From: Clostridia bacterium
GTDB lineage: Bacteria; Bacillota; Clostridia; UBA1381
DNA length: 64,000 nt
Direction of reading: 5' to 3'
NCBI GenBank assembly: GCA_045637525.1
Contig: JAZTZP010000150.1
Span: 64,151-128,150, forward strand
In this document: positions 1-64,000 of the stretch, piece after piece
Numbering within the stretch: the stretch's first letter is position 1
Layout: every line of letters begins with the position of its first letter
The notes under the pieces: generated by a model
Databases searched by the model: none
Told to the model about the DNA's origin: nothing
Seen by the model: the letters and a program-made list of their open reading frames with translations, nothing else
Program-made: the position numbers and the translations under genes

Positions 1-588
1 AACGATGCAACAGGTCCGAATGTATACCTGTATGAGTCATCAACGAGTGAGATTAGTTTTGAGAAATACTGCGGATACTATGAACAGGGCAAAACAGGTT
101 TGGGATGGTCTAACGGAAGTAACAATATTTCAACAGGTAAATATGCTCCGAGACCTCAGGTTCATGTAAAGTGGAGTGATGACGGTGCATCGGATGTAAC
201 ACAGTTAGTCACGGTTATTGCTCCGAGTAAGAATGCAACTAATCCTGTTAAGGCAATGCTTGACCGCTCGGATAAGACAATCGACAAAACAGCATATACA
301 TATCTTTTAAACAACGGTTCGAGCTTGTATTTCTCGTTCAGCCCGAATTGTCACAGTGTGTTTATTGATAATAACGAAATTAAAGCAAAAGGTGCAGTTT
401 ACACCAGGAGCGAAAACGGTGTCTTCGGAATTTTACTGGACTGTGAAAGAATAAATTCAGGTAGAATTAACGGAAGCTTTGCATTTGAAGTTAAAGACGG
501 AGTTATAAGTCTTTCAGATGAAATATGCACGCCGAAAAATTTTGAGTGGAAAGAAACTGAAAACGGACACTATCCGGTATATGAGTAA
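1..588 (+). CDS. 3' end of a larger ORF entering from the left window edge; product unknown
   Basis: Frame 1 is open from base 1 (NDATGPNVYLYESS...) and runs into the listed 100..588 ORF without a stop. Stop TAA at 586-588. I recognise no motif. Confidence 0.6.
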   Translation, partial: NDATGPNVYLYESSTSEISFEKYCGYYEQGKTGLGWSNGSNNISTGKYAPRPQVHVKWSDDGASDVTQLVTVIAPSKNATNPVKAMLDRSDKTIDKTAYTYLLNNGSSLYFSFSPNCHSVFIDNNEIKAKGAVYTRSENGVFGILLDCERINSGRINGSFAFEVKDGVISLSDEICTPKNFEWKETENGHYPVYE

Positions 589-649
589 ATGTTTACTGAT
601 AATATATTGCTTATATGTTTGCAATTATTTACTGAAAATTTTCAAAGCG

Positions 650-678
650 TTGACAAGTCAGGGGACATATAGTATAAT
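650..678 (+). promoter_or_regulatory. sigma-A type promoter for the 715.. operon
   Basis: TTGACA 650-655, 17-nt spacer, TATAAT 673-678. Confidence 0.6.
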
Positions 679-714
679 ATTTACAGATCCTATATAGTAA
701 AAGGAGTTATAATT

Positions 715-1422
715 ATGTATGATACAATTATTCTCGGCAGCGGTTTCTTTTCTTTCGGATATGCGCTTACTCATCCGAATTGTATAATAATTGAGAAGTC
801 GCAACTTTCAGACAGTAATTTTTACGGTTCTTATAACGGTTTTATACAGCCCGAATATGATATAATCAGTAAAGAATGTGTTGAGTTAAAAGAATATTTT
901 TTGAAGCTTGGAGTTTTGTCGCAAAACAGGATTAATGTAAATGCTCTGGAAAATGCTTTCTGCAGTTTTTTGAAGAACAAGTCATTAAATTTTCTTTTAA
1001 ATACGGATTTGGTTTCACTTTCCGAAACTGAAGATGGATTTTGTGTAAATATATATAATAATGCCGGTACGGATACTTTGTATTCGCGCCGGATTATTGA
1101 TACACGTATGAAAGATAAAAAGTATCTTAATGTGATCATTGAAGCGGATAGTAAAACTCGTGATGAGCTTTCAAAACAATATCCGGTTTCGGATGCTTTT
1201 TATCCGGATGAATATGTTATAACATACAAATCTGATAAAGACATTAATACCGCAAAGCTTGATTTTTATAATATGTGGAAAAGTCGAGTTCCGACCGATA
1301 AAAATAAAATTATTTCGTTTGCATATTCGATGCACGATAACGGTCAGAGTAACGGTATCGATGACTTATCATTCGGAAGCGTTTTAAAGGCGTTTGACTG
1401 TGGAGTTACATGGGATTTATAA
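715..1422 (+). CDS. hypothetical protein with an N-terminal dinucleotide-binding-like motif
   Basis: 235-aa ORF with AGGAG 8 nt upstream. The N-terminus DTIILGSGFFSFG resembles a Rossmann GxGxxG. The protein is too short for a complete two-domain flavoenzyme. Confidence 0.55.
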   Translation: MYDTIILGSGFFSFGYALTHPNCIIIEKSQLSDSNFYGSYNGFIQPEYDIISKECVELKEYFLKLGVLSQNRINVNALENAFCSFLKNKSLNFLLNTDLVSLSETEDGFCVNIYNNAGTDTLYSRRIIDTRMKDKKYLNVIIEADSKTRDELSKQYPVSDAFYPDEYVITYKSDKDINTAKLDFYNMWKSRVPTDKNKIISFAYSMHDNGQSNGIDDLSFGSVLKAFDCGVTWDL

Positions 1423-1447
1423 ATGCCGGAAAGGTCAGGTTCATTAA

Positions 1448-3307
1448 ATGAAAATTTATCGTTTTGAAAAATCAGAACATACAGAGTATTCAGAAGATAA
1501 TATAAATTTTGATTTGGTTTGTGATGTTCTTTGTGTCGGAATAGGTACTGCCGGAACATATGCTGCAATTTCTGCGGCACGTGCCGGTATGGATGTAATT
1601 GCGATAGAGCGTGATGAAAATATTGGCGGTATGCCTGTAACCGGAAGGGTTGGGGGCTACTACTACGGCTTTTCGGGCGGCACTTTTGAGAGTGTGGATA
1701 AATTATCTTCGGATGACAGTACAATATTTAAAGCAAATCCGCATTTTTTTGATTCAAGACAGATTCATATAACAGAGCTTATACACAGATATGATATAAG
1801 GTTATTTACAAGCTGTTTTGTAACAGGACTGTTTTTTGAAGATAATACTGCTGTTGGCGCTGAAGTGTGTTTGGGCGGAAAGAAATTATGCATTAAAACA
1901 AAATATATTATTGATTCCACATCAGACGGGCATCTTGTAAGGATGTGCGGTGTTAAGACTGTTTTTGGTCGCAGCACTGATAATAAGGCGATGCCGTTTA
2001 CGGTAAGAACTGAATATTTCAGATCCGACGGAGGGCACAGTTCTGTCAATAGCGACAGCGGGTATTGTAATCAGTATAAGCCTTTGGAATTTTCAAAGAA
2101 AATACTTGACGCTCATGCAAACGGTATGGAATACGTAAACAATGATGTAAGGTTTTTAGGACCTGCACCGATTTCCGGTGTTCGTGAAGGGATAAGATTT
2201 GAGGGAGAAGATTATTTATCATATAAGGATATTATATTAGATAATCAGCCCGAAAAAGTCTTGTTTTATGCGTATTCTGATATAGATAAGCATGGGTTTG
2301 ATCTCGCTGTTGATGAGGAATTGTATCAGAATTGGTGGGTAATCAGTAATCTTGCAACGGTAACTATTAAAATCGGCGTACCATTCGGCTGTATTGTTCC
2401 GAAAAATCTGAAGGGCATTGTAACGGCAGGAAGGTGTATTTCGGCAGATAACTATTCTATGGCTACTGTCAGAATGAATCGTGATATGTACCGCATGGGC
2501 GAATGTGTTGGAATTGCTTGCGCAAATGCAATCAGTGAAAAAACAGATGTATTAAACATTGACTATGAAAAATATGTTAGCGATGTAATGACTGCCGGAT
2601 GCTTTGACGGTAATTCTGCAAAAAAATTCGGATTTGATTATCCGGGAGGAAATAAACCGTATGTTTCGGTGGACTTTAATATGAGTGATGAACAGATTAT
2701 AGATATGCTCTCAACTGAAAAACCCGGATGCGCAATATGGTCCTGCTATATTTCGGACGGGCATATTGCGGATAAGCTTATTAAAATATTAAATTCCGAT
2801 TCTGATACGTTATTAAGGTATAATGCCGCCATTGCTCTCGGAATAATGGGGAATGAGGCGTGCCTTGATACATTATGTGAAATAGTTGAAAACAGAGATT
2901 GTTTTTATTTTAAAGATTGCCGGCGTTCAAATCAATTCAGAAGTGCTGTTGCGGTGTGTCTTTTAGGAAGACTCGGAAAAGAAGAGCAGCTTCAATTGCT
3001 TGAAGAGATTGTTTTCGGTGAAGATGAAATAAACAAACCTTTATATAATACTCTGAAAGCAGATTATTTATATCATCCCGGCGAGAACTTTAATTTTGTG
3101 TATTTTCAGCATTTTACGCATGCTGTAATGGCGGTTGTGAAGATATATAAAAGACTTCAGATGGATGCTGATGTATTAAAAAACAGACTTAAAGAATTGT
3201 TTGCAGATGATACAATTATAAGAAATGTAACACCTCTTGCATCGGATACTGCTGAGTATGCAGAGATTGCTGATTTTATGGAATATGTATTATCAATTGT
3301 TGTTTAG
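1448..3307 (+). CDS. FAD-dependent oxidoreductase with C-terminal HEAT-like repeats
   Basis: DVLCVGIGTAGTYAAISAARAGMDVIAIERDENIGG is a classic FAD-binding beta-alpha-beta. The C-terminal ~150 aa has HEAT/PBS-lyase-like repeats (YNAAIALGIMGNEACLDTLCEIV, AVAVCLLGRLGKEEQLQLLEEIV). Confidence 0.7.
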   Translation: MKIYRFEKSEHTEYSEDNINFDLVCDVLCVGIGTAGTYAAISAARAGMDVIAIERDENIGGMPVTGRVGGYYYGFSGGTFESVDKLSSDDSTIFKANPHFFDSRQIHITELIHRYDIRLFTSCFVTGLFFEDNTAVGAEVCLGGKKLCIKTKYIIDSTSDGHLVRMCGVKTVFGRSTDNKAMPFTVRTEYFRSDGGHSSVNSDSGYCNQYKPLEFSKKILDAHANGMEYVNNDVRFLGPAPISGVREGIRFEGEDYLSYKDIILDNQPEKVLFYAYSDIDKHGFDLAVDEELYQNWWVISNLATVTIKIGVPFGCIVPKNLKGIVTAGRCISADNYSMATVRMNRDMYRMGECVGIACANAISEKTDVLNIDYEKYVSDVMTAGCFDGNSAKKFGFDYPGGNKPYVSVDFNMSDEQIIDMLSTEKPGCAIWSCYISDGHIADKLIKILNSDSDTLLRYNAAIALGIMGNEACLDTLCEIVENRDCFYFKDCRRSNQFRSAVAVCLLGRLGKEEQLQLLEEIVFGEDEINKPLYNTLKADYLYHPGENFNFVYFQHFTHAVMAVVKIYKRLQMDADVLKNRLKELFADDTIIRNVTPLASDTAEYAEIADFMEYVLSIVV

Positions 3308-3362
3308 TACATGTATGCAATGTTACAATTTATTTACTTGGATAAAAAATTTTAAAAAAGTA

Positions 3363-3391
3363 TTGACAAAACAAGAAATATGTAGTATAAT
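3363..3391 (+). promoter_or_regulatory. sigma-A promoter of tRNA-Thr
   Basis: TTGACA 3363-3368, 17-nt spacer, TATAAT 3386-3391. The tRNA starts 17 nt downstream. Confidence 0.7.
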
Positions 3392-3407
3392 ATTTCTTGT
3401 TGTTAAT

Positions 3408-3483
<76 letters not shown>

Positions 3484-3486
3484 AAA

Positions 3487-3525
3487 AAACGACAGATTTC
3501 GACAAGGAAATCTGTCGTTTTTTTT
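3487..3525 (+). terminator. rho-independent terminator of tRNA-Thr
   Basis: An 11-14 bp perfect stem (aaacgacagatttc / gaaatctgtcgttt) with a 6-nt loop, followed by a run of 8 T. Confidence 0.85.
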
Positions 3526-3608
3526 GCTAAATTCGCCTGACGGTGAGCTAAATGTGTTAACGTACGCTAAATTACTTCGTAGCTAAATTGACTTTCGGTC
3601 AGCTGATG
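3526..3608 (+). repeat. array of 4 copies of the word GCTAAAT, each separated by a small hairpin
   Basis: GCTAAAT at 3526, 3547, 3566 and 3582, plus a degenerate GCTGAT at 3602. The spacers fold as tcgcc-tgac-ggtga, gtgt-taac-gtac (two wobbles), tac-ttc-gta and tgac-tttcg-gtca. Confidence 0.5.
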
Positions 3609-3633
3609 GCAAATTTAATTTATGGTGATACAG

Positions 3634-4302
3634 ATGAAAATAATTGCTCATATAAATACGGAATTTAAGGAAAAATTCGGAATACCCAGGCAAAGCGGAC
3701 TTGTTGAAGAAACAGTCGGAAAAATTGTTTTTGAAAAAGAATATAGAGTAAAAGAAGCATTAAGAGGATTAGAAGAATTTTCGCATATATGGGTTTTATG
3801 GGAGTTTTCAAAGAGCATAAGAAACGATTGGAGTCCGACTGTTAGACCACCGCTATTGGGCGGAAATAAAAGAATAGGTGTGTTTGCCACACGGTCTCCT
3901 TTCAGACCAAACCCGATTGGTTTGTCATGCGTGAAAATCGAAAAAATCGAGTATACGAGGGATGAAGGTCCGGTTATTTTTGTAAAAGGTGCAGACTTGC
4001 TTGATGGTACACCGATATATGATATAAAGCCGTATTTGCCTTATACCGACAGCCATCCCGAGGCTTCGGGCGGTTTTACCGATAATCTGACGGACAGAAG
4101 GCTTGACGTTAAAATTGATGATGAACGGTTTTATTCGCTGACGAGAGAAAAACAAAAAGAGATAGTGCAGATTTTATCACATGATCCCAGACCATCATAT
4201 AAAAATGAAGATTTTACCTACGGTTTTAATTATGGAGATTATGAAATTAAATTTCAGGTACAAAACGGCGAATTGATATTGACATCAATTGAGAATATAT
4301 AA
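3634..4302 (+). CDS. trmO: tRNA (N6-threonylcarbamoyladenosine(37)-N6)-methyltransferase TrmO (YaeB/TsaA family)
   Basis: Family hallmarks are FGIPRQSGL, FSHIWVLWEF and RIGVFATRSPFRPNPIGLS. ATG 3634 follows GGTGA by 5 nt. An upstream in-frame ATG at 3622 is the alternative start. Confidence 0.85.
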   Translation: MKIIAHINTEFKEKFGIPRQSGLVEETVGKIVFEKEYRVKEALRGLEEFSHIWVLWEFSKSIRNDWSPTVRPPLLGGNKRIGVFATRSPFRPNPIGLSCVKIEKIEYTRDEGPVIFVKGADLLDGTPIYDIKPYLPYTDSHPEASGGFTDNLTDRRLDVKIDDERFYSLTREKQKEIVQILSHDPRPSYKNEDFTYGFNYGDYEIKFQVQNGELILTSIENI

Positions 4303-4375
4303 TATATTATTTGTATAAAAAACACAAATTTAATTGGTTGATTTTGGGTAGTATGGTGAATTGTAAAGTTTTGTG

Positions 4376-4404
4376 TTGACAAATTTAAGTTGTTATGATA
4401 TAAT
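4376..4404 (+). promoter_or_regulatory. sigma-A promoter with extended -10
   Basis: TTGACA 4376-4381, 17-nt spacer, TGaTATAAT with TATAAT at 4399-4404. It leaves a ~220-nt leader before the CDS at 4626. Confidence 0.6.
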
Positions 4405-4438
4405 AGCTTTGAATTTTTTGAAAGGATAAAGAATTATC

Positions 4439-4570
4439 ATGGATTCTGACGAAGGCGATTGTAGTACGTCTTATATTAAACAGATTTATTTGAAATACAA
4501 GGCATTTTCGTATGCACTTCTTTGTGTGTCCGGATGTGTCTTTTTGTGTTTTAAAAAAATCCTGATATGA
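4439..4570 (+). CDS. candidate 43-codon leader or small membrane peptide (MDSDEGDCSTSYIKQIYLKYKAFSYALLCVSGCVFLCFKKILI)
   Basis: ATG 4439 to TGA 4568-4570, hand-translated. The head is acidic and the tail hydrophobic and Cys-rich. The SD-like AAAGGA is 12 nt upstream, which is suboptimal. Confidence 0.25.
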   Translation: MDSDEGDCSTSYIKQIYLKYKAFSYALLCVSGCVFLCFKKILI

Positions 4571-4625
4571 TTATAACTACGCGACAGACTAAGATTTTAA
4601 AATATATTAAGGAGAATTTTTTGAA

Positions 4626-5873
4626 ATGTCATCATACATTACTATTATGGTAGTACTTCTCATAATGTCAGCATATTTTTCGGCAACGGAAACTGCGTTT
4701 TCGTCTTTAAATAAAACAAGACTTAAAACTCTGATTGAAAAGGGGAATAAGCGTGCTAAGATGGCGCTTAAGCTGTCTGAGAATTATGATAAGCTGATAT
4801 CAACAATACTTATAGGAAATAATATCGTAAATATAGCTCTTGCATCAATCGGTACAGTTTTCTTTGTGCAGTACAATAAAGAGTTGGGAGCAACGATTTC
4901 TACGGCAGTAATAACCATAGTTGTTCTTATTTTCGGTGAAATAACCCCGAAAAGTGTGGCAAAGGACTGTCCTGAGAAGTTTGCAATGTTTTCTGCGCCT
5001 TTTATTAAGTTTCTTATATGGGTATTTATGCCTCTTAACTTTGTTTTTACTCTTTGGAAAAAAATGATTTCAAAGATGTTAAAGGTTGAGGAAAATAAGA
5101 AAATGTCGCAGGAAGAGCTTCTTATGTTCGTTGAAGAGGTTCAACAAGACGGTAGTATTGATACAAGCGGTGGAGATCTTTTGCGTAATGCAATAGAGTT
5201 TTCTGAACGCAAGGCGGAAGATATACTCACACACCGTGTGGATATTGAGGCTATGCCGGCAGATGCTGATAAGGAGGAAATTGCAAAGCTCTTTTCATCA
5301 ACTAAATTTTCAAGACTCCTTATTTATGATGATAATATTGATAATATCATTGGTGTAGTTCATCAGAAAGACTTCTACATAGACGGAGTCATAACACCTG
5401 AAAGCATCGATAAAATAATGACTGAGCCTATATTTGTTCAGCAGTTTGAGCGGATTGATAAGCTTCTTAAAATGCTCCAGAAAAATAAATCGCATATTGC
5501 GGTTGTTCTTGACGAGTATGGCGGAACTCTTGGTATCGTGACAATGGAGGATATTTTAGAAGAGCTTGTTGGTGAGATATGGGATGAGCACGACGAGGTA
5601 GTAGAAGATTTTGTGCAGGTAGATGAAAATACTTACAGAGTTGATTGTTCTGTAACAACAGATGATTTTTGTGAATACTTCGATATTGAATGTGAAACTT
5701 CAAGTGTGTCGCTCGGCGGCTGGGTAATGGAACAGCTTGAAAAAATTCCGGAAGAGGGCGATAAAATTACATTCGAAAATCTTGATATAAGGGTAATTGA
5801 AACTGATTTTCACCGGGTTACAAAAATTGAAGTGCTTGTATCGGATAAGCCTGACGAGGAAGACGAGGACTAA
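4626..5873 (+). CDS. CNNM/DUF21-CBS-CorC_HlyC family membrane protein (hemolysin-like, putative Mg/Co transport-related)
   Basis: N-terminal DUF21 membrane region (SAYFSATETAFSSLNKTRL) followed by a CBS pair. The C-terminal CorC/HlyC domain carries GGTLGIVTMEDILEELVGEIWDEHD. Confidence 0.85.
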   Translation: MSSYITIMVVLLIMSAYFSATETAFSSLNKTRLKTLIEKGNKRAKMALKLSENYDKLISTILIGNNIVNIALASIGTVFFVQYNKELGATISTAVITIVVLIFGEITPKSVAKDCPEKFAMFSAPFIKFLIWVFMPLNFVFTLWKKMISKMLKVEENKKMSQEELLMFVEEVQQDGSIDTSGGDLLRNAIEFSERKAEDILTHRVDIEAMPADADKEEIAKLFSSTKFSRLLIYDDNIDNIIGVVHQKDFYIDGVITPESIDKIMTEPIFVQQFERIDKLLKMLQKNKSHIAVVLDEYGGTLGIVTMEDILEELVGEIWDEHDEVVEDFVQVDENTYRVDCSVTTDDFCEYFDIECETSSVSLGGWVMEQLEKIPEEGDKITFENLDIRVIETDFHRVTKIEVLVSDKPDEEDED

Positions 5874-5929
5874 GCGTATCCGATAACTGCGTTATCTTTC
5901 ACAGGTAATTAAAAATTAGATTTTAAAGT

Positions 5930-5959
5930 GAACTGCTATCAAAAATAGCAGTTCTTTTT
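5930..5959 (+). terminator. rho-independent terminator
   Basis: 10-bp stem gaactgctat/atagcagttc with a 5-nt loop, then TTTTT. A second small hairpin gataac-tgc-gttatc lies at 5882-5896. Confidence 0.7.
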
Positions 5960-6069
5960 AAATTTTGATAAAATGTAAAATTTATGAAACGGGATGTTTT
6001 AAAACGGAAAAAACGGGTATATATATAACAAAGGCAGATATATCTGCCAACAAGGAAGGAGAGATCAGT

Positions 6070-6612
6070 ATGAGATTTACGATTATTGGAAGAAAATTAA
6101 CGATTACAGAGCAGAAGAGAGATTATATTGAGAAAAAGCTTTCAAAACTTGATAAGTTTTTTGACGGTGATACGGAAGCAAGAGTTGTAGTCGGTACCAT
6201 TAAGGATCTTGAATATATAGAGGCGAGTGTGTTCGCCGGAGGAATGATATATCGTGCCGAGGTGTCTGATTCAGACGTTCTGGCGGCTACTGATAAGCTT
6301 GTAGACGTAATTGAGCGTCAGATAAGAAAGAATAAGACGAAGCTTGCAAAGAGATTGAAGACTACGGAAAATGTGTGGGATAATGTGTTAATAAGCGGTG
6401 GTACGTATACTGAGGGCGAGAATAACGATAGGTTTGAAATTGTTAAAACAAAACGTTTTCATGTAAAACCGATGAGCCCTGAAGAAGCAGTTTTGCAGAT
6501 GAATTTATTAAATCACAATTTCTTCGTGTTTATTAATCAGACTACGGAAGAAATGAACGTTGTATATAAGAGAAATGATGGTAAATACGGATTGATTGAA
6601 TCTGTTGAATAA
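6070..6612 (+). CDS. hpf: ribosome hibernation promoting factor, long form
   Basis: MRFTIIGRKLTITEQKRDYIEKKLSKLDKFF plus a C-terminal dimerisation domain (FHVKPMSPEEAVLQMNLLNHNFFVFIN). ATG 6070 is preceded by AAGGAAGGAGAG. The track's longer 5965 start has no SD. Confidence 0.9.
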   Translation: MRFTIIGRKLTITEQKRDYIEKKLSKLDKFFDGDTEARVVVGTIKDLEYIEASVFAGGMIYRAEVSDSDVLAATDKLVDVIERQIRKNKTKLAKRLKTTENVWDNVLISGGTYTEGENNDRFEIVKTKRFHVKPMSPEEAVLQMNLLNHNFFVFINQTTEEMNVVYKRNDGKYGLIESVE

Positions 6613-6627
6613 TGAAAGGAATAGCTT

Positions 6628-7518
6628 ATGCGTCAGGTTATGGAATGTCGGGTAACGCCCGGAAAAACAATTAAACAGGTTTTGCACGGTGACTATCAGA
6701 TGTCCCGCGGGCTTGTATCTGCTTTAAAGAAAACTCCTGACGGAATATTAGTCAACGGTGAAAAGAAATATGTAAATTATGTGTTAAAGGAAGGTGACTG
6801 TTTGTGTGTTACCTTTGAGGAAACAGGCTCAATTAATATTGAGCCTGTTTGTATTCCGATTGATATTTTATATGAAGATGATTTTTTGCTTGCGGTAAAT
6901 AAACCGCCACATATGGCTGTTCATGTCTCGCATGGCAATGTATATGATACACTGTCAAACGCTGTGCTGTATTATCTTAATAAGAACGGAAGTGAGCATA
7001 CGTTTCACGTTGCCACAAGGCTTGATAAAAACACATCGGGGGTGGTGTTAATTGCAAAAAATTCTTATGCACATGATTTGCTTAGCAGACAGCTCAGAAA
7101 CAAAACTTTTTACAAGGAATATATTGCGGTTGTGTGTGGGAAAATGAACGGTTCGGGAACTATAAACCAACCGATAGCCCGTGAATGTGACAGTATAATT
7201 AAAAGATGCGTAAGACCGGATGGTGAGGAGGCAGTGACTGACTATGAGGTTATTGATACTGACAATAGCAATTCACTTGTGAGGATAGTTCCGAAAACAG
7301 GCAGAACGCACCAGATCCGGGTGCATATGTCGCATATAGGACATCCGATTGCGGGTGATGATATGTATGGTGCAGAAATAATTACAGCAGGCAGACATTT
7401 ACTGCATGCACACAAGATATCGTTTATTCATCCGTTTACAAAAGAAATATTGGAAATAATTGCCCCGTTATCGACAGATTTTTTTGAAAATTTTCAAAAA
7501 TTAGAAAATTACTATTGA
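6628..7518 (+). CDS. RluA-family pseudouridine synthase (RluD-like, with S4-like N-terminus)
   Basis: Catalytic motif ATRLDKNTSGVVLIAK. Other family strings are FLLAVNKPPHM and GRTHQIRVHMSHIGHPIAGDDMYG. Confidence 0.85.
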   Translation: MRQVMECRVTPGKTIKQVLHGDYQMSRGLVSALKKTPDGILVNGEKKYVNYVLKEGDCLCVTFEETGSINIEPVCIPIDILYEDDFLLAVNKPPHMAVHVSHGNVYDTLSNAVLYYLNKNGSEHTFHVATRLDKNTSGVVLIAKNSYAHDLLSRQLRNKTFYKEYIAVVCGKMNGSGTINQPIARECDSIIKRCVRPDGEEAVTDYEVIDTDNSNSLVRIVPKTGRTHQIRVHMSHIGHPIAGDDMYGAEIITAGRHLLHAHKISFIHPFTKEILEIIAPLSTDFFENFQKLENYY

Positions 7519-7543
7519 CAATTCTGATTTAATATGTTATAAT
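7515..7543 (+). promoter_or_regulatory. sigma-A promoter of tRNA-Ser (overlaps the stop codon of the upstream CDS)
   Basis: TTGACA 7515-7520, 17-nt spacer, TGtTATAAT with TATAAT at 7538-7543. Confidence 0.7.
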
Positions 7544-7557
7544 ATTTAAGTCAGTTT

Positions 7558-7645
7558 GGAGGGGTGGCCGAGAGGTTGAAGGCGCAGCATTGGAAATGCT
7601 GTGACGTGAAAGCGTTCGTGGGTTCGAATCCCATCCCTTCCTCCA
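7558..7645 (+). tRNA. tRNA-Ser (anticodon GGA), CCA encoded
   Basis: Acceptor GGAGGGG/CCCTTCC, anticodon stem CAGCA/TGCTG with loop TTGGAAA, long variable arm, T arm GTGGG-TTCGAAT-CCCAT, then T plus CCA. Confidence 0.9.
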
Positions 7646-7646
7646 G

Positions 7647-7677
7647 AAAAAAGCATCGACTTTGTCGGTGCTTTTTT
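7647..7677 (+). terminator. rho-independent terminator of tRNA-Ser
   Basis: 8-bp stem gcatcgac/gtcggtgc with loop ttt, followed by TTTTTT. Confidence 0.8.
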
Positions 7678-7680
7678 CAA

Positions 7681-7825
7681 CGAAATAAATCCTTTCAGGA
7701 TTTGTGAAATACCCTTCGGGCGTGAAATATTGCTTCGCAATGTGAAATACGCCTTTTGCGGCGTGTGGATTTATTTCATTTTACAGAAAGCGAAAGCTTT
7801 CTATTTCACAATTTCTGCAAGAAAT
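7681..7825. repeat. array of GTGAAATA words alternating with small variable hairpins, in direct and inverted orientation
   Basis: GTGAAATA at 7704, 7722 and 7742, with a variant CGAAATA at 7681. Its exact reverse complement TATTTCAC is at 7802. Hairpins are aatcc/ggatt, ccc-ttc-ggg, ttgc-ttc-gcaa, cgcc/ggcg, gaaagc-gaaa-gctttc and atttc-tgcaa-gaaat. Confidence 0.55.
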
Positions 7826-7856
7826 TATTTATTGAGTTATATCGTATCGAGTTTGT

Positions 7857-8228
7857 TTAAATATTATGATTTTGCAGGTATTCTTTAATTTTGTTGAAGC
7901 TTTGATTGCTTATATGATGTTCTATTTTACAGCTGTCTTCATATGCTGTTGTTTCATCTACGCCTATCAGTATTAAAGCACGGGCTATTATTTGATGACG
8001 CTCATACATCTTTTCGGCAATTTCTATGCCTTTCGGAGTAAGAGAAATTCCTCCGGCATCATCTACTGTTATATAGCCTTCTTCGCGAAATGATTTCATG
8101 GCTACGGATACACTCGGTTTGGTAAATGAAAGTTCATTTGCTATATCTATACTGCGGACGTTTCCGTTTTTCTTTTTTAATATATATATGGTTTCAAGAT
8201 AGTTTTCTGCCGATTCTTTTATCTTCAT
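7857..8228 (-). CDS. DtxR/MntR-family metal-dependent transcriptional repressor
   Basis: SAENYLETIYIL..., a winged HTH (IANELSFTKPSVSVAMKSFREEGYI) and metal-site residues in ERHQIIARAL...CKIEHHIS. At 123 aa it has no SH3-like domain. Confidence 0.85.
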   Translation of the reverse strand: MKIKESAENYLETIYILKKKNGNVRSIDIANELSFTKPSVSVAMKSFREEGYITVDDAGGISLTPKGIEIAEKMYERHQIIARALILIGVDETTAYEDSCKIEHHISNQSFNKIKEYLQNHNI

Positions 8229-8266
8229 AGTTTATCACCTCCGAAAGATGTTTTTTATACATTGGT

Positions 8267-8295
8267 ATTATAACATAAAATTTAGGTTTTGTCAA
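8267..8295 (-). promoter_or_regulatory. sigma-A promoter of the DtxR-family gene
   Basis: On the minus strand: TTGACA (8295-8290), 17-nt spacer, TGtTATAAT (TATAAT 8272-8267). Confidence 0.55.
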
Positions 8296-8376
8296 ATTAT
8301 ATTGAATTTTTTTGTGCTGAAGCGGTGAAAATATTTGATTTAAATAAGAAAAGGGAGGATGTTTTAGTTTTACGGC

Positions 8377-8412
8377 AATAAAAATGCGCAAATCCTTTTA
8401 GAGATTTGCGCG
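8377..8412 (-). terminator. rho-independent terminator of rpsT
   Basis: Minus-strand hairpin cgcgcaaatc/gatttgcgca followed by TTTTTATT. Confidence 0.75.
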
Positions 8413-8418
8413 ATTTTC

Positions 8419-8682
8419 TTACGCCATTTTAGCGAGCTTTAATGCTAACTGAGACTTTTTACGAGCAGCGTTGTTCTTGTGAAGTATACCTTGTGATACA
8501 CCTTGGTCAAGCTTTTTAATAGCTGCGTTGAATAAAGTCTTAGCTTCATCTACATTACCGCCTTCTACAGCAGCTTCAAACTTCTTTAAAGCAGTTTTAA
8601 GTGCTGTCTTGTGCTGTTGGTTAATCAAAGTTTTCTTTGCGATAACCTTAACACGCTTTTTTGCTGATTTGATATTTGGCAC
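8419..8682 (-). CDS. rpsT: 30S ribosomal protein S20
   Basis: [35 protein letters not shown] is a typical S20 N-terminus. GGAGGTG lies upstream. Confidence 0.95.
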
Positions 8683-8722
8683 GATTTACACCTCCATAAA
8701 AATTTAATCTAAATACCTTTAT

Positions 8723-8751
8723 ATTCTAACACAAATTTGAATAAATTGCAA
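8723..8751 (-). promoter_or_regulatory. sigma-A-like promoter of rpsT
   Basis: Minus strand: TTGCAA (8751-8746), 17-nt spacer, TGtTAGAAT (8728-8723). Confidence 0.5.
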
Positions 8752-8882
8752 TAGTTTTTTTGAAATTTTTTGCAAAAAGTTTATATTTATTTATTTTTAA
8801 CAATGAAATTCATTATTTAGGCGATTTATTGATATAATTTATAAGTCTAAATATTAATATTATACAAAAATTGAAAAAACGG

Positions 8883-8911
8883 TTGCAAATTTTTGAATTT
8901 TATAGTATAAT
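8883..8911 (+). promoter_or_regulatory. sigma-A-like promoter of the M50 protease/scpAB operon
   Basis: TTGCAA 8883-8888, 17-nt spacer, TATAAT 8906-8911. Confidence 0.5.
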
Positions 8912-8946
8912 TAAAGTGTATATGTGTATATAGAAAGGAAATGTTT

Positions 8947-9606
8947 ATGTTCAGAGGTTTTAGTTTATTTGATTTGCTGATATATATTCCTACAACGTTG
9001 ATTGCCCTGTCGTTTCACGAACTTGCTCACGGTTGGGTTTCATATAAGCTTGGAGACCCTACACCTAAAAATCAGGGCAGGTTAACACTGAATCCGATGG
9101 CACATCTGGATTTTATCGGAACACTTTTAATGATTTTTACCGGATTTGGCTGGGCAAAGCCTGTTATGATTAATCCTATGTACTATAAGGATAAGGTTAA
9201 AGGAATGGCGCTTGTTGGTCTTGCAGGTCCGCTTACTAATTTTTTGTTGGCATTTTTATCTATGCTTGCTTGTGTTTTGCTTGTTGTTTTGCTCAGTGCT
9301 TTAAATGTTGGCGCGAATGTTATTAACATGGTTGTGATTGTATGCAGTTTATTTGCAAAACGTAATTTAGTATTTATGGTTTTTAATCTTATACCGTTTC
9401 CGCCATTGGACGGATTTAAAGTTGCCGGTGTTTTTATGAGAAGAGAAACTTATTATAAAATTTTAAATTATGAGCAATACATTATGTATATTCTCATGTT
9501 CCTGAGTCTTACCGGTGTTTTTTCGGGCACAATCGGTACCGGAGTGGATTTATTTTATAATCTGATAATTAATTCTGTTATGAGAATAGTAAATATTTTT
9601 ATCTGA
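8947..9606 (+). CDS. site-2 protease family (M50) membrane metalloprotease
   Basis: HELAHG zinc motif, multiple TM helices and LIPFPPLDG. ATG 8947 has better SD spacing than ATG 8941. Confidence 0.8.
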   Translation: MFRGFSLFDLLIYIPTTLIALSFHELAHGWVSYKLGDPTPKNQGRLTLNPMAHLDFIGTLLMIFTGFGWAKPVMINPMYYKDKVKGMALVGLAGPLTNFLLAFLSMLACVLLVVLLSALNVGANVINMVVIVCSLFAKRNLVFMVFNLIPFPPLDGFKVAGVFMRRETYYKILNYEQYIMYILMFLSLTGVFSGTIGTGVDLFYNLIINSVMRIVNIFI

Positions 9607-9621
9607 GGGATGGGTTTTTAA

Positions 9622-10338
9622 GTGGAAAAGATATTATATAAGCTCAATGCATTTGAAGGTCCTCTTGATTTGCTTCTTACACTGATAAAGAAGAATAAAG
9701 TCAGTATATATGATATTCCTATTGTTGAAATAACTGATCAGTATATGGAGATAATCAGGAATGCTGATGAAAGCGAGTTGGATAATGCAGGTGAGTTTCT
9801 GGTTATGGCATCTCAGCTTTTATATATAAAGTCTAAGATGCTTCTGCCGAAAGATGAAGAGGACGATGAAGAAGATCCGAGGGCTGATTTAACACGAAGG
9901 CTTATAGAATACAAGCAGTACAAAGAAGCCTCGTACGAGCTCAGAAAGAACGAGTTCGCAACAAAAAATATGATATTTCGGAATACTGAGAAAATTGATT
10001 TTCCGTTGCCTGAATATGATCGTCATCATGAAACATATGAGCTTATTGAAGCTTTTGAAAATATACTTTCTCGCAGAGAAAGAAAGGTAAAACCGGATAA
10101 AAAGGCGTTTTACGGTATTGTAGGACGTGAGAAGGTATCAGTTGATGATATGGTTGAAAAAATATGCAATCGGTTGGTTAACGAGAAAAAATTCGGATTT
10201 AAAACGCTCTTTTTAGGTAATATTTCAAAGCCTGAAATGATAGCAACGTTTCTGGCTGTGCTTGAAATGATAAAGCTTAGCAAATTAAAGGCTGAATTTG
10301 ATTCGGAACGTGATGATTTTATAATAAGTGGTTGTTAG
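9622..10338 (+). CDS. scpA: segregation and condensation protein A
   Basis: FEGPLDLLLTLIKKNKVSIYDIPIVEITDQY is the ScpA kleisin N-terminus. GTG start. The gene is followed by scpB. Confidence 0.9.
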   Translation: MEKILYKLNAFEGPLDLLLTLIKKNKVSIYDIPIVEITDQYMEIIRNADESELDNAGEFLVMASQLLYIKSKMLLPKDEEDDEEDPRADLTRRLIEYKQYKEASYELRKNEFATKNMIFRNTEKIDFPLPEYDRHHETYELIEAFENILSRRERKVKPDKKAFYGIVGREKVSVDDMVEKICNRLVNEKKFGFKTLFLGNISKPEMIATFLAVLEMIKLSKLKAEFDSERDDFIISGC

Positions 10339-10348
10339 GAGATAAATT

Positions 10349-10966
10349 TTGCAAATGAATAAATTAAAATATGCAATTGAGGGAATACTGTTTGCAGCGG
10401 GTGAGTCTGTTAAGGCATCATTGCTTGCTGTTGCACTTGAAAAATCTATTGAGGAGATAGACTGTGCTGTGGAGGAATTAAAAGACGAATATAATAAGGA
10501 TCATCGTGGGTTTACGATAATAGATATTGATGAGGGATATCAGATTTGTTCAAGACCTGAATATTATAAATATATACAGGAAATTTTAGGTGAACAAAGA
10601 AGACAAGCACTTTCAAATGCCGCAATGGAGACACTGGCTATTGTAGCGTACAAACAGCCTATTACAAGAGGCGGCATCGAATATGTCAGGGGTGTAAATT
10701 CTGATGGTTCTGTAAATCGACTTGTCGAGAGAGGTCTTATAGAGGAAGCAGGAAGAATGGACGCACCGGGCAGACCGATATTATATAGGACAACAAAGAA
10801 TTTTTTGAGATGTTTCGGTTTGTCTGAACTTTCAGAATTACCCGAAATTGATATAGAGAAAATTATGAAAGATATGCCGCCTGAGGCAATTGCCGAATTA
10901 ATGGTTGAGGCAGAGAGTGGTGAATCGGATACTGACGCTGTTCAGGTGGATTTGCAAAACGAATAG
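10349..10966 (+). CDS. scpB: segregation and condensation protein B
   Basis: IEGILFAAGESV, LSNAAMETLAIVAYKQPITRGGIEYVRGV and GRPILYRTTKNFL. TTG 10349 is 7 nt after AGGAG. ATG 10355 is the alternative start. Confidence 0.9.
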   Translation: MQMNKLKYAIEGILFAAGESVKASLLAVALEKSIEEIDCAVEELKDEYNKDHRGFTIIDIDEGYQICSRPEYYKYIQEILGEQRRQALSNAAMETLAIVAYKQPITRGGIEYVRGVNSDGSVNRLVERGLIEEAGRMDAPGRPILYRTTKNFLRCFGLSELSELPEIDIEKIMKDMPPEAIAELMVEAESGESDTDAVQVDLQNE

Positions 10967-11562
10967 TGAGGGGTTTTATGTATATCCTGGCGATTGTTTT
11001 GGTAGTATTAATATTATTGCTTTTCTTGCCGATAAGATTAGGAGTAAAATATTGTGATGATGTTGATATTTATATTAAAATAGGACCTGTAAAAAAACGG
11101 TTTGAGCTTCAATCTGACAAAAAAGTAAAGGCAAAGAAAGACACACAGTCTGAAGATAAATCAGCACCGTCGCCTTTGAAAAAAATATTATACTATAAAG
11201 ATTTGTTTTTATATATTAAAGATGATGTATTAAAAATTGCAGAATTTATGTTTAATAAAGGTATTCAGATTGAAGAGCTGAATTTCAGGCTTGACTATGG
11301 CTGGAATGATGCGGCTTCTGTTGGTATGCTGTATGGTATTATAAACGCTGTTGCATACAGTGTCATGGGTTTTATACACAACAATATGACAGTAAAAAGC
11401 TGGAATCTGGATATAAATCCGGATTATGAGAATGAAGTTTTTTCAGGCGAGATTAATTGTATATTTAAAACACGGCTTGTGTATATTAGTATTATCGGAA
11501 TTAAAGGTTTAAAAGTTCTTTTTAAGATTAAAAATAAAGATTACAGGAGGAAAAAGATATGA
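10966..11562 (+). CDS. DUF2953/YtfI-like membrane protein (sporulation-associated by context)
   Basis: N-terminal TM helix, lysine-rich linker, and a position immediately upstream of and overlapping ytfJ, as I recall for the B. subtilis ytfI-ytfJ pair. Start is uncertain (GTG 10966 or ATG 10978). Confidence 0.5.
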   Translation: MRGFMYILAIVLVVLILLLFLPIRLGVKYCDDVDIYIKIGPVKKRFELQSDKKVKAKKDTQSEDKSAPSPLKKILYYKDLFLYIKDDVLKIAEFMFNKGIQIEELNFRLDYGWNDAASVGMLYGIINAVAYSVMGFIHNNMTVKSWNLDINPDYENEVFSGEINCIFKTRLVYISIIGIKGLKVLFKIKNKDYRRKKI

Positions 11563-11963
11563 GTCATCCAATTGAAGGGCTTATGGAAGCTGCAATGGGC
11601 AAAATTAAGGGTATGGTTAATGTGGATACAGTAATTGGTGAGCCTGTTACTGCTCCTGACGGTACGATAATAATACCTGTTTCAGCGGTAACATTCGGAT
11701 TCGGTGCCGGCGGTAGCGATTTTGGTGAGAAGAAAGGTACTCAGGTCAGCGAAAAAATGTTCGGTGGCGGTTGCGGAGGCGGTGCGTCCGTAAAACCCAT
11801 GGGTTTTTTGGTTGTTGCTAATTCTTCGGTAAGATATATTCCGATGAGCGCATCAAATACTGCGGTTGATAAAATCATTGACATGGTCCCCGGTCTGATG
11901 GATAAGTTGAACGGTGTTATAAAGTCAAAAAGCAAAAAAAAGGCTGAAACCGAAAAAGAATAA
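11559..11963 (+). CDS. ytfJ: sporulation protein YtfJ/GerW family
   Basis: HPIEGLMEAAMGKIKGMVNVDTVIGEPV...IIPVSAVTFGFGAGGSDF and GGGCGGGASVKPMGFLVV are typical of the YtfJ family. Confidence 0.8.
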   Translation: MSHPIEGLMEAAMGKIKGMVNVDTVIGEPVTAPDGTIIIPVSAVTFGFGAGGSDFGEKKGTQVSEKMFGGGCGGGASVKPMGFLVVANSSVRYIPMSASNTAVDKIIDMVPGLMDKLNGVIKSKSKKKAETEKE

Positions 11964-11979
11964 ATTTAAAGATATAACG

Positions 11980-12027
11980 GGCAATTACGGAAGAATGTTT
12001 CGCAGTTGCCTTGTTGTTTTATTTTTT
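11980..12027 (+). terminator. probable rho-independent terminator
   Basis: Imperfect ~10-bp stem ggcaattacg/cgcagttgcc followed by the T-rich tail ttgttgttttatttttt. Confidence 0.55.
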
Positions 12028-12044
12028 GAAAGGATGAATTTGAA

Positions 12045-13886
12045 TTGAGTTTTACAGAAAAAGATAAAATTTTAATGCAGGTACAGAAGCCTACCAGATA
12101 TACAGGCGGCGAGCTTAATGCGGTTATTAAAAATCCTGCCGATGTTAAAGTAAGGTTCGGGTTTTGTTTTCCTGATGTATATGAAATTGCTATGTCGCAT
12201 CTCGGTATAAAGATTTTATATCATATATTAAATTTAAGAGATGATACATATTGCGAGCGTGTATTTGCTCCGTGGCCTGATATGGAAAGTCTCATGATAA
12301 AGAATAACACCGGGCTTTTCGCATTGGAGTCCGGAGATGCGGTTACAAATTTTGATTTTTTAGGGTTCACTTTGCAGTATGAGCTATCGTATTCAAACGT
12401 TGTTAATATGTTAAAGCTTGCCGATGTACCCGTATATGCAAAAGACCGGACGAAGGATATGCCTTTTGTATGTGGCGGAGGTCCTTGCGCATATAATGCG
12501 GAGCCGGTTGCGGATTTCTTTGACTTCTTTATGCTTGGCGAAGGTGAAGATGTTATAAATGAAGTTGTAGACGAATATATAAAATGGAAAGGAACAGGCA
12601 AGGAGAGAATTGAGTATTTAAAGTCTATTGCCCGTATTGAAGGTGTATATGTTCCGTCTTTTTACGATGTTTCATATAACGAGAACGGCACAATAAAAAG
12701 TATAAAAACAAACACAGAAGAAGCTTCGGTAAAGATTCGCAAACGTATTGTGCAGGATTTTAATACAGCAATTGCACCTGATAAGATTATAGTTCCGTTT
12801 GGTGAGATTGTTCATGACAGAGTTACGCTTGAGGTGTTCAGAGGCTGTATACGCGGTTGTCGTTTTTGTCAGGCGGGTTATATATACAGACCTGTCCGGG
12901 AGCGAAATGCCGAGGTTCTTACATGCATGGCAGAGCATTTGCTTAACAGTACCGGTTATGAAGAGATGTCGCTTTCATCACTCAGTACGAGTGATTATAC
13001 AGAGCTGCCGCAGCTTACTGATAATCTGCTGAAAATTACTGAAGATAAGAAGATAAATCTTTCGTTGCCATCGCTCAGAATAGATAATTTCTCTCTTGAA
13101 TTAATGGAAAAGGTTCAGAAGGTAAGAAAATCGGGTATCACTTTTGCACCTGAAGCAGGAACTCAGAGACTTCGTGATGTTATAAATAAAAATATCACAG
13201 AAGAAGACATTCTGCGTTCTGTAAGAATGCTGTTTGCCGGCGGATGGACAAATGTTAAGCTTTATTTTATGATAGGGCTTCCGACTGAAACGGATGAGGA
13301 TATATGCGGTATATCCGACCTGGCTCAGAAGGTGCTTGGTGTTTATTTTGAAACACCCAAAGAGGAAAGAGCGAAAAATATAAACATAACCGTTAGCACT
13401 TCAGGTTTTGTTCCGAAGCCTTTTACTGCTTTTCAATGGGCAGGACAAAATACTCGTGATGAGTTTATTAAGAAACAGGATGTTTTAAAAGGCTCTATAA
13501 GATCAAAGCGGATAAGGTACAGCTGGCACTATAATAAAACGAGCTATCTTGAGGGTGTATTTGCAAGGGGTGACAGAAAGCTTTCAAAGGTTATCGCAAG
13601 AGCTGTTGAACTTGGCTGTAAATTTGACGGATGGGATGAGTATTTTGATTTTGATAAATGGATGCAGGCGTTTAATGAATGTGGTATAGATCCTGATTTT
13701 TATAATATTCGTGAGCGTGAGTACAGCGAAGTGTTGCCTTGGGATCATATAGATATTGGTGTTTCAAAAGAATTTTTAATGAAAGAAAACGAAAGATCTA
13801 AAAGAGCTGAAACTACATCAAATTGTCGTGAAAAATGTGCCGGATGCGGTGCAGCTTCTTTCGGAACGGGTGTTTGCTATGAGTAA
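12045..13886 (+). CDS. radical SAM protein with B12-binding-like N-terminal domain (TIGR03960-type, function unknown)
   Basis: CxxxCxxC cluster in VFRGCIRGCRFCQAGYIYRPVRER. TIM-barrel strings ITFAPEAGTQRLRDVINKN and KLYFMIGLPTETDED. TTG start. Confidence 0.85.
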   Translation: MSFTEKDKILMQVQKPTRYTGGELNAVIKNPADVKVRFGFCFPDVYEIAMSHLGIKILYHILNLRDDTYCERVFAPWPDMESLMIKNNTGLFALESGDAVTNFDFLGFTLQYELSYSNVVNMLKLADVPVYAKDRTKDMPFVCGGGPCAYNAEPVADFFDFFMLGEGEDVINEVVDEYIKWKGTGKERIEYLKSIARIEGVYVPSFYDVSYNENGTIKSIKTNTEEASVKIRKRIVQDFNTAIAPDKIIVPFGEIVHDRVTLEVFRGCIRGCRFCQAGYIYRPVRERNAEVLTCMAEHLLNSTGYEEMSLSSLSTSDYTELPQLTDNLLKITEDKKINLSLPSLRIDNFSLELMEKVQKVRKSGITFAPEAGTQRLRDVINKNITEEDILRSVRMLFAGGWTNVKLYFMIGLPTETDEDICGISDLAQKVLGVYFETPKEERAKNINITVSTSGFVPKPFTAFQWAGQNTRDEFIKKQDVLKGSIRSKRIRYSWHYNKTSYLEGVFARGDRKLSKVIARAVELGCKFDGWDEYFDFDKWMQAFNECGIDPDFYNIREREYSEVLPWDHIDIGVSKEFLMKENERSKRAETTSNCREKCAGCGAASFGTGVCYE

Positions 13887-14529
13887 TTATATTTTAAAAT
13901 ACGGAAGAAAAGAAAATGTAAGATATATTTCACATCTGGATTTCATAAGAATGTTTCACAGAAGTGTACGCCGGGCGGATATTCCGTTTGTGTTTTCTCA
14001 GGGTTTTAATCCGCACCCTGTAATGAATGTAGCAATGCCGCTGTCTGTCGGAGTTACGGCTGACGGCGAATATATGAAGGTAGGATTTGATAAAGAAATT
14101 ACAAACGAAGATATTGATGCATTAAATTCAGCATTGCCGGACGGATTTTATATTTTGGCATGGACAAAGGTTGTTGATAAAAAGCCCGATATAACTAAAA
14201 TTAATCGTGCAGAGTATATCACCGAGATTGAAACGGATTCAGAGTTTGATGCCGATGCATTTATGGCAAACAGTGAATTGACAGTAATGAAAAAGACTAA
14301 AAGCGGTGAAAAAGAAGCTGATATCAGGCCATACATTCATGAAATTGCTGTTATAGGAAGAGATAAAAATATTCTCACATTAAAAATGCGCCTTACGTGC
14401 AGTAATGAATATAATTTAAAGCCTGAAACTGTTATTGATGCAATGGAGAAATATTGCACAGGATTTAACAGCACTTTTCATTCGGTACACAGATGCTGCC
14501 TGAAATGCGGAGACAAAGAGTTGTTATAA
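13879..14529 (+). CDS. radical-SAM-linked protein (DUF2344 / TIGR03936-type)
   Basis: KYGRKENVRYISHLDFIRMFHRSVRRADIPFVFSQGFNPHP. ATG 13879 overlaps the end of the preceding gene. The track's 13828 start lies inside that gene. Confidence 0.8.
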   Translation: MSNYILKYGRKENVRYISHLDFIRMFHRSVRRADIPFVFSQGFNPHPVMNVAMPLSVGVTADGEYMKVGFDKEITNEDIDALNSALPDGFYILAWTKVVDKKPDITKINRAEYITEIETDSEFDADAFMANSELTVMKKTKSGEKEADIRPYIHEIAVIGRDKNILTLKMRLTCSNEYNLKPETVIDAMEKYCTGFNSTFHSVHRCCLKCGDKELL

Positions 14530-14545
14530 TGTATATAATTTCATA

Positions 14546-15900
<1,355 letters not shown>

Positions 15901-15912
15901 GAATAGTAGCAA

Positions 15913-15956
15913 AAAATACGACAAGGACCTCGATATATGAGATCCTTGTTTTGTTC
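15913..15956. terminator. bidirectional terminator between convergent eno and atpC
   Basis: Stem acaaggacctc/gagatccttgt (10 of 11 bp). A-run upstream and T-run downstream give U-tracts on both strands. Confidence 0.6.
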
Positions 15957-15980
15957 AGGGAATTTTTTCATTCCTTTTAA

Positions 15981-16382
15981 TTATTTTCCCGAGGAAATAT
16001 TTATTCTGTTAAGCGCACGCTTAAGTTTGAGTTCGGCAAGACGTAATTCATAATCGGAAGATTTGTTTTTAAGTCTGTTTTCCGCAACTTCTTTAGCACG
16101 CTTTGCACGCTCAATATCAATTTCGTCAGCCCACTCGAATGTTGAAGCGATTACTGTTACAACGCCGTCGCATACTGTAAGAGTTCCGCCACTGCAGGAA
16201 GCATTACGATAAGTATCAGCTGATTTAATTCGTATTTTTCCTATATTTAACGGAACAACATAATCAGCATGGTTTTTTAGAATACATACATCACCAACTA
16301 CTGTCCGGGCTATTAAACGCTCGGCAGCTCCGTCAAATGCAAGTCCGTCGGGAGTAACTATTTTCAGTGGATATTCGCTCAT
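15981..16382 (-). CDS. atpC: F1 ATP synthase subunit epsilon
   Basis: LKIVTPDG...F.G, a beta-sandwich followed by a C-terminal helical hairpin. It is the last gene of the atp operon. Confidence 0.9.
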   Translation of the reverse strand: MSEYPLKIVTPDGLAFDGAAERLIARTVVGDVCILKNHADYVVPLNIGKIRIKSADTYRNASCSGGTLTVCDGVVTVIASTFEWADEIDIERAKRAKEVAENRLKNKSSDYELRLAELKLKRALNRINISSGK

Positions 16383-16394
16383 AAAAAATCCTCC

Positions 16395-17798
<1,404 letters not shown>

Positions 17799-17803
17799 TT
17801 AAA

Positions 17804-18640
17804 CTAATTTTCAGAACCTGCAACTATTTCAGTAATTTCCTGAGTAATCGCAGCTTGACGAGCTCTGTTGTATAAAAGACTTAAACTGCTTATCATTTCA
17901 TCAGCGTTTTTGTTTGCTGACTGCATGGCGTTTCTGCGTGCGGATAGTTCGGAAGCAAGACTGCTTGCCACTGCTCCGTAGATTACTCCGCTGATGTATT
18001 GCGGAACGATATACTCAAACGCTGCTTCTGCTGATGGCTCATAAATGATAAGACTGTGCTTTTTTTCATCTGTCTTTTCTTCGTTAACGATAGGCAGAAT
18101 TTCATCTGAAGCCGGAATCTGAGTCAGAACGTTTACAAATTTTGTATATTCAACGAAGAGTTTACTGAATTTGCCTTCTAAAAAACTTTTTGTAATAGTT
18201 TCAGCGATGTTAAGACAGTCAAGCATACTTATATCGTCGACAACTGCATAATGTTCGGTAATAATCTCTACGTTTTTCTTTTTAAAATATTCAACGGACT
18301 TTTTTCCGATTGGTAAAACAATATCGTTATCCTGAAGTTTTACCGATTTAAACAAATTGTTATTATAGCCTCCGGCAAGTCCTCGGTCGCCGGCTATTAC
18401 AATGTGGCAAACCGACTTTGTCTCGTCTAAGTGGCAGAACGGGGAAGAAAAGTCCTTATTCTCTGCGGCAATACTATCCATAGTGGCTTTGAGAGTCTCA
18501 AAGAAGGGCTTTGTCTGTTCAGCTCGTTCTTTTGCTCGACGAAGCTTAGAGGTGGCAACCAACTCCATAGCTTTTGTTATTTGTTTTGTGCTTTCAACAC
18601 TTTTAATTCGGTTTTTTATGGCTTTCATAGAGCCTGCCAT
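17804..18640 (-). CDS. atpG: F1 ATP synthase subunit gamma
   Basis: IKNRIKSVESTKQITKAMELVATSKLRRAKE and C-terminal LSLLYNRARQAAITQEITEIVAG. Confidence 0.9.
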   Translation of the reverse strand: MAGSMKAIKNRIKSVESTKQITKAMELVATSKLRRAKERAEQTKPFFETLKATMDSIAAENKDFSSPFCHLDETKSVCHIVIAGDRGLAGGYNNNLFKSVKLQDNDIVLPIGKKSVEYFKKKNVEIITEHYAVVDDISMLDCLNIAETITKSFLEGKFSKLFVEYTKFVNVLTQIPASDEILPIVNEEKTDEKKHSLIIYEPSAEAAFEYIVPQYISGVIYGAVASSLASELSARRNAMQSANKNADEMISSLSLLYNRARQAAITQEITEIVAGSEN

Positions 18641-18643
18641 GAT

Positions 18644-20164
18644 TTATGCCTCCCTCGAAGCAGAAGAAGCGAAATGTTCTTTGCTTTCATTAATTGCTTT
18701 TTTCATAAGCTCAACCGTTTCGTCGGAAAGCTCTCCGGTCTGACCTATATTGCTTATAATTTGCGGATAAGTATTCCGGATATATTCGAAAAGATGTGTT
18801 TCATAGGCTGAAATGTCTTCAACTGCTATGTCTTTCAGATAATCATTTATAACCGCATAAATTATTACTACCTGAAGCTCAACAGGGAGCGGTGTGTTTC
18901 GGCCTTGTTTCAGAATTTCAACGATACGGGCACCTTGTGCAAGACGGGTTTTTGTATCCTCATCAAGATCTGAGCCGAACTGTGCAAAAGCCTGAAGCTC
19001 ACGATACTGAGAATAGGCGAGCTTAAGAGTACCGGCAACCTTTTTCATTGCTTTAATCTGAGCATTTCCTCCAACACGTGAAACGCTTATACCGGGGTTT
19101 ACTGCCGGCATAATACCACTGTGGAATAACTCGGTTTCAAGGAAAATTTGTCCGTCTGTTATAGAAATAACGTTGGTTGGTATATAAGCTGAAACGTCGC
19201 CTGCCTGAGTTTCGATAATAGGGAGCGCTGTAAGTGAGCCGCCGCCATATTCGGGGGCAAGTCTTGCCGCACGTTCAAGAAGTCTTGAATGCAGATAGAA
19301 AACATCACCGGGGTATGCTTCACGTCCGGGAGGTCGGCGTATGAGAAGTGACAATGCTCTGTATGCAACAGCGTGCTTGGATAAGTCATCGTATATTATA
19401 AGGACGTCTTTTCCTTTATACATAAAATACTCTGCCATTGAGCATCCCGAATAAGGTGCAATATACTGAAGCGGAGAAAGCTCTGAGGCTGTTGCGGAAA
19501 CAACGATAGTATAGTCCATTGCGTTGTTTTTTTCAAGAGTATCAACAATTTGTGCAACAGTAGATTTTTTCTGACCGATTGCAACATAAACACATATAAC
19601 GTCTTTGCCTCTCTGGTTTATTATTGTATCAAGTCCGATAACTGTTTTACCGGTCTGACGGTCGCCGATAATCAGCTCACGTTGTCCGCGGCCGATTGGT
19701 ATCATTGAGTCGATGGCTTTTATTCCTGTTTGCAGTGGCACGCTTACTGACTTTCTTTCGATAATGCCCGGTGCGTTGCACTCAATAGGTCGGGTTTCGG
19801 TAGTTTTGATGTCACCTTTTCCGTCGATAGGCTGACCAAGCGCATTAACAACTCTTCCGATTAAAGCCTCGCCGACAGGAACTTCAACAACCTTACCGGT
19901 ACGTTTTACGACAGCGCCTTCTTTGATTTGTGAATCTGAGCCTAAAATTACAAGGCTGACAGTATTTTCTTCAAGATTCAGCGCCATTGCCGCTTCACCG
20001 TTTTCAAATTCAACGAGTTCGTTTGCCATACAACCGGCAAGCCCGGTAGCTTTTGCGATACCGTCGCCGACTTCGATAACATAGCCTGTTTCCGCTGTTT
20101 CTATTTTGTTAGAAAAGTTTTTTATTTGTTCTTTTATTATACTGCTTATTTCATCAGGTCGCAC
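18644..20164 (-). CDS. atpA: F1 ATP synthase subunit alpha
   Basis: [13 protein letters not shown], Walker A GDRQTGKT and [46 protein letters not shown] start. Confidence 0.95.
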
Positions 20165-20212
20165 GAATATATCATTCCTTTCGTAGTATAGTAATTCGTA
20201 AATTTTTATAGT

Positions 20213-20743
20213 TTATTTTGATATAATACTTTTTAATTCGTTTAATTTTGATTTTACGCTTGTGTCAATACTTGAGTTTTCAAACTTAACAACAATACCT
20301 CCGATTAATGAAGAATCGACCGTAAAAGTTGTTATAAGCTCTTTTTTGTAAATCTGAGAAAGTTTTTCTGTTATTGACTTCTTTTTCTCATCAGAAACAG
20401 CGATTGCTGTTATAATTTCAGCAGTTTCTATATTATGCTTTGCTCTGTATTGCTTTTCGTAAAATCTGACACATTCAGAAAAGGAATAAACCATCCGTTT
20501 TCGAGCCAGAATTTTTAAAAAATTTACAATATAAATATGAATTGATTTCCCGAATGATTCATCAATCAGATTATCTTTTTCGTTACCCGAAAAAGCGGCT
20601 GTATCAAGAATATTGATATATTCAGGATTGGAGTTTAATATATCTGCCGCGGTAAGTAACTCGTCATAGATAAGCTTGTCGATACCATCTTCATCCGCAA
20701 GGGAATACAGGGATAATGCGTAAGTACGAACAGAATTATTCAT
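20213..20743 (-). CDS. atpH: F1 ATP synthase subunit delta (OSCP)
   Basis: 176 aa between atpF and atpA. OSCP-like YALSLYSLA... at the N-terminus and LIGGIVVKFENSSIDTSVKSKL at the C-terminus. Confidence 0.8.
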   Translation of the reverse strand: MNNSVRTYALSLYSLADEDGIDKLIYDELLTAADILNSNPEYINILDTAAFSGNEKDNLIDESFGKSIHIYIVNFLKILARKRMVYSFSECVRFYEKQYRAKHNIETAEIITAIAVSDEKKKSITEKLSQIYKKELITTFTVDSSLIGGIVVKFENSSIDTSVKSKLNELKSIISK

Positions 20744-21246
20744 AACGTTTCACCCATTTCATCCATAATCTTGTCAATCATTCGATTGTGATCTTCATCA
20801 TTCATGTCTTTTTCGATAATTTTTTCTGCGATGTCTAAGGCAAGAGATGAAATATCGGATTTAATTTCACTCATAGCCTTTTGCCTCTCAAGAGCTATCT
20901 GTTTATCCGCTCTTGTTATGATTGAGGTCGCCTTTGACTCAGCGTCTGAGATGATTTCATCAGAACGCATAGAGGCGTTTTTTACTGCAGTATCCACAAT
21001 AGATGCGGCTTCTGATTTTGCTCCAGCGAGCTTTTTTGTGTATTCGGCTTCCAGTTCAGACGCAGAAATTTCATGAGATTTTGCTTTTTCGTATATATCA
21101 TTAATTTCATCGTCACGCTGTTTTAATATCTTTTGGATAGGTCCGAATAAAAACTTTTTCATCAGCAGAAAAAGAATCAGCAGATTGCACCATGTGAAAA
21201 TTAAAGTCCAGACATCAATGGTTACAAAAGATAAATACTTGTCCAT
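20740..21246 (-). CDS. atpF: F0 ATP synthase subunit b
   Basis: A single N-terminal TM helix followed by a long charged coiled coil (GPIQKILKQRDDEINDIYEKAK...). Position in the operon agrees. Confidence 0.8.
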   Translation of the reverse strand: MDKYLSFVTIDVWTLIFTWCNLLILFLLMKKFLFGPIQKILKQRDDEINDIYEKAKSHEISASELEAEYTKKLAGAKSEAASIVDTAVKNASMRSDEIISDAESKATSIITRADKQIALERQKAMSEIKSDISSLALDIAEKIIEKDMNDEDHNRMIDKIMDEMGETL

Positions 21247-21261
21247 GATTCCTCCTGAAAA

Positions 21262-21528
<267 letters not shown>

Positions 21529-21537
21529 CTAAATAAA

Positions 21538-22272
21538 TTATTCTGCCGCAGATGATACAAAAACCATTGTCAGCATTGAAATTATATAAGCTTGCAAGAA
21601 GCTTGTAAACAAATCAAAATATATAGACAGTACAGCAGGTATGCCTATTTGTAATATTGGTATGGAACTGATAAAATCATTTGGTATAAATCCGAGTATG
21701 AGATTGCTTAGTGCGGCTAATGCACCGTATACCAAAGATGTAATTACAAGTCCTGATGCGATATTTCCGAAATGACGGAAGGCTATTGAAATCGGGTTTG
21801 CTACTTCACTTATGAGGTTTAGCGGTGTTATAACTATAACCGGCTCGGTAAAGGATTTCAGCCAACCTCCGACTCCGTGAGTTTTTATATTTGTGTATTG
21901 AACAAGCGCAAAGGTTACCAGAGCCCAGCCGAGAGTAGTGCTTAAATCGCCTGTGATAGGACGAAGCCCTGTTAAGCTTGAGAGACTGCCTATTATTGAA
22001 AATGTAAACAAAGTACCGATATATGGAACGTATTTTAAATTCTTTTCGCCCATAACATCTTTTACGAGATTATAAAGCATAAGATAAAGCTTCTCGGCAA
22101 CAATCTGCCGCTTAGACGGATTTTGTGTCTTAAGATTGCGTGTAAGAAAGATGCAGATTCCTACTATCACAACCATTAGTATCCAACTGTTTACAACAGT
22201 TTCTGTTATGTTTATACCTCCGAAAAAGGGGAGAGTAAATAATATTTCAGGACCGTTTACTTCAACATTCAC
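21538..22272 (-). CDS. atpB: F0 ATP synthase subunit a
   Basis: Polytopic membrane protein with the conserved Arg region ISIAFRHFGNIASG. Position upstream of atpE agrees. Confidence 0.85.
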   Translation of the reverse strand: MNVEVNGPEILFTLPFFGGINITETVVNSWILMVVIVGICIFLTRNLKTQNPSKRQIVAEKLYLMLYNLVKDVMGEKNLKYVPYIGTLFTFSIIGSLSSLTGLRPITGDLSTTLGWALVTFALVQYTNIKTHGVGGWLKSFTEPVIVITPLNLISEVANPISIAFRHFGNIASGLVITSLVYGALAALSNLILGFIPNDFISSIPILQIGIPAVLSIYFDLFTSFLQAYIISMLTMVFVSSAAE

Positions 22273-22660
22273 GTGTATTGCCTCCTTTACGGTTATCTAT
22301 AATGGTTAAAATGTTAATTACAAATCTTTGAAAAAACAAAGGAATTATAGCTGCCCAATGATTGAAGTACGGTGCTTTTATTGCCCAGAAAATCATGATT
22401 CCGGCTGAAATCAGGCGTATGGTGTAGCTTGACGTCATTTTAGCTTTAGCGGTATTTGTACCGGCCCCGACACTCCTTTCAAGAGAGAATGCGAGAAACA
22501 AAAAGCTCAGACTGCTGAAAGTGCATCCTAAAAAAGCACCTGACAGCACTGTTAAATCAAATTTTTTCAGTGCCAAAAAAATAATAATCATCAGAATTCC
22601 ACATACGTAGTTTCCGCAGCTGACTCTTAAAACATCGCGTATAACAGATTTACTCAGCAT
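22262..22660 (-). CDS. atpI: ATP synthase protein I-like membrane protein
   Basis: 132 aa with 4 predicted TM helices, overlapping the atpB start. Called mainly from position. Confidence 0.55.
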   Translation of the reverse strand: MLSKSVIRDVLRVSCGNYVCGILMIIIFLALKKFDLTVLSGAFLGCTFSSLSFLFLAFSLERSVGAGTNTAKAKMTSSYTIRLISAGIMIFWAIKAPYFNHWAAIIPLFFQRFVINILTIIDNRKGGNTREC

Positions 22661-22904
22661 CCTTTTGAATCCTTTCTTTTTCTTCTTTTCTGACTGTGCG
22701 AATGAAATTTACCAGTGACATGAAACTGCCTCCGATTCCAAGTAATATTGAAATCAGCATAATGGTGTTTCCAAGCTGAAACTTTCGCTGTATGTAACCG
22801 GCGATAAATATGCACAGAATAAGCGGAGTGACCATATTAAGGCCTAATTGCGTAATCCATGCGAAGGCACGGATTATTTTGTTGTAATCTTTTTTCTTTT
22901 CCAT
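22650..22904 (-). CDS. AtpZ/AtpI-family small membrane protein
   Basis: 84 aa with two TM helices. It is the first ORF of the atp operon and is preceded by GGGGTGA. Called mainly from position. Confidence 0.55.
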   Translation of the reverse strand: MEKKKDYNKIIRAFAWITQLGLNMVTPLILCIFIAGYIQRKFQLGNTIMLISILLGIGGSFMSLVNFIRTVRKEEKERIQKDAE

Positions 22905-22926
22905 TTGATGTCACCCCATTTATTCC

Positions 22927-22955
22927 ATTATACAGGACATGTAAAAAAATGTCAA
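22927..22955 (-). promoter_or_regulatory. sigma-A promoter of the atp operon
   Basis: Minus strand: TTGACA (22955-22950), 17-nt spacer, TATAAT (22932-22927). Confidence 0.65.
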
Positions 22956-23008
22956 TAATTAATTTCTAAATTTCATATTAAAAAAAGATTAACGTTTTGT
23001 TATCTATG

Positions 23009-23275
23009 TTATGAAATTGTCAAACTGTTGGATATGTTGAGGTCTTTCGCCATACAAAACCAATACTGATAGCGTACCTCGGTAGCCTTTAGCTGGAAAA
23101 TCAGCTGGTTTAAGAGAATTGGGTCGGTTACATAATCAAGATTATGATATAAAATATCAAGCTCGGCTTTGATTTCTTTCAGATTATTGACTATATCGCT
23201 GTTTTTTTCGTGTTCACAGTTTGATATATCGGAAAAGTTTTTTATTCTGTCCTTAAGTTTGTTTAGTTTTAGCAT
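23009..23275 (-). CDS. YaaL-like (DUF2508) small protein
   Basis: 88 aa, helical, with EIKAELDILYHNLDYVTDPILLNQLIFQLKATEVRYQYWFCMAKD. The pattern matches my recollection of DUF2508. GGAGGGA lies upstream. Confidence 0.45.
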   Translation of the reverse strand: MLKLNKLKDRIKNFSDISNCEHEKNSDIVNNLKEIKAELDILYHNLDYVTDPILLNQLIFQLKATEVRYQYWFCMAKDLNISNSLTIS

Positions 23276-23385
23276 AATATTTCCCTCCTTGAAATATTAT
23301 AGAATAAAATGCAAATATTTATTCACATAATCCTGTTACTTTCATAAAATATTACAGTATAATTATTTTAGGAGGAAGTCTAATC

Positions 23386-23628
23386 ATGAGTGATAATTTA
23401 AATGAAATTTTGAAGAACATCGATCAGAACAAATTAAGAGCGCTCGCAAATTCGAAAGCCGGCAGAGACCTGGCAAGCCGACTCACCGCAAGTGATAAGA
23501 AAAAATTAATTAATGAGATTAACAAGCTTGATCCGAAACAGGTAAAACAGAAATTAAATGAAATTAACGGCAATAATTCACAGAGATTCAATACTGAAGA
23601 TATTATAAGTATACTGAAAAAACTGTGA
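23386..23628 (+). CDS. hypothetical small hydrophilic protein (80 aa)
   Basis: AGGAGGAAG lies 8 nt upstream. Lys/Asn-rich and helical. First ORF of a tight three-ORF unit. Confidence 0.5.
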   Translation: MSDNLNEILKNIDQNKLRALANSKAGRDLASRLTASDKKKLINEINKLDPKQVKQKLNEINGNNSQRFNTEDIISILKKL

Positions 23629-23644
23629 GAGGGAGGGATTAAAA

Positions 23645-23989
23645 GTGGCTAATAATGATTCTGTCTATGACGCAATTAAAGGGTTGTTAGGCGATAATGC
23701 CGAGGAAAAAATCGGAGCGGTTATGAATACGTTAAGCAATGGTAACCATAGCGAAAATAACGCCGAAGTGATGCAGAAACAAACACCTGAGTTTAATTTG
23801 AAAAATATTGATTATCTGATGAGACTCAGAAATGTTATGGACGAACTTGAAAATGTCGGAGATGATAACAGATCAAGGCTTTTAATATCCTTAAAGCCGT
23901 ATATGAGCACAAGCAGGAAAAAGACGATAGATTCAGCGATTAAACTGCTGAATCTTACAAAGTTGTCATCTTTATTCAGTGCGGAGTGA
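23645..23989 (+). CDS. hypothetical protein (114 aa)
   Basis: GTG start after GAGGGAGGGA. The C-terminus is RLLISLKPYMSTSRKKTIDSAIKLLNLTKLSSL. I can name no domain. Confidence 0.5.
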   Translation: MANNDSVYDAIKGLLGDNAEEKIGAVMNTLSNGNHSENNAEVMQKQTPEFNLKNIDYLMRLRNVMDELENVGDDNRSRLLISLKPYMSTSRKKTIDSAIKLLNLTKLSSLFSAE

Positions 23990-24246
23990 GTGCCATGTAC
24001 AGACGATATTACAGCTATAATGATATGCCGGTTCCTGTTAAACCGGAACTGAAACAGGAGGCGGCGCAGATACATAAATCAGTTCAAAAAAATCCTTTAA
24101 ATACCGAAAAGAAAAAGGGTGTTTTAGAAAATCTGAAGATTGATGACATAATAATTCTGGCAGTGATTTTTATTTTATTTATGGACGAATGCGATGATTT
24201 ATTATTACTTGCGGCACTTGCTTTTATTTTTCTTAACCGTGAATAA
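23986..24246 (+). CDS. hypothetical small membrane protein (83-86 aa)
   Basis: The start overlaps the previous stop (GTGA). ATG 23995 is the alternative start. It has a Tyr/Arg-rich head (MYRRYYSYNDMP) and one or two C-terminal TM segments (IIILAVIFILFMDECDDLLLLAALAFIFL). Confidence 0.5.
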   Translation: MSAMYRRYYSYNDMPVPVKPELKQEAAQIHKSVQKNPLNTEKKKGVLENLKIDDIIILAVIFILFMDECDDLLLLAALAFIFLNRE

Positions 24247-24300
24247 TTTATAAGTTGGCAAGAGATAATAAAACCGAAATTTACAAACGGAGGTCTTAAT

Positions 24301-24927
24301 ATGGATTTTAAGAATTCTAAAACAAGAGAAAATTTATTAAAAGCCTTTGCGGGTGAGAGTCAGGCGAGAAACAGATATACAATTGCTGCCGGTGAGGCGC
24401 GGAAAAACGGCTTGCCGATACTCGAAGCGGTTTTTCTGTTTACCGCCGATCAGGAGCGGGAACATGCGGAAGTGTTTTATAAGCATTTAAGGGAATGTTC
24501 CGGAGAAAATATAAAAATTGAGGGAACGTATCCGATAGATTTATACTCAAGCGTTGAAGAATTGTTAAGAGCGGCGCAGGGAAATGAATATCATGAAAAT
24601 GAAGTGGTTTATAAAGAGTTTGGTGATATTGCAAATTCGGAAGGTTTTACCGTGATTGGTCATACATTCCATAACATAGCAGCCATAGAAAAAGTTCACG
24701 GAGACAGGTTTGGTTATTTCGCTAATCTTCTTGAACAAAACAATCTGTTTGTGACAAGCGTGGAAGCAGGGTGGATGTGCACGAAATGTGGCTATATTTT
24801 AAATTCAAACAAAGCTCCTGAAAAATGCCCGGTATGCGGACATGAACGCGGATATTTTATCCGTCTCGGTCTCGCGCCTTATTCATCGGCTATGACTCAG
24901 GAGTATAATAAAGGTAATAATCAGTAA
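24301..24927 (+). CDS. rbr: rubrerythrin
   Basis: Ferritin-like di-iron motifs (AGESQARNRY, EREHAEVFYKHL, EYHE, EKVHGDRF). The C-terminal rubredoxin-type pairs are CTKCG and CPVCG. Confidence 0.9.
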   Translation: MDFKNSKTRENLLKAFAGESQARNRYTIAAGEARKNGLPILEAVFLFTADQEREHAEVFYKHLRECSGENIKIEGTYPIDLYSSVEELLRAAQGNEYHENEVVYKEFGDIANSEGFTVIGHTFHNIAAIEKVHGDRFGYFANLLEQNNLFVTSVEAGWMCTKCGYILNSNKAPEKCPVCGHERGYFIRLGLAPYSSAMTQEYNKGNNQ

Positions 24928-24941
24928 CATATACTATGATT

Positions 24942-24990
24942 TAAGAGTGTTTTAAGGTGCACAAAACAGAAGCTTAAAACACTCTTTTTG
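24942..24990 (+). terminator. rho-independent terminator of rbr
   Basis: 14-15 bp stem taagagtgttttaag/cttaaaacactctt followed by TTTT. Confidence 0.75.
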
Positions 24991-25065
24991 TTGTGCAATT
25001 AACGCAAAAAAGACTTTGTGCAATGTGAATACATCACAAAAGTAATTGAAAAATCAAAAAAACTA

Positions 25066-25094
25066 TTGACAAATTTGATGTTTTGGTGTACAAT
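25066..25094 (+). promoter_or_regulatory. sigma-A promoter of the glycan locus
   Basis: TTGACA 25066-25071, 17-nt spacer, TGtACAAT (25089-25094). It leaves a ~290-nt untranslated leader. Confidence 0.6.
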
Positions 25095-25206
25095 AAAGAT
25101 AGTATGTGGTTTTATTTAAGTTTGCAGTGTGAGCGAATAATCAATTTAAACCCAATTGTGAACAATCAATGCAGGTGTAAGATTCAATGTTGTTATTGAT
25201 TTTTAT

Positions 25207-25246
25207 GATACAGTGGATATATTACCGGTAGTATATCCATTGTATC
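25207..25246 (+). promoter_or_regulatory. 15-bp stem-loop inside the glycan-operon leader
   Basis: gatacagtggatata / tatatccattgtatc (one G-U pair) with a 10-nt loop. No clean U-tract follows (ttgttatgttg). Confidence 0.35.
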
Positions 25247-25385
25247 TTGTTATGTTGTAATTACATAATCAGTTAGTTCATACATAGAATGTCATAAGCT
25301 TTACCTGGCCTGTTATCATTGAAATAAACCAAAAGAAAAATCTCAGGGTGATTTTAGATTAATTTATCTTAAATAGGAGTAGGGT

Positions 25386-26027
25386 ATGAATAATACGGAG
25401 CATGTTGAAGCAAAAATTAAAATTGAAGATGTGGTTGTAGAACCTAAAATTGTATTTGAGTTCATAAAAAGAGTTTTCGATATTGTTGCATCGTTAATTG
25501 CAATAGTTATATTAGCAATACCGATGATCATAATTGCAATCATTGTTCGGATGGATTCTCCCGGAAAGGCTATTTATGTGCAGGAGCGGTTGGGCAAAAA
25601 CAGTAAGCCATTCAATGTCTATAAGTTTCGGTCTATGAGAATGGATGCCGAAAAGGATGGGGCTCAATGGGCACAGAAGAATGATACTCGCGTTACTAAA
25701 TTCGGTTCCGTATTAAGAAAGACAAGACTTGATGAACTTCCACAGTTGTTTTGTATTTTAAAAGGTGATATGAGTATAGTCGGACCCCGTCCTGAACGTG
25801 AAATATTCTATAATGAATTTGATAAGTATATTGATGGGTTCAGACAAAGATTATGTATTACTCCCGGTTTAACAGGGTGGGCTCAGATTAATGGAGGATA
25901 TTCACTAAAGCCGGAGGAAAAGATAATTTTCGATATTGAGTACATAAAACGCCGGTCAATTATATTTGATTTAAAGATAATATTCAAAACTGTTGCAATT
26001 GTATTTAATCACAAAGGAGCATATTAG
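25386..26027 (+). CDS. initiating phosphoglycosyl transferase (small bacterial sugar transferase, EpsL/WbaP C-terminal type)
   Basis: KRVFDIVASL...SPGKAIYVQERLGKNSKPFNVYKFRSMRMDAE...RLDELPQLFCILKGDMSIVGPRPE. Confidence 0.85.
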   Translation: MNNTEHVEAKIKIEDVVVEPKIVFEFIKRVFDIVASLIAIVILAIPMIIIAIIVRMDSPGKAIYVQERLGKNSKPFNVYKFRSMRMDAEKDGAQWAQKNDTRVTKFGSVLRKTRLDELPQLFCILKGDMSIVGPRPEREIFYNEFDKYIDGFRQRLCITPGLTGWAQINGGYSLKPEEKIIFDIEYIKRRSIIFDLKIIFKTVAIVFNHKGAY

Positions 26028-26041
26028 AAGGGGTTTAGGAA

Positions 26042-26779
26042 ATGGATATAACTGTTAGTATCATAACTGCAACTCATAACAGTGCATGTACTGTGGCGAG
26101 AACTGTTGAATCAGTTTTAGCACAGACGGTACCACCGAAAGAGTACATAGTATTTGACGGATTATCAACGGATAATACTGTCGAAATCATTGAAAGTTAT
26201 AGAGAGCAATTTGATCAAAAGGGAATAAAACTAATTGTTAGATCTGAATCTGACAGCGGTATGTATGATGCTATCAACAAAGGTGTTGAATTAGCGACAG
26301 GTGATATTATCGGAAATGTAAATAGTGATGATTATTATGAACCGATAGCTGTTGAGACTGTAATCGATACGTATAAAAAGACCGGATTTGGAATGATGTA
26401 TGCTGATTTGAGGATTGTAAAACCCACCGGTAATATAGTAAAAAAAGCTAAATTAAAGAAATTTGCAACTACAAGATATTGGAATCATCCTACTACTTTT
26501 ATTACCAAGGAAGTGTATAAAGAATATCAATATAAACTTGAAAGTATGTATGATGATTGTGATTTAATGCTTAGAATAAGAAAAAGCCCACATAAGGTTG
26601 TGGTTGTGAATAAAATTCTCTCCAATTTTTGCTTTGGTGGTATGAGTACACAGAAAAATCTCGATGATGTTATTGAACGTATAAAAATACGATGTAAGAT
26701 TTATAAGAATAATGGATATGGTTTTATCTATTATATTGATAGTTTTTTGATGGAATTTGTTAAGTTTATATTAGCGTAA
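26042..26779 (+). CDS. family-2 glycosyltransferase
   Basis: VSIITATHNSACTVARTVESVLAQT...FDGLSTDNT...NSDD (DxD-type). Confidence 0.8.
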   Translation: MDITVSIITATHNSACTVARTVESVLAQTVPPKEYIVFDGLSTDNTVEIIESYREQFDQKGIKLIVRSESDSGMYDAINKGVELATGDIIGNVNSDDYYEPIAVETVIDTYKKTGFGMMYADLRIVKPTGNIVKKAKLKKFATTRYWNHPTTFITKEVYKEYQYKLESMYDDCDLMLRIRKSPHKVVVVNKILSNFCFGGMSTQKNLDDVIERIKIRCKIYKNNGYGFIYYIDSFLMEFVKFILA

Positions 26780-26795
26780 TTATATGGAGTACAAG

Positions 26796-27941
26796 ATGAA
26801 AATATTGCATATTTGTTTAGGAAATTATTTTGTTGATAACTACACATACCAAGAGAATTTATTAACTAAGTATCATAAAAAGATGGGATGTGAGGTAGAA
26901 GTTATTGCTTCTTTAGAGACTTTCGATACAGATGGTAATACGTCATATCTAAAAGAAGCTAATACCTACTATAATGAAAATGATATTAAAGTTACTAGAT
27001 TAAAATATTTTGGTTTGGCGGGATTTTTGTCGAAAAAATTTAAAATGTTTGTGGGTCTTTATCGTGCAATTGCGCATGCCAAACCAGATATAATATTTAT
27101 TCATAATTGTCAGTTTTTAGATATTCGTTATGTAGTTAAATATTTAAAAACACATAGAAATGTTAAAGTTTTTGTTGATAGCCATGCAGATTATTCTAAT
27201 AGTGCAACGAATTGGTTTTCTAAAAATATTTTACATAAGTTTTTCTGGAGGAGATGTGCACATTTGATCGAGCCGTATGCTACCAAGTTTTATGGTGTAT
27301 TGCCAACAAGAGTAGATTTCTTAGTTGATTTATATAAACTTCCTAAGGAAAAATGCGAACTTTTGGTGATGGGTGTTGATGATGAAATGGTTGATATTAA
27401 TAGTTCTCCAAAAGTAAGAGAAAGAGTCCGGAATGACTATAATATTTTGGACGATGAATATTTGATTGTTACAGGTGGTAAAATTGATTTGTTTAAAAAG
27501 CAAACATTGCTGTTAATGGATGCTGTGAACAATATGTCAGTAAACATAAAATTAATAGTATTTGGCTCAGTTATACCGGAATTAAAGAAAGAAGTAGAAA
27601 AAAGATGTTCCGAAAAAGTTAAATACATAGGTTGGCTTAATTCTAAAGATACGTATCAATATTTTTCTGCTTGTGATTTTGCAGTTTTTCCGGGAAGACA
27701 TTCAGTAATATGGGAACAGGTAGCTGGACAGGGAGTACCTCTGATAGTGAAATATTGGGACGGAACAACACATATTGATTGTGGTGGTAATGTCAACTTT
27801 TTGTATAATGACAGTGTAGAAGAAATAATGGAAAGTATAGAGCAAACAATAGAAAATCTCGATGAAATGAAAAAAAGAGCAAGCGAGTTTTCAGGTGATT
27901 TTTTGTATTCTGAGATTGCAAAAAGAAGCATATGTTTATGA
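26796..27941 (+). CDS. GT-B fold glycosyltransferase (GT4-like)
   Basis: MKILHICLGNYF... at the N-terminus. The C-terminal half carries a GT4-like nucleotide-sugar pocket (FPGRHSVIWEQVAGQGVPLIV). ATG 26796 has a 6-nt spacer after GGAG. ATG 26784 is the alternative start. Confidence 0.65.
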   Translation: MKILHICLGNYFVDNYTYQENLLTKYHKKMGCEVEVIASLETFDTDGNTSYLKEANTYYNENDIKVTRLKYFGLAGFLSKKFKMFVGLYRAIAHAKPDIIFIHNCQFLDIRYVVKYLKTHRNVKVFVDSHADYSNSATNWFSKNILHKFFWRRCAHLIEPYATKFYGVLPTRVDFLVDLYKLPKEKCELLVMGVDDEMVDINSSPKVRERVRNDYNILDDEYLIVTGGKIDLFKKQTLLLMDAVNNMSVNIKLIVFGSVIPELKKEVEKRCSEKVKYIGWLNSKDTYQYFSACDFAVFPGRHSVIWEQVAGQGVPLIVKYWDGTTHIDCGGNVNFLYNDSVEEIMESIEQTIENLDEMKKRASEFSGDFLYSEIAKRSICL

Positions 27942-28115
27942 GATAATATGAACAGAAATGAAAAACTTTGAGAATTCAAGAATATAAAATGAATTTATAA
28001 AAGTACATAATATAAGCATGTATATTTTCAAATTCAAAACGTAAGAACGTGTAGTTCAGGTTTATAATTTGAAAAAAATAATAAATCGGGTTATTAAAAT
28101 TAGAGGTGCAAGCAT

Positions 28116-29384
28116 ATGGGTTTTTTTGCTTTAGCAATGGCATATTCATACAGTTTTTTCTTCATTTTACAATCTATTTTAGGATTAGATGAAGGCGGTA
28201 TGGGTTTAAAAATATACAGTGTCATTATGACGTTTTTTTGCATATTCATATATATAAGAGATGTTTTAAGAAAAAAAGAACTTAGAGTCAACGATCTAAA
28301 ATATATTTGGGCAATTGTGTTGATAACAATTTTATTTTATTGGACAAGTGTTAAATTCGGTGGTGCAAATGAAAGGTATAAGGGGTTATTCTTGAGTTTT
28401 GGTGTCCGGTGTATACCATCGTTGTTGGTAGCGCTTCTTTTGGCGAAATATGATAATTACATAGATAAAATGATAAAAGCTTTGCCAGTTTTTATGTTTA
28501 TGTATACATTAGCTGTACTGTTAGCTGTATTAAATAAGAGTGACTCTAAGTATGTTAAAGAGCTGTTTGATACAGGAGGAATGAATTATCAAAATGTATC
28601 GTACTATTCTTGTTATGCGTTCTTGATGAACTACTTGATTATAGGTCTGCATGGAAAAGTCAAATTTCCGGGTGTGTTTAATAATGTCGTTGCAAAAATA
28701 TTTTTTGTTGCATTATTACCTGTGCAGGTTTATTGTATGCTATCGGGCGGCGGGCGAGGAGCGTTGGTATTATTCTTTATAGGAGTACTTATATTAACCT
28801 TTTTTTGTTTTGGTGACAGATTTAAAAGAGTGGAAACTTATGTGTATTTAATAATTATAGGGGTAATAGTTGTCATAGTATATAGATATCTTATTAATTC
28901 TGAAGGTTTAAGTACCGGGATACGAAGATTAACGAATTTTTTCACCGATGCAAATGCTATAAAGACTGACGTTAGAAATGATTTAAGAGAAGATGCCATT
29001 TTGCTGTGGGGGGCAAGTCCGATATTTGGTTGGGGAATGGGCTCGGTGTTCTATGTCTTTGAAGTGTATTCACATAATATGGTTTCTGATATGCTTATGG
29101 AAACAGGTATTGTTGGTACTATGATAATGGTTATTTGCATGATTATATCTTTAAAAACGATGTTTAAGCTTATTAGTCGTGATAGTAAATATGTTATAAT
29201 TGCATTGGTACTTATTTGCAGTATTGTTATGCTCCAGTTTTCGAATTATTATTTAAGTGATAGCGGTTTATGGTTCGCGCTGTTTTATTTTATGGCGAAG
29301 AATGATATTCAAAAACGCGAAGCCTGGATGAATTCGTTGACAGGTGAAAGTACAGCACCAATTGTTGGCGATAAAAAGTCGTAA
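28116..29384 (+). CDS. O-antigen polymerase/ligase-like polytopic membrane protein (Wzy candidate)
   Basis: About 10-12 TM helices and a large loop with basic residues (RRLTNFFTDANAIKTDVRNDLREDAILLW). No other polymerase candidate is present in the locus. Confidence 0.6.
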   Translation: MGFFALAMAYSYSFFFILQSILGLDEGGMGLKIYSVIMTFFCIFIYIRDVLRKKELRVNDLKYIWAIVLITILFYWTSVKFGGANERYKGLFLSFGVRCIPSLLVALLLAKYDNYIDKMIKALPVFMFMYTLAVLLAVLNKSDSKYVKELFDTGGMNYQNVSYYSCYAFLMNYLIIGLHGKVKFPGVFNNVVAKIFFVALLPVQVYCMLSGGGRGALVLFFIGVLILTFFCFGDRFKRVETYVYLIIIGVIVVIVYRYLINSEGLSTGIRRLTNFFTDANAIKTDVRNDLREDAILLWGASPIFGWGMGSVFYVFEVYSHNMVSDMLMETGIVGTMIMVICMIISLKTMFKLISRDSKYVIIALVLICSIVMLQFSNYYLSDSGLWFALFYFMAKNDIQKREAWMNSLTGESTAPIVGDKKS

Positions 29385-29453
29385 ATGATATGGTGCGAGG
29401 TTAAGTGTTTAAAATTAATTATTGAGGTAATGAATATAGGGAGGTGTTACTTG

Positions 29454-30347
29454 ATGATATATGTATACCCTAAATTTTCAAAATTCGAATTACCTTTTGT
29501 AAGGATAGGTGGGGCCGGATTAGGGAATTTATTGTTTACTTATTCTCGGGCGCTGATTTATGCAAATGAAAATTGTTATAAGCTTATATGGCCTACATGG
29601 CCGAGTTTTAAGATTGGTCCGTATTTAAGACGAGAGCTGGATAAGCGGTTTTATGGCGATTTATTTGTAAATAATTCCGGATATGTTGACGGAATAGAAA
29701 AATTTAAAATTTTAGCTTTCAATAAAAAGATAAATCAGGACGATGTTGAATCTGTTAAAGATAATGATGTTGTTATTTTTGATAAATTTAAAATGAATTT
29801 TGAGGGGATAAAAAAGTACAGAGATGTAATCAGAGATGACTTAATAAAAAATCTTAGTGAGAAAAACAAAAAAGCACTTGATTTTGATTTTACAAATTCG
29901 ATAAGTGTACATATAAGACTTGGAGATTTTGGTGCACCATCTGTTGATAAGCTTAAGCGTGGCTGTAATAATACAAGTATACCCATAGAATGGTATGTGA
30001 AAGTTATTCTGCAAATTAGAAAGATTATAGGCAGAGATATAAAAGTGTATGTTTTTTCAGATGGAAGTGATGAACAACTTGATGATGTGCTTAAATTGAT
30101 TAATGTTGAGAAAATAACGTTTGGAACAAGTATTGCCGACATTATCGCATTGTCAAGATCGAATTTGTTTATTGCGTCGGGTTCTTCATTTTCGATGTGG
30201 GCAAGATTTTTGGGTAATCTTTCTACAATTACGTATACTAATCAATTAAAAGACAAAATATGTGATGAGAATGGTTTTGAGTTTGAAACCGATAATGCTT
30301 GTTTTACATCTGAAATGAAAGAAAGTATAATAAGATTATTGAAATAA
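29454..30347 (+). CDS. putative glycosyltransferase, fucosyltransferase-superfamily-like (GT11-like motifs)
   Basis: SVHIRLGDF resembles the GT11 HxRRGDY motif. VFSDGSDEQ and ASGSSFSMWARFLG resemble GT11 motifs II-III. ATG 29454 lies 9 nt after GGGAGG. Confidence 0.45.
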   Translation: MIYVYPKFSKFELPFVRIGGAGLGNLLFTYSRALIYANENCYKLIWPTWPSFKIGPYLRRELDKRFYGDLFVNNSGYVDGIEKFKILAFNKKINQDDVESVKDNDVVIFDKFKMNFEGIKKYRDVIRDDLIKNLSEKNKKALDFDFTNSISVHIRLGDFGAPSVDKLKRGCNNTSIPIEWYVKVILQIRKIIGRDIKVYVFSDGSDEQLDDVLKLINVEKITFGTSIADIIALSRSNLFIASGSSFSMWARFLGNLSTITYTNQLKDKICDENGFEFETDNACFTSEMKESIIRLLK

Positions 30348-30361
30348 GGAGAACGTATTTG

Positions 30362-31306
30362 ATGAAGTACATAATTCATATTTTGAAAAATATCAAACGT
30401 TTTTGTTATAACCACAGTGATAATGAGTTTAAAAAAACAAAGATTGTCAACAATACTGAATTAAATGCGGATAAGACATTTTATATTATACGCAGAACTG
30501 TACAGGCCGGTTTTTTTTCAAATTTTTTATTTATTCTTGGTCATATGATATATGCGGATAAAAAGGGATATATACCTGTTGTTGATATGAAAAATTATAT
30601 CACATTATATAATGAAGAGAATGCTATTAACGGAACCATGAATGCCTGGGAATATTATTATGAGCAAGAGTTTGATTTAGAGGAAGTATATAAAAGCAAG
30701 AATGTGATTTTATCAGATGATTTATATTTGTCACAGTATGTTCCCAGCTACGTCGGCAAATATGCATTTTGCATTGATAAACAATATATAAGCAACATAA
30801 ATAGTTACATTAATAAGTATATTTGCATGAAGCCAAATGTTTATGAGTTTTATTCGCAACTAAGGGAAGAGATGAATAATAGGTGTGTTTTGGGAGTTCA
30901 TATACGGGGTACTGATATGAATGTTTGCCAGGATCATCCCCAACCGTTGGGGGTAGAAACATTTATTGAGAACATTAAGCATTTTATTAAATATAATCAC
31001 GTTGATAAAATATTGCTTTGCACTGATGAGCAATATATAGAAAGTGTAGTAAATGAAGAGTTTGGAGATTTAGTGATTTGTTCTAATTCATATCGTGCCA
31101 AAGAAGGAGCAACAAGCGGTATACATTTGGAAAAAACAATAGAAAATGTAAGAGAAAATCACAAATATATGTTGGGACTTGAAGTGCTAAGGGATATGAT
31201 GGCTTTGTCGGAATGTGATTATTTAATGTGCGGAAAATCAAATGTTCCATTGGTCGCAATGATTTATAATAATAATAATTATAAACAAATCAAACTTATA
31301 GTTTGA
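30362..31306 (+). CDS. putative glycosyltransferase of an uncharacterised family (HxRxxD motif)
   Basis: LGVHIRGTDM, LLCTDEQ and CDYLMCGKSNV echo the motif order of the neighbouring ORF. I cannot assign a family. Confidence 0.35.
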   Translation: MKYIIHILKNIKRFCYNHSDNEFKKTKIVNNTELNADKTFYIIRRTVQAGFFSNFLFILGHMIYADKKGYIPVVDMKNYITLYNEENAINGTMNAWEYYYEQEFDLEEVYKSKNVILSDDLYLSQYVPSYVGKYAFCIDKQYISNINSYINKYICMKPNVYEFYSQLREEMNNRCVLGVHIRGTDMNVCQDHPQPLGVETFIENIKHFIKYNHVDKILLCTDEQYIESVVNEEFGDLVICSNSYRAKEGATSGIHLEKTIENVRENHKYMLGLEVLRDMMALSECDYLMCGKSNVPLVAMIYNNNNYKQIKLIV

Positions 31307-31542
31307 TACTGTGCTATTAACCATTTGAAAATATTAAATGTTTCTGTGGTGAATTTACATGAAGATATTTGTTTTTTACGGTGTAAAACGTTGGATTTAT
31401 AAGTATAGTTACGTATAGTAACAGGATAGATTGTAAGAAATAGTAGTTTGTATGCATAGCAATCTAATATTAAAAAACGTGTAAAACTTAATTTTTTTGA
31501 ATTTTACAATCGGCTAATATGAATTTTTAAGGAGATATTAAT

Positions 31543-32562
31543 GTGGAAGAAGTAGTTGTTTCAGTAATATGTGCGGCTTATAATCATGAAAGGTACATAG
31601 CACAGGCTTTAGATGGTTTTGTTATGCAAAAAACAAACTTTAAATTTGAAGTGTTGATAAACGATGATGCTTCAACAGATGCTACGGCTGAAATTATTAA
31701 ATCATATGAGAAAAAGTATCCAGATGTGATTCGAGCGTTTTATAGCGAAAAAAATGAATATAGTCAAGGTATTAGTCCGACATTAAAGCTCTATGAGAAT
31801 GCGAATGGAAAATACATTGCGCTTTGTGAAGGTGATGATTTTTGGATTAATGAAAATAAACTACAAATTCAGGTTGATTATATGGAATCACATCCGGAAT
31901 GTACAATATGCGGTCATTCTGCGTATAATTGCTACGAAAACGGAGTTATAAAATGTAATTTGTTTAAAAGTTTTGATAAGGACTGTGTTGTTTCGACTGA
32001 AGATGTAATTAGCAGATGGATTTTTCCTACACAATCTATCTTATATCGTGCTTCAGCTCGAGTTCCTTTCATTGTTCCGTTTAAAAAAGATGCACCATGT
32101 GGGGACTACCCCTTAGCTGTCTATTTAGCACTTAAAGGGAGTGCGTTTTATTTTGCCGATGCTATGAGTGTATATAGAAATGGTTCGGTTTCGTCAGTAT
32201 CGAAAAAGTGGAGAAATGATGATTTTAAGACAGTTATATTTTATGAAAAATTCAATCAATTATTAGATCGTATTGATGAATATACTGATGGTGCGTATTC
32301 TGTGTGTATTAAAGACCACAAATTACGTTGTGATTGCTATATAGCAGTTGCTATGCATAAAGTTAAAGAAATTTTATTTGGACAAAAATTCAAATCTATC
32401 TCTTATAAGAAAAAGGGTTATAGTATTGTCACTATAATAATGAAAAAACTTCATATATGGAAGCTAAGCTGCTATGTTTTTGACAGCATTAAATATAAGT
32501 TAGCATTAAAAAACACAAAAAAAATTAAACAAAAAAACATTATTGTGTTAGATAGAGTTTGA
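31543..32562 (+). CDS. family-2 glycosyltransferase
   Basis: VSVICAAYNHERYIAQALDGFVMQKTNFKFEVLINDDASTDATAEII and EGDDFW. GTG start 8 nt after AAGGAG. ATG 31541 is out of frame and hits a stop. Confidence 0.8.
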   Translation: MEEVVVSVICAAYNHERYIAQALDGFVMQKTNFKFEVLINDDASTDATAEIIKSYEKKYPDVIRAFYSEKNEYSQGISPTLKLYENANGKYIALCEGDDFWINENKLQIQVDYMESHPECTICGHSAYNCYENGVIKCNLFKSFDKDCVVSTEDVISRWIFPTQSILYRASARVPFIVPFKKDAPCGDYPLAVYLALKGSAFYFADAMSVYRNGSVSSVSKKWRNDDFKTVIFYEKFNQLLDRIDEYTDGAYSVCIKDHKLRCDCYIAVAMHKVKEILFGQKFKSISYKKKGYSIVTIIMKKLHIWKLSCYVFDSIKYKLALKNTKKIKQKNIIVLDRV

Positions 32563-32610
32563 AAATTGTTAAGTATTTTTATCTATAGTATGCAGTGAAA
32601 GGTGAAAGTA

Positions 32611-34056
32611 ATGAATGATACGAATTTAAAACGTAATGTTTTATCAGGTCTCGTTTGGCAATTTTGCGAAAAGTTTGTTGTTCAGTTTGTTTTGTTTGCA
32701 GTTCAGATTGTTTTGGCAAGGTTGCTTCTACCTGAGGATTTTGGAATAATAGGAATTATTTCCGTATTTAATATGTTGGCTCAGGTATTTGTTCAAAGTG
32801 GATTTGGAACTGCATTAATACAAAAAAAGTCAATTGATGATGTGGATTGTTCATCTATTTTCTATGTAAGTATGTTAATTTCAGCTTTGTTATATGCGTT
32901 GATATTTTTTGGTTCTCCATTTGTTGCAAAGTTTTATGAGTGTAAAGAACTATCATCGTATATGAGAGTGCAGTTTCTTGGATTGTTTGCAAGTCCAATA
33001 ATAAACATTCAAACGGCGTTGTTACAGAAAAAATTGGATTTTAAAACAAGCTTTATCAGGAATTTTATAGCAAATTTAGCTTCAGCTGTTGTTGGTATAT
33101 CAATGGCTATAACCGGGTTCGGAGTATGGTCGCTCGTATTTTCGAATTTAACAACCAATATTGTAAGTGCAATTGTATTAACTATGACGGTACGTTGGCT
33201 TCCTAAATTAACTTTTTCAATGTCGAAGGTTAAAGAACTGTTTTCTTATGGAAGCAAATTGCTTTTATCAAGTTTACTTGATACTTTATATAACAATATG
33301 TATTCTTTGGTTATAGGTAAATTTTTTGACACAAGTGTACTTGGATATTATAACAAAGGTAAAAATTTTCCTAGTTTAGCAGTAAATACTATCAATGGGA
33401 CAATACAAACGGTAATTTTTCCGGCTTTATCAAAATGTCAAGATGATAAAGTCAAATTAAAAAATCTAATGCGTCGTTCAATTGTAACATCAACGTTTTG
33501 TGTATTTCCTGCTATGTTTGGGTTAGCTGCTGTTGCAAAACCTTTAGTTTTGATATTGCTTACTGAGAAGTGGTTGCCGTCAGTTTTTTTCTTACAGGTG
33601 TGTTGTTTTACATATATGCTTTGGCCTATTCATACAGCTAATTTACAGGCTATAAATGCAATAGGCAGAAGTGATGTTTTTTTAAAACTTGAAGTTATTA
33701 AAAAGGTTGTAGGTGTTATAACGTTGATATTAACAATACCGTTCGGTGTACATGTTATGGTAATCGCCAGAGCATTTACCGGTATTTTTAGTACTTTTAT
33801 AAATGCATTCCCAAATAAGAAATTACTAAATTATAGTTTTTTTGAGCAGATGAAAGACATATTGCCATCGTTTGTGTTATCACTGGTAATGTTTGGATGT
33901 ATATATATAATTTCGTTTTTAAACATTAATGTATATTTAATGATAGTAGTACAAATAGTTGTTGGAAGTTTTATTTACATCTTTGGCGCTAAATTGATGC
34001 ATTTTGAATGTCTTGATTACATTATACAAATAATTAAAGGCTATATTAAAAGATAA
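32611..34056 (+). CDS. wzx: Wzx-type oligosaccharide flippase (MOP superfamily)
   Basis: About 12-14 TM helices. The N-terminus is GLVWQFCEKFVVQFVLFAVQIVLARLLLPEDFGIIG, followed by GFGTALIQKK. Confidence 0.8.
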   Translation: MNDTNLKRNVLSGLVWQFCEKFVVQFVLFAVQIVLARLLLPEDFGIIGIISVFNMLAQVFVQSGFGTALIQKKSIDDVDCSSIFYVSMLISALLYALIFFGSPFVAKFYECKELSSYMRVQFLGLFASPIINIQTALLQKKLDFKTSFIRNFIANLASAVVGISMAITGFGVWSLVFSNLTTNIVSAIVLTMTVRWLPKLTFSMSKVKELFSYGSKLLLSSLLDTLYNNMYSLVIGKFFDTSVLGYYNKGKNFPSLAVNTINGTIQTVIFPALSKCQDDKVKLKNLMRRSIVTSTFCVFPAMFGLAAVAKPLVLILLTEKWLPSVFFLQVCCFTYMLWPIHTANLQAINAIGRSDVFLKLEVIKKVVGVITLILTIPFGVHVMVIARAFTGIFSTFINAFPNKKLLNYSFFEQMKDILPSFVLSLVMFGCIYIISFLNINVYLMIVVQIVVGSFIYIFGAKLMHFECLDYIIQIIKGYIKR

Positions 34057-34057
34057 T

Positions 34058-34402
34058 TTGAGAAATATCATTTTGAAGAAGAAGTTAGCAATGCGCGCCG
34101 GAGAAACTGATATTGCTGAGTTGGTGCAAAATGAGCTGATTTATAGCCAATTTGAACGATTGTCTGGATTAACTGGTCATATTGCCAATATGGATTGTGA
34201 TATTTTCTTGATTGATAATGTCCCTTATATTCTGGAAATGAATGCACGTTTTGGAGGAGGGTATCCATTTAGTTATATGGGAGGATGCGATTTGCCGAGT
34301 GCTATTGTTGAATGGTGCAAAGGTAATAATGTACCTGATGAAATGTTATCAGTAAAGTATGGTAGCGTTGGATATAAGGAGTTATTTATCACGGAAGTTT
34401 GA
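34058..34402 (+). pseudogene. 5'-truncated ATP-grasp gene remnant (C-terminal ~100 residues only)
   Basis: CDIFLIDNVPYILEMNARFGGGYPFS is the C-terminal Mg/ATP motif of an ATP-grasp fold. Compare EFSARTGGG in the intact paralog downstream. There is no pre-ATP-grasp or central domain, the ORF has only a TTG start, and it begins 2 nt after the wzx stop. Confidence 0.55.
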
Positions 34403-34442
34403 TACTTAATATATAATAAAATTACAAAACGGAGGTAATTGG

Positions 34443-35678
34443 ATGAAAGCTTTGGTTTTAGCTGGTGGTTTTCCACAAATTGCATTAATTAAAGAATTGA
34501 AGTCAAGGGGTATAAGAGTGCTTTTGGCAGATTATAATGAGAAACCTGTTGCGTTTGAATATGCTGATGAGTTTTACAGAGTATCAACGTTAGATGTTCC
34601 TGCAATTACAGAACTTGCACGAAAACAAGGTGTTGATTTTTTGATTACAGCATTTACGGATCAGGCGTTATTAACTGTAGCACAAGTATCCGAGATTTTA
34701 GAATTACCATGTTATATTGATTATAAAACTGCATTGAATGTTACAAATAAATCATATATGAAAGATGTTTTTAAAAAACATGATATATCTACAGCGAAGT
34801 ATATCGTTATGGAAAATTTAGATTTAGCGTCGATATCGGATTTAAAATATCCCATTATAGTAAAACCTGTTGATTGTAACAGCTCAAAAGGAGTTAAGAA
34901 GGTTTATGATGAGGATGAGTTGAAATTAGCGTTTGATGAAGCAGTATGCCTTAGCAGAACAAAAACAGCTATTGAGGAAGAATTTATTGAAGGAATGGAA
35001 ATAACAGTTGATGTTCAGATTGAAAATGGTAAGGCTCATGTATTGTCGAAGGCGTATAGTGATAAGATTGCAGATGATGACAAATTTGTCATTTTCAGAA
35101 CACGTTTTCCGGTAAGTGAAAATAAAAGAGTACATAATCAAATCGAGGAAACTGCCCAGAAAATTGCAGATGCTTTTGGACTGAAAAATTCTATGATGCT
35201 CATACAGATGATTTCAGATGGTGAGAATGCGTATGTATTGGAATTTAGTGCCAGAACTGGTGGTGGAGTGAAATACGATCTTATAAAAAGAGTTTCCGGT
35301 TTTGATGTTGTAAATGCAGTTATAGATCTAACATTACAAAAAAATCCGAAAGTTGAAATTAAATCACCCGTTGCTAAATACATATCAAATACTTTTATTT
35401 ACTGTAATCCCGGAATTTTTGATCATTTGGAAGGCTTTGAGGATTTAAAAAATGATAATATTATTGAAGACTATTATCTGTTTAAATGGCAAGGTGCTGA
35501 AATGGGTGGTGCTACAAACAGCGGAGATCGAATTGCAGGATTTACCATACAAGCTGATATAAAGGATGAAATTGAAGACAAATATAATTCGGTAATAAAG
35601 AAAATTAAAGTTATTGATAGTTATGGCAATGATATTTTGCGGAATGATTTGTTGACACCGTTGGAATATGAAGAATAG
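34443..35678 (+). CDS. ATP-grasp family ligase (carboxylate-amine ligase candidate)
   Basis: Rossmann-like pre-domain MKALVLAGGFPQIALIKELKSRGIRVLLAD. The ATP-grasp core is YPIIVKPVDCNSSKGVKKV and YVLEFSARTGGG. Confidence 0.75.
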   Translation: MKALVLAGGFPQIALIKELKSRGIRVLLADYNEKPVAFEYADEFYRVSTLDVPAITELARKQGVDFLITAFTDQALLTVAQVSEILELPCYIDYKTALNVTNKSYMKDVFKKHDISTAKYIVMENLDLASISDLKYPIIVKPVDCNSSKGVKKVYDEDELKLAFDEAVCLSRTKTAIEEEFIEGMEITVDVQIENGKAHVLSKAYSDKIADDDKFVIFRTRFPVSENKRVHNQIEETAQKIADAFGLKNSMMLIQMISDGENAYVLEFSARTGGGVKYDLIKRVSGFDVVNAVIDLTLQKNPKVEIKSPVAKYISNTFIYCNPGIFDHLEGFEDLKNDNIIEDYYLFKWQGAEMGGATNSGDRIAGFTIQADIKDEIEDKYNSVIKKIKVIDSYGNDILRNDLLTPLEYEE

Positions 35679-35697
35679 AATTTAGGAGGTAGTTTTT

Positions 35698-37056
35698 ATG
35701 CCAATAGCACTTACATATTTAGTGATAATGCTTTTAGTTATTTGTATTTGGTTCATTGCTCTTAAAAGACCTGTTTATGAGGCTATATTTATTAGTTTTG
35801 TAGTATTAGTGGCTGTAAGTAATTCTTTGGGAAGTATTTTTGAATACATTCATGAAGGTTTATCTACATCATTAATTTATTCAATGGTTGCTTTTGTAGC
35901 AATGTCACAGTTGTTGACAAAAACAAAAATTATAGATAGTTGTATAGGTATTATTTTATCATTGCTTGGTCGCGTAACTGGTGGTGCAGGATATGTTTCG
36001 GTCGTGGCAAGCAGTTTTATGGGAGCTCTTTCGGGCAGCGGTCCGGGAAATGTAATGTCAACAGGAGTAATTACAATACCGGCAATGAAGAAAAGTGGTT
36101 TTCCGCCGGAATTAGCCGCAAACGTTGAAAGTACAGCAAGTTATTTAGGAAATATGATACCACCATCATCGAATATTGTTGCAGCACTTGGTGCCTTTAT
36201 GGCATTATATCCGGATGAAAATATTTCAACGGGTAAATTTTGGATTGTGCTTTGGGGGATTGCGTTATGGTTTATTTTGCAGAGAATTTTAACTGTTTTC
36301 ACTTTCTGTAAGTACTACAAAGTAAAACCTACGAGTAAAGATGAGTTGCCGAACTTTAAAGAAACTTTAAAGCAGGGGTGGTATGGATTATTGCTTCCTA
36401 TAATTATTCTTGTTCCGTTTATATTAGATTCTCTTCTAAAAGATAATTTTATTACGAGCAGATTGGGTGATGTTGGAGCAAAATATTTTTCAGGCTCTTT
36501 GTTAATATTTATTGCCGGAATCGCAGCTATATACACTGTTTTTATGGCGAAAGATAAATCTGAGATAACATTTTCTAAAATGGCACAGGTGTTTTCAAAT
36601 GGAATAAAAAGTCTTTCACCTGCTATAGCTACTTGCATATTCGGATATATGATAGGATCGTTATTTGCAGATCAAAATGTTTCTGAAAGCTTGGAAATGT
36701 TTATATTATCGCTTAAATTTGGAAAATTAGGATTAGTGTTGTTTATTCCACTATTAACCTGTTTCCTTGGTATGATTATCCCGGGATCTTCATTAGTAGT
36801 TATGTTTGGACCGGTATTTATTACAGCATTTGCAGCTGTAGGAGTTAATCCTTTGCTTGCTGCAGCGATGCTTCCATGTATTTGTGGTACGATGTGTGGG
36901 ATTACACCGCCATTAGCATTAGGAATGTATGCCGGTATGTCTATTGCAGAATCGGATTTTACAAAGACGGTAAAAAATGATTTATGGTGGGTGGCTTTGC
37001 ATTATATTATGGAAGTCATTGTATTAATGGGCTGGTTGCCGATTATCGGACTGTAA
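35698..37056 (+). CDS. TRAP-transporter large permease (DctM)-like membrane protein
   Basis: GGAGYVSVVASSFMGALSGSGPGNVMSTGVITIPAMKKSGFPPELAANVESTASYLGNMIPPS closely parallels the conserved DctM segment (GG..hV.VVAS..F..ISGS......LG...IPAMKK.GY). About 12 TM helices. Confidence 0.7.
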   Translation: MPIALTYLVIMLLVICIWFIALKRPVYEAIFISFVVLVAVSNSLGSIFEYIHEGLSTSLIYSMVAFVAMSQLLTKTKIIDSCIGIILSLLGRVTGGAGYVSVVASSFMGALSGSGPGNVMSTGVITIPAMKKSGFPPELAANVESTASYLGNMIPPSSNIVAALGAFMALYPDENISTGKFWIVLWGIALWFILQRILTVFTFCKYYKVKPTSKDELPNFKETLKQGWYGLLLPIIILVPFILDSLLKDNFITSRLGDVGAKYFSGSLLIFIAGIAAIYTVFMAKDKSEITFSKMAQVFSNGIKSLSPAIATCIFGYMIGSLFADQNVSESLEMFILSLKFGKLGLVLFIPLLTCFLGMIIPGSSLVVMFGPVFITAFAAVGVNPLLAAAMLPCICGTMCGITPPLALGMYAGMSIAESDFTKTVKNDLWWVALHYIMEVIVLMGWLPIIGL

Positions 37057-37074
37057 GAAAGGAGACTGGTTTTT

Positions 37075-37353
37075 ATGAAAGAACTTCTTAAAAAAATTGG
37101 GATGTTTCTGAAATTGATTTATGGGTATGGAATAATGATATGTTTGTTTGCAGGTGGATTCACATTTTTTGGGTATTTGGCAGCATTTTTTATCGGAGGT
37201 GAGGTTGCTACGCAAATATGTGTTGTGATATATAAAAGTATCATTCCGGTAATTGTTTATATATCAAGTGTTTTGGTTGTGTTAGGATTATTATCAATGT
37301 ATTTATGTGGTGAAATGGCGCTTTCTATAAAAGATAGTAATAAGAATAAATAA
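37075..37353 (+). CDS. small membrane protein (92 aa, 2-3 TM), possibly a divergent DctQ-like partner
   Basis: Hydrophobic ORF 18 nt after the DctM-like gene, with GGAGACTGG upstream. It shows no recognisable similarity to DctQ, and the gene order is reversed from the usual QM. Confidence 0.45.
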   Translation: MKELLKKIGMFLKLIYGYGIMICLFAGGFTFFGYLAAFFIGGEVATQICVVIYKSIIPVIVYISSVLVVLGLLSMYLCGEMALSIKDSNKNK

Positions 37354-37392
37354 TGTAATTAGTATGACCTAAGTGCTTGAAAGGAGCTTTTT

Positions 37393-38484
37393 ATGATTAA
37401 TGTAACACGTTCATCAATGCCGGAATTTGATGAATATATTGAGGAAATAAGAGGATTATGGGATAGCCGTTGGCTTACAAATATGGGCGTTAAGCATAAT
37501 GAATTGCAGGACAAGCTATGCGATTATTTGTCAGTTGATAATGTGTCGCTCTTCACTAATGGGCATCTTGCATTGGAAAGTGCAATATCTGCACTGGGAT
37601 TATCAGGCGAAGTTATAACAACTCCTTTTACGTTTGCGTCAACAACACAGGCGATAGTTCGTTGTGGGTTGACTCCGGTTTTTTGCGATATTAATGCAAG
37701 TGATTATACCATAGACTGTGATAAGATTGAAGAGCTTATCACAGAAAAGACTTCGGCAATTGTCTCTGTTCACGTTTACGGAAGTGTTTGTGATGTAAAA
37801 CGAATTGATGAGATAGCAAAAAAGTATAATCTTAAGGTTATATATGATGCCGCACACGTATTTGGAGTAAGAGTGGGAGAAAAGGGAATAGGATCGTTTG
37901 GAAATGCATCTATGTTCAGTTTTCATGCGACTAAAGTGTTTAATACAATTGAGGGCGGATGTGTTACATATCAAGATGAAACTCTTACAAAAAGACTTCA
38001 AATATTAAAGAATTTCGGAATGCAGGATGAAGAAAACTATCCCGAAATCTCCGGAAACTCAAAAATGAACGAGTTTCAGGCGGCCATGGGGATATGCAAT
38101 TTAAGACATGTTTATGAAGAAATCAAGAAGAGAAAAGCAGCAGTTTTAAGATATATAGAGCGTTTGAGTGATATTAAAGGTATAACGCCATGGCATGAAC
38201 AAGAGGGTGTAAAACACAATTATGCATATTTTCCGGTATTATTTGATAAGGCTGTTTTTGGAAAAAACAGGGATGAGGTTGCAGATGTTCTGAAGAAAGA
38301 GAATATATTTGCAAGAAAATATTTTTATCCGTTAACAAGCAGTTTTGAATGCTATAAAGGAAGATTTGAAATACAACAGACACCGGTAGCGGAAAAAATT
38401 GCAAAGAATGTTCTTACATTACCGCTCTATGCAGATTTATCAATACATGATGTTGACAGGATTTGTGATATAGTTTTAAATTAG
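37393..38484 (+). CDS. DegT/DnrJ/EryC1/StrS-family PLP-dependent sugar aminotransferase
   Basis: SSMPEFDEY..., TPFTFASTTQAI and the PLP lysine context SFHATKVFNTIEGG. Size 363 aa. Confidence 0.85.
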   Translation: MINVTRSSMPEFDEYIEEIRGLWDSRWLTNMGVKHNELQDKLCDYLSVDNVSLFTNGHLALESAISALGLSGEVITTPFTFASTTQAIVRCGLTPVFCDINASDYTIDCDKIEELITEKTSAIVSVHVYGSVCDVKRIDEIAKKYNLKVIYDAAHVFGVRVGEKGIGSFGNASMFSFHATKVFNTIEGGCVTYQDETLTKRLQILKNFGMQDEENYPEISGNSKMNEFQAAMGICNLRHVYEEIKKRKAAVLRYIERLSDIKGITPWHEQEGVKHNYAYFPVLFDKAVFGKNRDEVADVLKKENIFARKYFYPLTSSFECYKGRFEIQQTPVAEKIAKNVLTLPLYADLSIHDVDRICDIVLN

Positions 38485-38504
38485 TATATAAGGGGAGAGA
38501 ATAA

Positions 38505-39380
38505 ATGAAAGGAATAGTATTAGCAGGAGGAAAAGGAACACGTCTTTATCCTATGACTAAAGTAACATCAAAGCAATTATTGCCGATTTATGATAAGCCT
38601 ATGATATATTATCCTATATCTACGCTGTTTTTAGCGGGAATAAAAGAAATTTTGATTATATCAACACCCGAAGACACACCTGTGTATAAAAAGCTTTTAG
38701 GTGACGGTTCGCAGTGGGGTGTTACTTTTGAATATAAGGTTCAGCCCGAACCAAAGGGATTGGCTCAGGCGTTTATTCTTGGTGAAGAATTTATAGGTGA
38801 TGACAGCGTATGTCTTATTTTAGGTGATAATATTTTCTATGGAAAAGACTTTACGAGGACTTTAAATTGTGCTCAGCAGGAAATGAACGGAGCAGTAATA
38901 TTTGGTTATCCGGTGAAAAATCCTACTGCATTCGGAGTTGTTGAATTTGATAAGGATAATAATGTCATATCAATCGAGGAGAAGCCACAATATCCAAAGT
39001 CTGATTATGCTGTTCCGGGATTATATTTTTATGACAATAGTGTTGTTGAAATTGCAAAGAATGTTAAACCATCGGCACGTGGTGAAGTTGAAATAACATC
39101 TGTAAATAATGAATATCTAAGAAGAGGAACATTAAAAGTTCAGCTTATGCAGAGAGGCATGGCATGGCTTGATACCGGTACGCCGGATGGAATGCTGAGA
39201 GCCAGCGAATTTGTTCAGACTGTTCAGGAGATGCAAGGTTTTTATATATCTTGCCTTGAGGAAATAGCATGGAGACGCGGATTTATTAATACAGAACAAC
39301 TTATTAAGATAGGAAACGAGCTTAAAATGACAGATTACGGACAATATTTATTGTCGTTGCCTGAGGAGGAAAATAAATGA
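38505..39380 (+). CDS. rfbA: glucose-1-phosphate thymidylyltransferase
   Basis: [49 protein letters not shown] and [10 protein letters not shown]. Confidence 0.95.
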
Positions 39381-40396
39381 AGATACTAATAACCGGAGGT
39401 GCCGGATTTATCGGTAGTAATTTTGTGTATTATATGCTTGATAAGCATCCGGACTATGATTATGTTTGCCTTGATGCACTAACATATGCCGGCAATCTTA
39501 AGACATTGAAAAGTGCGCTGGAATTGCCTAATTTTAAGTTTATAAAAGGCGATATCGCTGATAGAGATACTGTATTTAATCTTTTTAAAGAGGAAAAATT
39601 TGATGTTGTTGTAAACTTTGCGGCAGAAAGTCATGTAGACCGTTCGATAACGGATCCGGGAATATTTTTAAGAACAAATATATTGGGAACGCAAACTTTA
39701 ATGGATGCATGCCGTGAATATGGGATAACAAGATACCATCAGGTTTCTACTGATGAAGTTTACGGCGACCTGCCGCTTGATAAACCTGAACTGTTCTTTA
39801 CCGAAGAAACTCCGATACATACTTCGAGTCCTTATTCAGCAAGTAAAGCAAGTGCTGATTTATTGGTTCTTGCTTATTACAGAACATATGGATTGCCTGT
39901 ATCTATTTCGAGATGTTCAAATAACTACGGTCCGTATCATTTTCCGGAAAAGCTTATACCGTTAATGATTGCAAATGCCTTAAACGATAAACCGCTTCCG
40001 GTTTACGGTGAAGGGAAAAATGTTCGTGACTGGTTATATGTTGAGGATCATTGTTCTGCTATTGATTTAATAATTCATAACGGCAGAGTAGGCGAGGTAT
40101 ATAACATAGGCGGACATAATGAAAAAGCAAATATAGATGTTGTAAAGATAATTATAAATCAGCTTGGCAAGAGTGAGGAGCTAATAACTTATGTAAAAGA
40201 CCGTGCGGGACATGATTTGCGATATGCAATAGATCCGACAAAAATACATAACGAGCTTGGCTGGTTGCCTGAAACAAAGTTTGAAGACGGTATTAAACTT
40301 ACAATAGAATGGTATTTAGCAAATAAATCCTGGTGGGAAGATATAATAAGCGGCGAATATCAGAATTATTATAAACAAATGTATGAAAACAGATGA
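39377..40396 (+). CDS. rfbB: dTDP-glucose 4,6-dehydratase
   Basis: [23 protein letters not shown], the [11 protein letters not shown] catalytic YxxxK and DHCSAID. Confidence 0.95.
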
Positions 40397-40409
40397 AGGG
40401 AGTGTTTTG

Positions 40410-41399
40410 ATGAAGATAAGTAGTAGGCTGAATTATATAGATGTAATGAAAGGACTCGGAATTCTGCTGGTTATTTTGGGACATTGTATTAGCTCAACGG
40501 ATAATTTTGTTAATAAATTTATATTGTCGTTTCATATGCCATTGTTTTTTTTCGCATCAGGATATTTGTATAGCAGGAAAAGTAATGACCGTGAATATTT
40601 TTCAGGTAAGGTAAAAGGGTTAATAGTGCCTGTTTTGTTATATCAAATAATAAATATAATTACCAAACTTGTATTTTCACAGATTTCAGAACGATTATCT
40701 GATTTAATAATGTTGCGTGGTTTTTGGTTTATCTTTGCATTGTTTTATATAAGTATAATGTATTATGTAATAGAAGGAATGCTTAAATTAAAAATCAAAG
40801 ATGAAAATTCTTATAAAATTGATTTCTTTATGGGATGTATATCTATATTTTTTGTGATTATAGGCTGTATTTATGGGAAAATTTTTGTTAATACTACCTC
40901 GTATGTAAATCAAGCATGTGTTGGGTACATATTTTTTTGGATTGGGCACTTGATACGTAACAGAATAGAATTGAAATGTCAAAAGTTTATTAACAATAGA
41001 TGGATATTGTTAATAAGTGGCTTTGTACTTTTCGCAGTTACTGGCATAGTATCGCAATTTAATTCATCGGTGCTGATGTATTTGAACTCATATGGAAATG
41101 TAGTTTTCTTTATAATATGTTCTATGTTAGGTGTGTTTGCATTGTTTTTTGTATCACGAGCAATAGCAGACAACGCTGTTTTGGAGTTTTTCGGAAAGAA
41201 TTCTCTTGTCATATTGGTAACGCATTTTTGTGTTTATCGTTTATTTGGTTTCTGTGTTAGACATATTCTGCGTGGGGGTGCTGAATGGATACACATTATT
41301 ATTGTATTTTTATTAACTGCTGTAGCAGAATGGGTAATTGTTGTTGTTGTGAATAAGTTTTTCCCTTTTTTTGCTGGTAAATTTAATTATGAAAATTAA
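40410..41399 (+). CDS. acyltransferase-3 family membrane O-acyltransferase
   Basis: RLNYIDVMKGLGILLVILGHC...FHMPLFFFASGY and about 10 TM helices. ATG 40410 lies 7 nt after GAAGGGAG. Confidence 0.8.
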   Translation: MKISSRLNYIDVMKGLGILLVILGHCISSTDNFVNKFILSFHMPLFFFASGYLYSRKSNDREYFSGKVKGLIVPVLLYQIINIITKLVFSQISERLSDLIMLRGFWFIFALFYISIMYYVIEGMLKLKIKDENSYKIDFFMGCISIFFVIIGCIYGKIFVNTTSYVNQACVGYIFFWIGHLIRNRIELKCQKFINNRWILLISGFVLFAVTGIVSQFNSSVLMYLNSYGNVVFFIICSMLGVFALFFVSRAIADNAVLEFFGKNSLVILVTHFCVYRLFGFCVRHILRGGAEWIHIIIVFLLTAVAEWVIVVVVNKFFPFFAGKFNYEN

Positions 41400-41419
41400 A
41401 ATGAGAGGATGGGATTCAG

Positions 41420-42595
41420 ATGAAAATAGCAGTTGCAGGAACCGGATATGTTGGGCTTTCTAATGCTATATTGCTTGCACAGAGCAATGAGGTGTGGGCG
41501 GTTGATATTATTCCGGAGAAGGTTGATATGATAAACAGTGGTAAGTCTCCGATTGTGGACGCTGAGATTGAAGATTATCTTGCAAATAAGTCGCTTAATC
41601 TTACAGCAACTATTGATGGAAAAGAGGCATATGACGGGGCGGAGTTTATTATAATTTCTACGCCGACTAATTATGATCCAAAGAAGAATTATTTTGATAC
41701 TTCATCCGTTGAGGCTGTTATTGAGCAGGTTATTAAAACTAATGATAGTGCAATAATGGTTATAAAATCAACAGTTCCGGTCGGATATACCGAGAGTGTG
41801 CGTGAAAAATATAATTGTGACAGAATAATGTTTTCGCCTGAATTTTTGCGGGAGGGACGAGCTTTATATGATAATCTCTATCCGTCAAGAATTATTGTCG
41901 GAAGTGATGAAAATCTGAAGGGCAAGGCAGAGCAGTTTGCGGAATTACTTGCTGAAGGTGCGATAGAAGAGGATATTCCAAAGCTTATAATGGCACCAAC
42001 AGAAGCAGAAGCTGTAAAGCTTTTTGCGAATACATATTTGGCACTTCGAGTATCATATTTTAATGAGCTTGATACATATGCAGAGCTTCGCGGACTTGAT
42101 ACAAAGTCTATAATTGAAGGTGTTGGTCTTGACCCAAGAATAGGAAATCATTATAACAATCCTTCATTCGGTTATGGCGGTTATTGTTTGCCAAAGGATA
42201 CAAAACAGCTTCTTGCAAACTATAATGATGTTCCGAATAATATTATTGCAGCAATAGTAGACGCTAATCGCACCCGTAAAGACTTTATAGCAGAACGGAT
42301 TTTAGAGCGTGATCCTAAAACTGTCGGGATTTATCGTCTAACCATGAAATCCGGCTCGGATAATTTCCGCCAGAGTTCAATTCAGGGTGTTATGAAGAGA
42401 ATTAAGGCTAAAGGTATTGAAGTTGTTATATATGAGCCAACGCTTAAGGAGGACACATTCTTTAATTCTGCTGTGATTCGTGATATAAATGAATTTAAAG
42501 AAAAATCAGATGTTATAATCGCAAACAGATATAATTCTGATCTTGAAGATGTTTTAGAAAAAGTTTATACAAGAGACTTATATTTCAGAGATTAA
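41420..42595 (+). CDS. ugd: UDP-glucose 6-dehydrogenase
   Basis: [38 protein letters not shown] and the catalytic Cys in [13 protein letters not shown]. Confidence 0.9.
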
Positions 42596-42602
42596 TTAAC
42601 TG

Positions 42603-42645
42603 CCCCTGATATTCATTCGCGAGTATCGGGGGTGATTTGTTTACA
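42603..42645 (+). terminator. possible terminator at the end of the glycan locus
   Basis: 9-bp stem cccctgata/tatcggggg (one G-U pair) with a 12-nt loop. The following T-tract is weak (tgatttgttt). Confidence 0.4.
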
Positions 42646-42671
42646 AAATTTTTAAATCTTTTTTGTGAATG

Positions 42672-42700
42672 TTGACAACTTAGGTGAAATATGATATTAT
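42672..42700 (+). promoter_or_regulatory. sigma-A promoter of dxs
   Basis: TTGACA 42672-42677, 17-nt spacer, TGaTATTAT (42695-42700). Confidence 0.6.
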
Positions 42701-42741
42701 ATTCTAAAATACATTTCCTAAAATGCAAAGGAAGAAGATAA

Positions 42742-44601
42742 ATGTTTGGGATACTTGATAAAATTAATAAAAATAGCGATTTAAAAGAATTATCAGATGA
42801 AGACTTGAAATCTTTATGTGCTGATATACGTGAATTTCTTATTTCAAATGTGTCTGTTACAGGCGGACACTTAGCTTCAAATCTTGGTGTTGTTGAGCTG
42901 ACGGTAGCGCTTCATAAGGTTTTTGATCCTGAAAATGATAAAATTGTTTGGGATGTTGGGCATCAGGCGTATGTTCACAAGATATTAACAGGAAGAAAAG
43001 AGCGTTTTTCTACGCTGCGTAAGTTTAATGGACTCAGCGGATTTCCGAAGCGTTCTGAAAGTAAAGCAGATGTATTTAATACAGGTCATAGCTCTACTTC
43101 AATATCAGCGGCTCTCGGAATGGCACGTGCAAGAGATCTGAATGGCGATAAGCATTCGGTTGTTGCGGTTTTTGGAGACGGCTCGCTTACGGGCGGTATG
43201 ATGTATGAGGCGATGAATGATGCCGGAAGGACGAAAACGCCCTTAATTTTAATTTTAAATGACAATGAGATGTCGATTTCAAAAAATATTGGCTCAGTAT
43301 CGCGACATTTACGTAATCTGAGAATTAAATCCGGATATTACAAGTCAAAAAAGCTTATAGGTAAGATTTTAAATAAAATTCCGTTGTTGGGCGGAAAAAT
43401 GACGATATTTGCAAAGGCTGTAAAGCGTATAGTGCGTTATACAGTTATACCGCCGACTATGTTTGATGATTTTGGATTTGATTATATGGGCCCGGTGGAC
43501 GGTCATGATCTGAAGGCTATGGTTTCTGCATTGATTGAGGCAAAAAAACAAGGCTCACCTGTTGTTTTACATGTTAAAACAAAAAAAGGAAAGGGTTATT
43601 CTTTTGCTGAGAATCATCCTGAATTATATCATGGTGTTGGTACATTTGATTTAAAAAAAGGTGTTGCTGAGAGTAGTGCGGAGGATTATTCACACAGCTT
43701 TGGAAAAGCTTTGATGGATATAGCGGCTGAGAATGATAAGGTTGTTGCAATTACCGGAGCTATGCCGGAAAGTACGGGTCTGGCTGATTTTGCTGTAAGC
43801 TATCCTAAACGCTTTTTTGATGTCGGTATTGCCGAAGAACACGCAATATCGCTTGGCGCCGGCTTTGCTGTGTCGGGATATATACCTGTGATACCTATTT
43901 ATTCATCTTTTTTACAGCGTGCATATGATCAGATTTTGCATGATATTTGCCTTCAGAAGCTTCATGTTGTAATTATTGCAGATCGTGCCGGTCTTGTCGG
44001 TGCTGATGGTGAGACACATCAGGGAGCGTATGACATATCATTTTTGTCGCATATGCCCGGAATGATGATATTATCGCCGTCAAATTTCAGACAGCTGCGT
44101 GAAATGCTTGAGTATGCCGTAAATATACATGACGGTCCTGTGTGTATCAGATACCCGAGAGGCAAAACTCAGCATACAGGTGATTTTGAATTTGAACCCG
44201 GAAAAGGATATGTTCATACCGATGGGGATGATGCTTTGATTATTGCTTCAGGTCGTATGGTTAAAAGAGCTTATGAAGTATATGAACTTATTAAGGAAAG
44301 AAATATCAATATTCGGATAATTGAACTTCCGACTGTTATGCCTCTTGATGAAGAACTGATTATAAAATCCGCTCTTAATACCAATATGGTATTATGTCTT
44401 GAGGATAATGTTTTCTTTGGTGGAATGAGCGAGCATATAGGCTCTTTGTTGATGAGCAGTAACGTTGATTGTATATTTAAAGCATTCACATTGCCAAAAG
44501 AGCCTGTTCCGCATGGCAGTATTTCTGAGTTGGATCGTTATTGCGGATTGGATGCTGAAAATATTGCAGAGTATATAATCAGCACTCGTACAGAGCGTTA
44601 A
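42742..44601 (+). CDS. dxs: 1-deoxy-D-xylulose-5-phosphate synthase
   Basis: GGHLASNLGVVELTVALH, DVGHQAYVHKILTGR, the ThDP motif GDGSLTGGMMYEAMN...ILNDN and IAEEHA. Confidence 0.95.
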   Translation: MFGILDKINKNSDLKELSDEDLKSLCADIREFLISNVSVTGGHLASNLGVVELTVALHKVFDPENDKIVWDVGHQAYVHKILTGRKERFSTLRKFNGLSGFPKRSESKADVFNTGHSSTSISAALGMARARDLNGDKHSVVAVFGDGSLTGGMMYEAMNDAGRTKTPLILILNDNEMSISKNIGSVSRHLRNLRIKSGYYKSKKLIGKILNKIPLLGGKMTIFAKAVKRIVRYTVIPPTMFDDFGFDYMGPVDGHDLKAMVSALIEAKKQGSPVVLHVKTKKGKGYSFAENHPELYHGVGTFDLKKGVAESSAEDYSHSFGKALMDIAAENDKVVAITGAMPESTGLADFAVSYPKRFFDVGIAEEHAISLGAGFAVSGYIPVIPIYSSFLQRAYDQILHDICLQKLHVVIIADRAGLVGADGETHQGAYDISFLSHMPGMMILSPSNFRQLREMLEYAVNIHDGPVCIRYPRGKTQHTGDFEFEPGKGYVHTDGDDALIIASGRMVKRAYEVYELIKERNINIRIIELPTVMPLDEELIIKSALNTNMVLCLEDNVFFGGMSEHIGSLLMSSNVDCIFKAFTLPKEPVPHGSISELDRYCGLDAENIAEYIISTRTER

Positions 44602-44620
44602 CAGGAAAGGAATAGGATTT

Positions 44621-45427
44621 ATGAGCAAGACAAGGTTAGACGTTTATCTGGTTGAAAAAGGATTGGTTCAGAGCCGCGAGCGAGCAAAGGCAATAATAAT
44701 GGCAGGACAAGTTTATATAGATAATCAGAAAAGTGATAAAGCCGGCGATATGGTAAGCGACGGGCAGAATGTTGAAGTAAGAGGCGATACTTTAAAATAT
44801 GTAAGCCGAGGCGGGCTGAAGCTTGAAAAGGCAATGAAAGAGTTCCCGATTAGTTTAGATGGTTGCATAACTATGGACATTGGTGCATCAACAGGTGGCT
44901 TTACAGATTGTATGCTTGAAAACGGTGCAGTTAAGGTGTATGCAGTTGATGTCGGCTATGGACAGCTTGCGTGGAAATTAAGAAACGATAGTCGCGTTAT
45001 TAACATGGAAAGAACAAATATCAGGTATGTCACGGAAAATGACATTCCGGACAAAATTGATTTTGCTTCCATTGATGTTTCGTTTATATCATTAAAGCTT
45101 GTATTGCCGGTAGCTTATGAATTGCTTCGGAACGATGGAGAAATAGTGGCGCTTATTAAACCGCAGTTTGAAGCCGGTCGTGGCCAGGTGGGAAAAAAAG
45201 GCGTGGTAAGAGACATCGGCATTCATTATGAAGTAGTGAAAAATACCATATGTGCAGCAAAAGATATAGGTTTTAACGTGCTTGGATTATCATTTTCACC
45301 GATAAAAGGCCCCGAGGGCAATATAGAATATCTTATGTATTTAAAAAAATGTGACGGAGAATCGGATGTTGATGATGATAAAATACATGAAATAGTGGAT
45401 TTATCTCACGAGGCGTTGGAAAATTAA
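44621..45427 (+). CDS. tlyA: TlyA-family rRNA 2'-O-methyltransferase
   Basis: RLDVYLVEKGLVQSRERAKAIIMAG (S4 domain), YVSRGGLKLEKA and DIGASTGGFTDCML. Confidence 0.9.
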   Translation: MSKTRLDVYLVEKGLVQSRERAKAIIMAGQVYIDNQKSDKAGDMVSDGQNVEVRGDTLKYVSRGGLKLEKAMKEFPISLDGCITMDIGASTGGFTDCMLENGAVKVYAVDVGYGQLAWKLRNDSRVINMERTNIRYVTENDIPDKIDFASIDVSFISLKLVLPVAYELLRNDGEIVALIKPQFEAGRGQVGKKGVVRDIGIHYEVVKNTICAAKDIGFNVLGLSFSPIKGPEGNIEYLMYLKKCDGESDVDDDKIHEIVDLSHEALEN

Positions 45428-45440
45428 GCTTGGAGGAACT

Positions 45441-46325
45441 ATGAGACTTTCAGATGATATTGTAATTACAGGAAACCGTGCGATTTGCCGTTCGTACGCA
45501 AAAATCAATTTAACACTTGATGTACTTGGGAAACGCGAGGACGGATATCATGATGTTGAGATGATAATGCAGACGGTAAATTTATCGGATTTACTTATTC
45601 TGGATTTAACTAAAGATGATATTATTATCCGGTCAAACTGTGAATATTTGCCCACGAATGAAAAGAATATCGCGTATAAGGCTGCACAGCTGTTCTTTAA
45701 TGAAACAGGTATAAAGAGCGGAATTAAAATTAAGATTAACAAAAATATACCGGTTGCGGCAGGATTGGCAGGCGGAAGCGGTAATGCAGGCGCTGTTTTG
45801 TTGGCACTTAATAAGCTGTTCGGGAATCCGTTAGAAGATGACAGGCTGTTACAACTCGGCTTACAGCTTGGGGCAGATGTTCCGTTTTGTATGGAGGGCG
45901 GAACTTGTCGCTGTGGCGGAATCGGCGAAAAGCTTACGAGAATATCCGGAATGAAACCGTTTAATGTTTTATTGGTAAAGCCGCCCGTCAGCGTTTCTAC
46001 TGCGGCTATTTATTCACAGATAGACGATGAAGTTATTGATTTGCATCCTGATAATGATTCTATGACTAAAGCCATAGAATGTAGCGATTTAGCCGCAATT
46101 TCAAAGGGATTATGCAACGTTATGGAGCCTGTTACTCAGAAATTGTGCCCTCTTGTCAAGGGGATTAAAGAAAAAATGCTTCTAAATGGAGCGTCCGGTG
46201 CATTAATGAGCGGAAGCGGACCGACGGTATTCGGATTGTTTGAGGATTATAAGTCGGCGAAAGCCTCGGCTGATAGTTTTGCTTTCCAGTTCAAAGATGT
46301 GTATTTATGTAATATTTTAGTTTAG
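45441..46325 (+). CDS. ispE: 4-diphosphocytidyl-2-C-methyl-D-erythritol kinase
   Basis: AKINLTLDVLGKREDGYHDVEMIMQTV and the GHMP motif IPVAAGLAGGSGNAGAVL. Confidence 0.9.
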   Translation: MRLSDDIVITGNRAICRSYAKINLTLDVLGKREDGYHDVEMIMQTVNLSDLLILDLTKDDIIIRSNCEYLPTNEKNIAYKAAQLFFNETGIKSGIKIKINKNIPVAAGLAGGSGNAGAVLLALNKLFGNPLEDDRLLQLGLQLGADVPFCMEGGTCRCGGIGEKLTRISGMKPFNVLLVKPPVSVSTAAIYSQIDDEVIDLHPDNDSMTKAIECSDLAAISKGLCNVMEPVTQKLCPLVKGIKEKMLLNGASGALMSGSGPTVFGLFEDYKSAKASADSFAFQFKDVYLCNILV

Positions 46326-46340
46326 GAGTGAGTTTAAGAT

Positions 46341-46991
46341 ATGAGAGAGACTGTTATAAGAGAGGTTTGCGAAAAAAAATTAATAGTTATTGTTCGTGGT
46401 TTGGATGAAGAAAAGCTGATTCCTTTTGCTGAGGCGGTATATAACGGAGGTATTCGGTTTATCGAAGTTACTTACAGCGCTGACGGTAAAATAACTGACG
46501 AAGAGACTGCCGGACAGATTAATAAAATAAAAAAGCATTTCAACGGCGATATGTTTGTCGGTGCCGGTACTGTCATTAAAGCTTCACAGGTTGAGCAGAC
46601 TATGAATGCCGGAGGTCAATTCATAATTTCACCTGACACGTATGATGATGTAATAAAGAAAACTATCGGTTGCGGCCTCGTTTCGATGCCCGGAGCAATG
46701 ACACCGAGCGAAATTCAGCAGGCACACAGAGCCGGAGCAGATTTTGTAAAAGTATTTCCGACTGTGAGTCTTGGAGCAGATTATATAAAGGCGATAACTG
46801 CACCGCTGTCGCATATCAGGCTTTTGGCTGTCGGCGGTGTGGATCTTACAAATATAAAGGAATATTTAAAAGCCGGTGCTATGGGATTTGGAATAGGATC
46901 AAATATCGTTAATAAAAAGCTCATAGCCCAAAATAATTTTTCTGAAATAACTGAGCTTGCGAAACGATATGTTGATGCGGTAAATAACTGA
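46341..46991 (+). CDS. KDPG/KDPGal aldolase (Eda/DgoA family)
   Basis: LIVIVRG, IEVTY, GAGTV, FIISPD, a Schiff-base Lys context ADFVKVFP and AVGGV. Confidence 0.85.
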   Translation: MRETVIREVCEKKLIVIVRGLDEEKLIPFAEAVYNGGIRFIEVTYSADGKITDEETAGQINKIKKHFNGDMFVGAGTVIKASQVEQTMNAGGQFIISPDTYDDVIKKTIGCGLVSMPGAMTPSEIQQAHRAGADFVKVFPTVSLGADYIKAITAPLSHIRLLAVGGVDLTNIKEYLKAGAMGFGIGSNIVNKKLIAQNNFSEITELAKRYVDAVNN

Positions 46992-47008
46992 GATTGGAAT
47001 GAGTCATA

Positions 47009-47962
47009 ATGAAAAACTATATAACCATCGACGGCGGAACTACAAATACGCGGATTTGCCTGGTTTCTGACAGAGTAATAATTGACAGCGTAAAACTCAG
47101 TATTGGTGCCCGTGCCGGGATTGATAATGGGGATTTACTTAAAGCAAAAATAAAAGACGGCATTGCCGGGCTTTTAAATCAAAATAATTTTTCGGAGCAA
47201 GACATAATAAAAATACTTGCTTCAGGTATGATAACCTCGGAATTTGGTTTGTATAATCTTCCGCATATAAAGACGCCTGCCGGAATTGATGAATTAAACA
47301 GTTCAATGTTTGAAATCAAGTTGGATGAAATTTCCGGGATACCGTTTGTTTTTATAAGAGGTGTAAAAAGCGGAGACGACAACGAAGATTTCCTTTGGGA
47401 AAACGATATGATGAGAGGTGAAGAAACCGAGCTTGCAGGTATTATGACACTTGAAAATATATCAAGTGATTGCCTGTTTGTTCTTCCCGGCTCTCACTCA
47501 AAACTGATTGAGACGGATAAAACCGGAAGAATAACGGCTTTTTCCACAATGCTTACAGGCGAGATGATAGCGGCACTTTCTCAAAATACAATTTTGAAGG
47601 ATGCTGTTGATTTAAACGTGGAAAATGCCGATGAGAAATATCTTTTAAAAGGATTCGGATATTGTTCGGAGTATGGTATTAACGATGCTTTGTTTAAAGT
47701 AAGAGTATTAAAAAACAGATTCGGATGTGGGGATGAAAATATCTATTCATTTTTCTTAGGTGCTGTTTTATGCAGTGAAATCAAACGAATTATCAGTTCA
47801 GAAACAGGTACTGTTGCCATAGGCGGAAAACGACAGATTAAAGAAGCAACAGCGTGTATTTTGAAAAAAGTATCTGATAAGAAAGTTATACTGATATCAG
47901 ATAAAACTGTTGAGTATTCGACAAGTATAGGTATGATTCATATATATGAGTATGATAAATAA
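47009..47962 (+). CDS. dgoK: 2-dehydro-3-deoxygalactonokinase (DgoK family)
   Basis: ITIDGGTTNTRI, MRGEETE and LPGSHSK match DgoK family signatures as I recall them. Confidence 0.7.
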   Translation: MKNYITIDGGTTNTRICLVSDRVIIDSVKLSIGARAGIDNGDLLKAKIKDGIAGLLNQNNFSEQDIIKILASGMITSEFGLYNLPHIKTPAGIDELNSSMFEIKLDEISGIPFVFIRGVKSGDDNEDFLWENDMMRGEETELAGIMTLENISSDCLFVLPGSHSKLIETDKTGRITAFSTMLTGEMIAALSQNTILKDAVDLNVENADEKYLLKGFGYCSEYGINDALFKVRVLKNRFGCGDENIYSFFLGAVLCSEIKRIISSETGTVAIGGKRQIKEATACILKKVSDKKVILISDKTVEYSTSIGMIHIYEYDK

Positions 47963-47978
47963 AAAAATTCCTGAAATT

Positions 47979-49205
47979 TCACGAATTTTTTTTATTAAAT
48001 TCTTTTCTGATTTTTCCGGCAAGGTAGAGTGAACCCATTACACATGCTGTACTGTCGTATCTCGCCGCATTAACTGCTTCAACAGGATCTGAAACCGGTA
48101 CAGCTTCGACTCCGAGTTTTTTGAATTTGTTTGCCAATTCGCTTGCTTTTTGACAACGTGGCATATCAATCTGGGTTGTTATAACTTTTTTAAAGTGTTT
48201 TGAAATGAGTAAGAGACACTCATCAATTGCTTTATCCTCCATCATTGCTATTACAGGGCAGATTTTCTTGTTCATACCTGCCAATGCGGTACAGAGCTTT
48301 TGTATTGCATCGGGATTATGAGCGCCGTCTAAAATAACATCATCGCTCAAAAATTCAAGTCTTGCAGGCCAGAATGTGTGTTCTATTCCTGATTTAATTA
48401 TTTTTGAATTAATTGTAAATCCCGAATTGTTTAAAAGTTCTGCGGCTTTAATTACCACAGCGGCATTGCATAGCTGATAATCGCCGGAAAGTGACGGACG
48501 TATGTATTCATAGCCTGTTATGGTGCCGGTTAAATAGTCCGGCAGGGGAGGTATATAAAATTCAGTTTTTTTCTTTTTACATACGTCGGTTATTATATCA
48601 ATAACCGTCTGCGAATTTTCCGGATATATTACAACTTTTCCGGATTCTTTTATAATTCCTGCTTTTTCGTATGCAATTTCTTCTATTGTGTCACCGAGAT
48701 ACTGTGTATGGTCAAGACTAACAGAGGTTATGATGCTGATAAGGCTTTCGGAAATAACATTTGTTGCATCAAGCCGTCCGCCCATTCCGGTTTCGAGTAT
48801 TACAATATCACAATTATTATGCTTAAACATAAGAAATGCAATTGCAGTATCGAGTGCAAATTCCGAAACAGGACAATCAAATTTTTCGATACAGCTGCGA
48901 ACGGTTGTTGCAATTTCGGCAAGCTCGGTATCGCTTATATCAATATTATTTATCTTAATTCGTTCATTAAATCTTTCTATATACGGAGATGTAAATAGCC
49001 CGGTTTTATATCCTGCTTCTGTCAGAATCTCAGAAAGCATGGCGGCGGTAGAGCCTTTGCCGTTTGTGCCGGCGATGTGTATAAATTTAAGCTCATTTTG
49101 AGGGTTGCCCAAATGTTGTAAAAGCTTCGATAACAATTCATTGCCGAGAATCCGGCTGAATTTCGGTGTGTTATGTATATAAGCAAGTGTTTCTTCGTAA
49201 TTCAT
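47979..49205 (-). CDS. folC: folylpolyglutamate synthase / dihydrofolate synthase
   Basis: IHIAGTNGKGST (P-loop), LFTSPY, ILETGMGGRLDATN and LDGAHNPD. Confidence 0.9.
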   Translation of the reverse strand: MNYEETLAYIHNTPKFSRILGNELLSKLLQHLGNPQNELKFIHIAGTNGKGSTAAMLSEILTEAGYKTGLFTSPYIERFNERIKINNIDISDTELAEIATTVRSCIEKFDCPVSEFALDTAIAFLMFKHNNCDIVILETGMGGRLDATNVISESLISIITSVSLDHTQYLGDTIEEIAYEKAGIIKESGKVVIYPENSQTVIDIITDVCKKKKTEFYIPPLPDYLTGTITGYEYIRPSLSGDYQLCNAAVVIKAAELLNNSGFTINSKIIKSGIEHTFWPARLEFLSDDVILDGAHNPDAIQKLCTALAGMNKKICPVIAMMEDKAIDECLLLISKHFKKVITTQIDMPRCQKASELANKFKKLGVEAVPVSDPVEAVNAARYDSTACVMGSLYLAGKIRKEFNKKNS

Positions 49206-49300
49206 TTTTCATTCCTTTTTTTAATTTTTTTAATCGTATCAACTATCACAAGTGCCATAAATATTATAAGGCATATTGCTATAAGATTATCTCGAGTCAT
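49202..49300 (-). CDS. candidate 32-aa membrane peptide translationally coupled to folC (MTRDNLIAICLIIFMALVIVDTIKKIKKRNEK)
   Basis: Minus-strand ATG 49300-49298 lies 8 nt after AAGGAG. One TM helix and a Lys-rich tail. The stop TGA (49204-49202) overlaps the folC ATG (49205-49203) as ATGA. Confidence 0.4.
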   Translation of the reverse strand: MTRDNLIAICLIIFMALVIVDTIKKIKKRNEK

Positions 49301-49325
49301 TGTTTTAGCTCCTTTTTATATATTC

Positions 49326-49358
49326 AGCGAATGCGAAATAAAAAATTTCGCATTCGCT
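49326..49358 (-). terminator. 14-bp perfect hairpin downstream of the SleB-like gene (atypical terminator or processing site)
   Basis: agcgaatgcgaaat-aaaaa-atttcgcattcgct is a perfect palindrome. No U-tract follows it on the minus strand (gaatatataaaaagg). Confidence 0.4.
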
Positions 49359-49367
49359 TTAAAATAC

Positions 49368-50027
49368 TTATTTGCAGAAAACATGTTTTCCGATTGTGGT
49401 TATAATAGGTCGGCTTCGTATCCAGGAGTTTGTTGCTGTTACAGGATTATAATAATAAATTGCTCCGCCTGTCGGATCCCAGCCGTTTAAAGCATCCTGG
49501 GCAGCTTTAAAGCACGACTCCTCAATTGGTTTATCAGCCTGTCCGTCTGTTATGGCGGTAAAAGCACCGTTCTGATAAATAACACCGGCGATTGTGTTAG
49601 GAAAAGAAGAGTGACGGACTCTGTTAAGCACAACGGCACCTACCGCAACCTGACCTTTATATGATTCTCCTCGTGCTTCGCCGTTAATTATCATTGCAAG
49701 CAACTTTTTATTATTTGATGATGACGAGGATGTGGAGGTTGATGTACCGGTTGGAAGCCCGATTTTACCTAAAGTTGCAGGCCCTGCAATTCCATCAGGC
49801 GTAAGCCCGTGTGCCGACTGGAACTTTTTTACGGCTGAGACTGTGTATGTGCCGTAAATTCCGTCTATCCATCCTGTATAATATCCCCAGGATTTAAGAC
49901 GAGTCTGAATATTTGTTACTTCAGTACCTCTTGATCCGTATTTTGACAGAGCTGATGCAGTAGTAGTGCATATGAATATAAAAATCAAAATACTCAGTGT
50001 AAGTATGGTCTTAATAAGTTTTTTCAT
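49368..50027 (-). CDS. SleB-like cell wall hydrolase with peptidoglycan-binding domain
   Basis: Signal peptide, then a PG_binding_1 repeat (GSRGTEVTNIQTRLKSWGYYTGWIDGIYGTYTVSAVKKFQSAHGLTPDGIAG), a Ser/Thr linker and the hydrolase_2 core LLAMIINGEARGESYKGQVAVGAVVLNRV. Confidence 0.8.
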   Translation of the reverse strand: MKKLIKTILTLSILIFIFICTTTASALSKYGSRGTEVTNIQTRLKSWGYYTGWIDGIYGTYTVSAVKKFQSAHGLTPDGIAGPATLGKIGLPTGTSTSTSSSSSNNKKLLAMIINGEARGESYKGQVAVGAVVLNRVRHSSFPNTIAGVIYQNGAFTAITDGQADKPIEESCFKAAQDALNGWDPTGGAIYYYNPVTATNSWIRSRPIITTIGKHVFCK

Positions 50028-50108
50028 ACAACTTACCGTCCTTTCATAAAACTATATCCATACATAATTTTTCCTTGTTTTTTGATTTTTATACCTTTTT
50101 ATGTAAAA

Positions 50109-50834
50109 CTAACGAAAATAGCTGTAAAAATCAAAGCGTTTAACAGGTGCTGTGCTCGAAAATGTCATTACCGATATATTTGCCGCTCCTGCCGCTTTAA
50201 GTGCTGATGCACAGGAGTTTGTAGTGTTTCCGGTGGTGTACATATCATCAAACAGAAGAATGTTTTTGCCGGCAACGATATCCGGATTTGCAACATATAC
50301 TCCGCTGACATTTTTGCGCTTCTTACCGCCGAATGTCTTACTTTGCGGACGTGTGTTTCTGATTTTCTTTACAGCATTGAAATCGGTCGGAATATCAAAG
50401 TGTTTGGCAACGCCTTTTGCGAGTAATTCTGCCTGATTATAGCCACGCTTTTTATAACGGAGAAAAGACAAAGGCACTGCAGTTGCCATGTCAAAAAAAT
50501 CTGTGAACTTTTCTGTAAATTCATTGTTTAACCGTTCTGTAAATTCAATCATATAATGAATAAATACCTTTGAATATCCCGGATTGTTATTGAATTTATA
50601 GTTAATAAAGGCTGAGCGTACCATACGGGTATACGGAACAGCGGCCACTACGGTCTTACAAAACTCAGTTTCACGGTTTAAGGGAACAGGGTTGTATGTT
50701 TTTAGGCTCTGTTGGCACTTTTTACAAACACCTATACCATCGTAAGCAAATTCCAATTCGGAAATGTGTCTGTGTGCAGAACAAAACACACAGAAAAAAG
50801 TGTCTTTGCCGTAAATCAGATCATGAAAGTTCAT
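50109..50834 (-). CDS. comFC: ComF-family phosphoribosyltransferase-domain protein
   Basis: N-terminal Cys pairs (CVFCSAHR...CKKC) and the C-terminal PRTase loop ILLFDDMYTTGNT. Confidence 0.75.
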   Translation of the reverse strand: MNFHDLIYGKDTFFCVFCSAHRHISELEFAYDGIGVCKKCQQSLKTYNPVPLNRETEFCKTVVAAVPYTRMVRSAFINYKFNNNPGYSKVFIHYMIEFTERLNNEFTEKFTDFFDMATAVPLSFLRYKKRGYNQAELLAKGVAKHFDIPTDFNAVKKIRNTRPQSKTFGGKKRKNVSGVYVANPDIVAGKNILLFDDMYTTGNTTNSCASALKAAGAANISVMTFSSTAPVKRFDFYSYFR

Positions 50835-50988
50835 TATTTAAAACCTCACATAAAAAATATATATACATTATACACCTATTTGCAAAATTTGTAAAGACTA
50901 ATTATAATTTTTTTTGAAAAAATATGGACAAACAGTAAAAAATGTGATATAATTATATCTGAAGAAATTTTTAATGGAGGCAACCGTT

Positions 50989-51792
50989 ATGTCCAGAATT
51001 GCCCGACAATGGAGTGAGAGCGGATTTTATCATATTTTGCTGCGTTCCGCTCCTGATGGTTTTTTTCGCGATACTGAGGATTTTGAGAAGTTTTCAGAGC
51101 TGTTAAGACAGAATAAGAAAGAATGCGGATATTTTTTATATGCGTTTGTTCTTTTAAAAGAAGAGATACGATTGCTTATAAAACCGAATGACATTAAGCT
51201 TGAAACTATATTTAAAAAACTTTGTATTAAGTATACTTATTGGTATAATTGCAAATATAACAGACGCGGTTCGGTGTTTTTTGACAGATATAAAAGCGAA
51301 CCGGTTGATTATAAAGATGTAGAAGATGTCATTTTGTATATTATCAGATATCCGGAAAAATCCGGTCATAAATTCGATTCATATTTGTACAGCAGTTATG
51401 CTATGAATGCAGAGGTTGATGTTTATAAAGCTTTTGACAGGGATTTTTATGAAAATGTCCCTGATAAAGAGTATCTGTCTGTAAGACCGGTTTCGCCAAG
51501 GATTACCGATGAGGAAGCTGTTAAACGCATTTTATTCATTGTCGGAGCTTTAACTGTAAATGATGCAAGACAAATTGATTATTCTGAAAATATCGATTAT
51601 ATAAAACAAATGCTTAATGAGGGAATAGGATATCGCCAGATCAGCAGAATACTTGGTATAAGCTATGTCTTCGTTAAGAAAGCTGTGAGCAAAGAAGAAG
51701 TATTAGTTAGGCCTCCTGTAAAGCGGTCTGCAAAGCCTGCAAAAAAACAAGTGCCAAAAACTGAAGAGCTTATTGATTTCTTTTTGCTTTAA
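50989..51792 (+). CDS. Y1 (IS200/RayT-like) transposase-fold protein with degenerate HUH motif and C-terminal HTH
   Basis: ARQWSESGFYHILLRS and FFDRYKSEPV match the family. The position of the usual (M/L)xNHVHLL reads LLKEEIRLL, and YIHxNP reads YIIRYP. The C-terminus is GIGYRQISRILGISYVFVKKA. ATG 50989 lies 8 nt after GGAGG. Confidence 0.65.
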   Translation: MSRIARQWSESGFYHILLRSAPDGFFRDTEDFEKFSELLRQNKKECGYFLYAFVLLKEEIRLLIKPNDIKLETIFKKLCIKYTYWYNCKYNRRGSVFFDRYKSEPVDYKDVEDVILYIIRYPEKSGHKFDSYLYSSYAMNAEVDVYKAFDRDFYENVPDKEYLSVRPVSPRITDEEAVKRILFIVGALTVNDARQIDYSENIDYIKQMLNEGIGYRQISRILGISYVFVKKAVSKEEVLVRPPVKRSAKPAKKQVPKTEELIDFFLL

Positions 51793-51887
51793 TTGTAACA
51801 AATTTATTAAAAATTGCAGATTTACTTGAAAATAGTTGGAATTTGTAGTACAATAATATTAGTATATATTTTATTTGGAGGAAAATG

Positions 51888-52487
51888 ATGAGAGTTATTG
51901 TTGCAACTAAAAATGCCGGTAAAGTTCGTGAATTCAAACAAATTCTCACTGAATATGGATTTGAAGTGATTTCGCAGAGCGAGGCAGATATTGAAGCTGA
52001 TGTCTGCGAAACCGGGGCAACATTTATTGAGAATGCTTTGATTAAAGCTAAAGCGATTTCTCTTATTTGTGATGATGCCGTAATTGCAGATGATTCCGGG
52101 TTGTGTGTGCCGTCGTTAAACGGCGAGCCGGGTGTGTATTCGGCAAGATATTCGGGAGTTCATGGTTATGATGCGGCTAATAATAATAAACTGCTGAAAA
52201 ACTTAGCTGATAAGGCAGACAGAAGTGCATATTTTGAATGTGCGATAGCTTTGGTGTTGCCGGATGGTACGGAAATAACATCTACGGGACGTGCTTACGG
52301 TAAAATACTTGATGCACCGGATGGGTGTAACGGGTTTGGATACGATCCGTTGTTTTACTCCGATGACTTGAATAAGTCTTTCGGAACAGCAGACAATGAT
52401 GAAAAAAATTCAGTTAGCCACCGTGGTCGTGCACTGGAGGAATTGTGTAAAAAACTTGATAAATATCAGGAAGGGACGGAAAAATAA
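51888..52487 (+). CDS. rdgB: RdgB/HAM1 non-canonical purine NTP pyrophosphatase
   Basis: VIVATKNAGKVREF, DDSGLCVPSLNGEPGVYSARY, FGYDPLF and SHRGRAL. ATG 51885 is the alternative start. Confidence 0.9.
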   Translation: MRVIVATKNAGKVREFKQILTEYGFEVISQSEADIEADVCETGATFIENALIKAKAISLICDDAVIADDSGLCVPSLNGEPGVYSARYSGVHGYDAANNNKLLKNLADKADRSAYFECAIALVLPDGTEITSTGRAYGKILDAPDGCNGFGYDPLFYSDDLNKSFGTADNDEKNSVSHRGRALEELCKKLDKYQEGTEK

Positions 52488-53017
52488 TGGATATTTTTTA
52501 TGAGTATATTGTAAAACATAAAAGAGGAGCAAGAGAGTATCTTATCCTCATAGGTACTGTTTTAGGCGCAATGATTTTATCTTTTGCGTTATTGCTTTTT
52601 GGTGGCGCGCTGTTTCAGTTCGGCGGTATCGGATTATTGGTATTTGCGGGAATATGGTATGGAGCGTATATTTTGATTAAGTTTAATTTTAATATTGAAT
52701 ATGAGTATATTCTTACAAACAACGAGCTTGATATTGATAAAATCATGGCACAAAGCAGAAGAAAAAGAATTATTACCATTGATTTTAAGAATATAGAAAT
52801 TTGTGCACCGGTAGATTCTCCGGAGCATAAGCGTGAATTTGAAAATACAGAAGGGTTTTCAAAGACATATGATTTTACCGGAATTGGTATCGGAGATGAG
52901 TTAAATTATTTCATCAATACTGAGAACGAGGGGACACGGGTGCGTGTGTTGTTCAGTCCTCCTGAGAAAATCCTGGATGCCGCACAAAAATTTAATCCGC
53001 GCAAAATTATTAAATAA
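52487..53017 (+). CDS. hypothetical membrane protein (2 TM plus soluble C-terminal domain)
   Basis: 176-aa ORF whose ATG overlaps the rdgB stop. I recognise no motif. Confidence 0.5.
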   Translation: MDIFYEYIVKHKRGAREYLILIGTVLGAMILSFALLLFGGALFQFGGIGLLVFAGIWYGAYILIKFNFNIEYEYILTNNELDIDKIMAQSRRKRIITIDFKNIEICAPVDSPEHKREFENTEGFSKTYDFTGIGIGDELNYFINTENEGTRVRVLFSPPEKILDAAQKFNPRKIIK

Positions 53018-53031
53018 AGGAATTGATTGAT

Positions 53032-53397
53032 GTGATTAAAGGAATAGGCACTGATATAGAGCTTATTTCGCGAATTCAAGCGGCAATGGAAAAGGATGTT
53101 TTTCTTAGCCGCTTTTTTAGCGAAAATGAAATTGAATACTTTAAAAAAAGAAATAATGCCGCTCAGACAGTCGCCGGATGCTTTTGTGCTAAAGAGGCTG
53201 TGTCAAAGGCTCTTGGTACAGGTTTCTCCGGATTTTCTCTTAAGGACATAGAGGTACTCCATGATGATTTCGGAAAACCCTATATTAGGCTTTTTAACGG
53301 TGCACAACAGATTTATGAGAGTTTAAGCGGCAACAGTATACAAGTAAGCATATCTCATTCAAAGGATAATGCAATAGCTTTTGCTGTAATAGAATAA
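53032..53397 (+). CDS. acpS: holo-[acyl-carrier-protein] synthase
   Basis: (M)IKGIGTDIELISRI, FSENEIEY and FCAKEAVSKALGTG. GTG 53032 gives the canonical N-terminus. The track start TTG 53023 has no spacer after the SD. Confidence 0.85.
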   Translation: MIKGIGTDIELISRIQAAMEKDVFLSRFFSENEIEYFKKRNNAAQTVAGCFCAKEAVSKALGTGFSGFSLKDIEVLHDDFGKPYIRLFNGAQQIYESLSGNSIQVSISHSKDNAIAFAVIE

Positions 53398-53419
53398 TAA
53401 AAATTTTGGAGTGGTAATC

Positions 53420-54952
53420 ATGAAAAAAGTATGTACAGCTCATGCGATGCGTATGTGTGATAATGAAGCGCAAAATATTGCCGGTATACCCACTATCGTT
53501 TTAATGGAAAATGCGGCGATTACGTGTGTTAACGCCTTTTACAGCACGTTTCCCGATTGCGATAACCTTCGTGTTGCCGTTTTTTCCGGGAAGGGAAATA
53601 ATGGCGGAGATGGCTTTGCTATTGCAAGACATTTACATAACAAAGGCATAGAAACAGTCGTTTATCTTACTTCCGGCCGCGAATTTACGGGTGATGCTCT
53701 TACAAATTACAGCATTATCAGTCGCATGGGTATAAAGATTTGTGATGCTTCGGAAATTTCTGAATTTGAATTGCAATACTATGATGTTATTTTTGATGCA
53801 ATACTCGGCACCGGGATTTCCGGTGAGGTATATCCTGAAATTGCCGAAGTAATAGATGAAATCAACAGTTGCGGTAAGTATATTTTTTCTGTTGATATTC
53901 CGAGTGGTGTTAATAGTGATACCGGTCAGATTTGCGGTGCTTGTGTAGAGGCTGACGAAACAATAACCTTTGCGGCATACAAACGAGGTATGTTTCTTTT
54001 CCCGGGTGCTGATATGTGCGGAAAGATAACAGTTGCAGATATATCTGTTCCGGAATTTTTGTTGTCAAAACATACTTGCAGTGTAACTGATGCTGAATTT
54101 GTAAGAAATCTTATCGGAAAAAGAAACCGAAACACACATAAAGGTGATTATGGAAAAGTTTTAATTGTTGGAGGAAGCAAGGGGATGACCGGTGCTGCAT
54201 ATCTTTCAGCACAAGCTGCGTTAAAGTCCGGCGGCGGACTCATTACGCTCGGAATCTGTGGTAGCCTTAACAGTGCAATGGAGTCAAAGCTTACCGAGGT
54301 TATGACGTTGCCTCTTTCTGATAACAATGGTAAAATAGCAAGCAATGCCGCAGATAAAATTATAGAATTTTCCGAAAATTGCGATTGTATTTTGTTTGGC
54401 CCCGGTTTAGGACGTAGCGGCGATGTTAAGGAATTGCTTTCGGTAATACTCAAAAACAGTCATATTCCGGTAGTGATTGATGCTGACGGAATAAATGCCC
54501 TGGCAGAGGATAAAACAATGCTTGAACAATGCAGCAGCAGTATTATTCTTACTCCGCATACTGCTGAGATGAGTCGTTTAACCGGATATGACATCGAGTA
54601 CATTGAGTCGAACAGATTCGAGGTTTCTGCTGAGCTTTCGCAAGAACTCGGAGCTACAATAATTCTTAAAGGTTGTCACACAATTGTAACAGGTTCGAAC
54701 AACAAACAATATATTAATACTACAGGCAACCCCGGTATGGCAACTGGTGGCAGTGGTGATGTTTTAGCCGGAATTGTAAGTGCTTTTTTAGCTCGTGGTC
54801 TTGCTGAAGAGGAAGCATCGGCTGCTGCTGTATATATACATGGACTTGCAGGAGATATTGCATCCGGGTATATCGGCATGGAGTCGCTTACTCCGACTGA
54901 TATAATTGAAGCAATATCATCGGCATTTAATGCTACATTAAATAAACAATAA
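53420..54952 (+). CDS. nnr: bifunctional NAD(P)H-hydrate repair enzyme Nnr (epimerase plus ADP-dependent dehydratase)
   Basis: YjeF-N domain (GKGNNGGDGFAIARHL). The carbohydrate-kinase domain has HKGDYGKVLIVGGS, TPHTAEMSRL and GGSGDVLAGIV. Confidence 0.9.
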   Translation: MKKVCTAHAMRMCDNEAQNIAGIPTIVLMENAAITCVNAFYSTFPDCDNLRVAVFSGKGNNGGDGFAIARHLHNKGIETVVYLTSGREFTGDALTNYSIISRMGIKICDASEISEFELQYYDVIFDAILGTGISGEVYPEIAEVIDEINSCGKYIFSVDIPSGVNSDTGQICGACVEADETITFAAYKRGMFLFPGADMCGKITVADISVPEFLLSKHTCSVTDAEFVRNLIGKRNRNTHKGDYGKVLIVGGSKGMTGAAYLSAQAALKSGGGLITLGICGSLNSAMESKLTEVMTLPLSDNNGKIASNAADKIIEFSENCDCILFGPGLGRSGDVKELLSVILKNSHIPVVIDADGINALAEDKTMLEQCSSSIILTPHTAEMSRLTGYDIEYIESNRFEVSAELSQELGATIILKGCHTIVTGSNNKQYINTTGNPGMATGGSGDVLAGIVSAFLARGLAEEEASAAAVYIHGLAGDIASGYIGMESLTPTDIIEAISSAFNATLNKQ

Positions 54953-55031
54953 ATACCTGTGGACAAAGAAGCAAATATGTGATATAATTATACATATAGC
55001 TCAGAGTCTTGATACAGTAAGGAGAATGAAT

Positions 55032-56186
55032 ATGAGAAGCTGGGCTGAAATTAATCTTGATGCCTTGGAAAATAATATAAAAGAAATAAGACGTGTAACT
55101 AATCCGGATTCAAAGATTATGGCAGTTATAAAAGCTGACGCTTATGGACATGGATTTTTTGAGGTTGCTGAAACTCTGGCTGAGAACGGTGCGGATTGTT
55201 TTGCAGTTGCAGTAGCTGAAGAGGCTTTGCAGATTCGAAGTGCCGGTTTTTCTCAGGATATTCTTATTCTCGGAAGCGTTGATATGCGGAAGATTGATAA
55301 ACTGATTGAAAATAATATTTCACTTTGTGTTTATGATTTTAATTTAGCGAAGGAAATATCGGATTGTGCCGCTAAGCATGGCAAAAAGGTTAAAGTTCAT
55401 ATAAAGATTGATACCGGAATGGCTCGAATTGGCTATCTTTCCGGTGTTGGAAACGATAAAATGATAATTGATGAAATTATAAAAATTTCACAGCTTCAAA
55501 ATATATTTATAGAAGGAATATTTACTCATTTTTCTACTGCTGATGAAACTGATGAGTGCTATACACGGCTTCAGTTTGAACGGTTTATGAGTATTTGCGG
55601 TGATTTGGAAAGTGCAGGATTAAATATACCGATAAGACATGCTGCTAATAGTGCGGCAATACTGAAATATCCTGAAATGCATCTTGACATGGTGAGACCC
55701 GGCATTATATTGTATGGGCTATACCCTTCTGATGAAATTGATAAAAACATATTAAAGCTTACACCGGTAATGACGTTTAAATCGAGAATAACTCATGTAA
55801 AAGAAGTTCCTTCCGGAATAGGTGTGAGCTACGGAAAAGAATACATAACCGATTGTAGCAGATTAATTGCAACTGTACCGGTCGGTTATGCCGACGGATA
55901 TATAAGAAAATTTGCCGGATGTGGAAAAATGCTGTTAAAAAACCAGAAAGTAAAAATTGTAGGAAGAATTTGTATGGATCAATGTATGATTGATGTAACA
56001 AATGTCAATAATATCAGTAAAGGTGATGAAGTAACAATTTTTACCGATCGCGAAATAACTGCAGATGATCTGGCAAGTTGGGCAGATACTATTAATTATG
56101 AGATAGTTTGTATGATATCTAAACGTATCCCGAGAATATATCTTAAAGACGGAAGGAAGGTGAAGGAAGTCAATTATCTCACTTAG
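55032..56186 (+). CDS. alr: alanine racemase
   Basis: SWAEINLDAL, PLP lysine in AVIKADAYGHG, RPGIILYG and VGYADGY. ATG 55032 lies 7 nt after AAGGAG. Confidence 0.9.
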   Translation: MRSWAEINLDALENNIKEIRRVTNPDSKIMAVIKADAYGHGFFEVAETLAENGADCFAVAVAEEALQIRSAGFSQDILILGSVDMRKIDKLIENNISLCVYDFNLAKEISDCAAKHGKKVKVHIKIDTGMARIGYLSGVGNDKMIIDEIIKISQLQNIFIEGIFTHFSTADETDECYTRLQFERFMSICGDLESAGLNIPIRHAANSAAILKYPEMHLDMVRPGIILYGLYPSDEIDKNILKLTPVMTFKSRITHVKEVPSGIGVSYGKEYITDCSRLIATVPVGYADGYIRKFAGCGKMLLKNQKVKIVGRICMDQCMIDVTNVNNISKGDEVTIFTDREITADDLASWADTINYEIVCMISKRIPRIYLKDGRKVKEVNYLT

Positions 56187-56223
56187 TTGCCAATAAACTT
56201 ACAGAAACGGGGGCCTGATTGCT

Positions 56224-56385
56224 TTGTCACAAAAAAATAAATATGGGCAGAAGGAAAAAGAACAGTCGTTAATTAATGGCTATATTGAAATGTCTGAAAT
56301 TAATCTGTCCATCGCTAATATGTGTATAGAAGCAGATAATGAAGCTTTAATCTGCATCGAGGAGAATTTGACGGAGTGTGAATAG
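56224..56385 (+). CDS. short MazE/EndoAI-like antitoxin lacking the N-terminal RHH domain (about 53 aa)
   Basis: Hand translation gives ...[48 protein letters not shown]. This resembles only the C-terminal, toxin-binding half of EndoAI-type antitoxins. The frame is closed by TAA at 56194-56196, and the only plausible start is TTG 56224. The stop TAG overlaps the mazF GTG. Confidence 0.5.
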
Positions 56386-56738
56386 TGGTGATTGTAAAAA
56401 GAGGAGATATTTATTATGCCGATTTAAGTCCTGTTGTAGGCTCAGAGCAGGGTGGAATACGTCCTGTGCTTATTATACAGAATGACATCGGGAATAAATA
56501 CAGTCCAACCGTAATAGCCGCGGCTATAACAAGCCAGATCAATAAGGCGAAGATGCCTACTCATATCGAATTAAAGGCGTGCGAATACGGTCTGAATAAA
56601 GATTCTGTTATATTAATGGAGCAAATCAGGACAATAGATAAAAAACGTCTTCGTGAAAAAATCGGAAAACTTGACGAAGAGCTTATGCGTTGTGTTAATG
56701 AAGCTTTAGCTATAAGCTTTGGATTGGGAGAGATCTGA
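56385..56738 (+). CDS. mazF: MazF/EndoA (PemK-family) type II toxin endoribonuclease
   Basis: [48 protein letters not shown]...PTHIEL...[17 protein letters not shown] closely resembles B. subtilis EndoA. The alr-antitoxin-toxin order is the same. Confidence 0.9.
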
Positions 56739-56758
56739 TATGCGAAGATTTTACAGCA

Positions 56759-56787
56759 AAGGGTTATGTTTCTACATAGCCCTTTTA
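56759..56787 (+). terminator. rho-independent terminator after mazF
   Basis: 10-bp stem aagggttatg/catagccctt (one G-U pair) with a 6-nt loop, running into TTTT. Confidence 0.7.
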
Positions 56788-56827
56788 TCATATAAACAAA
56801 ATTTAATATTTTTTTTATAGAATACTA

Positions 56828-56856
56828 TTGTTATTTTTTTAAATATGTAGTATAAT
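56828..56856 (+). promoter_or_regulatory. sigma-A-like promoter of metF-metH
   Basis: TTGTTA 56828-56833, 17-nt spacer, TATAAT 56851-56856. The leader is only ~30 nt. Confidence 0.5.
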
Positions 56857-56889
56857 GTATATAGAGTAAAGAAAGAGGTGCAAAAAACA

Positions 56890-57759
56890 ATGTACATAAG
56901 AGATGTTTTTTCAAAGAAAAAACCGGTACTGTCCTTTGAGGTTTTTCCGCCAAAGACAAGTGATGGAATTGATGTCGTACTTGATGCTGTAAAGAAAATG
57001 TCTGTTCATGATATAGATTATATGAGTGTAACATACGGGGCGGGAGGCAGTACATCTAAATCTACACCGGATGTTGCAGATTTTATTGAAAATACAGTAA
57101 ACATACCGGCTTTGGCGCACCTTACCTGTGTGAATACCTCTTCGGACACGGTTCGTGAAACGCTGAAAAGTCTGAAAGAAAAAAACGTCAGAAATATTTT
57201 AGCACTAAGAGGCGATATTCCGGCAGGTGTTGAGTGTACTAATGATGATTTTAAATACGCAAGCCAGCTTACTGAGTTCATAAAGAAAAACGGTGAATTT
57301 TGTGTAGGCGGCGCTTGTTATCCTGAATGCCACCCGGATTCTCCGAATGTTGATACCGATCTGGAAAATCTTAAAATTAAAGTTGACAGCGGATGCGACT
57401 TTTTAGTAACACAGATGTTTTTTGATAATGACGCATTTTATAATTTCCGCGATAAGGCAGTAAAAAAAGGTATTAATGTTCCTATAACTGCCGGAATAAT
57501 GCCACTCACCGGTTCAAAGCAGATTGAAAAGATGTGTGTGCTTTCAGGCGGAGCGGCAATGCCTTCAAAATTTTTAAGAATAATATCCAAATATATTGAC
57601 AAACCGATAGCTTTAAAGCAAGCTTGTATTGCTTATTCGGTAGAGCAGATAATAGAGCTTGTTTCTGAAAATGTTGACGGAATACACCTCTATACTATGA
57701 ATAAACCCGAAGTGGCGCAGTCCGTAATTTCTGTTATAAATGGTCTTTTTAGAGAATAG
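56890..57759 (+). CDS. metF: methylenetetrahydrofolate reductase
   Basis: SFEVFPPKT, MSVTYGAGGST, AHLTC and ILALRGD. ATG 56890 lies 9 nt after AGAGGTG. Confidence 0.9.
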   Translation: MYIRDVFSKKKPVLSFEVFPPKTSDGIDVVLDAVKKMSVHDIDYMSVTYGAGGSTSKSTPDVADFIENTVNIPALAHLTCVNTSSDTVRETLKSLKEKNVRNILALRGDIPAGVECTNDDFKYASQLTEFIKKNGEFCVGGACYPECHPDSPNVDTDLENLKIKVDSGCDFLVTQMFFDNDAFYNFRDKAVKKGINVPITAGIMPLTGSKQIEKMCVLSGGAAMPSKFLRIISKYIDKPIALKQACIAYSVEQIIELVSENVDGIHLYTMNKPEVAQSVISVINGLFRE

Positions 57760-57774
57760 AAAGGATTTTTACAT

Positions 57775-60150
57775 ATGTTAAAAGAAATGCTTGGTAAAAA
57801 AATGCTGTTTTTTGATGGCGGAATGGGAACTCTTCTTCAGAAAAACGGCTTAAAGGGCGGCGAAATCCCTGAATATCTGAATATAACCGATTCTGATGCC
57901 ATTACATCAATTCACAGGGCATATATTGACGCCGGTAGTGATATTATAACAACAAATACTTTTGGTGCAAACGGTGTGAAAGCACTTGAGTGGAAATGTT
58001 CATTAAATGAAATAATAACTGCCGCTGTAACAAATGTTAAGAATGCAATTGCATCAAGCGGTACAACCCGACAGATTTTCACAGCGCTCGATATGGGACC
58101 CACCGGGAAGCTGTTAGAACCGCTCGGGGATTTTACATTTGATTCAGCATATGAAGCCTTTAAGGCTGCAGCTGTTGCCGGAGAACAGGCAGGTGCAGAC
58201 CTTGTTATAATTGAAACTATGTCTGATTTGTATGAGGCTAAAGCCGCTGTTTTAGCGGTTAAAGAAAATACTGATTTACCTGTATTTTGTACAATGACAT
58301 TTGATGAAAAGGGCCAGACGCTTACGGGTGCAAGTGCTGCTGTTGCGGCTGTTACCTTAGAGGGCTTAGGCGTGGATGCGATAGGTGCAAACTGCGGTCT
58401 CGGACCTTCACAGATTTATAACATAGTTAATGAAATGCATGAATTCTGCTCAGTTCCCATAATTGTTCAACCGAACGCCGGATTGCCTAAAATTGTTGAC
58501 GGATGCACTGTTTTTGATGTTGATGCCGTGATGTTTAGTTCTCAAATGGAGAAAATTGCAAGGATTGGAGTATCTGTTATGGGCGGATGCTGCGGTACTA
58601 CTCCTGAATACATCAGAAATACTGTTGAGAAGTGCAAATCAGTTGTACCTAACGTAACTGAAAATGAAAATACATATATTACGTCTTACTGTCGTTTTGC
58701 GGAATTAGGCAAAAGACCGCTGATAATCGGCGAGAGGATTAATCCCACCGGCAAAAAGAAATTAAAAGAGGCACTCCGGGCAAATGATATGGAATACATT
58801 ATGAACGAAGCGATTTCACAGGTCGAAGCCGGAGCTGATGTTCTGGATATTAATACCGGTCTGCCTGAAATATGCGAATCTGACATGATGATAGCGGCTA
58901 TCAAAGCTGTAACATCGTGTGCTACTGTGCCTTTACAGATTGACAGTGCAGATCCTGCGGTTTTAGAACGTGCACTGCGTTATTATAACGGTAAGCCGAT
59001 TATAAATTCAGTAAACGGAAAACAGGAAACTATGGATCTGGTGTTTCCGCTTGCAGCTAAATATGGCGGTGTGGTGATCGGTCTTACACTTGATGAGGAT
59101 GGAATACCTGCTACTGCTGAGGGCAGGAAGTTAATTGCTGAAAGGATAGTATCGGAGGCATCACGATATGGCATAAGAAAAAAAGACATTTTAATAGATG
59201 CACTCACAATGACTGTTTCGACAGGCGAGCCGGAGGCTAAAACCACCTTAGAAGCTTTGAGGTTGATAAAAGATATGGGCGTTAAAACTGTTCTTGGCGT
59301 ATCAAATGTATCGTTTGGACTTCCGAGACGAGAGCTTGTTAACAGTACGTTTTTTGCATTGGCACTGAATAGCGGTTTGGATGCTTGCATCATTAATCCT
59401 TGTTCAGAGTCGATGATGAATGCATATTATTCTTATCTTGTTTTATCGGGTATAGACGATAATTGTGCAGGATATATCGAAAGGTATAACGGCACAGTGC
59501 AAAAAATTACGGAAGTTACTGAAAATAAGAATTTATATGAAATAATAGTAAAGGGCTTGCGGGATATTGCTTATGCCGAAACCGAAGAGCTTTTGAAAAC
59601 AACAGAGCCTATGGCAATAATTAATCAGATTATCATACCGGCATTAAATTATGTTGGTGGTGAGTTTGAGAAGGGAATAATGTTTTTGCCGCAGCTTATG
59701 ACGTCGGCGGCAACGGTACAAAATGCGTTTGAGGCTATAAAAAAACATATAGAATCGACGGGTGATATTCCTGAATCAAAGGGTACGATAATTCTTGCTA
59801 CCGTTAAAGGTGATGTTCATGACATCGGAAAAAATATTGTAAAAGTTCTTCTTGAAAACTATGGCTATAAGGTTGTTGATTTAGGGAAGGATGTTCCCGA
59901 ACAACACGTAGTTGAAGCCATAAAGAATGAAAACGCAGATTTATGCGGTTTGTCTGCATTAATGACAACAACAGTCAGCAGTATGGAAACTACCATTAAA
60001 GCCATACGACAAGCAGGATTGACAGTAAAGATTTTAGTCGGCGGAGCTGTTTTGACTGAAGAATATGCAAAAATGATCGGTGCTGACGCTTATGCAAAAG
60101 ACGCTTTGGCTGCTGTTGAATATGCAAATAAACACTTTGAAGACAAATAA
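57775..60150 (+). CDS. metH: cobalamin-dependent methionine synthase, three-module form (Hcy-binding, pterin-binding, B12-binding; no AdoMet reactivation domain)
   Basis: FDGGMGT, GANCGLGP, GGCCGTTP (Zn site), pterin domain IGERINPTG, and the B12 motif GDVHDIGKN with SALMTTT. At 791 aa it ends just after the Rossmann B12 domain. Confidence 0.9.
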   Translation: MLKEMLGKKMLFFDGGMGTLLQKNGLKGGEIPEYLNITDSDAITSIHRAYIDAGSDIITTNTFGANGVKALEWKCSLNEIITAAVTNVKNAIASSGTTRQIFTALDMGPTGKLLEPLGDFTFDSAYEAFKAAAVAGEQAGADLVIIETMSDLYEAKAAVLAVKENTDLPVFCTMTFDEKGQTLTGASAAVAAVTLEGLGVDAIGANCGLGPSQIYNIVNEMHEFCSVPIIVQPNAGLPKIVDGCTVFDVDAVMFSSQMEKIARIGVSVMGGCCGTTPEYIRNTVEKCKSVVPNVTENENTYITSYCRFAELGKRPLIIGERINPTGKKKLKEALRANDMEYIMNEAISQVEAGADVLDINTGLPEICESDMMIAAIKAVTSCATVPLQIDSADPAVLERALRYYNGKPIINSVNGKQETMDLVFPLAAKYGGVVIGLTLDEDGIPATAEGRKLIAERIVSEASRYGIRKKDILIDALTMTVSTGEPEAKTTLEALRLIKDMGVKTVLGVSNVSFGLPRRELVNSTFFALALNSGLDACIINPCSESMMNAYYSYLVLSGIDDNCAGYIERYNGTVQKITEVTENKNLYEIIVKGLRDIAYAETEELLKTTEPMAIINQIIIPALNYVGGEFEKGIMFLPQLMTSAATVQNAFEAIKKHIESTGDIPESKGTIILATVKGDVHDIGKNIVKVLLENYGYKVVDLGKDVPEQHVVEAIKNENADLCGLSALMTTTVSSMETTIKAIRQAGLTVKILVGGAVLTEEYAKMIGADAYAKDALAAVEYANKHFEDK

Positions 60151-60164
60151 CGTATGAAAGGATT

Positions 60165-61301
60165 TTGAATGTATTGAAAGCGCTTATTTTATCTATAAAG
60201 GCCGGATATGGACATCATTCAGCCGGTCATGCTGTTGTTGAATGTTTTGAATCACACGGATGCGAGTGCCTGATGCTTGACACATTTGAATATATCAGCA
60301 AATTTTTATGCGATGGAGTTCAGGACGGCTATTTATTAACGACGAAATATCTTAAAGAAGCATACGGAATAGTATATTCCACTCTCGACAAGCGTGATGA
60401 GCCTGTGGAACGTTATTCACCTGCTGTTATGGTTTCTAAAGTTATATCAAAAAAATTAGTTAAATTCATAGACGACTATAACCCTGATATTATTATAGGG
60501 ACGCATTCTTTTGTGGGAGTACTGCTTACGGTTATGAAAGAGCGCGGATATATTAAATGTCCGACAACAGGAATAATAACTGATTTTACAGTGCATCCTT
60601 TCTGGGAAAGCACACAGCTTGATGCGTATGTATTACCCGACCGTATGCTAATACCGTCTGCAAACAGAAAAGGTATTCCGACGAAATCTGTTCTTCCGGT
60701 TGGTATTCCGATACGGAAACAGTTTTCTCAGAAAAATGACAAGGAATTTATCCGCCGGAAGTTAGGGCTTCAGCATAAGAAAACTGTACTTGTGATGATG
60801 GGATCTATGGGATTTGGCAGCATAACAGATGTTATACATACTCTCGATGAATTTCCGGATGATTTTCAAATTGTTTGTGTTTGCGGAAATAATGAAAAAG
60901 CGAAAAGCAGTATTGATGAGGTTTTGTGGAACAAAAACGTTGTAAATCTCGGGTTTACAACTAATATCAGTGAATACATGGATGCTGCTGATGTAATAGT
61001 TACAAAACCGGGAGGGCTCACAACATCAGAAGCAATGGCAAAAGGTCTTCCTATGATACTTATGAATCCAATACCCGGTCAGGAAGACAGAAACATTCAG
61101 TTTTTAGTGAATGCCGGCGCCGGTATAATGGTTACAGATACATATCCGCTTGAATATGCATTATATGCATTTTTTAAGTGTGATTGGAAAGCAGGACTAA
61201 TGAAACAGGCTGTTTCTGCAATAGGCAAGCCGAATGCGACGGAGGATTTATATGATGCTTCGTTGAAACTTATAGAAAACAAGGACGTAATAGCAAAGTG
61301 A
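60165..61301 (+). CDS. MGDG-synthase family (GT28) diacylglycerol glycosyltransferase
   Basis: ILSIKAGYGHHSAGHAV, PFWESTQLDAY, VTKPGGLTTSEAMAKGLPMI and PGQEDRN. TTG start. Confidence 0.8.
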   Translation: MNVLKALILSIKAGYGHHSAGHAVVECFESHGCECLMLDTFEYISKFLCDGVQDGYLLTTKYLKEAYGIVYSTLDKRDEPVERYSPAVMVSKVISKKLVKFIDDYNPDIIIGTHSFVGVLLTVMKERGYIKCPTTGIITDFTVHPFWESTQLDAYVLPDRMLIPSANRKGIPTKSVLPVGIPIRKQFSQKNDKEFIRRKLGLQHKKTVLVMMGSMGFGSITDVIHTLDEFPDDFQIVCVCGNNEKAKSSIDEVLWNKNVVNLGFTTNISEYMDAADVIVTKPGGLTTSEAMAKGLPMILMNPIPGQEDRNIQFLVNAGAGIMVTDTYPLEYALYAFFKCDWKAGLMKQAVSAIGKPNATEDLYDASLKLIENKDVIAK

Positions 61302-62497
61302 AAAAATTTTTTAGACGTGTTTTTAGATTATTTTTAATATGTGTATTGGTTTCGTTATTTACAGTAATGCTGAATAATGAAACTGATATTATCTCGGATT
61401 TTGGAAAATATTCTCCGCAAACACTGGAAAAATATCCACAGGTTTGCGAGGCTCTTAAAAGCTTTTCTGACTATTTATCTGTGAAGACAGGGCATTGGCC
61501 TACCGTCAGCCGTATTATTGCTGCTATCGAAAAGAGTTCAATCAATCCGCAGGAATTAGTAACGAACAGTTATATAAAAAATAGTCCTATGGTAAGCTTT
61601 TATGAACCGGAAAGCATAGGTTTTTCCGTAAATAAAAATGCAGTTACTATTTTCGGAAACTCCGAAAATGCTGACAATAATAATTTTATAGCTATATTTA
61701 CCGATGATAAGAATAACGAAATTTTGCAAACTTCATTTTCTAAAAACTTTCAGAATGAGTTTGCAGAAAAAATAACAATCCCCAAAACAGATAAATCAAG
61801 GTTAGAGATTTCGGTTTATACCAGTCCTAAAATGTATGGCGAATATAACAGCATGATACTTGATTATGTGTATATCGTTAAAAATGATATTGGTGAATGG
61901 GAAATAGAAAAGTCTCCGGTTTATGAAAATAACTGCGAATTCTACGAAACGGAAAAACCTGTAAATAATGCGCTTACATCTTCTTCAGCTATACTGTCTG
62001 AACGGGAGGATGTAAAACGGTTTGTTAATAATATTGTAAACGGAATTGATAATGATTATGATAAGCTGTTGGCACTTCATGATTGGATTTGTAAAAACAT
62101 ATACTATGATGAGGACGCGGTACAGAGCGGAGAATACCCTTCGTATAATCCGATAGATGTGATAAACAGCCGAAAAGGGGTATGTAAAGGATTTGCATAT
62201 CTATTTGCTACAATGGTAAGAAGTATTAATATACCATGTAATATTGTGTCCGGCTATGCTTTAGGCGTGGAAGAAATTGATGATTGGGGAGATGTGAGCA
62301 GCTCTGAGGCACCCAATCATGCATGGAATGAAGCTTATGTTGATGGCAGATGGATCATTATAGACACTACATGGGATTGCGGAAATAAAATTGAGAACGG
62401 CAATAAGACAGAATTGCCGGTGTCCCACGTATATTTTGATGCTAATATTGATTATTTTTCAGCAAACCATAAAATTATGGAATACATTACGCGCTGA
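61298..62497 (+). CDS. transglutaminase-like domain protein (membrane-anchored or secreted)
   Basis: N-terminal TM helix. The transglutaminase core has the catalytic Cys in RKGVCKGFAYLFATMVRSINIP, followed by HAWNEAYVDGRWIIIDTTWD. The GTG start overlaps the previous stop. Confidence 0.8.
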   Translation: MKKFFRRVFRLFLICVLVSLFTVMLNNETDIISDFGKYSPQTLEKYPQVCEALKSFSDYLSVKTGHWPTVSRIIAAIEKSSINPQELVTNSYIKNSPMVSFYEPESIGFSVNKNAVTIFGNSENADNNNFIAIFTDDKNNEILQTSFSKNFQNEFAEKITIPKTDKSRLEISVYTSPKMYGEYNSMILDYVYIVKNDIGEWEIEKSPVYENNCEFYETEKPVNNALTSSSAILSEREDVKRFVNNIVNGIDNDYDKLLALHDWICKNIYYDEDAVQSGEYPSYNPIDVINSRKGVCKGFAYLFATMVRSINIPCNIVSGYALGVEEIDDWGDVSSSEAPNHAWNEAYVDGRWIIIDTTWDCGNKIENGNKTELPVSHVYFDANIDYFSANHKIMEYITR

Positions 62498-62532
62498 GTA
62501 ACATAAATTTATTGTAAGTGAGGTGAGAAAAG

Positions 62533-63072
62533 ATGTCTGATTACATAACGACCTTTACCGGTTGTCACATAAACCCGATGCAACCGGATGCGGATCTGAT
62601 AAATTTAGAAGATATTGCGCATTCACTTTCATTACAATGCAGAGCTAACGGTCATTTTCCGAGGTTTTATACAGTCGCACAGCATTGTATTGATTGTGCG
62701 ATTGAAGCAAAACACAGAAAATATAATAAATCCATGCAGCTTGCATGTCTTTTACATGATGCGGCAGAGGCTTATTTTGCCGATATACCAAAGCCTGTAA
62801 AACAATATTTCCCCGAATATGAGCAATACGAAATCAAGCTTTTGGATGTTATTTATCAAAAATACTTAGGAAAAAAGTTATCCGTGAAGGAATGGAATAT
62901 AGTTTCAGGAATAGACAGAGATTTGTTTTGTCACGAATTTTTAGTGATTATGGGCGAGCAAACTACTGATGTAATGCCGGAGCTATACTCAAATCCTCTT
63001 TTTAAAACTCGCCCTGCAATTGAAGTTGAAGAAGAATATAAACGCTGTTTCAGACGTCTTATATCAAAATGA
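62533..63072 (+). CDS. HD-domain phosphohydrolase
   Basis: IAHSLSLQCRANGH and LLHDAAEAYFADIPKPVK (H...HD...D pattern). Confidence 0.7.
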   Translation: MSDYITTFTGCHINPMQPDADLINLEDIAHSLSLQCRANGHFPRFYTVAQHCIDCAIEAKHRKYNKSMQLACLLHDAAEAYFADIPKPVKQYFPEYEQYEIKLLDVIYQKYLGKKLSVKEWNIVSGIDRDLFCHEFLVIMGEQTTDVMPELYSNPLFKTRPAIEVEEEYKRCFRRLISK

Positions 63073-64000
63073 ATGACTTTTACTATTCTGATGATATTAA
63101 AAGATACCATACATGGAATTATCATTTAAAGAAAAAGTTCGGCTGTAAGGTTTTTAAAGTATCACTTAATGCCGGCTTTACCTGCCCTAATATTGACGGC
63201 AGTAAAGGTACCGGAGGCTGTACGTATTGTTCATCATCCGGAAGCGGTGATTTTGCAGGAAATCCTGAGGCTACACTGGAAGAACAGTTTGAAAGCGTGA
63301 AAGCAATGCTTCACAAAAAATGGCATGAAGGCAAGTATATGCCGTATTTTCAGGCACACACAAATACATATGCACCATTGCCGGTGCTGAAACAAAAGTT
63401 TGAGGAAGTTATAAAGTATGAGAATACTGTCGGACTCAGCATTGCCACACGTGCAGATTGTATTTCGGATGACGTGCTCCGGTATTTGCACGATTTAAGC
63501 CGCAGAACTTATCTTATAGTTGAGCTTGGGCTTCAGAGTATATTTGATGAAACAGGAGAGCGGATTAACAGATGCCATACATATCAGGAGTTTTTTGAAT
63601 GTTATAACAGGCTTGTTGAGAGAGATATAAATGTTTGCGTGCATCTTATAAATGGACTTCCGGGAGAAAATAAGGAAATGATGCTTGAGAGTGCAAAAAC
63701 GGTGGGGAAGTTGAATCCTCATTGTCTGAAGCTTCATTTACTGCATATCATCAAAAACACGAGAATGGAACAAGAGTATTTTGACGGAAAGGTAAGTCCG
63801 CTGACTCTGGAAGAATATGTTGATATCGTAACAGATCAGCTCAGATATATTCCTGAAACCACAGTAATCCAGCGATTAACGGGTGATGGCGGACGTGATA
63901 TTCTTACAGCGCCACTGTGGAGTTTGAAAAAGTTTGTGGTACTTAATGAAATTGACAAGACTATGATAAGAAAAAATGCATATCAGGGAGATCTGATAAA
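63069..64000 (+). CDS. radical SAM protein, TIGR01212/YhcC-like (3' end beyond the window)
   Basis: Hand translation is open from ATG 63069 to the window end: MNDFYYSDDIKRYHTWNYHLKKKFGCKVFKVSLNAGFTCPNIDGSKGTGGCTYCS... The ATG overlaps the previous TGA. It is absent from the ORF track because no stop is reached. Confidence 0.8.
   Translation, partial: MNDFYYSDDIKRYHTWNYHLKKKFGCKVFKVSLNAGFTCPNIDGSKGTGGCTYCSSSGSGDFAGNPEATLEEQFESVKAMLHKKWHEGKYMPYFQAHTNTYAPLPVLKQKFEEVIKYENTVGLSIATRADCISDDVLRYLHDLSRRTYLIVELGLQSIFDETGERINRCHTYQEFFECYNRLVERDINVCVHLINGLPGENKEMMLESAKTVGKLNPHCLKLHLLHIIKNTRMEQEYFDGKVSPLTLEEYVDIVTDQLRYIPETTVIQRLTGDGGRDILTAPLWSLKKFVVLNEIDKTMIRKNAYQGDLI

Follow-up and report, generated by a model that had tools for sequence, protein, structure and literature searches.

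The window, the 64,000-nucleotide stretch of clostridial DNA analyzed here, contains a tRNA-Ser(GGA) gene at 7558..7645 on the + strand (ARAGORN; Rfam tRNA, 56 bits) with an encoded CCA at 7643-7645. A promoter-like site for this gene, TTGACA-17-TATAAT (12/12), lies at 7515..7543 (+), outside the element described below. Both the promoter and the tRNA are kept in the closest relatives, loci L333-L335. The tRNA gene is the anchor and target of an element that starts behind it.

The first module of the element is a hairpin, H0 (7647..7677), whose onset is 1 nt past the CCA. It is sequentially composed of an A-run, an 8-bp GC-rich stem (gcatcgac/gtcggtgc) with a ttt loop, and a T-run. H0 is paired in folds of both strands and has the GC-rich stem-loop and T-run of an intrinsic (rho-independent) terminator, which the upstream A-run makes bidirectional. 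The word-hairpin units contain no T-runs, and among the modules between 7647 and 7835 H0 alone has these terminator features.

The core of the element (7678..7753, +) consists of CAA, a first word CGAAAT, hairpin 1, and three GTGAAAT words with hairpins 2 and 3 in between. The variant word CGAAATA stands at 7681, and exact copies of GTGAAATA are found at 7704, 7722, and 7742 (+). The block of three GTGAAAT words spans 7704..7748 (+) and encloses hairpin 2 (7711-7721; stem-loop ccc-ttc-ggg at 7712-7720) and hairpin 3 (7729-7741; stem-loop ttgc-ttc-gcaa at 7730-7740). Segment S (gaaataaatcc, 7682..7692, +) has two possible partners. It pairs locally with ggattt (7698-7703) in hairpin 1, whose stem is aatcc/ggatt (7688-7692 / 7698-7702), or over a long range with segment S' (ggatttatttc, 7767..7777, +), which closes the A domain and, as had been pointed out earlier, is the exact reverse complement of S. 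Between the last word and S' lies hairpin 4 (acgcc-ttttgc-ggcgt, 7749..7764, +; core stem cgcc/ggcg, 7750-7753 / 7760-7763), a weak terminator-like match in a consensus scan.

The B arm (7778..7835, - strand) is an inverted, partly decayed array. It contains a degenerate word attttac (7778-7784), a hairpin agaaagc-gaaa-gctttct (7785-7802; core gaaagc-gaaa-gctttc, 7786-7801), an exact ATTTCAC (7803-7809), a hairpin aatttc-tgcaa-gaaatt (7810-7826; core atttc-tgcaa-gaaat, 7811-7825), and a degenerate word atttatt (7827-7833). The exact reverse complement of GTGAAATA occupies 7802-7809. Homology with a 92%-identical relative (L332) ends at ~7827-7836, the outer edge of the B arm. The gene downstream is a convergent DtxR/MntR-family repressor. 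The words, including CGAAATA, and the stems and hairpins all lie where the initial annotation had placed them. The 64-aa antisense ORF at 7546..7740, which it had regarded as mis-called, is present, but it is spurious and overlaps the tRNA in antisense.

The word-hairpin cluster is far beyond chance. The window has 12 copies of the 8-mer GTGAAATA where 4.3 would be expected, 0 of 100 shuffles attain that number, and four of the 12 copies lie inside 106 nt; the probability of at least four copies per 130-nt span is ~2e-10 (lambda ~0.009). For the 7-mer, no enrichment is seen in other parts of the window (20 vs 17 expected), so the 8-mer signal is one of local clustering, not of window-wide over-representation. 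The initial annotation had named a lack of over-representation as refuting its view. That lack holds for the exact word within the 64-kb window, but related genomes overturn it, as they carry the element in multiple copies. On both strands, the region folds more stably than shuffled sequences by a wide margin (z = -6.6 and -6.3).

A sibling element with GCTAAAT words (3484..3617, +) follows the other tRNA gene of the window, tRNA-Thr (3408-3483). It has an H0 hairpin with a T-run (3484-3525), words at 3526, 3547, 3566, and 3582 that are each followed by a short hairpin, and an S/S'-like closure of 3528-3537 with 3608-3617 (all +), but no inverted arm. The sibling is not picked up by the covariance model of Gut-1, not even with a cutoff of E <= 10, and a search of viral contigs for its relatives returned unrelated repeats only.

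Identity with the Gut-1 motif

The window feature belongs to the Gut-1 element (RF01706), of which it is a typical copy with slight decay. The Rfam covariance model of Gut-1 RNA matches 7678-7753 (+) with 70.1 bits against a gathering score of 50 (E = 6e-12 in a scan of the whole window), covering model positions 1-77 of 77. In the cmscan alignment and the sequence, CAAYGAAAU is followed by three consecutive hairpins with GUGAAAU linkers between them. All 14 relatives tested against the model score 58-80 bits. On the - strand, 7768-7835 (the B arm) gives a weak match of 25.2 bits, below gathering; the B arms of two relatives, L174 and L210, attain the gathering score.

Gut-1 was described in 2010 as an orphan motif with no known function and was rated "RNA: Y" on covariation (Weinberg et al., Genome Biol 11:R31; PMC2864571). 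The description gives no organism, context, or mobility and assigns the motif to gut-associated uncultured bacteria (PMC2864571). In some members of the seed alignment, the words read GUGAUAU/AUAUCAC, changed coordinately in both arms (PMC2864571). Rfam classes RF01706 as type Gene; sRNA. The literature open to search holds nothing on Gut-1, RF01706, or GTGAAAT beyond the 2010 paper. The feature is therefore catalogued, a point missing from the initial annotation, which was right that no function is known for it.

The Rfam model comprises 77 nt, whereas here the motif lies inside a larger unit that has H0, hairpin 4, the S:S' helix, and a B arm, and that is set directly after the tRNA CCA. Hairpin 4 is outside the model, yet the alignment finds it in related elements. 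The carriers can now also be named. Gut-1 relatives occur in Clostridia metagenome-assembled genomes (MAGs) from human and ruminant gut, and related elements are carried by Oscillospiraceae, Acutalibacteraceae, Ruminococcaceae, and Christensenellales MAGs. The closest proteins to those of the window are found in ENA and Logan gut assemblies.

Architecture of the related elements

The comparison drew on more than 130 related loci in MAGs of Clostridia from gut and rumen. They were found with a probe demanding a CTTCG loop, which skews one hairpin per match toward TTC loops. This probe replaced a loose triple-word scan of viral contigs, which had returned mostly unrelated tandem repeats.

In these loci, the motif belongs to a larger polar element of ~215 nt. 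A terminator-like H0 straight after the tRNA CCA is followed by CAA, the A domain, and the inverted B arm. The A domain is built from three to four word-hairpin units (CGAAAT, then GTGAAAT) with stems of 3-7 bp and is closed by a covarying long-range S:S' helix; the B arm consists of three to four inverted hairpin-ATTTCAC units. Of the adjacent arm pairs, 62 converge and two diverge, all of them intergenic, so that the flip of orientation first noticed in the window is a recurrent feature. The S/S' closure is present on exactly one side in 54 of the 62 composites, with lengths clustering at 170-178 nt. A further 59 arrays are solo, without a partner arm, and no more than two composites occur per 8 kb (two in 7/135 loci).

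An alignment of 44 diverse A domains bears out the proposed unit of a word plus a hairpin conserved in structure. Its AAAT and GAAAT columns do not vary, unlike the stems. Stems as a whole are ~98% Watson-Crick, with differing sequences. The long-range S:S' helix is 98.8% paired, with seven of 11 pairs changed on both sides (0/500 shuffles). The local helix of hairpin 1 is 97% paired, with five of six pairs changed on both sides (0/500 shuffles on score), although these represent only ~5-6 independent S types. The two helices of S are mutually exclusive and both covary.

A functionless origin, in which the tRNA terminator was duplicated in tandem and then diverged or the cluster formed by chance, is exceedingly improbable. 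H0 and hairpin 4 are terminator-like and the 64 kb hold a single copy with the GTGAAAT word, as such an origin would have it, but the Rfam match is strong and the same architecture, with invariant words and covarying helices, is present in more than 130 loci of many genomes. Both versions are refuted by this recurrence.

The alignment also bears on whether the element encodes a structured non-coding RNA on the + strand, a possibility that we regard as appreciable though rather unlikely. Such an RNA would arise by read-through of the leaky tRNA or rRNA-operon terminator or from a cryptic promoter. Its GUGAAAU linkers, kept single-stranded by the stable hairpins on either side, would serve to titrate an RNA-binding protein or as its scaffold, much as in CsrB, RsmZ, or CrcZ. 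The alternative S:h1 and S:S' helices, together with the complementary AUUUCAC arm, would constitute a built-in switch or competitor, and spread at the DNA level would be secondary. The covariation on which Weinberg et al. (PMC2864571) based their rating, the short, sequence-varied, almost fully paired stems, and the two exclusive helices are all consistent with it. The loops are strand-specific, T-N-C in word orientation, and on the + strand belong to classes typical of RNA: UUCG-like in the A arm and GNRA-like (GCAA/GUAA/GAAA) in the B arm, where a tandem G.A is also conserved on the + strand. The GCTAAAT sibling has three G.T pairs on its + strand. In arm-less variants (L139, L140, L154, and L183), S:S' forms a local 3' hairpin that is followed by a terminator. 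The words are spaced by 16-26 nt with no helical phasing, which would be expected if the sites lay on one face of duplex DNA. Element and tRNA are strictly co-oriented, and tRNA genes are highly transcribed.

Other features of the same elements argue against an RNA gene. The element starts 3 nt past the T-run of a strong terminator, leaving no room for a promoter, and neither side has a consistent one. G.U is not enriched over A.C in the stems of either strand, so that this asymmetry carries no strand signal. The B arm repeats this module on the other strand, where it can attain the Gut-1 gathering score; one RNA strand therefore cannot hold all words in sense. The copies are also sharp-edged and lie in mobile contexts. 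CsrB and RsmZ (GGA motifs) and CrcZ (A-rich) likewise present a short single-stranded motif in many copies on a hairpin scaffold, but they are promoter-driven and regulated, have a known protein partner, and carry their motifs mostly in loops. Here, no promoter or partner is found, the motifs lie in linkers, and one arm is antisense.

Several other classes were considered and rejected. A CRISPR array has identical 23-50-nt repeats and unique, non-palindromic spacers, whereas the repeat here is 7 nt only and the spacers are 9-19-nt palindromes; CRISPR-DR63 matches the region with 16.8 bits (E = 9). The units differ from one another, unlike the ~36-nt near-identical tandem repeats of a ToxI-like type III toxin-antitoxin RNA, behind which a terminator and a toxin gene would lie, and the downstream gene is the convergent repressor. 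The words resemble parS/Noc half-sites (GTGAAAC/GGGAAAT), but never form adjacent palindromes and show no phasing. A group IIC intron would share the position after a terminator, but intron RNA and reverse transcriptase are absent. A T-box or tRNA mimicry was also considered and dropped.

Placement after tRNA genes, copies, and cassettes

A tRNA gene precedes 32 of the 54 oriented elements, and 43 of the 54 have an H0 with a T-run. The A arm is co-oriented with the upstream tRNA in 26/26 cases, at a distance of 33-50 nt, and no tRNA is found on the B side. One element (L166) lies behind 23S-5S-tRNA-tRNA. As the initial annotation had suggested, similar strings do adjoin the tRNA and rRNA genes of other Clostridia.

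In gut and rumen Clostridia, the unit is thus a discrete piece of DNA that is present in multiple copies and duplicates. Tandem copies at L152, L162, and L240 share 94-99% identity over a span that opens with the first base of H0 and closes with the last ATTTCAC, and their flanks are unrelated; no target-site duplication is seen at them. Subfamilies (>=85% identity) lie behind six and five different tRNA species. A block of ~1,020 bp, composed of G-H0-composite-PF05635 four-helix-bundle gene-110-aa ORF-...tttcgCA, follows tRNA-Pro(CGG) in some contigs and tRNA-Arg(ACG) in others with 100% identity. On its 3' side is an ordinary terminator in one case and a second, different H0 and composite in the other. 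These data, from a handful of locus families, suggest that the element is the tRNA-side end piece of small mobile cassettes inserting right after tRNA genes. The cassette junctions map to CCA|H0, the left margin of H0, and so do not fall within the composite. Some cassettes are bare, like the window copy, and others carry cargo, mostly the PF05635 gene, whose search in viral contigs gave two loci only, both already in the set. In the cargo cassettes, the cargo promoter begins at or beyond the last word, and a promoter scan reveals no consistent promoter into the element (8/51 on + vs 3/51 on -).

At least two to four Gut-1 copies per MAG are present among the matches listed; the window has one copy and one word-variant in 64 kb. 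Copies at different sites of the same genome are only 75-93% identical, so the family is old and has had no recent burst.

At the locus of the window itself, homologue searches with the neighboring genes recovered no empty-vs-filled pair. Metagenomic homologues of the DtxR/MntR-like gene (<=79% identity) lie in other contexts with no tRNA-Ser and so bear on neither the presence nor the absence of the element. An exact-protein look-up found no record of the MntR-like, RluA-like, and CorC-like proteins; for S20 it returned one 1.5-kb contig, which leaves the window sequence at the B-arm edge and ends 47 nt later. The contigs of the three closest RluA relatives break off inside tRNA-Ser, and 62-63%-identical relatives are without the tRNA and the element at that position.

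The comparison with REP/BIME elements made in the initial annotation holds as a fair functional analogy, in that both are extragenic, dispersed, and palindromic, occur in both orientations, and have sharp-edged copies at different sites. It does not extend to family membership, and a true REP/BIME (REPIN) member mobilized by a RAYT (Y1 HUH) transposase is very unlikely. The word 5' of each hairpin, the inverted doublets and clusters in both orientations, the multi-copy state, the frequent position behind genes and at terminators, and the absence of a target duplication are all shared. However, the REP elements of Proteobacteria have a GTAG (GT[AG]G) word and a ~20-40-nt imperfect palindrome with a 10-15-bp stem, conserved within a genome. 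The GTGAAAT units have variable stems of 3-7 bp and do not alternate, three to four direct being followed by three to four inverted, and the element is polar, H0-bearing, and tied to tRNA 3' ends. No RAYT was found among the flanking ORFs, and Y1 transposase, DDE transposase, and PF01797 are not among the top Pfam families of 142 such ORFs. RAYT genes are usually single-copy and located elsewhere in the genome, and REP/BIME elements number tens to hundreds of copies per genome. To our knowledge, REP/RAYT systems are not established in Clostridia.

Pneumococcal BOX (A-Bn-C), RUP, and Correia elements, which are MITE-like repeats from Firmicutes and Neisseria, are also short, non-autonomous, modular, intergenic, and highly structured, with inverted ends. 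Such repeats can give promoter or terminator signals to their neighbors, and at several loci here TTGAAA past the last word forms a -35 box. They differ in that the present element has no TA or other target duplication, follows a tRNA CCA, and keeps an invariant 7-nt word between its hairpins. Phages, ICEs, and genomic islands also insert at tRNA 3' ends, and the "(C)CAG|AAAAG-H0" junction is likewise the end point of an element with a large serine recombinase (L345) and of one that is phage-like (L357). In contrast to such integrative elements, the cassettes are 0.2-1 kb, have no integrase, share a core of only ~CA/G, and contain their own terminator hairpin and word array.

The cassettes could alternatively be inserted by a recombinase acting in trans at a folded single-strand DNA site, as at integron attC or CTX-phage attP(+), which we consider distinctly improbable. 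GTGAAAT of the A arm would pair with ATTTCAC of the B arm in a ladder of 7-bp boxes with protruding hairpins. In minimum free energy (MFE) folds of 54 whole composites, 114 of the 151 forward words do pair with inverted words, gaining ~16.5 kcal/mol, and the window element folds as DNA at -41 kcal/mol (z = -7). As in attC and the Vibrio VCR, the fold is conserved and the sequence is free save short boxes, which change coordinately in both arms of the GUGAUAU/AUAUCAC subfamily. Small, promoter-adjacent accessory genes in element-gene-element arrangements (L162, L152, and L352) and newer cassettes placed tRNA-proximal to older ones (L228 and L352) are further likenesses. The S:S' covariation, however, is topologically incompatible with the full ladder, and many elements have no B arm at all (the solo arrays and the tRNA-Thr sibling). 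The words resemble the R''-L''...L'-R' boxes of attC (RYYYAAC...GTTRRRY) at six of seven positions, but in opposite order. attC recombination falls inside R', not outside the composite. Moreover, the arrays are short (one or two units), the anchor is a tRNA CCA, and IntI, attI, and Pc are missing. The 142 flanking ORFs include no integron-type integrase or constant recombinase (Phage_integrase, 2/142).

A cassette end module as the preferred reading

We favor, with a probability of about 0.5, a reading in which the element is a mobile, REP/BIME-like cassette end module and its invariant words are recognition sites for a putative protein. H0 would take over from the displaced terminator of the tRNA and block transcription from both sides. 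The words would bind one hypothetical sequence-specific protein, most plausibly a factor that mobilizes or maintains the cassette. The hairpins, always paired and free in sequence, may space the words and leave them accessible on a single strand, either of read-through RNA or of DNA while it is transiently unpaired. The arms would carry the module on one strand each, comparable to the paired ends of a small mobile element.

A role of the words in recognition is suggested by three observations: their AAAT/GAAAT columns are invariant among the 44 A domains while the stems vary, the GUGAUAU/AUAUCAC members change the word in both arms, and the sibling element repeats its own word four times. The lack of a consistent promoter into the element and the position of the cargo promoter argue against a promoter-driven gene.

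Some features run counter to the cassette reading. Stems of 3-7 bp are short for DNA hairpins and better suit RNA, as do the loop types and the tandem G.A. An arm-less variant with its own downstream terminator (L140) resembles an sRNA gene. The limited identity of same-genome copies, the lack of a consistently adjacent recombinase or transposase and of a target-site duplication, and the missing empty-vs-filled pair at the window's locus also belong here.

In a bolder version, which we think improbable, Gut-1 composites would serve for recognition and recombination in a hitherto unrecognized cassette-capture system of gut Clostridia. Cassettes with small accessory genes would stack right behind the tRNA CCA, and the reader of the folded single-stranded array would be a dedicated protein, perhaps the four-helix-bundle protein, which is multimeric, or else a serine recombinase in trans. 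The cargo would above all be the extremely abundant Avd-like four-helix-bundle gene (PF05635). Such a system would be a functional analogue of integrons, which are not known from the phylum of these Clostridia.

The analysis places Gut-1 in named lineages of gut and rumen Clostridia and reveals the Rfam motif as a single arm within a larger, polar element that is attached to the 3' ends of tRNA genes. It further indicates that the element moves as, or together with, small insertion cassettes. If the RNA reading is true, the element would be a candidate for a multivalent RNA that binds protein and is located where stable-RNA operons end. If the mobile reading is true, annotation should treat Gut-1 as a repeat or mobile-element boundary, not as an sRNA gene or small ORFs, and tRNA-adjacent cargo such as the very abundant PF05635 proteins would gain a context.

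A Gut-1 element behind tRNA-Ser

The tRNA-Ser(GGA) gene of the window (7558–7645, +) has a perfect consensus promoter and is trailed by an array of short words and hairpins. The first hairpin, H0 (7647–7677), consists of an A-run, an 8-bp stem and a T-run, starts 1 nt past the tRNA CCA and, judged by its sequence, looks like a bidirectional terminator. It is followed by CAA and then by the first word, CGAAATA (7681, +). The word GTGAAATA occurs on the same strand at 7704, 7722 and 7742, and TATTTCAC (7802–7809) is its inverted copy. All words lie where the initial annotation placed them, its six stems are all present, and the inverted repeat it proposed between gaaataaatcc (7682–7692) and ggatttatttc (7767–7777) is exact over 11 nt. 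Against 4.3 expected, the window has 12 copies of the 8-mer, four of them packed into 106 nt (Poisson estimate, P ~2e-10 per span); the 7-mer shows no enrichment elsewhere in the window (20 versus 17 expected). The region folds far better than shuffled sequence on both strands. That it is a chance cluster, or has no function, is extremely improbable.

A 64-aa antisense ORF (7546–7740, −), earlier suspected of being a mis-call, overlaps the tRNA and the element and is indeed an artefact; a 52-aa mechanical ORF over the element (7730–7888, +) is likewise an artefact of the repeat. Downstream, a DtxR/MntR-family repressor gene (7857–8228, −) converges toward the element. The neighbouring genes encode S20, HPF and an RluA-type pseudouridine synthase, and the surroundings are a housekeeping region.

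An Rfam scan of the whole window returns three matches above the gathering score, namely the two tRNAs and RF01706, "Gut-1 RNA". The RF01706 match (7678–7753, +) scores 70.1 bits against a gathering score of 50 (E = 6e-12) and spans all 77 model positions; a weak second match on the minus strand (7768–7835, 25.2 bits) falls under the threshold. Gut-1 was first described from 43 representatives, found in human-gut metagenomes only and in no sequenced organism, and was graded a probable non-coding RNA without a proposed function (Weinberg et al. 2010, PMC2864571). No later paper on Gut-1 turned up in the literature library searched. Because of this match and this description, the window feature is a member of a known yet uncharacterised family. 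The initial annotation was right in its observation and partly supported in its interpretation, of a feature already catalogued as Gut-1.

The Gut-1 covariance model recognises 14/14 tested related loci at 58–80 bits. A specific DNA probe finds 21 loci in a viral collection and at least 113 in GTDB species genomes. Among the matches listed, the hosts are nearly all gut or rumen MAGs, labelled Clostridia, Oscillospiraceae, Acutalibacteraceae, Ruminococcaceae or Christensenellales, and several MAGs are matched on more than one contig. The window copy is nearest to a copy behind tRNA-Tyr (86%); its identity to one behind tRNA-Arg is 84%.

Both tRNA genes in the 64-kb window carry such trailers, since tRNA-Thr (3408–3483, +) is followed by a sibling element of the same layout (3484–3617, +), besides the Gut-1 element of tRNA-Ser. 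The sibling comprises an H0 hairpin with T-run (3484–3525), four copies of a different word, GCTAAAT (3526, 3547, 3566 and 3582), with a short hairpin behind every copy, and a closure between inverted segments (3528–3537/3608–3617). It contains three G.T pairs on the + strand, lacks an inverted arm, and is not matched by the Rfam Gut-1 model even at E <= 10. Elements of one genome can thus differ in their word, which is uniform inside any one of them.

Composite architecture beyond the Rfam model

A word-array parser applied to 135 sources gave 186 arrays. Adjacent arrays run forward then inverted in 62 pairs, versus inverted then forward in 2 and inverted then inverted in 1, so the orientation flip noted in the window is a constant design. 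The forward GTGAAAT words form the A domain (or arm) and the inverted ATTTCAC words the B arm of a composite, and composite lengths cluster at 170–178 nt. In 54 of the 62 composites, word 1 together with the 5′ arm of hairpin 1 recurs as its reverse complement in the 11 nt that precede the first ATTTCAC. The resulting closure, between segments S and S′, is one-sided in these composites and never present on both sides, and it confers a polarity on the element: a closed A domain, then the B arm.

Across 44 aligned non-redundant A domains, pairing in the long-range S:S′ helix reaches 98.8%, and both sides have changed at 7/11 pairs (0/500 shuffles). Segment S is also claimed by the local hairpin 1, 97% paired in the same domains; the two helices are mutually exclusive, yet both are conserved, a result drawn from only ~5–6 independent S types. 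Stems average 4.6–6.1 bp and are ~98% Watson–Crick; together with the covarying S:S′ and hairpin 1, this bears out the claim that pairing is kept while stem sequence differs. G.T pairs are not in excess over A.C in the stems on either strand. Words are spaced 16–26 nt apart, with no helical phasing. In single-strand MFE folds of whole composites, 114/151 forward words pair with inverted words, a fold incompatible with S:S′.

In some members of the Weinberg seed alignment (BAAZ01025322, BAAZ01000095), which also sit behind a tRNA and a terminator, the A arm has GUGAUAU as its word and the B arm AUAUCAC. The word can thus vary between subfamilies, and it does so in step in both arms.

The loops are strand-specific, T-N-C or T-N-N-C in word orientation in both arms; on the + strand they are of UUC(G) type in the A arm and of GCAA/GUAA/GAAA type in the B arm. 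On the opposite strand, the B arms of two related loci (L174, L210) attain the Gut-1 gathering score. The first hairpin of the B arm has the conserved form ATCGA-NC..loop..GN-GAGAT (L145, L150, L162, L175, L178, L184, L196, L232, L240, L246 and others); its + strand stem is broken by tandem G.A/A.G, and the other strand would give U.C/C.U. An arm-less class combines five hairpins with four GTGAAAT words (L139, 5790–5960; L140, 3500–3860, two copies; L143, L147, L154, L170, L177, L183). These variants then carry an SD-like GUUGAGGAGG/GUGAAGGAAG, a local hairpin equivalent to S:S′ and an AU-rich tail, and that of L140 ends in its own intrinsic terminator. By its sequence, the class resembles an sRNA gene more.

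The element as a whole could be a bona fide structured sRNA or sponge. Typical of RNA are its loop types and the conserved tandem G.A of the B-arm hairpin, and the same reading draws on the very short stems, the arm-less variants with own terminators and an SD-like tail (L139, L140, L143, L154, L170, L177, L183), and the fixed orientation behind highly transcribed genes. We nevertheless hold it to be rather unlikely in view of the sharp, mobile-like edges, the occurrence of the module on both strands, and the lack of a promoter and of a G.U bias.

Position at tRNA ends and evidence for mobility

The A arm always faces H0, followed by CAA. H0 has a T-run in 43/54 elements, and a tRNA lies upstream in 32/54. 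The 26 tRNAs that ARAGORN confirms all point the same way as the element from 33–50 nt upstream and cover 12 amino-acid specificities; the B side has no tRNA. One element lies behind 23S-5S-tRNA-tRNA (L166) and another behind a five-tRNA cluster (L213), in agreement with the initial annotation, which placed similar strings beside tRNA and rRNA genes in other Clostridia. A scan for promoters into the element from either side found none that is consistent. The TTGAAA right after the last ATTTCAC serves as the −35 box of a consensus-like promoter of the downstream gene (L138, L144, L174, L210), with a 17–18-nt spacer and TATAAT/TACAAT. In the same loci, the element ends are inverted repeats, TTTTCAA-(C/G)GAAAT at the left end versus this TTGAAA.

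Gut-1 elements are multi-copy, discrete units of composite, polar architecture that adjoin tRNA CCA ends, and some sit within cassettes found at different tRNAs. In L152, L162 and L240, tandem copies share 94–99% identity over a stretch that opens with the first base of H0 and closes with the last ATTTCAC; their flanks are unrelated, and they show no target duplication. Subfamilies of at least 85% identity are found behind many different tRNAs. The sole enriched neighbour is a four-helix-bundle/23S-rRNA-IVS-family gene, PF05635 (10/142 flanking ORFs, ~115 aa; L126, L133, L141, L155, L165, L203, L207, L210, L226, L243); transposases are absent from the top families of these 142 ORFs. The PF05635 proteins form one subfamily (66–94% identity) whose abundance in public assemblies is extreme (>7,900 clusters at 90% identity). 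In the reverse test, H0 and a composite lie directly upstream in 20/20 places examined for two exact proteins of this subfamily (L345–L364), so the association holds in both directions.

Among these places, a block of ~1,020 bp [G-H0-composite-PF05635 gene-110-aa ORF-...tttcgCA] is 100% identical behind tRNA-Pro(CGG) and tRNA-Arg(ACG). What lies beyond it differs: an ordinary terminator hairpin, without a composite, at the Pro site, and a second, different H0 and composite at the Arg site. Because the same block has differing distal sequence at the two sites, we read it as inserting exactly past the tRNA CCA and displacing older units distally. Comparable stacking is seen in L228, L196 and L133. 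A large-serine-recombinase element (L345, 1050–1275) and a phage-like PDDEXK_1/DUF2800 element (L357, 1040–1375) both end exactly at the junction (C)CAG|AAAAG-H0, otherwise found after tRNA-Pro. Four direct tgcaccccc repeats lie past the recombinase gene of L345. In L162, L138 and L232, second copies come after conserved motifs of cassette ends, tatcaaaatta...gCCAG and tacgcaccgtttg...C(C)AG.

For the window's own locus, the evidence of mobility is only suggestive. A 92%-identical relative (L332) diverges at ~7827–7836, the outer edge of the B arm, and its contig ends soon after. The closest RluA-side contigs (L333, L334, L335) stop inside tRNA-Ser. Contigs of the closest relatives break there or just past the MntR-like gene, and the element region is never assembled, consistent with repeat collapse in short-read assembly or, alternatively, with low coverage.

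A candidate mobile cassette-end module

We favour, at a probability of about one half, a mobile cassette-end module with protein-recognised words. H0 would provide termination for a tRNA whose own terminator was displaced, the invariant word would be the recognition site for a protein, and the hairpins may be spacers displaying the word in single-stranded form on an RNA or a DNA strand. The edges, the two-strand occurrence and the lack of promoter and G.U bias that count against an sRNA also argue for DNA, as does the placement between a terminator and the next promoter. A folded-DNA recombination site like attC is improbable; the element fails the integron attC criteria of boxes, integrase and arrays. 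Nor does it qualify as a CRISPR array or as a ToxI-type antitoxin.

In its workings the module somewhat resembles REP/BIME/REPIN, BOX and Correia repeats, as well as integrative elements that target tRNAs. The REP/BIME-like label first given to it holds for this functional likeness; true REP/RAYT membership is very improbable, with the defining GTAG word and long conserved stems lacking and no RAYT among the top families of the 142 flanking ORFs. The window feature is a new member of the already known, function-unknown Gut-1 family, and the enlarged architecture and mobility evidence now in hand make this orphan motif of 2010 experimentally tractable.

Follow-up and report, generated by a model that had tools for sequence, protein, structure and literature searches.

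LicB is the choline permease of the lic operon, SiaPQM takes up sialic acid for the sialylation of LOS, and the DASS proteins are generally described as dimerising via their scaffold domains. The TRAP/TAXI and DASS systems known to date either take up or exchange small organic anions; for the TAXI type, the known substrates are glutamate, glutamine, and alpha-ketoglutarate (PMC11574862). Bacterial acquisition of sialic acid for LPS has been reviewed (PMC9631793), and Cj1438C, which acts on the capsule of Campylobacter jejuni, is an ATP-dependent glucuronate amidoligase of the TupA-like ATP-grasp type (PMC11800379). We describe here a two-protein relative of the TRAP transporters, previously undescribed, that has no accompanying binding protein or Q subunit and is encoded in a surface-polysaccharide operon of a gut Clostridia bacterium; we refer to the whole stretch of DNA analysed, 64,000 nucleotides, as the window.

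Organization of the polysaccharide operon

The four genes singled out in the first-pass annotation, which code for an ATP-grasp ligase, a DctM-like permease, a small membrane protein, and a sugar aminotransferase, are confirmed on the + strand at the positions given there, with products of 411, 452, 92, and 363 aa. They are tightly packed inside a Wzx/Wzy polysaccharide operon, with genes overlapping or separated by gaps of 18–39 bp, and are followed by RmlA, RmlB, and Ugd. The features are as follows.

25386..34056, +: upstream part of the operon, Wzx/Wzy-dependent polysaccharide (Pfam matches)
25386-26027, +: priming sugar transferase, first gene of the upstream part
28116-29384, +: Wzy-like polymerase, preceded by GT2, then GT4
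Wzy to Wzx, +: GT11-like, a 315-aa protein without a family, and GT2, in that order
32602-34056, +: Wzx flippase
34058..34402, +: C-terminal remnant, 114 aa, of a second ATP-grasp enzyme, PRK12767 / RimK-like (NF009404 positions 224-319 only)
34443..35678, +: ATP-grasp ligase of the L-amino-acid-ligase / PylC-like type, 411 aa (Pfam, NCBIfam, solved relatives)
35698..37056, +: DctM-like large permease, 452 aa, with no fused Q domain (PF06808)
37075..37353, +: 92-aa membrane protein, predicted two-helix hairpin (AF2; homologue set)
37393..38484, +: DegT-family sugar aminotransferase, DesI-like, 363 aa (PF01041, 2.6e-95, 320 bits)
38505-39380, +: RmlA (TIGR01207 equivalog, 475 > 361)
39377-40396, +: RmlB (TIGR01181 equivalog, 494 > 365)
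40383-41399, +: membrane acyltransferase family 3 (PF01757)
41420-42595, +: UDP-glucose 6-dehydrogenase-like enzyme, Ugd candidate, last gene of the operon (TIGR03026)
42601..42634, +: terminator-like hairpin at the end of the operon after Ugd, 14-pair stem with a T-rich tail

Positions 25066-25094 resemble a promoter, and the hairpin at 42601-42634 is the strongest terminator-like site between 24000 and 43000 and the sole strong one there. A Shine-Dalgarno sequence precedes each of the DctM-like, 92-aa, and DegT genes, with AGGAGG lying 8 nt 5′ of the permease ATG. The 114-aa ATP-grasp remnant is probably a pseudogene; its full-length counterparts of 336–338 aa are found in L034 (7685-8701), where it scores 330 bits and exceeds the cut-off of 316, and in L005 (8520-9530).

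The permease and its small partner

The 452-aa protein matches PF06808 (3.8e-53, 181 bits) from residues 14 to 448, covering profile positions 2-411 of 413, and the peptide quoted in the first-pass annotation corresponds to its residues 95-157. It scores below the NCBIfam cut-offs both for dctM (TIGR00786, 105.7 against 268.45) and for TRAP_fused (TIGR02123, 143.9 against 320.65), the latter being its best NCBIfam model. In the AF2 model (pLDDT 75.6) the fold is that of an elevator-type TRAP M protein, the best Foldseek matches being the TRAP QM structures 9pym, 8y4w, 8thi, and 7qha with a TM of about 0.65, and the initial identification as a TRAP M-type homologue thus holds. The hairpin and helix-break motifs G91, GG95-96, G113-N118, TIP126-128, PP155-156, and PP404-405 are common to this protein and the TAXI permeases, which, together with the fold matches to TRAP QM structures, indicates that the transport machinery has been kept. 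The permease clade is a separate group of proteins of about 450 aa, distinct from the fused TAXI permeases of 620–720 aa, and has E28 and R196 as clade-specific invariant residues.

The 92-aa protein has no Pfam match and no NCBIfam match, and AF2 predicts (pLDDT 81.6) two long helices at residues 2-40 and 42-90, in keeping with the lower but not the upper figure of the two to three transmembrane segments first proposed. Its 109 homologues are 70-133 aa long and share 15 invariant residues, and those that have been named are all called hypothetical. A small gene lies immediately 3′ of the permease in 82 of 83 loci, the sole exception being a locus that ends 75 bp past the permease gene, and the pairing is retained even in L089, a relative at just 44% identity. 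Judged by these comparisons the 92-aa protein is the constant partner of the permease, as had been supposed, and belongs to an undescribed family; we infer that permease and partner assemble into a complex.

The ligase, the amino sugar, and a proposed pathway

RmlA and RmlB supply dTDP-4-keto-6-deoxyglucose. The aminotransferase encoded directly upstream of them has a DegT fold and its best solved relative is DesI (2po3, 1.3e-61), with a score of 302 bits that is under the cut-off of 650 for the DesI equivalog TIGR04427; it probably makes dTDP-4-amino-4,6-dideoxyhexose. The 411-aa enzyme has clear ATP-grasp domains (PF07478, 1.8e-13, and PF13535) with weak matches to PylC-like_N and to LAL_C2 (28.6 bits against a cut-off of 29.4), and the solved structures nearest to it are 4dim and 3vot (3.2e-17), the latter being the L-amino acid ligase BL00235; we propose that it is the amide-forming enzyme of the locus. 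It belongs to a large family with members 63–76% identical in the same taxa, for which DegT and RmlA/RmlB are constant partners. In a reverse test, seven members of this family were sampled for gene context: the permease and small-protein pair is present in three of the loci, the fourth (L167) has a DASS/CitMHS anion transporter and an MmgE/PrpD enzyme between the ATP-grasp and DegT-RmlA-RmlB genes, and the remaining three contain no transporter at all, so that the ligase does not need one.

Flanked as it is by an amide-forming ligase and an enzyme of amino-sugar synthesis, the permease pair most likely imports an organic acid for attachment to a surface sugar. We would give about an even chance to the proposal that the pair imports an organic acid or an acidic amino acid, and that the ATP-grasp enzyme ligates it to dTDP-4-amino-4,6-dideoxyhexose; among the readings offered by the first-pass annotation it is the one that best fits the comparative data, given the constancy of DegT and RmlA/RmlB and the transporter in the L167 slot. 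The 452-aa and 92-aa proteins would constitute a two-subunit secondary transporter, derived from the TAXI/TRAP membrane component and independent of both binding protein and Q subunit. It would take up a small anion from the gut, the most likely candidates being acidic amino acids and di- or tricarboxylic acids. The amino sugar would be provided by RmlA, RmlB, and the DesI-like enzyme; the ligase would convert the imported acid to an acyl phosphate and couple it to the sugar at its 4-amino group. Once N-acylated, the sugar would enter the repeat unit, for flipping by Wzx and polymerisation by Wzy. Both the anion transporter in the equivalent slot of L167 and the fact that the Pfam scan recognised no amino-sugar N-acyltransferase in the locus count in favour of acid import, whereas the three ATP-grasp loci with no transporter count against it, and it is not obvious why a metabolite as common as glutamate would call for an importer of its own.

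Distribution and gene neighbourhoods of the pair

At least 467 species genomes contain the pair, almost exclusively those of gut or rumen Clostridia, and the proteins are 67–80% identical across differing families and one Treponemataceae genome. A LysR regulator adjoins the pair in about 65 of the 83 loci, usually upstream, as expected for a substrate-induced uptake system, and the most conserved unit is LysR plus the permease and small protein. The genes on either side differ greatly from locus to locus and include an MFS lactate-like transporter, NamZ, and an amino-acid ABC system, and 10 of the 36 well-flanked pair loci have none of the glycan marker genes used, which also counts against acid import for glycan decoration. 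These features, with the high identity across families suggesting transfer, would be explained if the LysR-permease-small protein unit were a self-contained, horizontally mobile cassette for nutrient uptake that lands in variable regions, glycan loci among them, and is functionally unrelated to the ATP-grasp and DegT genes. However, LysR is missing in the window and in at least five other loci, spanning both capsule loci and flagellin islands, in which the pair is enclosed in an operon, with the ATP-grasp gene before it and the DegT gene after it. This four-gene order, with gaps of <40 bp, is found in the window and in L166, L034, L004, L168, and L009, of which L004, L168, and L009 are flagellin glycosylation islands, while others are capsule loci; the four-gene module proposed in the first-pass annotation is a recurrent arrangement but not an obligate unit. 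Within six genes of the pair there is an ATP-grasp gene in 29 loci and a DegT gene in 22, other pair loci contain an adenylating enzyme accompanied by a carrier protein and by an acyltransferase of the MBOAT or LbH type, and most of the well-flanked loci with markers also have an ATP-grasp or adenylating enzyme. The pair is thus shown to be enriched beside carboxylate-activating enzymes, either ATP-grasp ligases or adenylating enzymes with carrier proteins, and with a different anion transporter occupying the equivalent slot in L167 we regard an independent mobile cassette as unlikely.

Three loci (L043, L077, and L087) could equally suggest product export and in that respect also count against acid import, because the pair accompanies a biosynthetic-looking operon that includes a phosphonopyruvate decarboxylase (TIGR03297, 395 > 312), a PrpD-like enzyme, a C-C lyase, and fumarase-type subunits. 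The pair would in that case export a small anion made, as product or by-product, by the neighbouring biosynthetic genes or, as had also been raised at the outset, help to move the modified lipid-linked unit; members of the AbgT family (MtrF and YdaH), which belong to the same transporter superfamily, are among the fold matches, and the titles of their PDB entries describe efflux pumps. We know of no precedent, however, for an elevator transporter of an undecaprenyl-linked glycan, the locus already contains Wzx, and nothing points to an export role in handling the lipid-linked unit. The pairing with LysR fits inducible uptake, and with the characterized TRAP/TAXI and DASS systems being uptake systems or exchangers (PMC11574862), we consider export improbable.

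Search for a binding protein and a Q subunit

Neither the window nor the surroundings of any relative show an evident DctP, TAXI binding protein, or DctQ, in agreement with the first-pass annotation as regards the window. The neighbourhoods covered about 10 kb on each side of the pair, in genomes that are mostly fragmented metagenome assemblies, which leaves room for the permease to be a normal TRAP/TAXI membrane component, with the genes for its binding protein and Q subunit in another part of the genome. Nonetheless, the TAXI binding-protein HMM gave no matches among the 1,334 proteins of 84 pair loci, as against matches in 32 of 37 canonical TAXI loci used as controls, and the TAXI Q-domain HMM gave none in the 84 pair loci compared with 61 in TAXI loci. 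The 92-aa protein aligns with the TAXI Q domain at an hhalign probability of 0.1% and has no similarity to any part of the TAXI permeases, and it does not match the DctQ family PF04290, as assessed by Pfam scan alone. Nearby DctP-type proteins were judged solely by whether a family recurs, and no binding-protein family does so among the 68 other neighbours of the pair; three of the lipoprotein-like neighbours were scanned and no binding protein was found among them. As the permease also has its own clade of about 450-aa proteins apart from the longer fused TAXI permeases, its own constant small partner, and its own invariant E28 and R196, it is quite improbable that the usual components reside elsewhere.

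The Ugd candidate

The product of the last gene of the operon exceeds the nucleotide-sugar dehydrogenase subfamily cut-off (TIGR03026, 336 against 190) but is under that of the UDP-glucose 6-dehydrogenase equivalog (631 against 757). A close Ugd homologue is missing from related loci, with only weak matches of 24–25% in L019 and L081, and there is no Ugd in the sampled contexts of the ATP-grasp family. PF14305 (TupA-like) is not among the nine Pfam matches of the window ATP-grasp enzyme. A true TupA-like gene was found separately in L166. To our knowledge, permeases of the TRAP and DASS types carry anions, not amines. A reading developed from the first-pass suggestion of amine ligation to glucuronic acid, in which the ATP-grasp enzyme amidates Ugd-derived glucuronic acid with an imported amine in the style of the Campylobacter capsule, for which a Ugd-like gene in the operon and the established ATP-dependent amidation of glucuronic acid by Cj1438C (PMC11800379) can be adduced, is very unlikely, as Ugd is not a conserved partner and Cj1438C belongs to a different, TupA-like ATP-grasp subfamily.

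Beyond the import of an acid for the polysaccharide of this one locus, we suggest, tentatively and with rather more doubt, that the pair is the first TRAP-derived class to lack both a binding protein and a Q subunit, and that gut Clostridia use it to scavenge a specific organic acid from their surroundings, which ATP-grasp or adenylating enzymes then write onto capsule and flagellin glycans. If so, the chemistry of the surface antigens would depend on the metabolites available in the gut.

Comparison with known systems

The closest sequence relatives of the 452-aa protein are the TAXI-type TRAP systems, in which a fused QM protein works with a TAXI binding protein (VcGluPQM and PMI1055/1056, for example), at about 30% identity and an E of about 1e-25. 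They have the transport-domain motifs and elevator fold in common with it, but TAXI permeases are 620–720 aa long whereas the window permease has no fused Q domain, and the pair has no TAXI binding protein nearby, its partner being a separate two-helix protein dissimilar to Q. Likeness to the DctPQM-type systems such as SiaPQM and IseQM lies in the Pfam DctM match and in a model that is nearest to solved QM structures (TM about 0.65); identity is however only 17–18%, the score with the dctM model is 106 against a cut-off of 268, a Q subunit cannot be recognised, and no binding protein recurs. The DASS and CitMHS transporters belong to the same superfamily, have an elevator fold, need no binding protein, and provide the member found in the L167 slot, but they are a different family and the window permease has a dedicated small partner.

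Among enzymes, the L-amino acid ligases and PylC-like ATP-grasp proteins, such as BL00235, are the closest solved relatives with known activity, although the window ligase is partnered by a nucleotide-sugar aminotransferase rather than a peptide pathway and its predicted acceptor is an amino sugar. The C-terminal domain of Cj1438 likewise forms an amide bond in an ATP-dependent manner and is encoded in a capsule locus (PMC11800379), but the window enzyme is not TupA-like. The overall logic proposed here is that of LicB and SiaPQM, in which a dedicated importer fetches a small molecule from outside for attachment to a surface glycan; the transporter families, the substrates, and the coupling chemistry differ, and in the Clostridia the attachment would be an amide bond to an amino sugar made by an ATP-grasp enzyme.

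Organization of the polysaccharide operon

The first-pass annotation had described a four-gene module within a polysaccharide locus, and all four open reading frames are present with exactly the coordinates and lengths that it assigned to them; a fragment of a second ATP-grasp gene lies just 5′ of the module:

34058-34402: 114-aa open reading frame, C-terminal third of a RimK/PRK12767-type ATP-grasp gene
34443-35678, forward strand: ATP-grasp ligase, 411 aa
35698-37056, forward strand: DctM-like permease, 452 aa
37075-37353, forward strand: small membrane protein, 92 aa
37393-38484, forward strand: DegT aminotransferase, 363 aa

Family profile searches place the 411-aa protein among ATP-grasp enzymes of the L-amino-acid-ligase or PylC-like kind; the solved structures nearest to it are 4dim and that of BL00235, an L-amino acid ligase. 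A DegT aminotransferase, with DesI as nearest relative, is the identity of the 363-aa protein. Genes for RmlA and RmlB, each exceeding its equivalog cut-off, lie 3′ of the aminotransferase gene, and the operon closes with a family-3 acyltransferase gene followed by a UDP-glucose dehydrogenase-like gene (Ugd), while its 5′ part encodes a priming transferase, glycosyltransferases, the polymerase Wzy and the flippase Wzx. Genes are separated by 18–39 bp or else overlap, a Shine-Dalgarno sequence precedes each of the permease, small protein and aminotransferase genes, and the sole strong terminator-like hairpin is 3′ of the last gene. In two related loci (L034 and L005) the RimK/PRK12767-type gene is intact at the same position and encodes 336–338 aa, which suggests that the window locus has lost one of two ancestral ligases.

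We note also that a 315-aa protein encoded mid-operon (30359-31306) matches no Pfam or NCBIfam family, and that the ATP-grasp gene contains, in its final stretch just 5′ of the permease start (35652-35681), a promoter-like site close to consensus (TTGACA, 18 nt, TAGAAT); the frequency of such sites in the surrounding AT-rich region is not above chance.

The permease and its small partner

The description of the 452-aa protein as DctM-like is borne out by a match to Pfam DctM over its full length (181 bits), and it scores well under the thresholds curated for the NCBIfam models dctM and TRAP_fused. There are more than 4,000 homologues, the best 120 of which are all about 450 aa long with 69–80% identity, and clustering at 50% leaves only about 20 full-length representatives of this length, at 24–58% identity. 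When each species is represented by a single genome, the gene is found in 467 genomes; the best 80 of these are nearly all gut or rumen Clostridia (Acutalibacteraceae, Oscillospiraceae, Lachnospiraceae, Ruminococcus), with one from the Treponemataceae. The next relatives beyond this clade, at about 30% identity, are the 620–720-aa permeases of TAXI-type TRAP systems, in which the small (Q) and large (M) parts are fused; the glycine and proline motifs of the hairpin tips and helix breaks are common to both groups, and E28 and R196 are invariant in the 450-aa clade only. The solved structures that an AlphaFold model (pLDDT 75.6) most resembles are those of TRAP QM proteins (TM about 0.65), and DASS transporters come next. 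The protein is a genuine transporter core of the elevator type; its sister is the M part of TAXI permeases, and it has no Q part.

In 82 of 83 distinct loci the gene directly 3′ of the permease encodes a homologue of the 92-aa protein, and in the sole exception the locus sequence stops 75 bp past the permease gene; the pairing is kept even in L089, the locus of the most distant relative to retain it, although the permease there is just 44% identical. The small-protein family has 15 invariant residues and matched nothing in Pfam or NCBIfam searches, and no natural fusion was found among the homologues of either protein. Two or three transmembrane segments had been suggested for it; two long helices are predicted, and the third is not. 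TAXI permeases have a C-terminal three-helix extension (PMC11574862), and we considered whether the small protein might be a split-off Q domain or a split-off extension; profiles of the TAXI Q domain and of complete TAXI permeases, extension included, show no similarity to it, and we rejected both ideas as lacking sequence support. In L089, a 501-aa protein encoded directly 5′ of the pair (5402-6907) has an odd combination of a hydrophobic, signal-peptide-like N-terminus, a SpaA-type domain and the C-terminal part only of a D-Ala-D-Ala-ligase-type ATP-grasp.

Search for a binding protein

Canonical TAXI loci, which came from a metagenome scan meant for distant clade members, served as controls, and in 32 of the 37 with enough upstream sequence a PF16868 TAXI binding protein adjoins the permease. 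For the new clade, 84 loci with 1,334 proteins were scanned, and the same HMM has no match. Lipoprotein-like neighbors of the pair are scattered and form no recurrent family; three were scanned as candidates and rejected, being TraB/GumN or TPR proteins or without family, and unrelated to binding proteins. The first-pass statement that DctP is lacking holds in that the 84 loci have no TAXI-type protein and that 68 other neighbors of no assigned class include no recurrent family of binding proteins; DctP-type proteins near the pair are excluded only by this second comparison. No candidate was seen in the window, and a binding protein might still be encoded far from the locus.

Recurrence of the module

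As for co-occurrence of the four genes elsewhere, a check that the first-pass annotation proposed, their exact order recurs in glycan loci of two kinds: capsule-type loci (L166, and L034, where the ATP-grasp differs) and, in Lachnospiraceae, the flagellin glycosylation islands L004, L168 and L009. In a neighbor-joining tree the operon-embedded forms branch early and cassettes with a LysR regulator make up the bulk, which is only suggestive as the tree carries no support values.

For the reverse comparison, seven members of the ATP-grasp family were sampled irrespective of transporter. The pair is present in three of their loci, two have ATP-grasp, DegT and RmlAB genes with no transporter, and one member lies elsewhere. 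The remaining locus (L167) has the order Wzx, ATP-grasp, MmgE/PrpD, DASS/CitMHS transporter, DegT, RmlA, RmlB, which is found on many contigs, and the slot that the pair holds in the window is filled as follows:

L167, 9246-11946: MmgE/PrpD-family gene and DASS/CitMHS-type transporter gene, between the ATP-grasp and DegT genes

The stable core in this sample is thus ATP-grasp, DegT and RmlAB; the anion transporter is an optional insert and, where present, is either the pair or a DASS protein.

In the capsule locus L166, a TupA-like ATP-grasp gene lies beside an alanine racemase gene (3246-5325), which suggests a second, separate amino-acid decoration.

Genomic contexts of the pair

The commonest neighbor is a LysR regulator, encoded directly 5′ of the pair and mostly divergent (65 loci); in loci without it, an ATP-grasp gene usually takes that position. 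An ATP-grasp gene occurs no more than six genes away in 29 loci, and a DegT gene in 22. Among 36 well-flanked loci (at least 5 kb on each side), 22 have at least two glycan genes, 19 have an ATP-grasp gene, and 10 have none of the chosen glycan markers. Because of this last group, roughly a quarter, we keep some weight on the possibility that the LysR regulator and the pair form a hitch-hiking cassette, although we think it unlikely.

A second recurrent context consists of an adenylating enzyme, a 75–77-aa carrier protein and an MBOAT or hexapeptide acyltransferase. It resembles dlt systems, and also the acyl-carrier route by which perosamine is N-acylated in Vibrio. Dlt-like sets, some with a DltD-like protein, adjoin the cassette of LysR, permease and small protein in L044, L059, L070, L074, L052 and L087, counted within six genes of the permease.

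In a third context (L043, 2742-9722; L077; L087, 6715-12161) the pair adjoins an operon for a PrpD-like protein, an aldo-keto reductase, a PF15617 C-C lyase, fumarase-type α and β subunits, a phosphonopyruvate decarboxylase exceeding its equivalog cut-off and a 300-aa protein without family. No PEP mutase is recognizable in it, and the operon may specify an unusual phosphonate or organic-acid pathway. Its biosynthetic appearance, with the decarboxylase, is why we retain the idea that the pair exports a product, which we regard as improbable. Small carboxylic acids are handled in all three contexts.

Two other neighbors deserve mention. An MFS transporter nearest the L-lactate and oxalate-formate family is encoded two or three genes 3′ of the permease in about ten loci (L040, L041, L043, L052 and L056 among them), which belong to one Acutalibacteraceae synteny group also containing NamZ and a Gfo/Idh/MocA oxidoreductase. 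In L165, which has no glycan genes, the gene for the serine/threonine transporter SstT (6613-7833; score exceeding the equivalog cut-off) and the ATP-grasp gene are divergently oriented, and the LysR, permease and small protein cassette is 2 kb away.

A possible route of N-acylation

RmlA, RmlB and the DesI-like enzyme would produce dTDP-4-amino-4,6-dideoxyhexose, and the ATP-grasp ligase would then N-acylate its amine with an acid delivered by the transporter; no N-acetyltransferase for this amine is recognized in the locus. We judge this reading to have about an even chance of being right. The substrate hints diverge, coming from TAXI cargo, from RimK-like second ATP-grasps, from PrpD-like enzymes and a DASS transporter, which suggest di- or tricarboxylates, and from the phosphonopyruvate decarboxylase operon. 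Candidate acids are C4–C6 di- or tricarboxylates or acidic amino acids, because characterized TAXI systems carry glutamate or α-ketoglutarate (PMC11574862), DASS and PrpD proteins replace the pair in L167, and the second ligases are RimK-like.

Amidation of glucuronate, the alternative raised in the first-pass annotation on a Campylobacter precedent, is unlikely, as related loci have no close homologue of Ugd and the Campylobacter amidating enzyme is a TupA-like ATP-grasp, of another subfamily than the window enzyme (PMC11800379). A role for the permease in export or modification of the lipid-linked unit finds no support, and the locus already has Wzx.

Comparison with known TRAP systems

A binding protein is described as obligatory for TRAP transporters, and the membrane components of TAXI systems as fused QM polypeptides without exception (PMC11574862). 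A clade present in at least 467 species genomes and comprising just an M-type core and a two-helix partner would break both rules. The literature that we searched yielded no description of a glycan locus with a permease of DctM type, nor of a family of TRAP-type permeases that lacks both Q and binding protein; a 2018 review of TRAP and TTT systems covers orphan binding proteins and rare orphan TctA proteins and does not discuss orphan DctM.

For transporter biologists the clade would offer a minimal system in which to ask what Q and the binding protein add. It also suggests that gut and rumen Clostridia share a widespread and so far unstudied way of decorating surface glycans: an ATP-grasp ligase would use an acid, perhaps of environmental origin, to N-acylate an amino-dideoxyhexose. 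For glycobiology this bears on how capsules and flagella vary antigenically, and the module is a concrete handle toward finding the substituent. The transporter core and the enzymes all belong to known superfamilies, and it is the subunit composition and the operon logic that are new.
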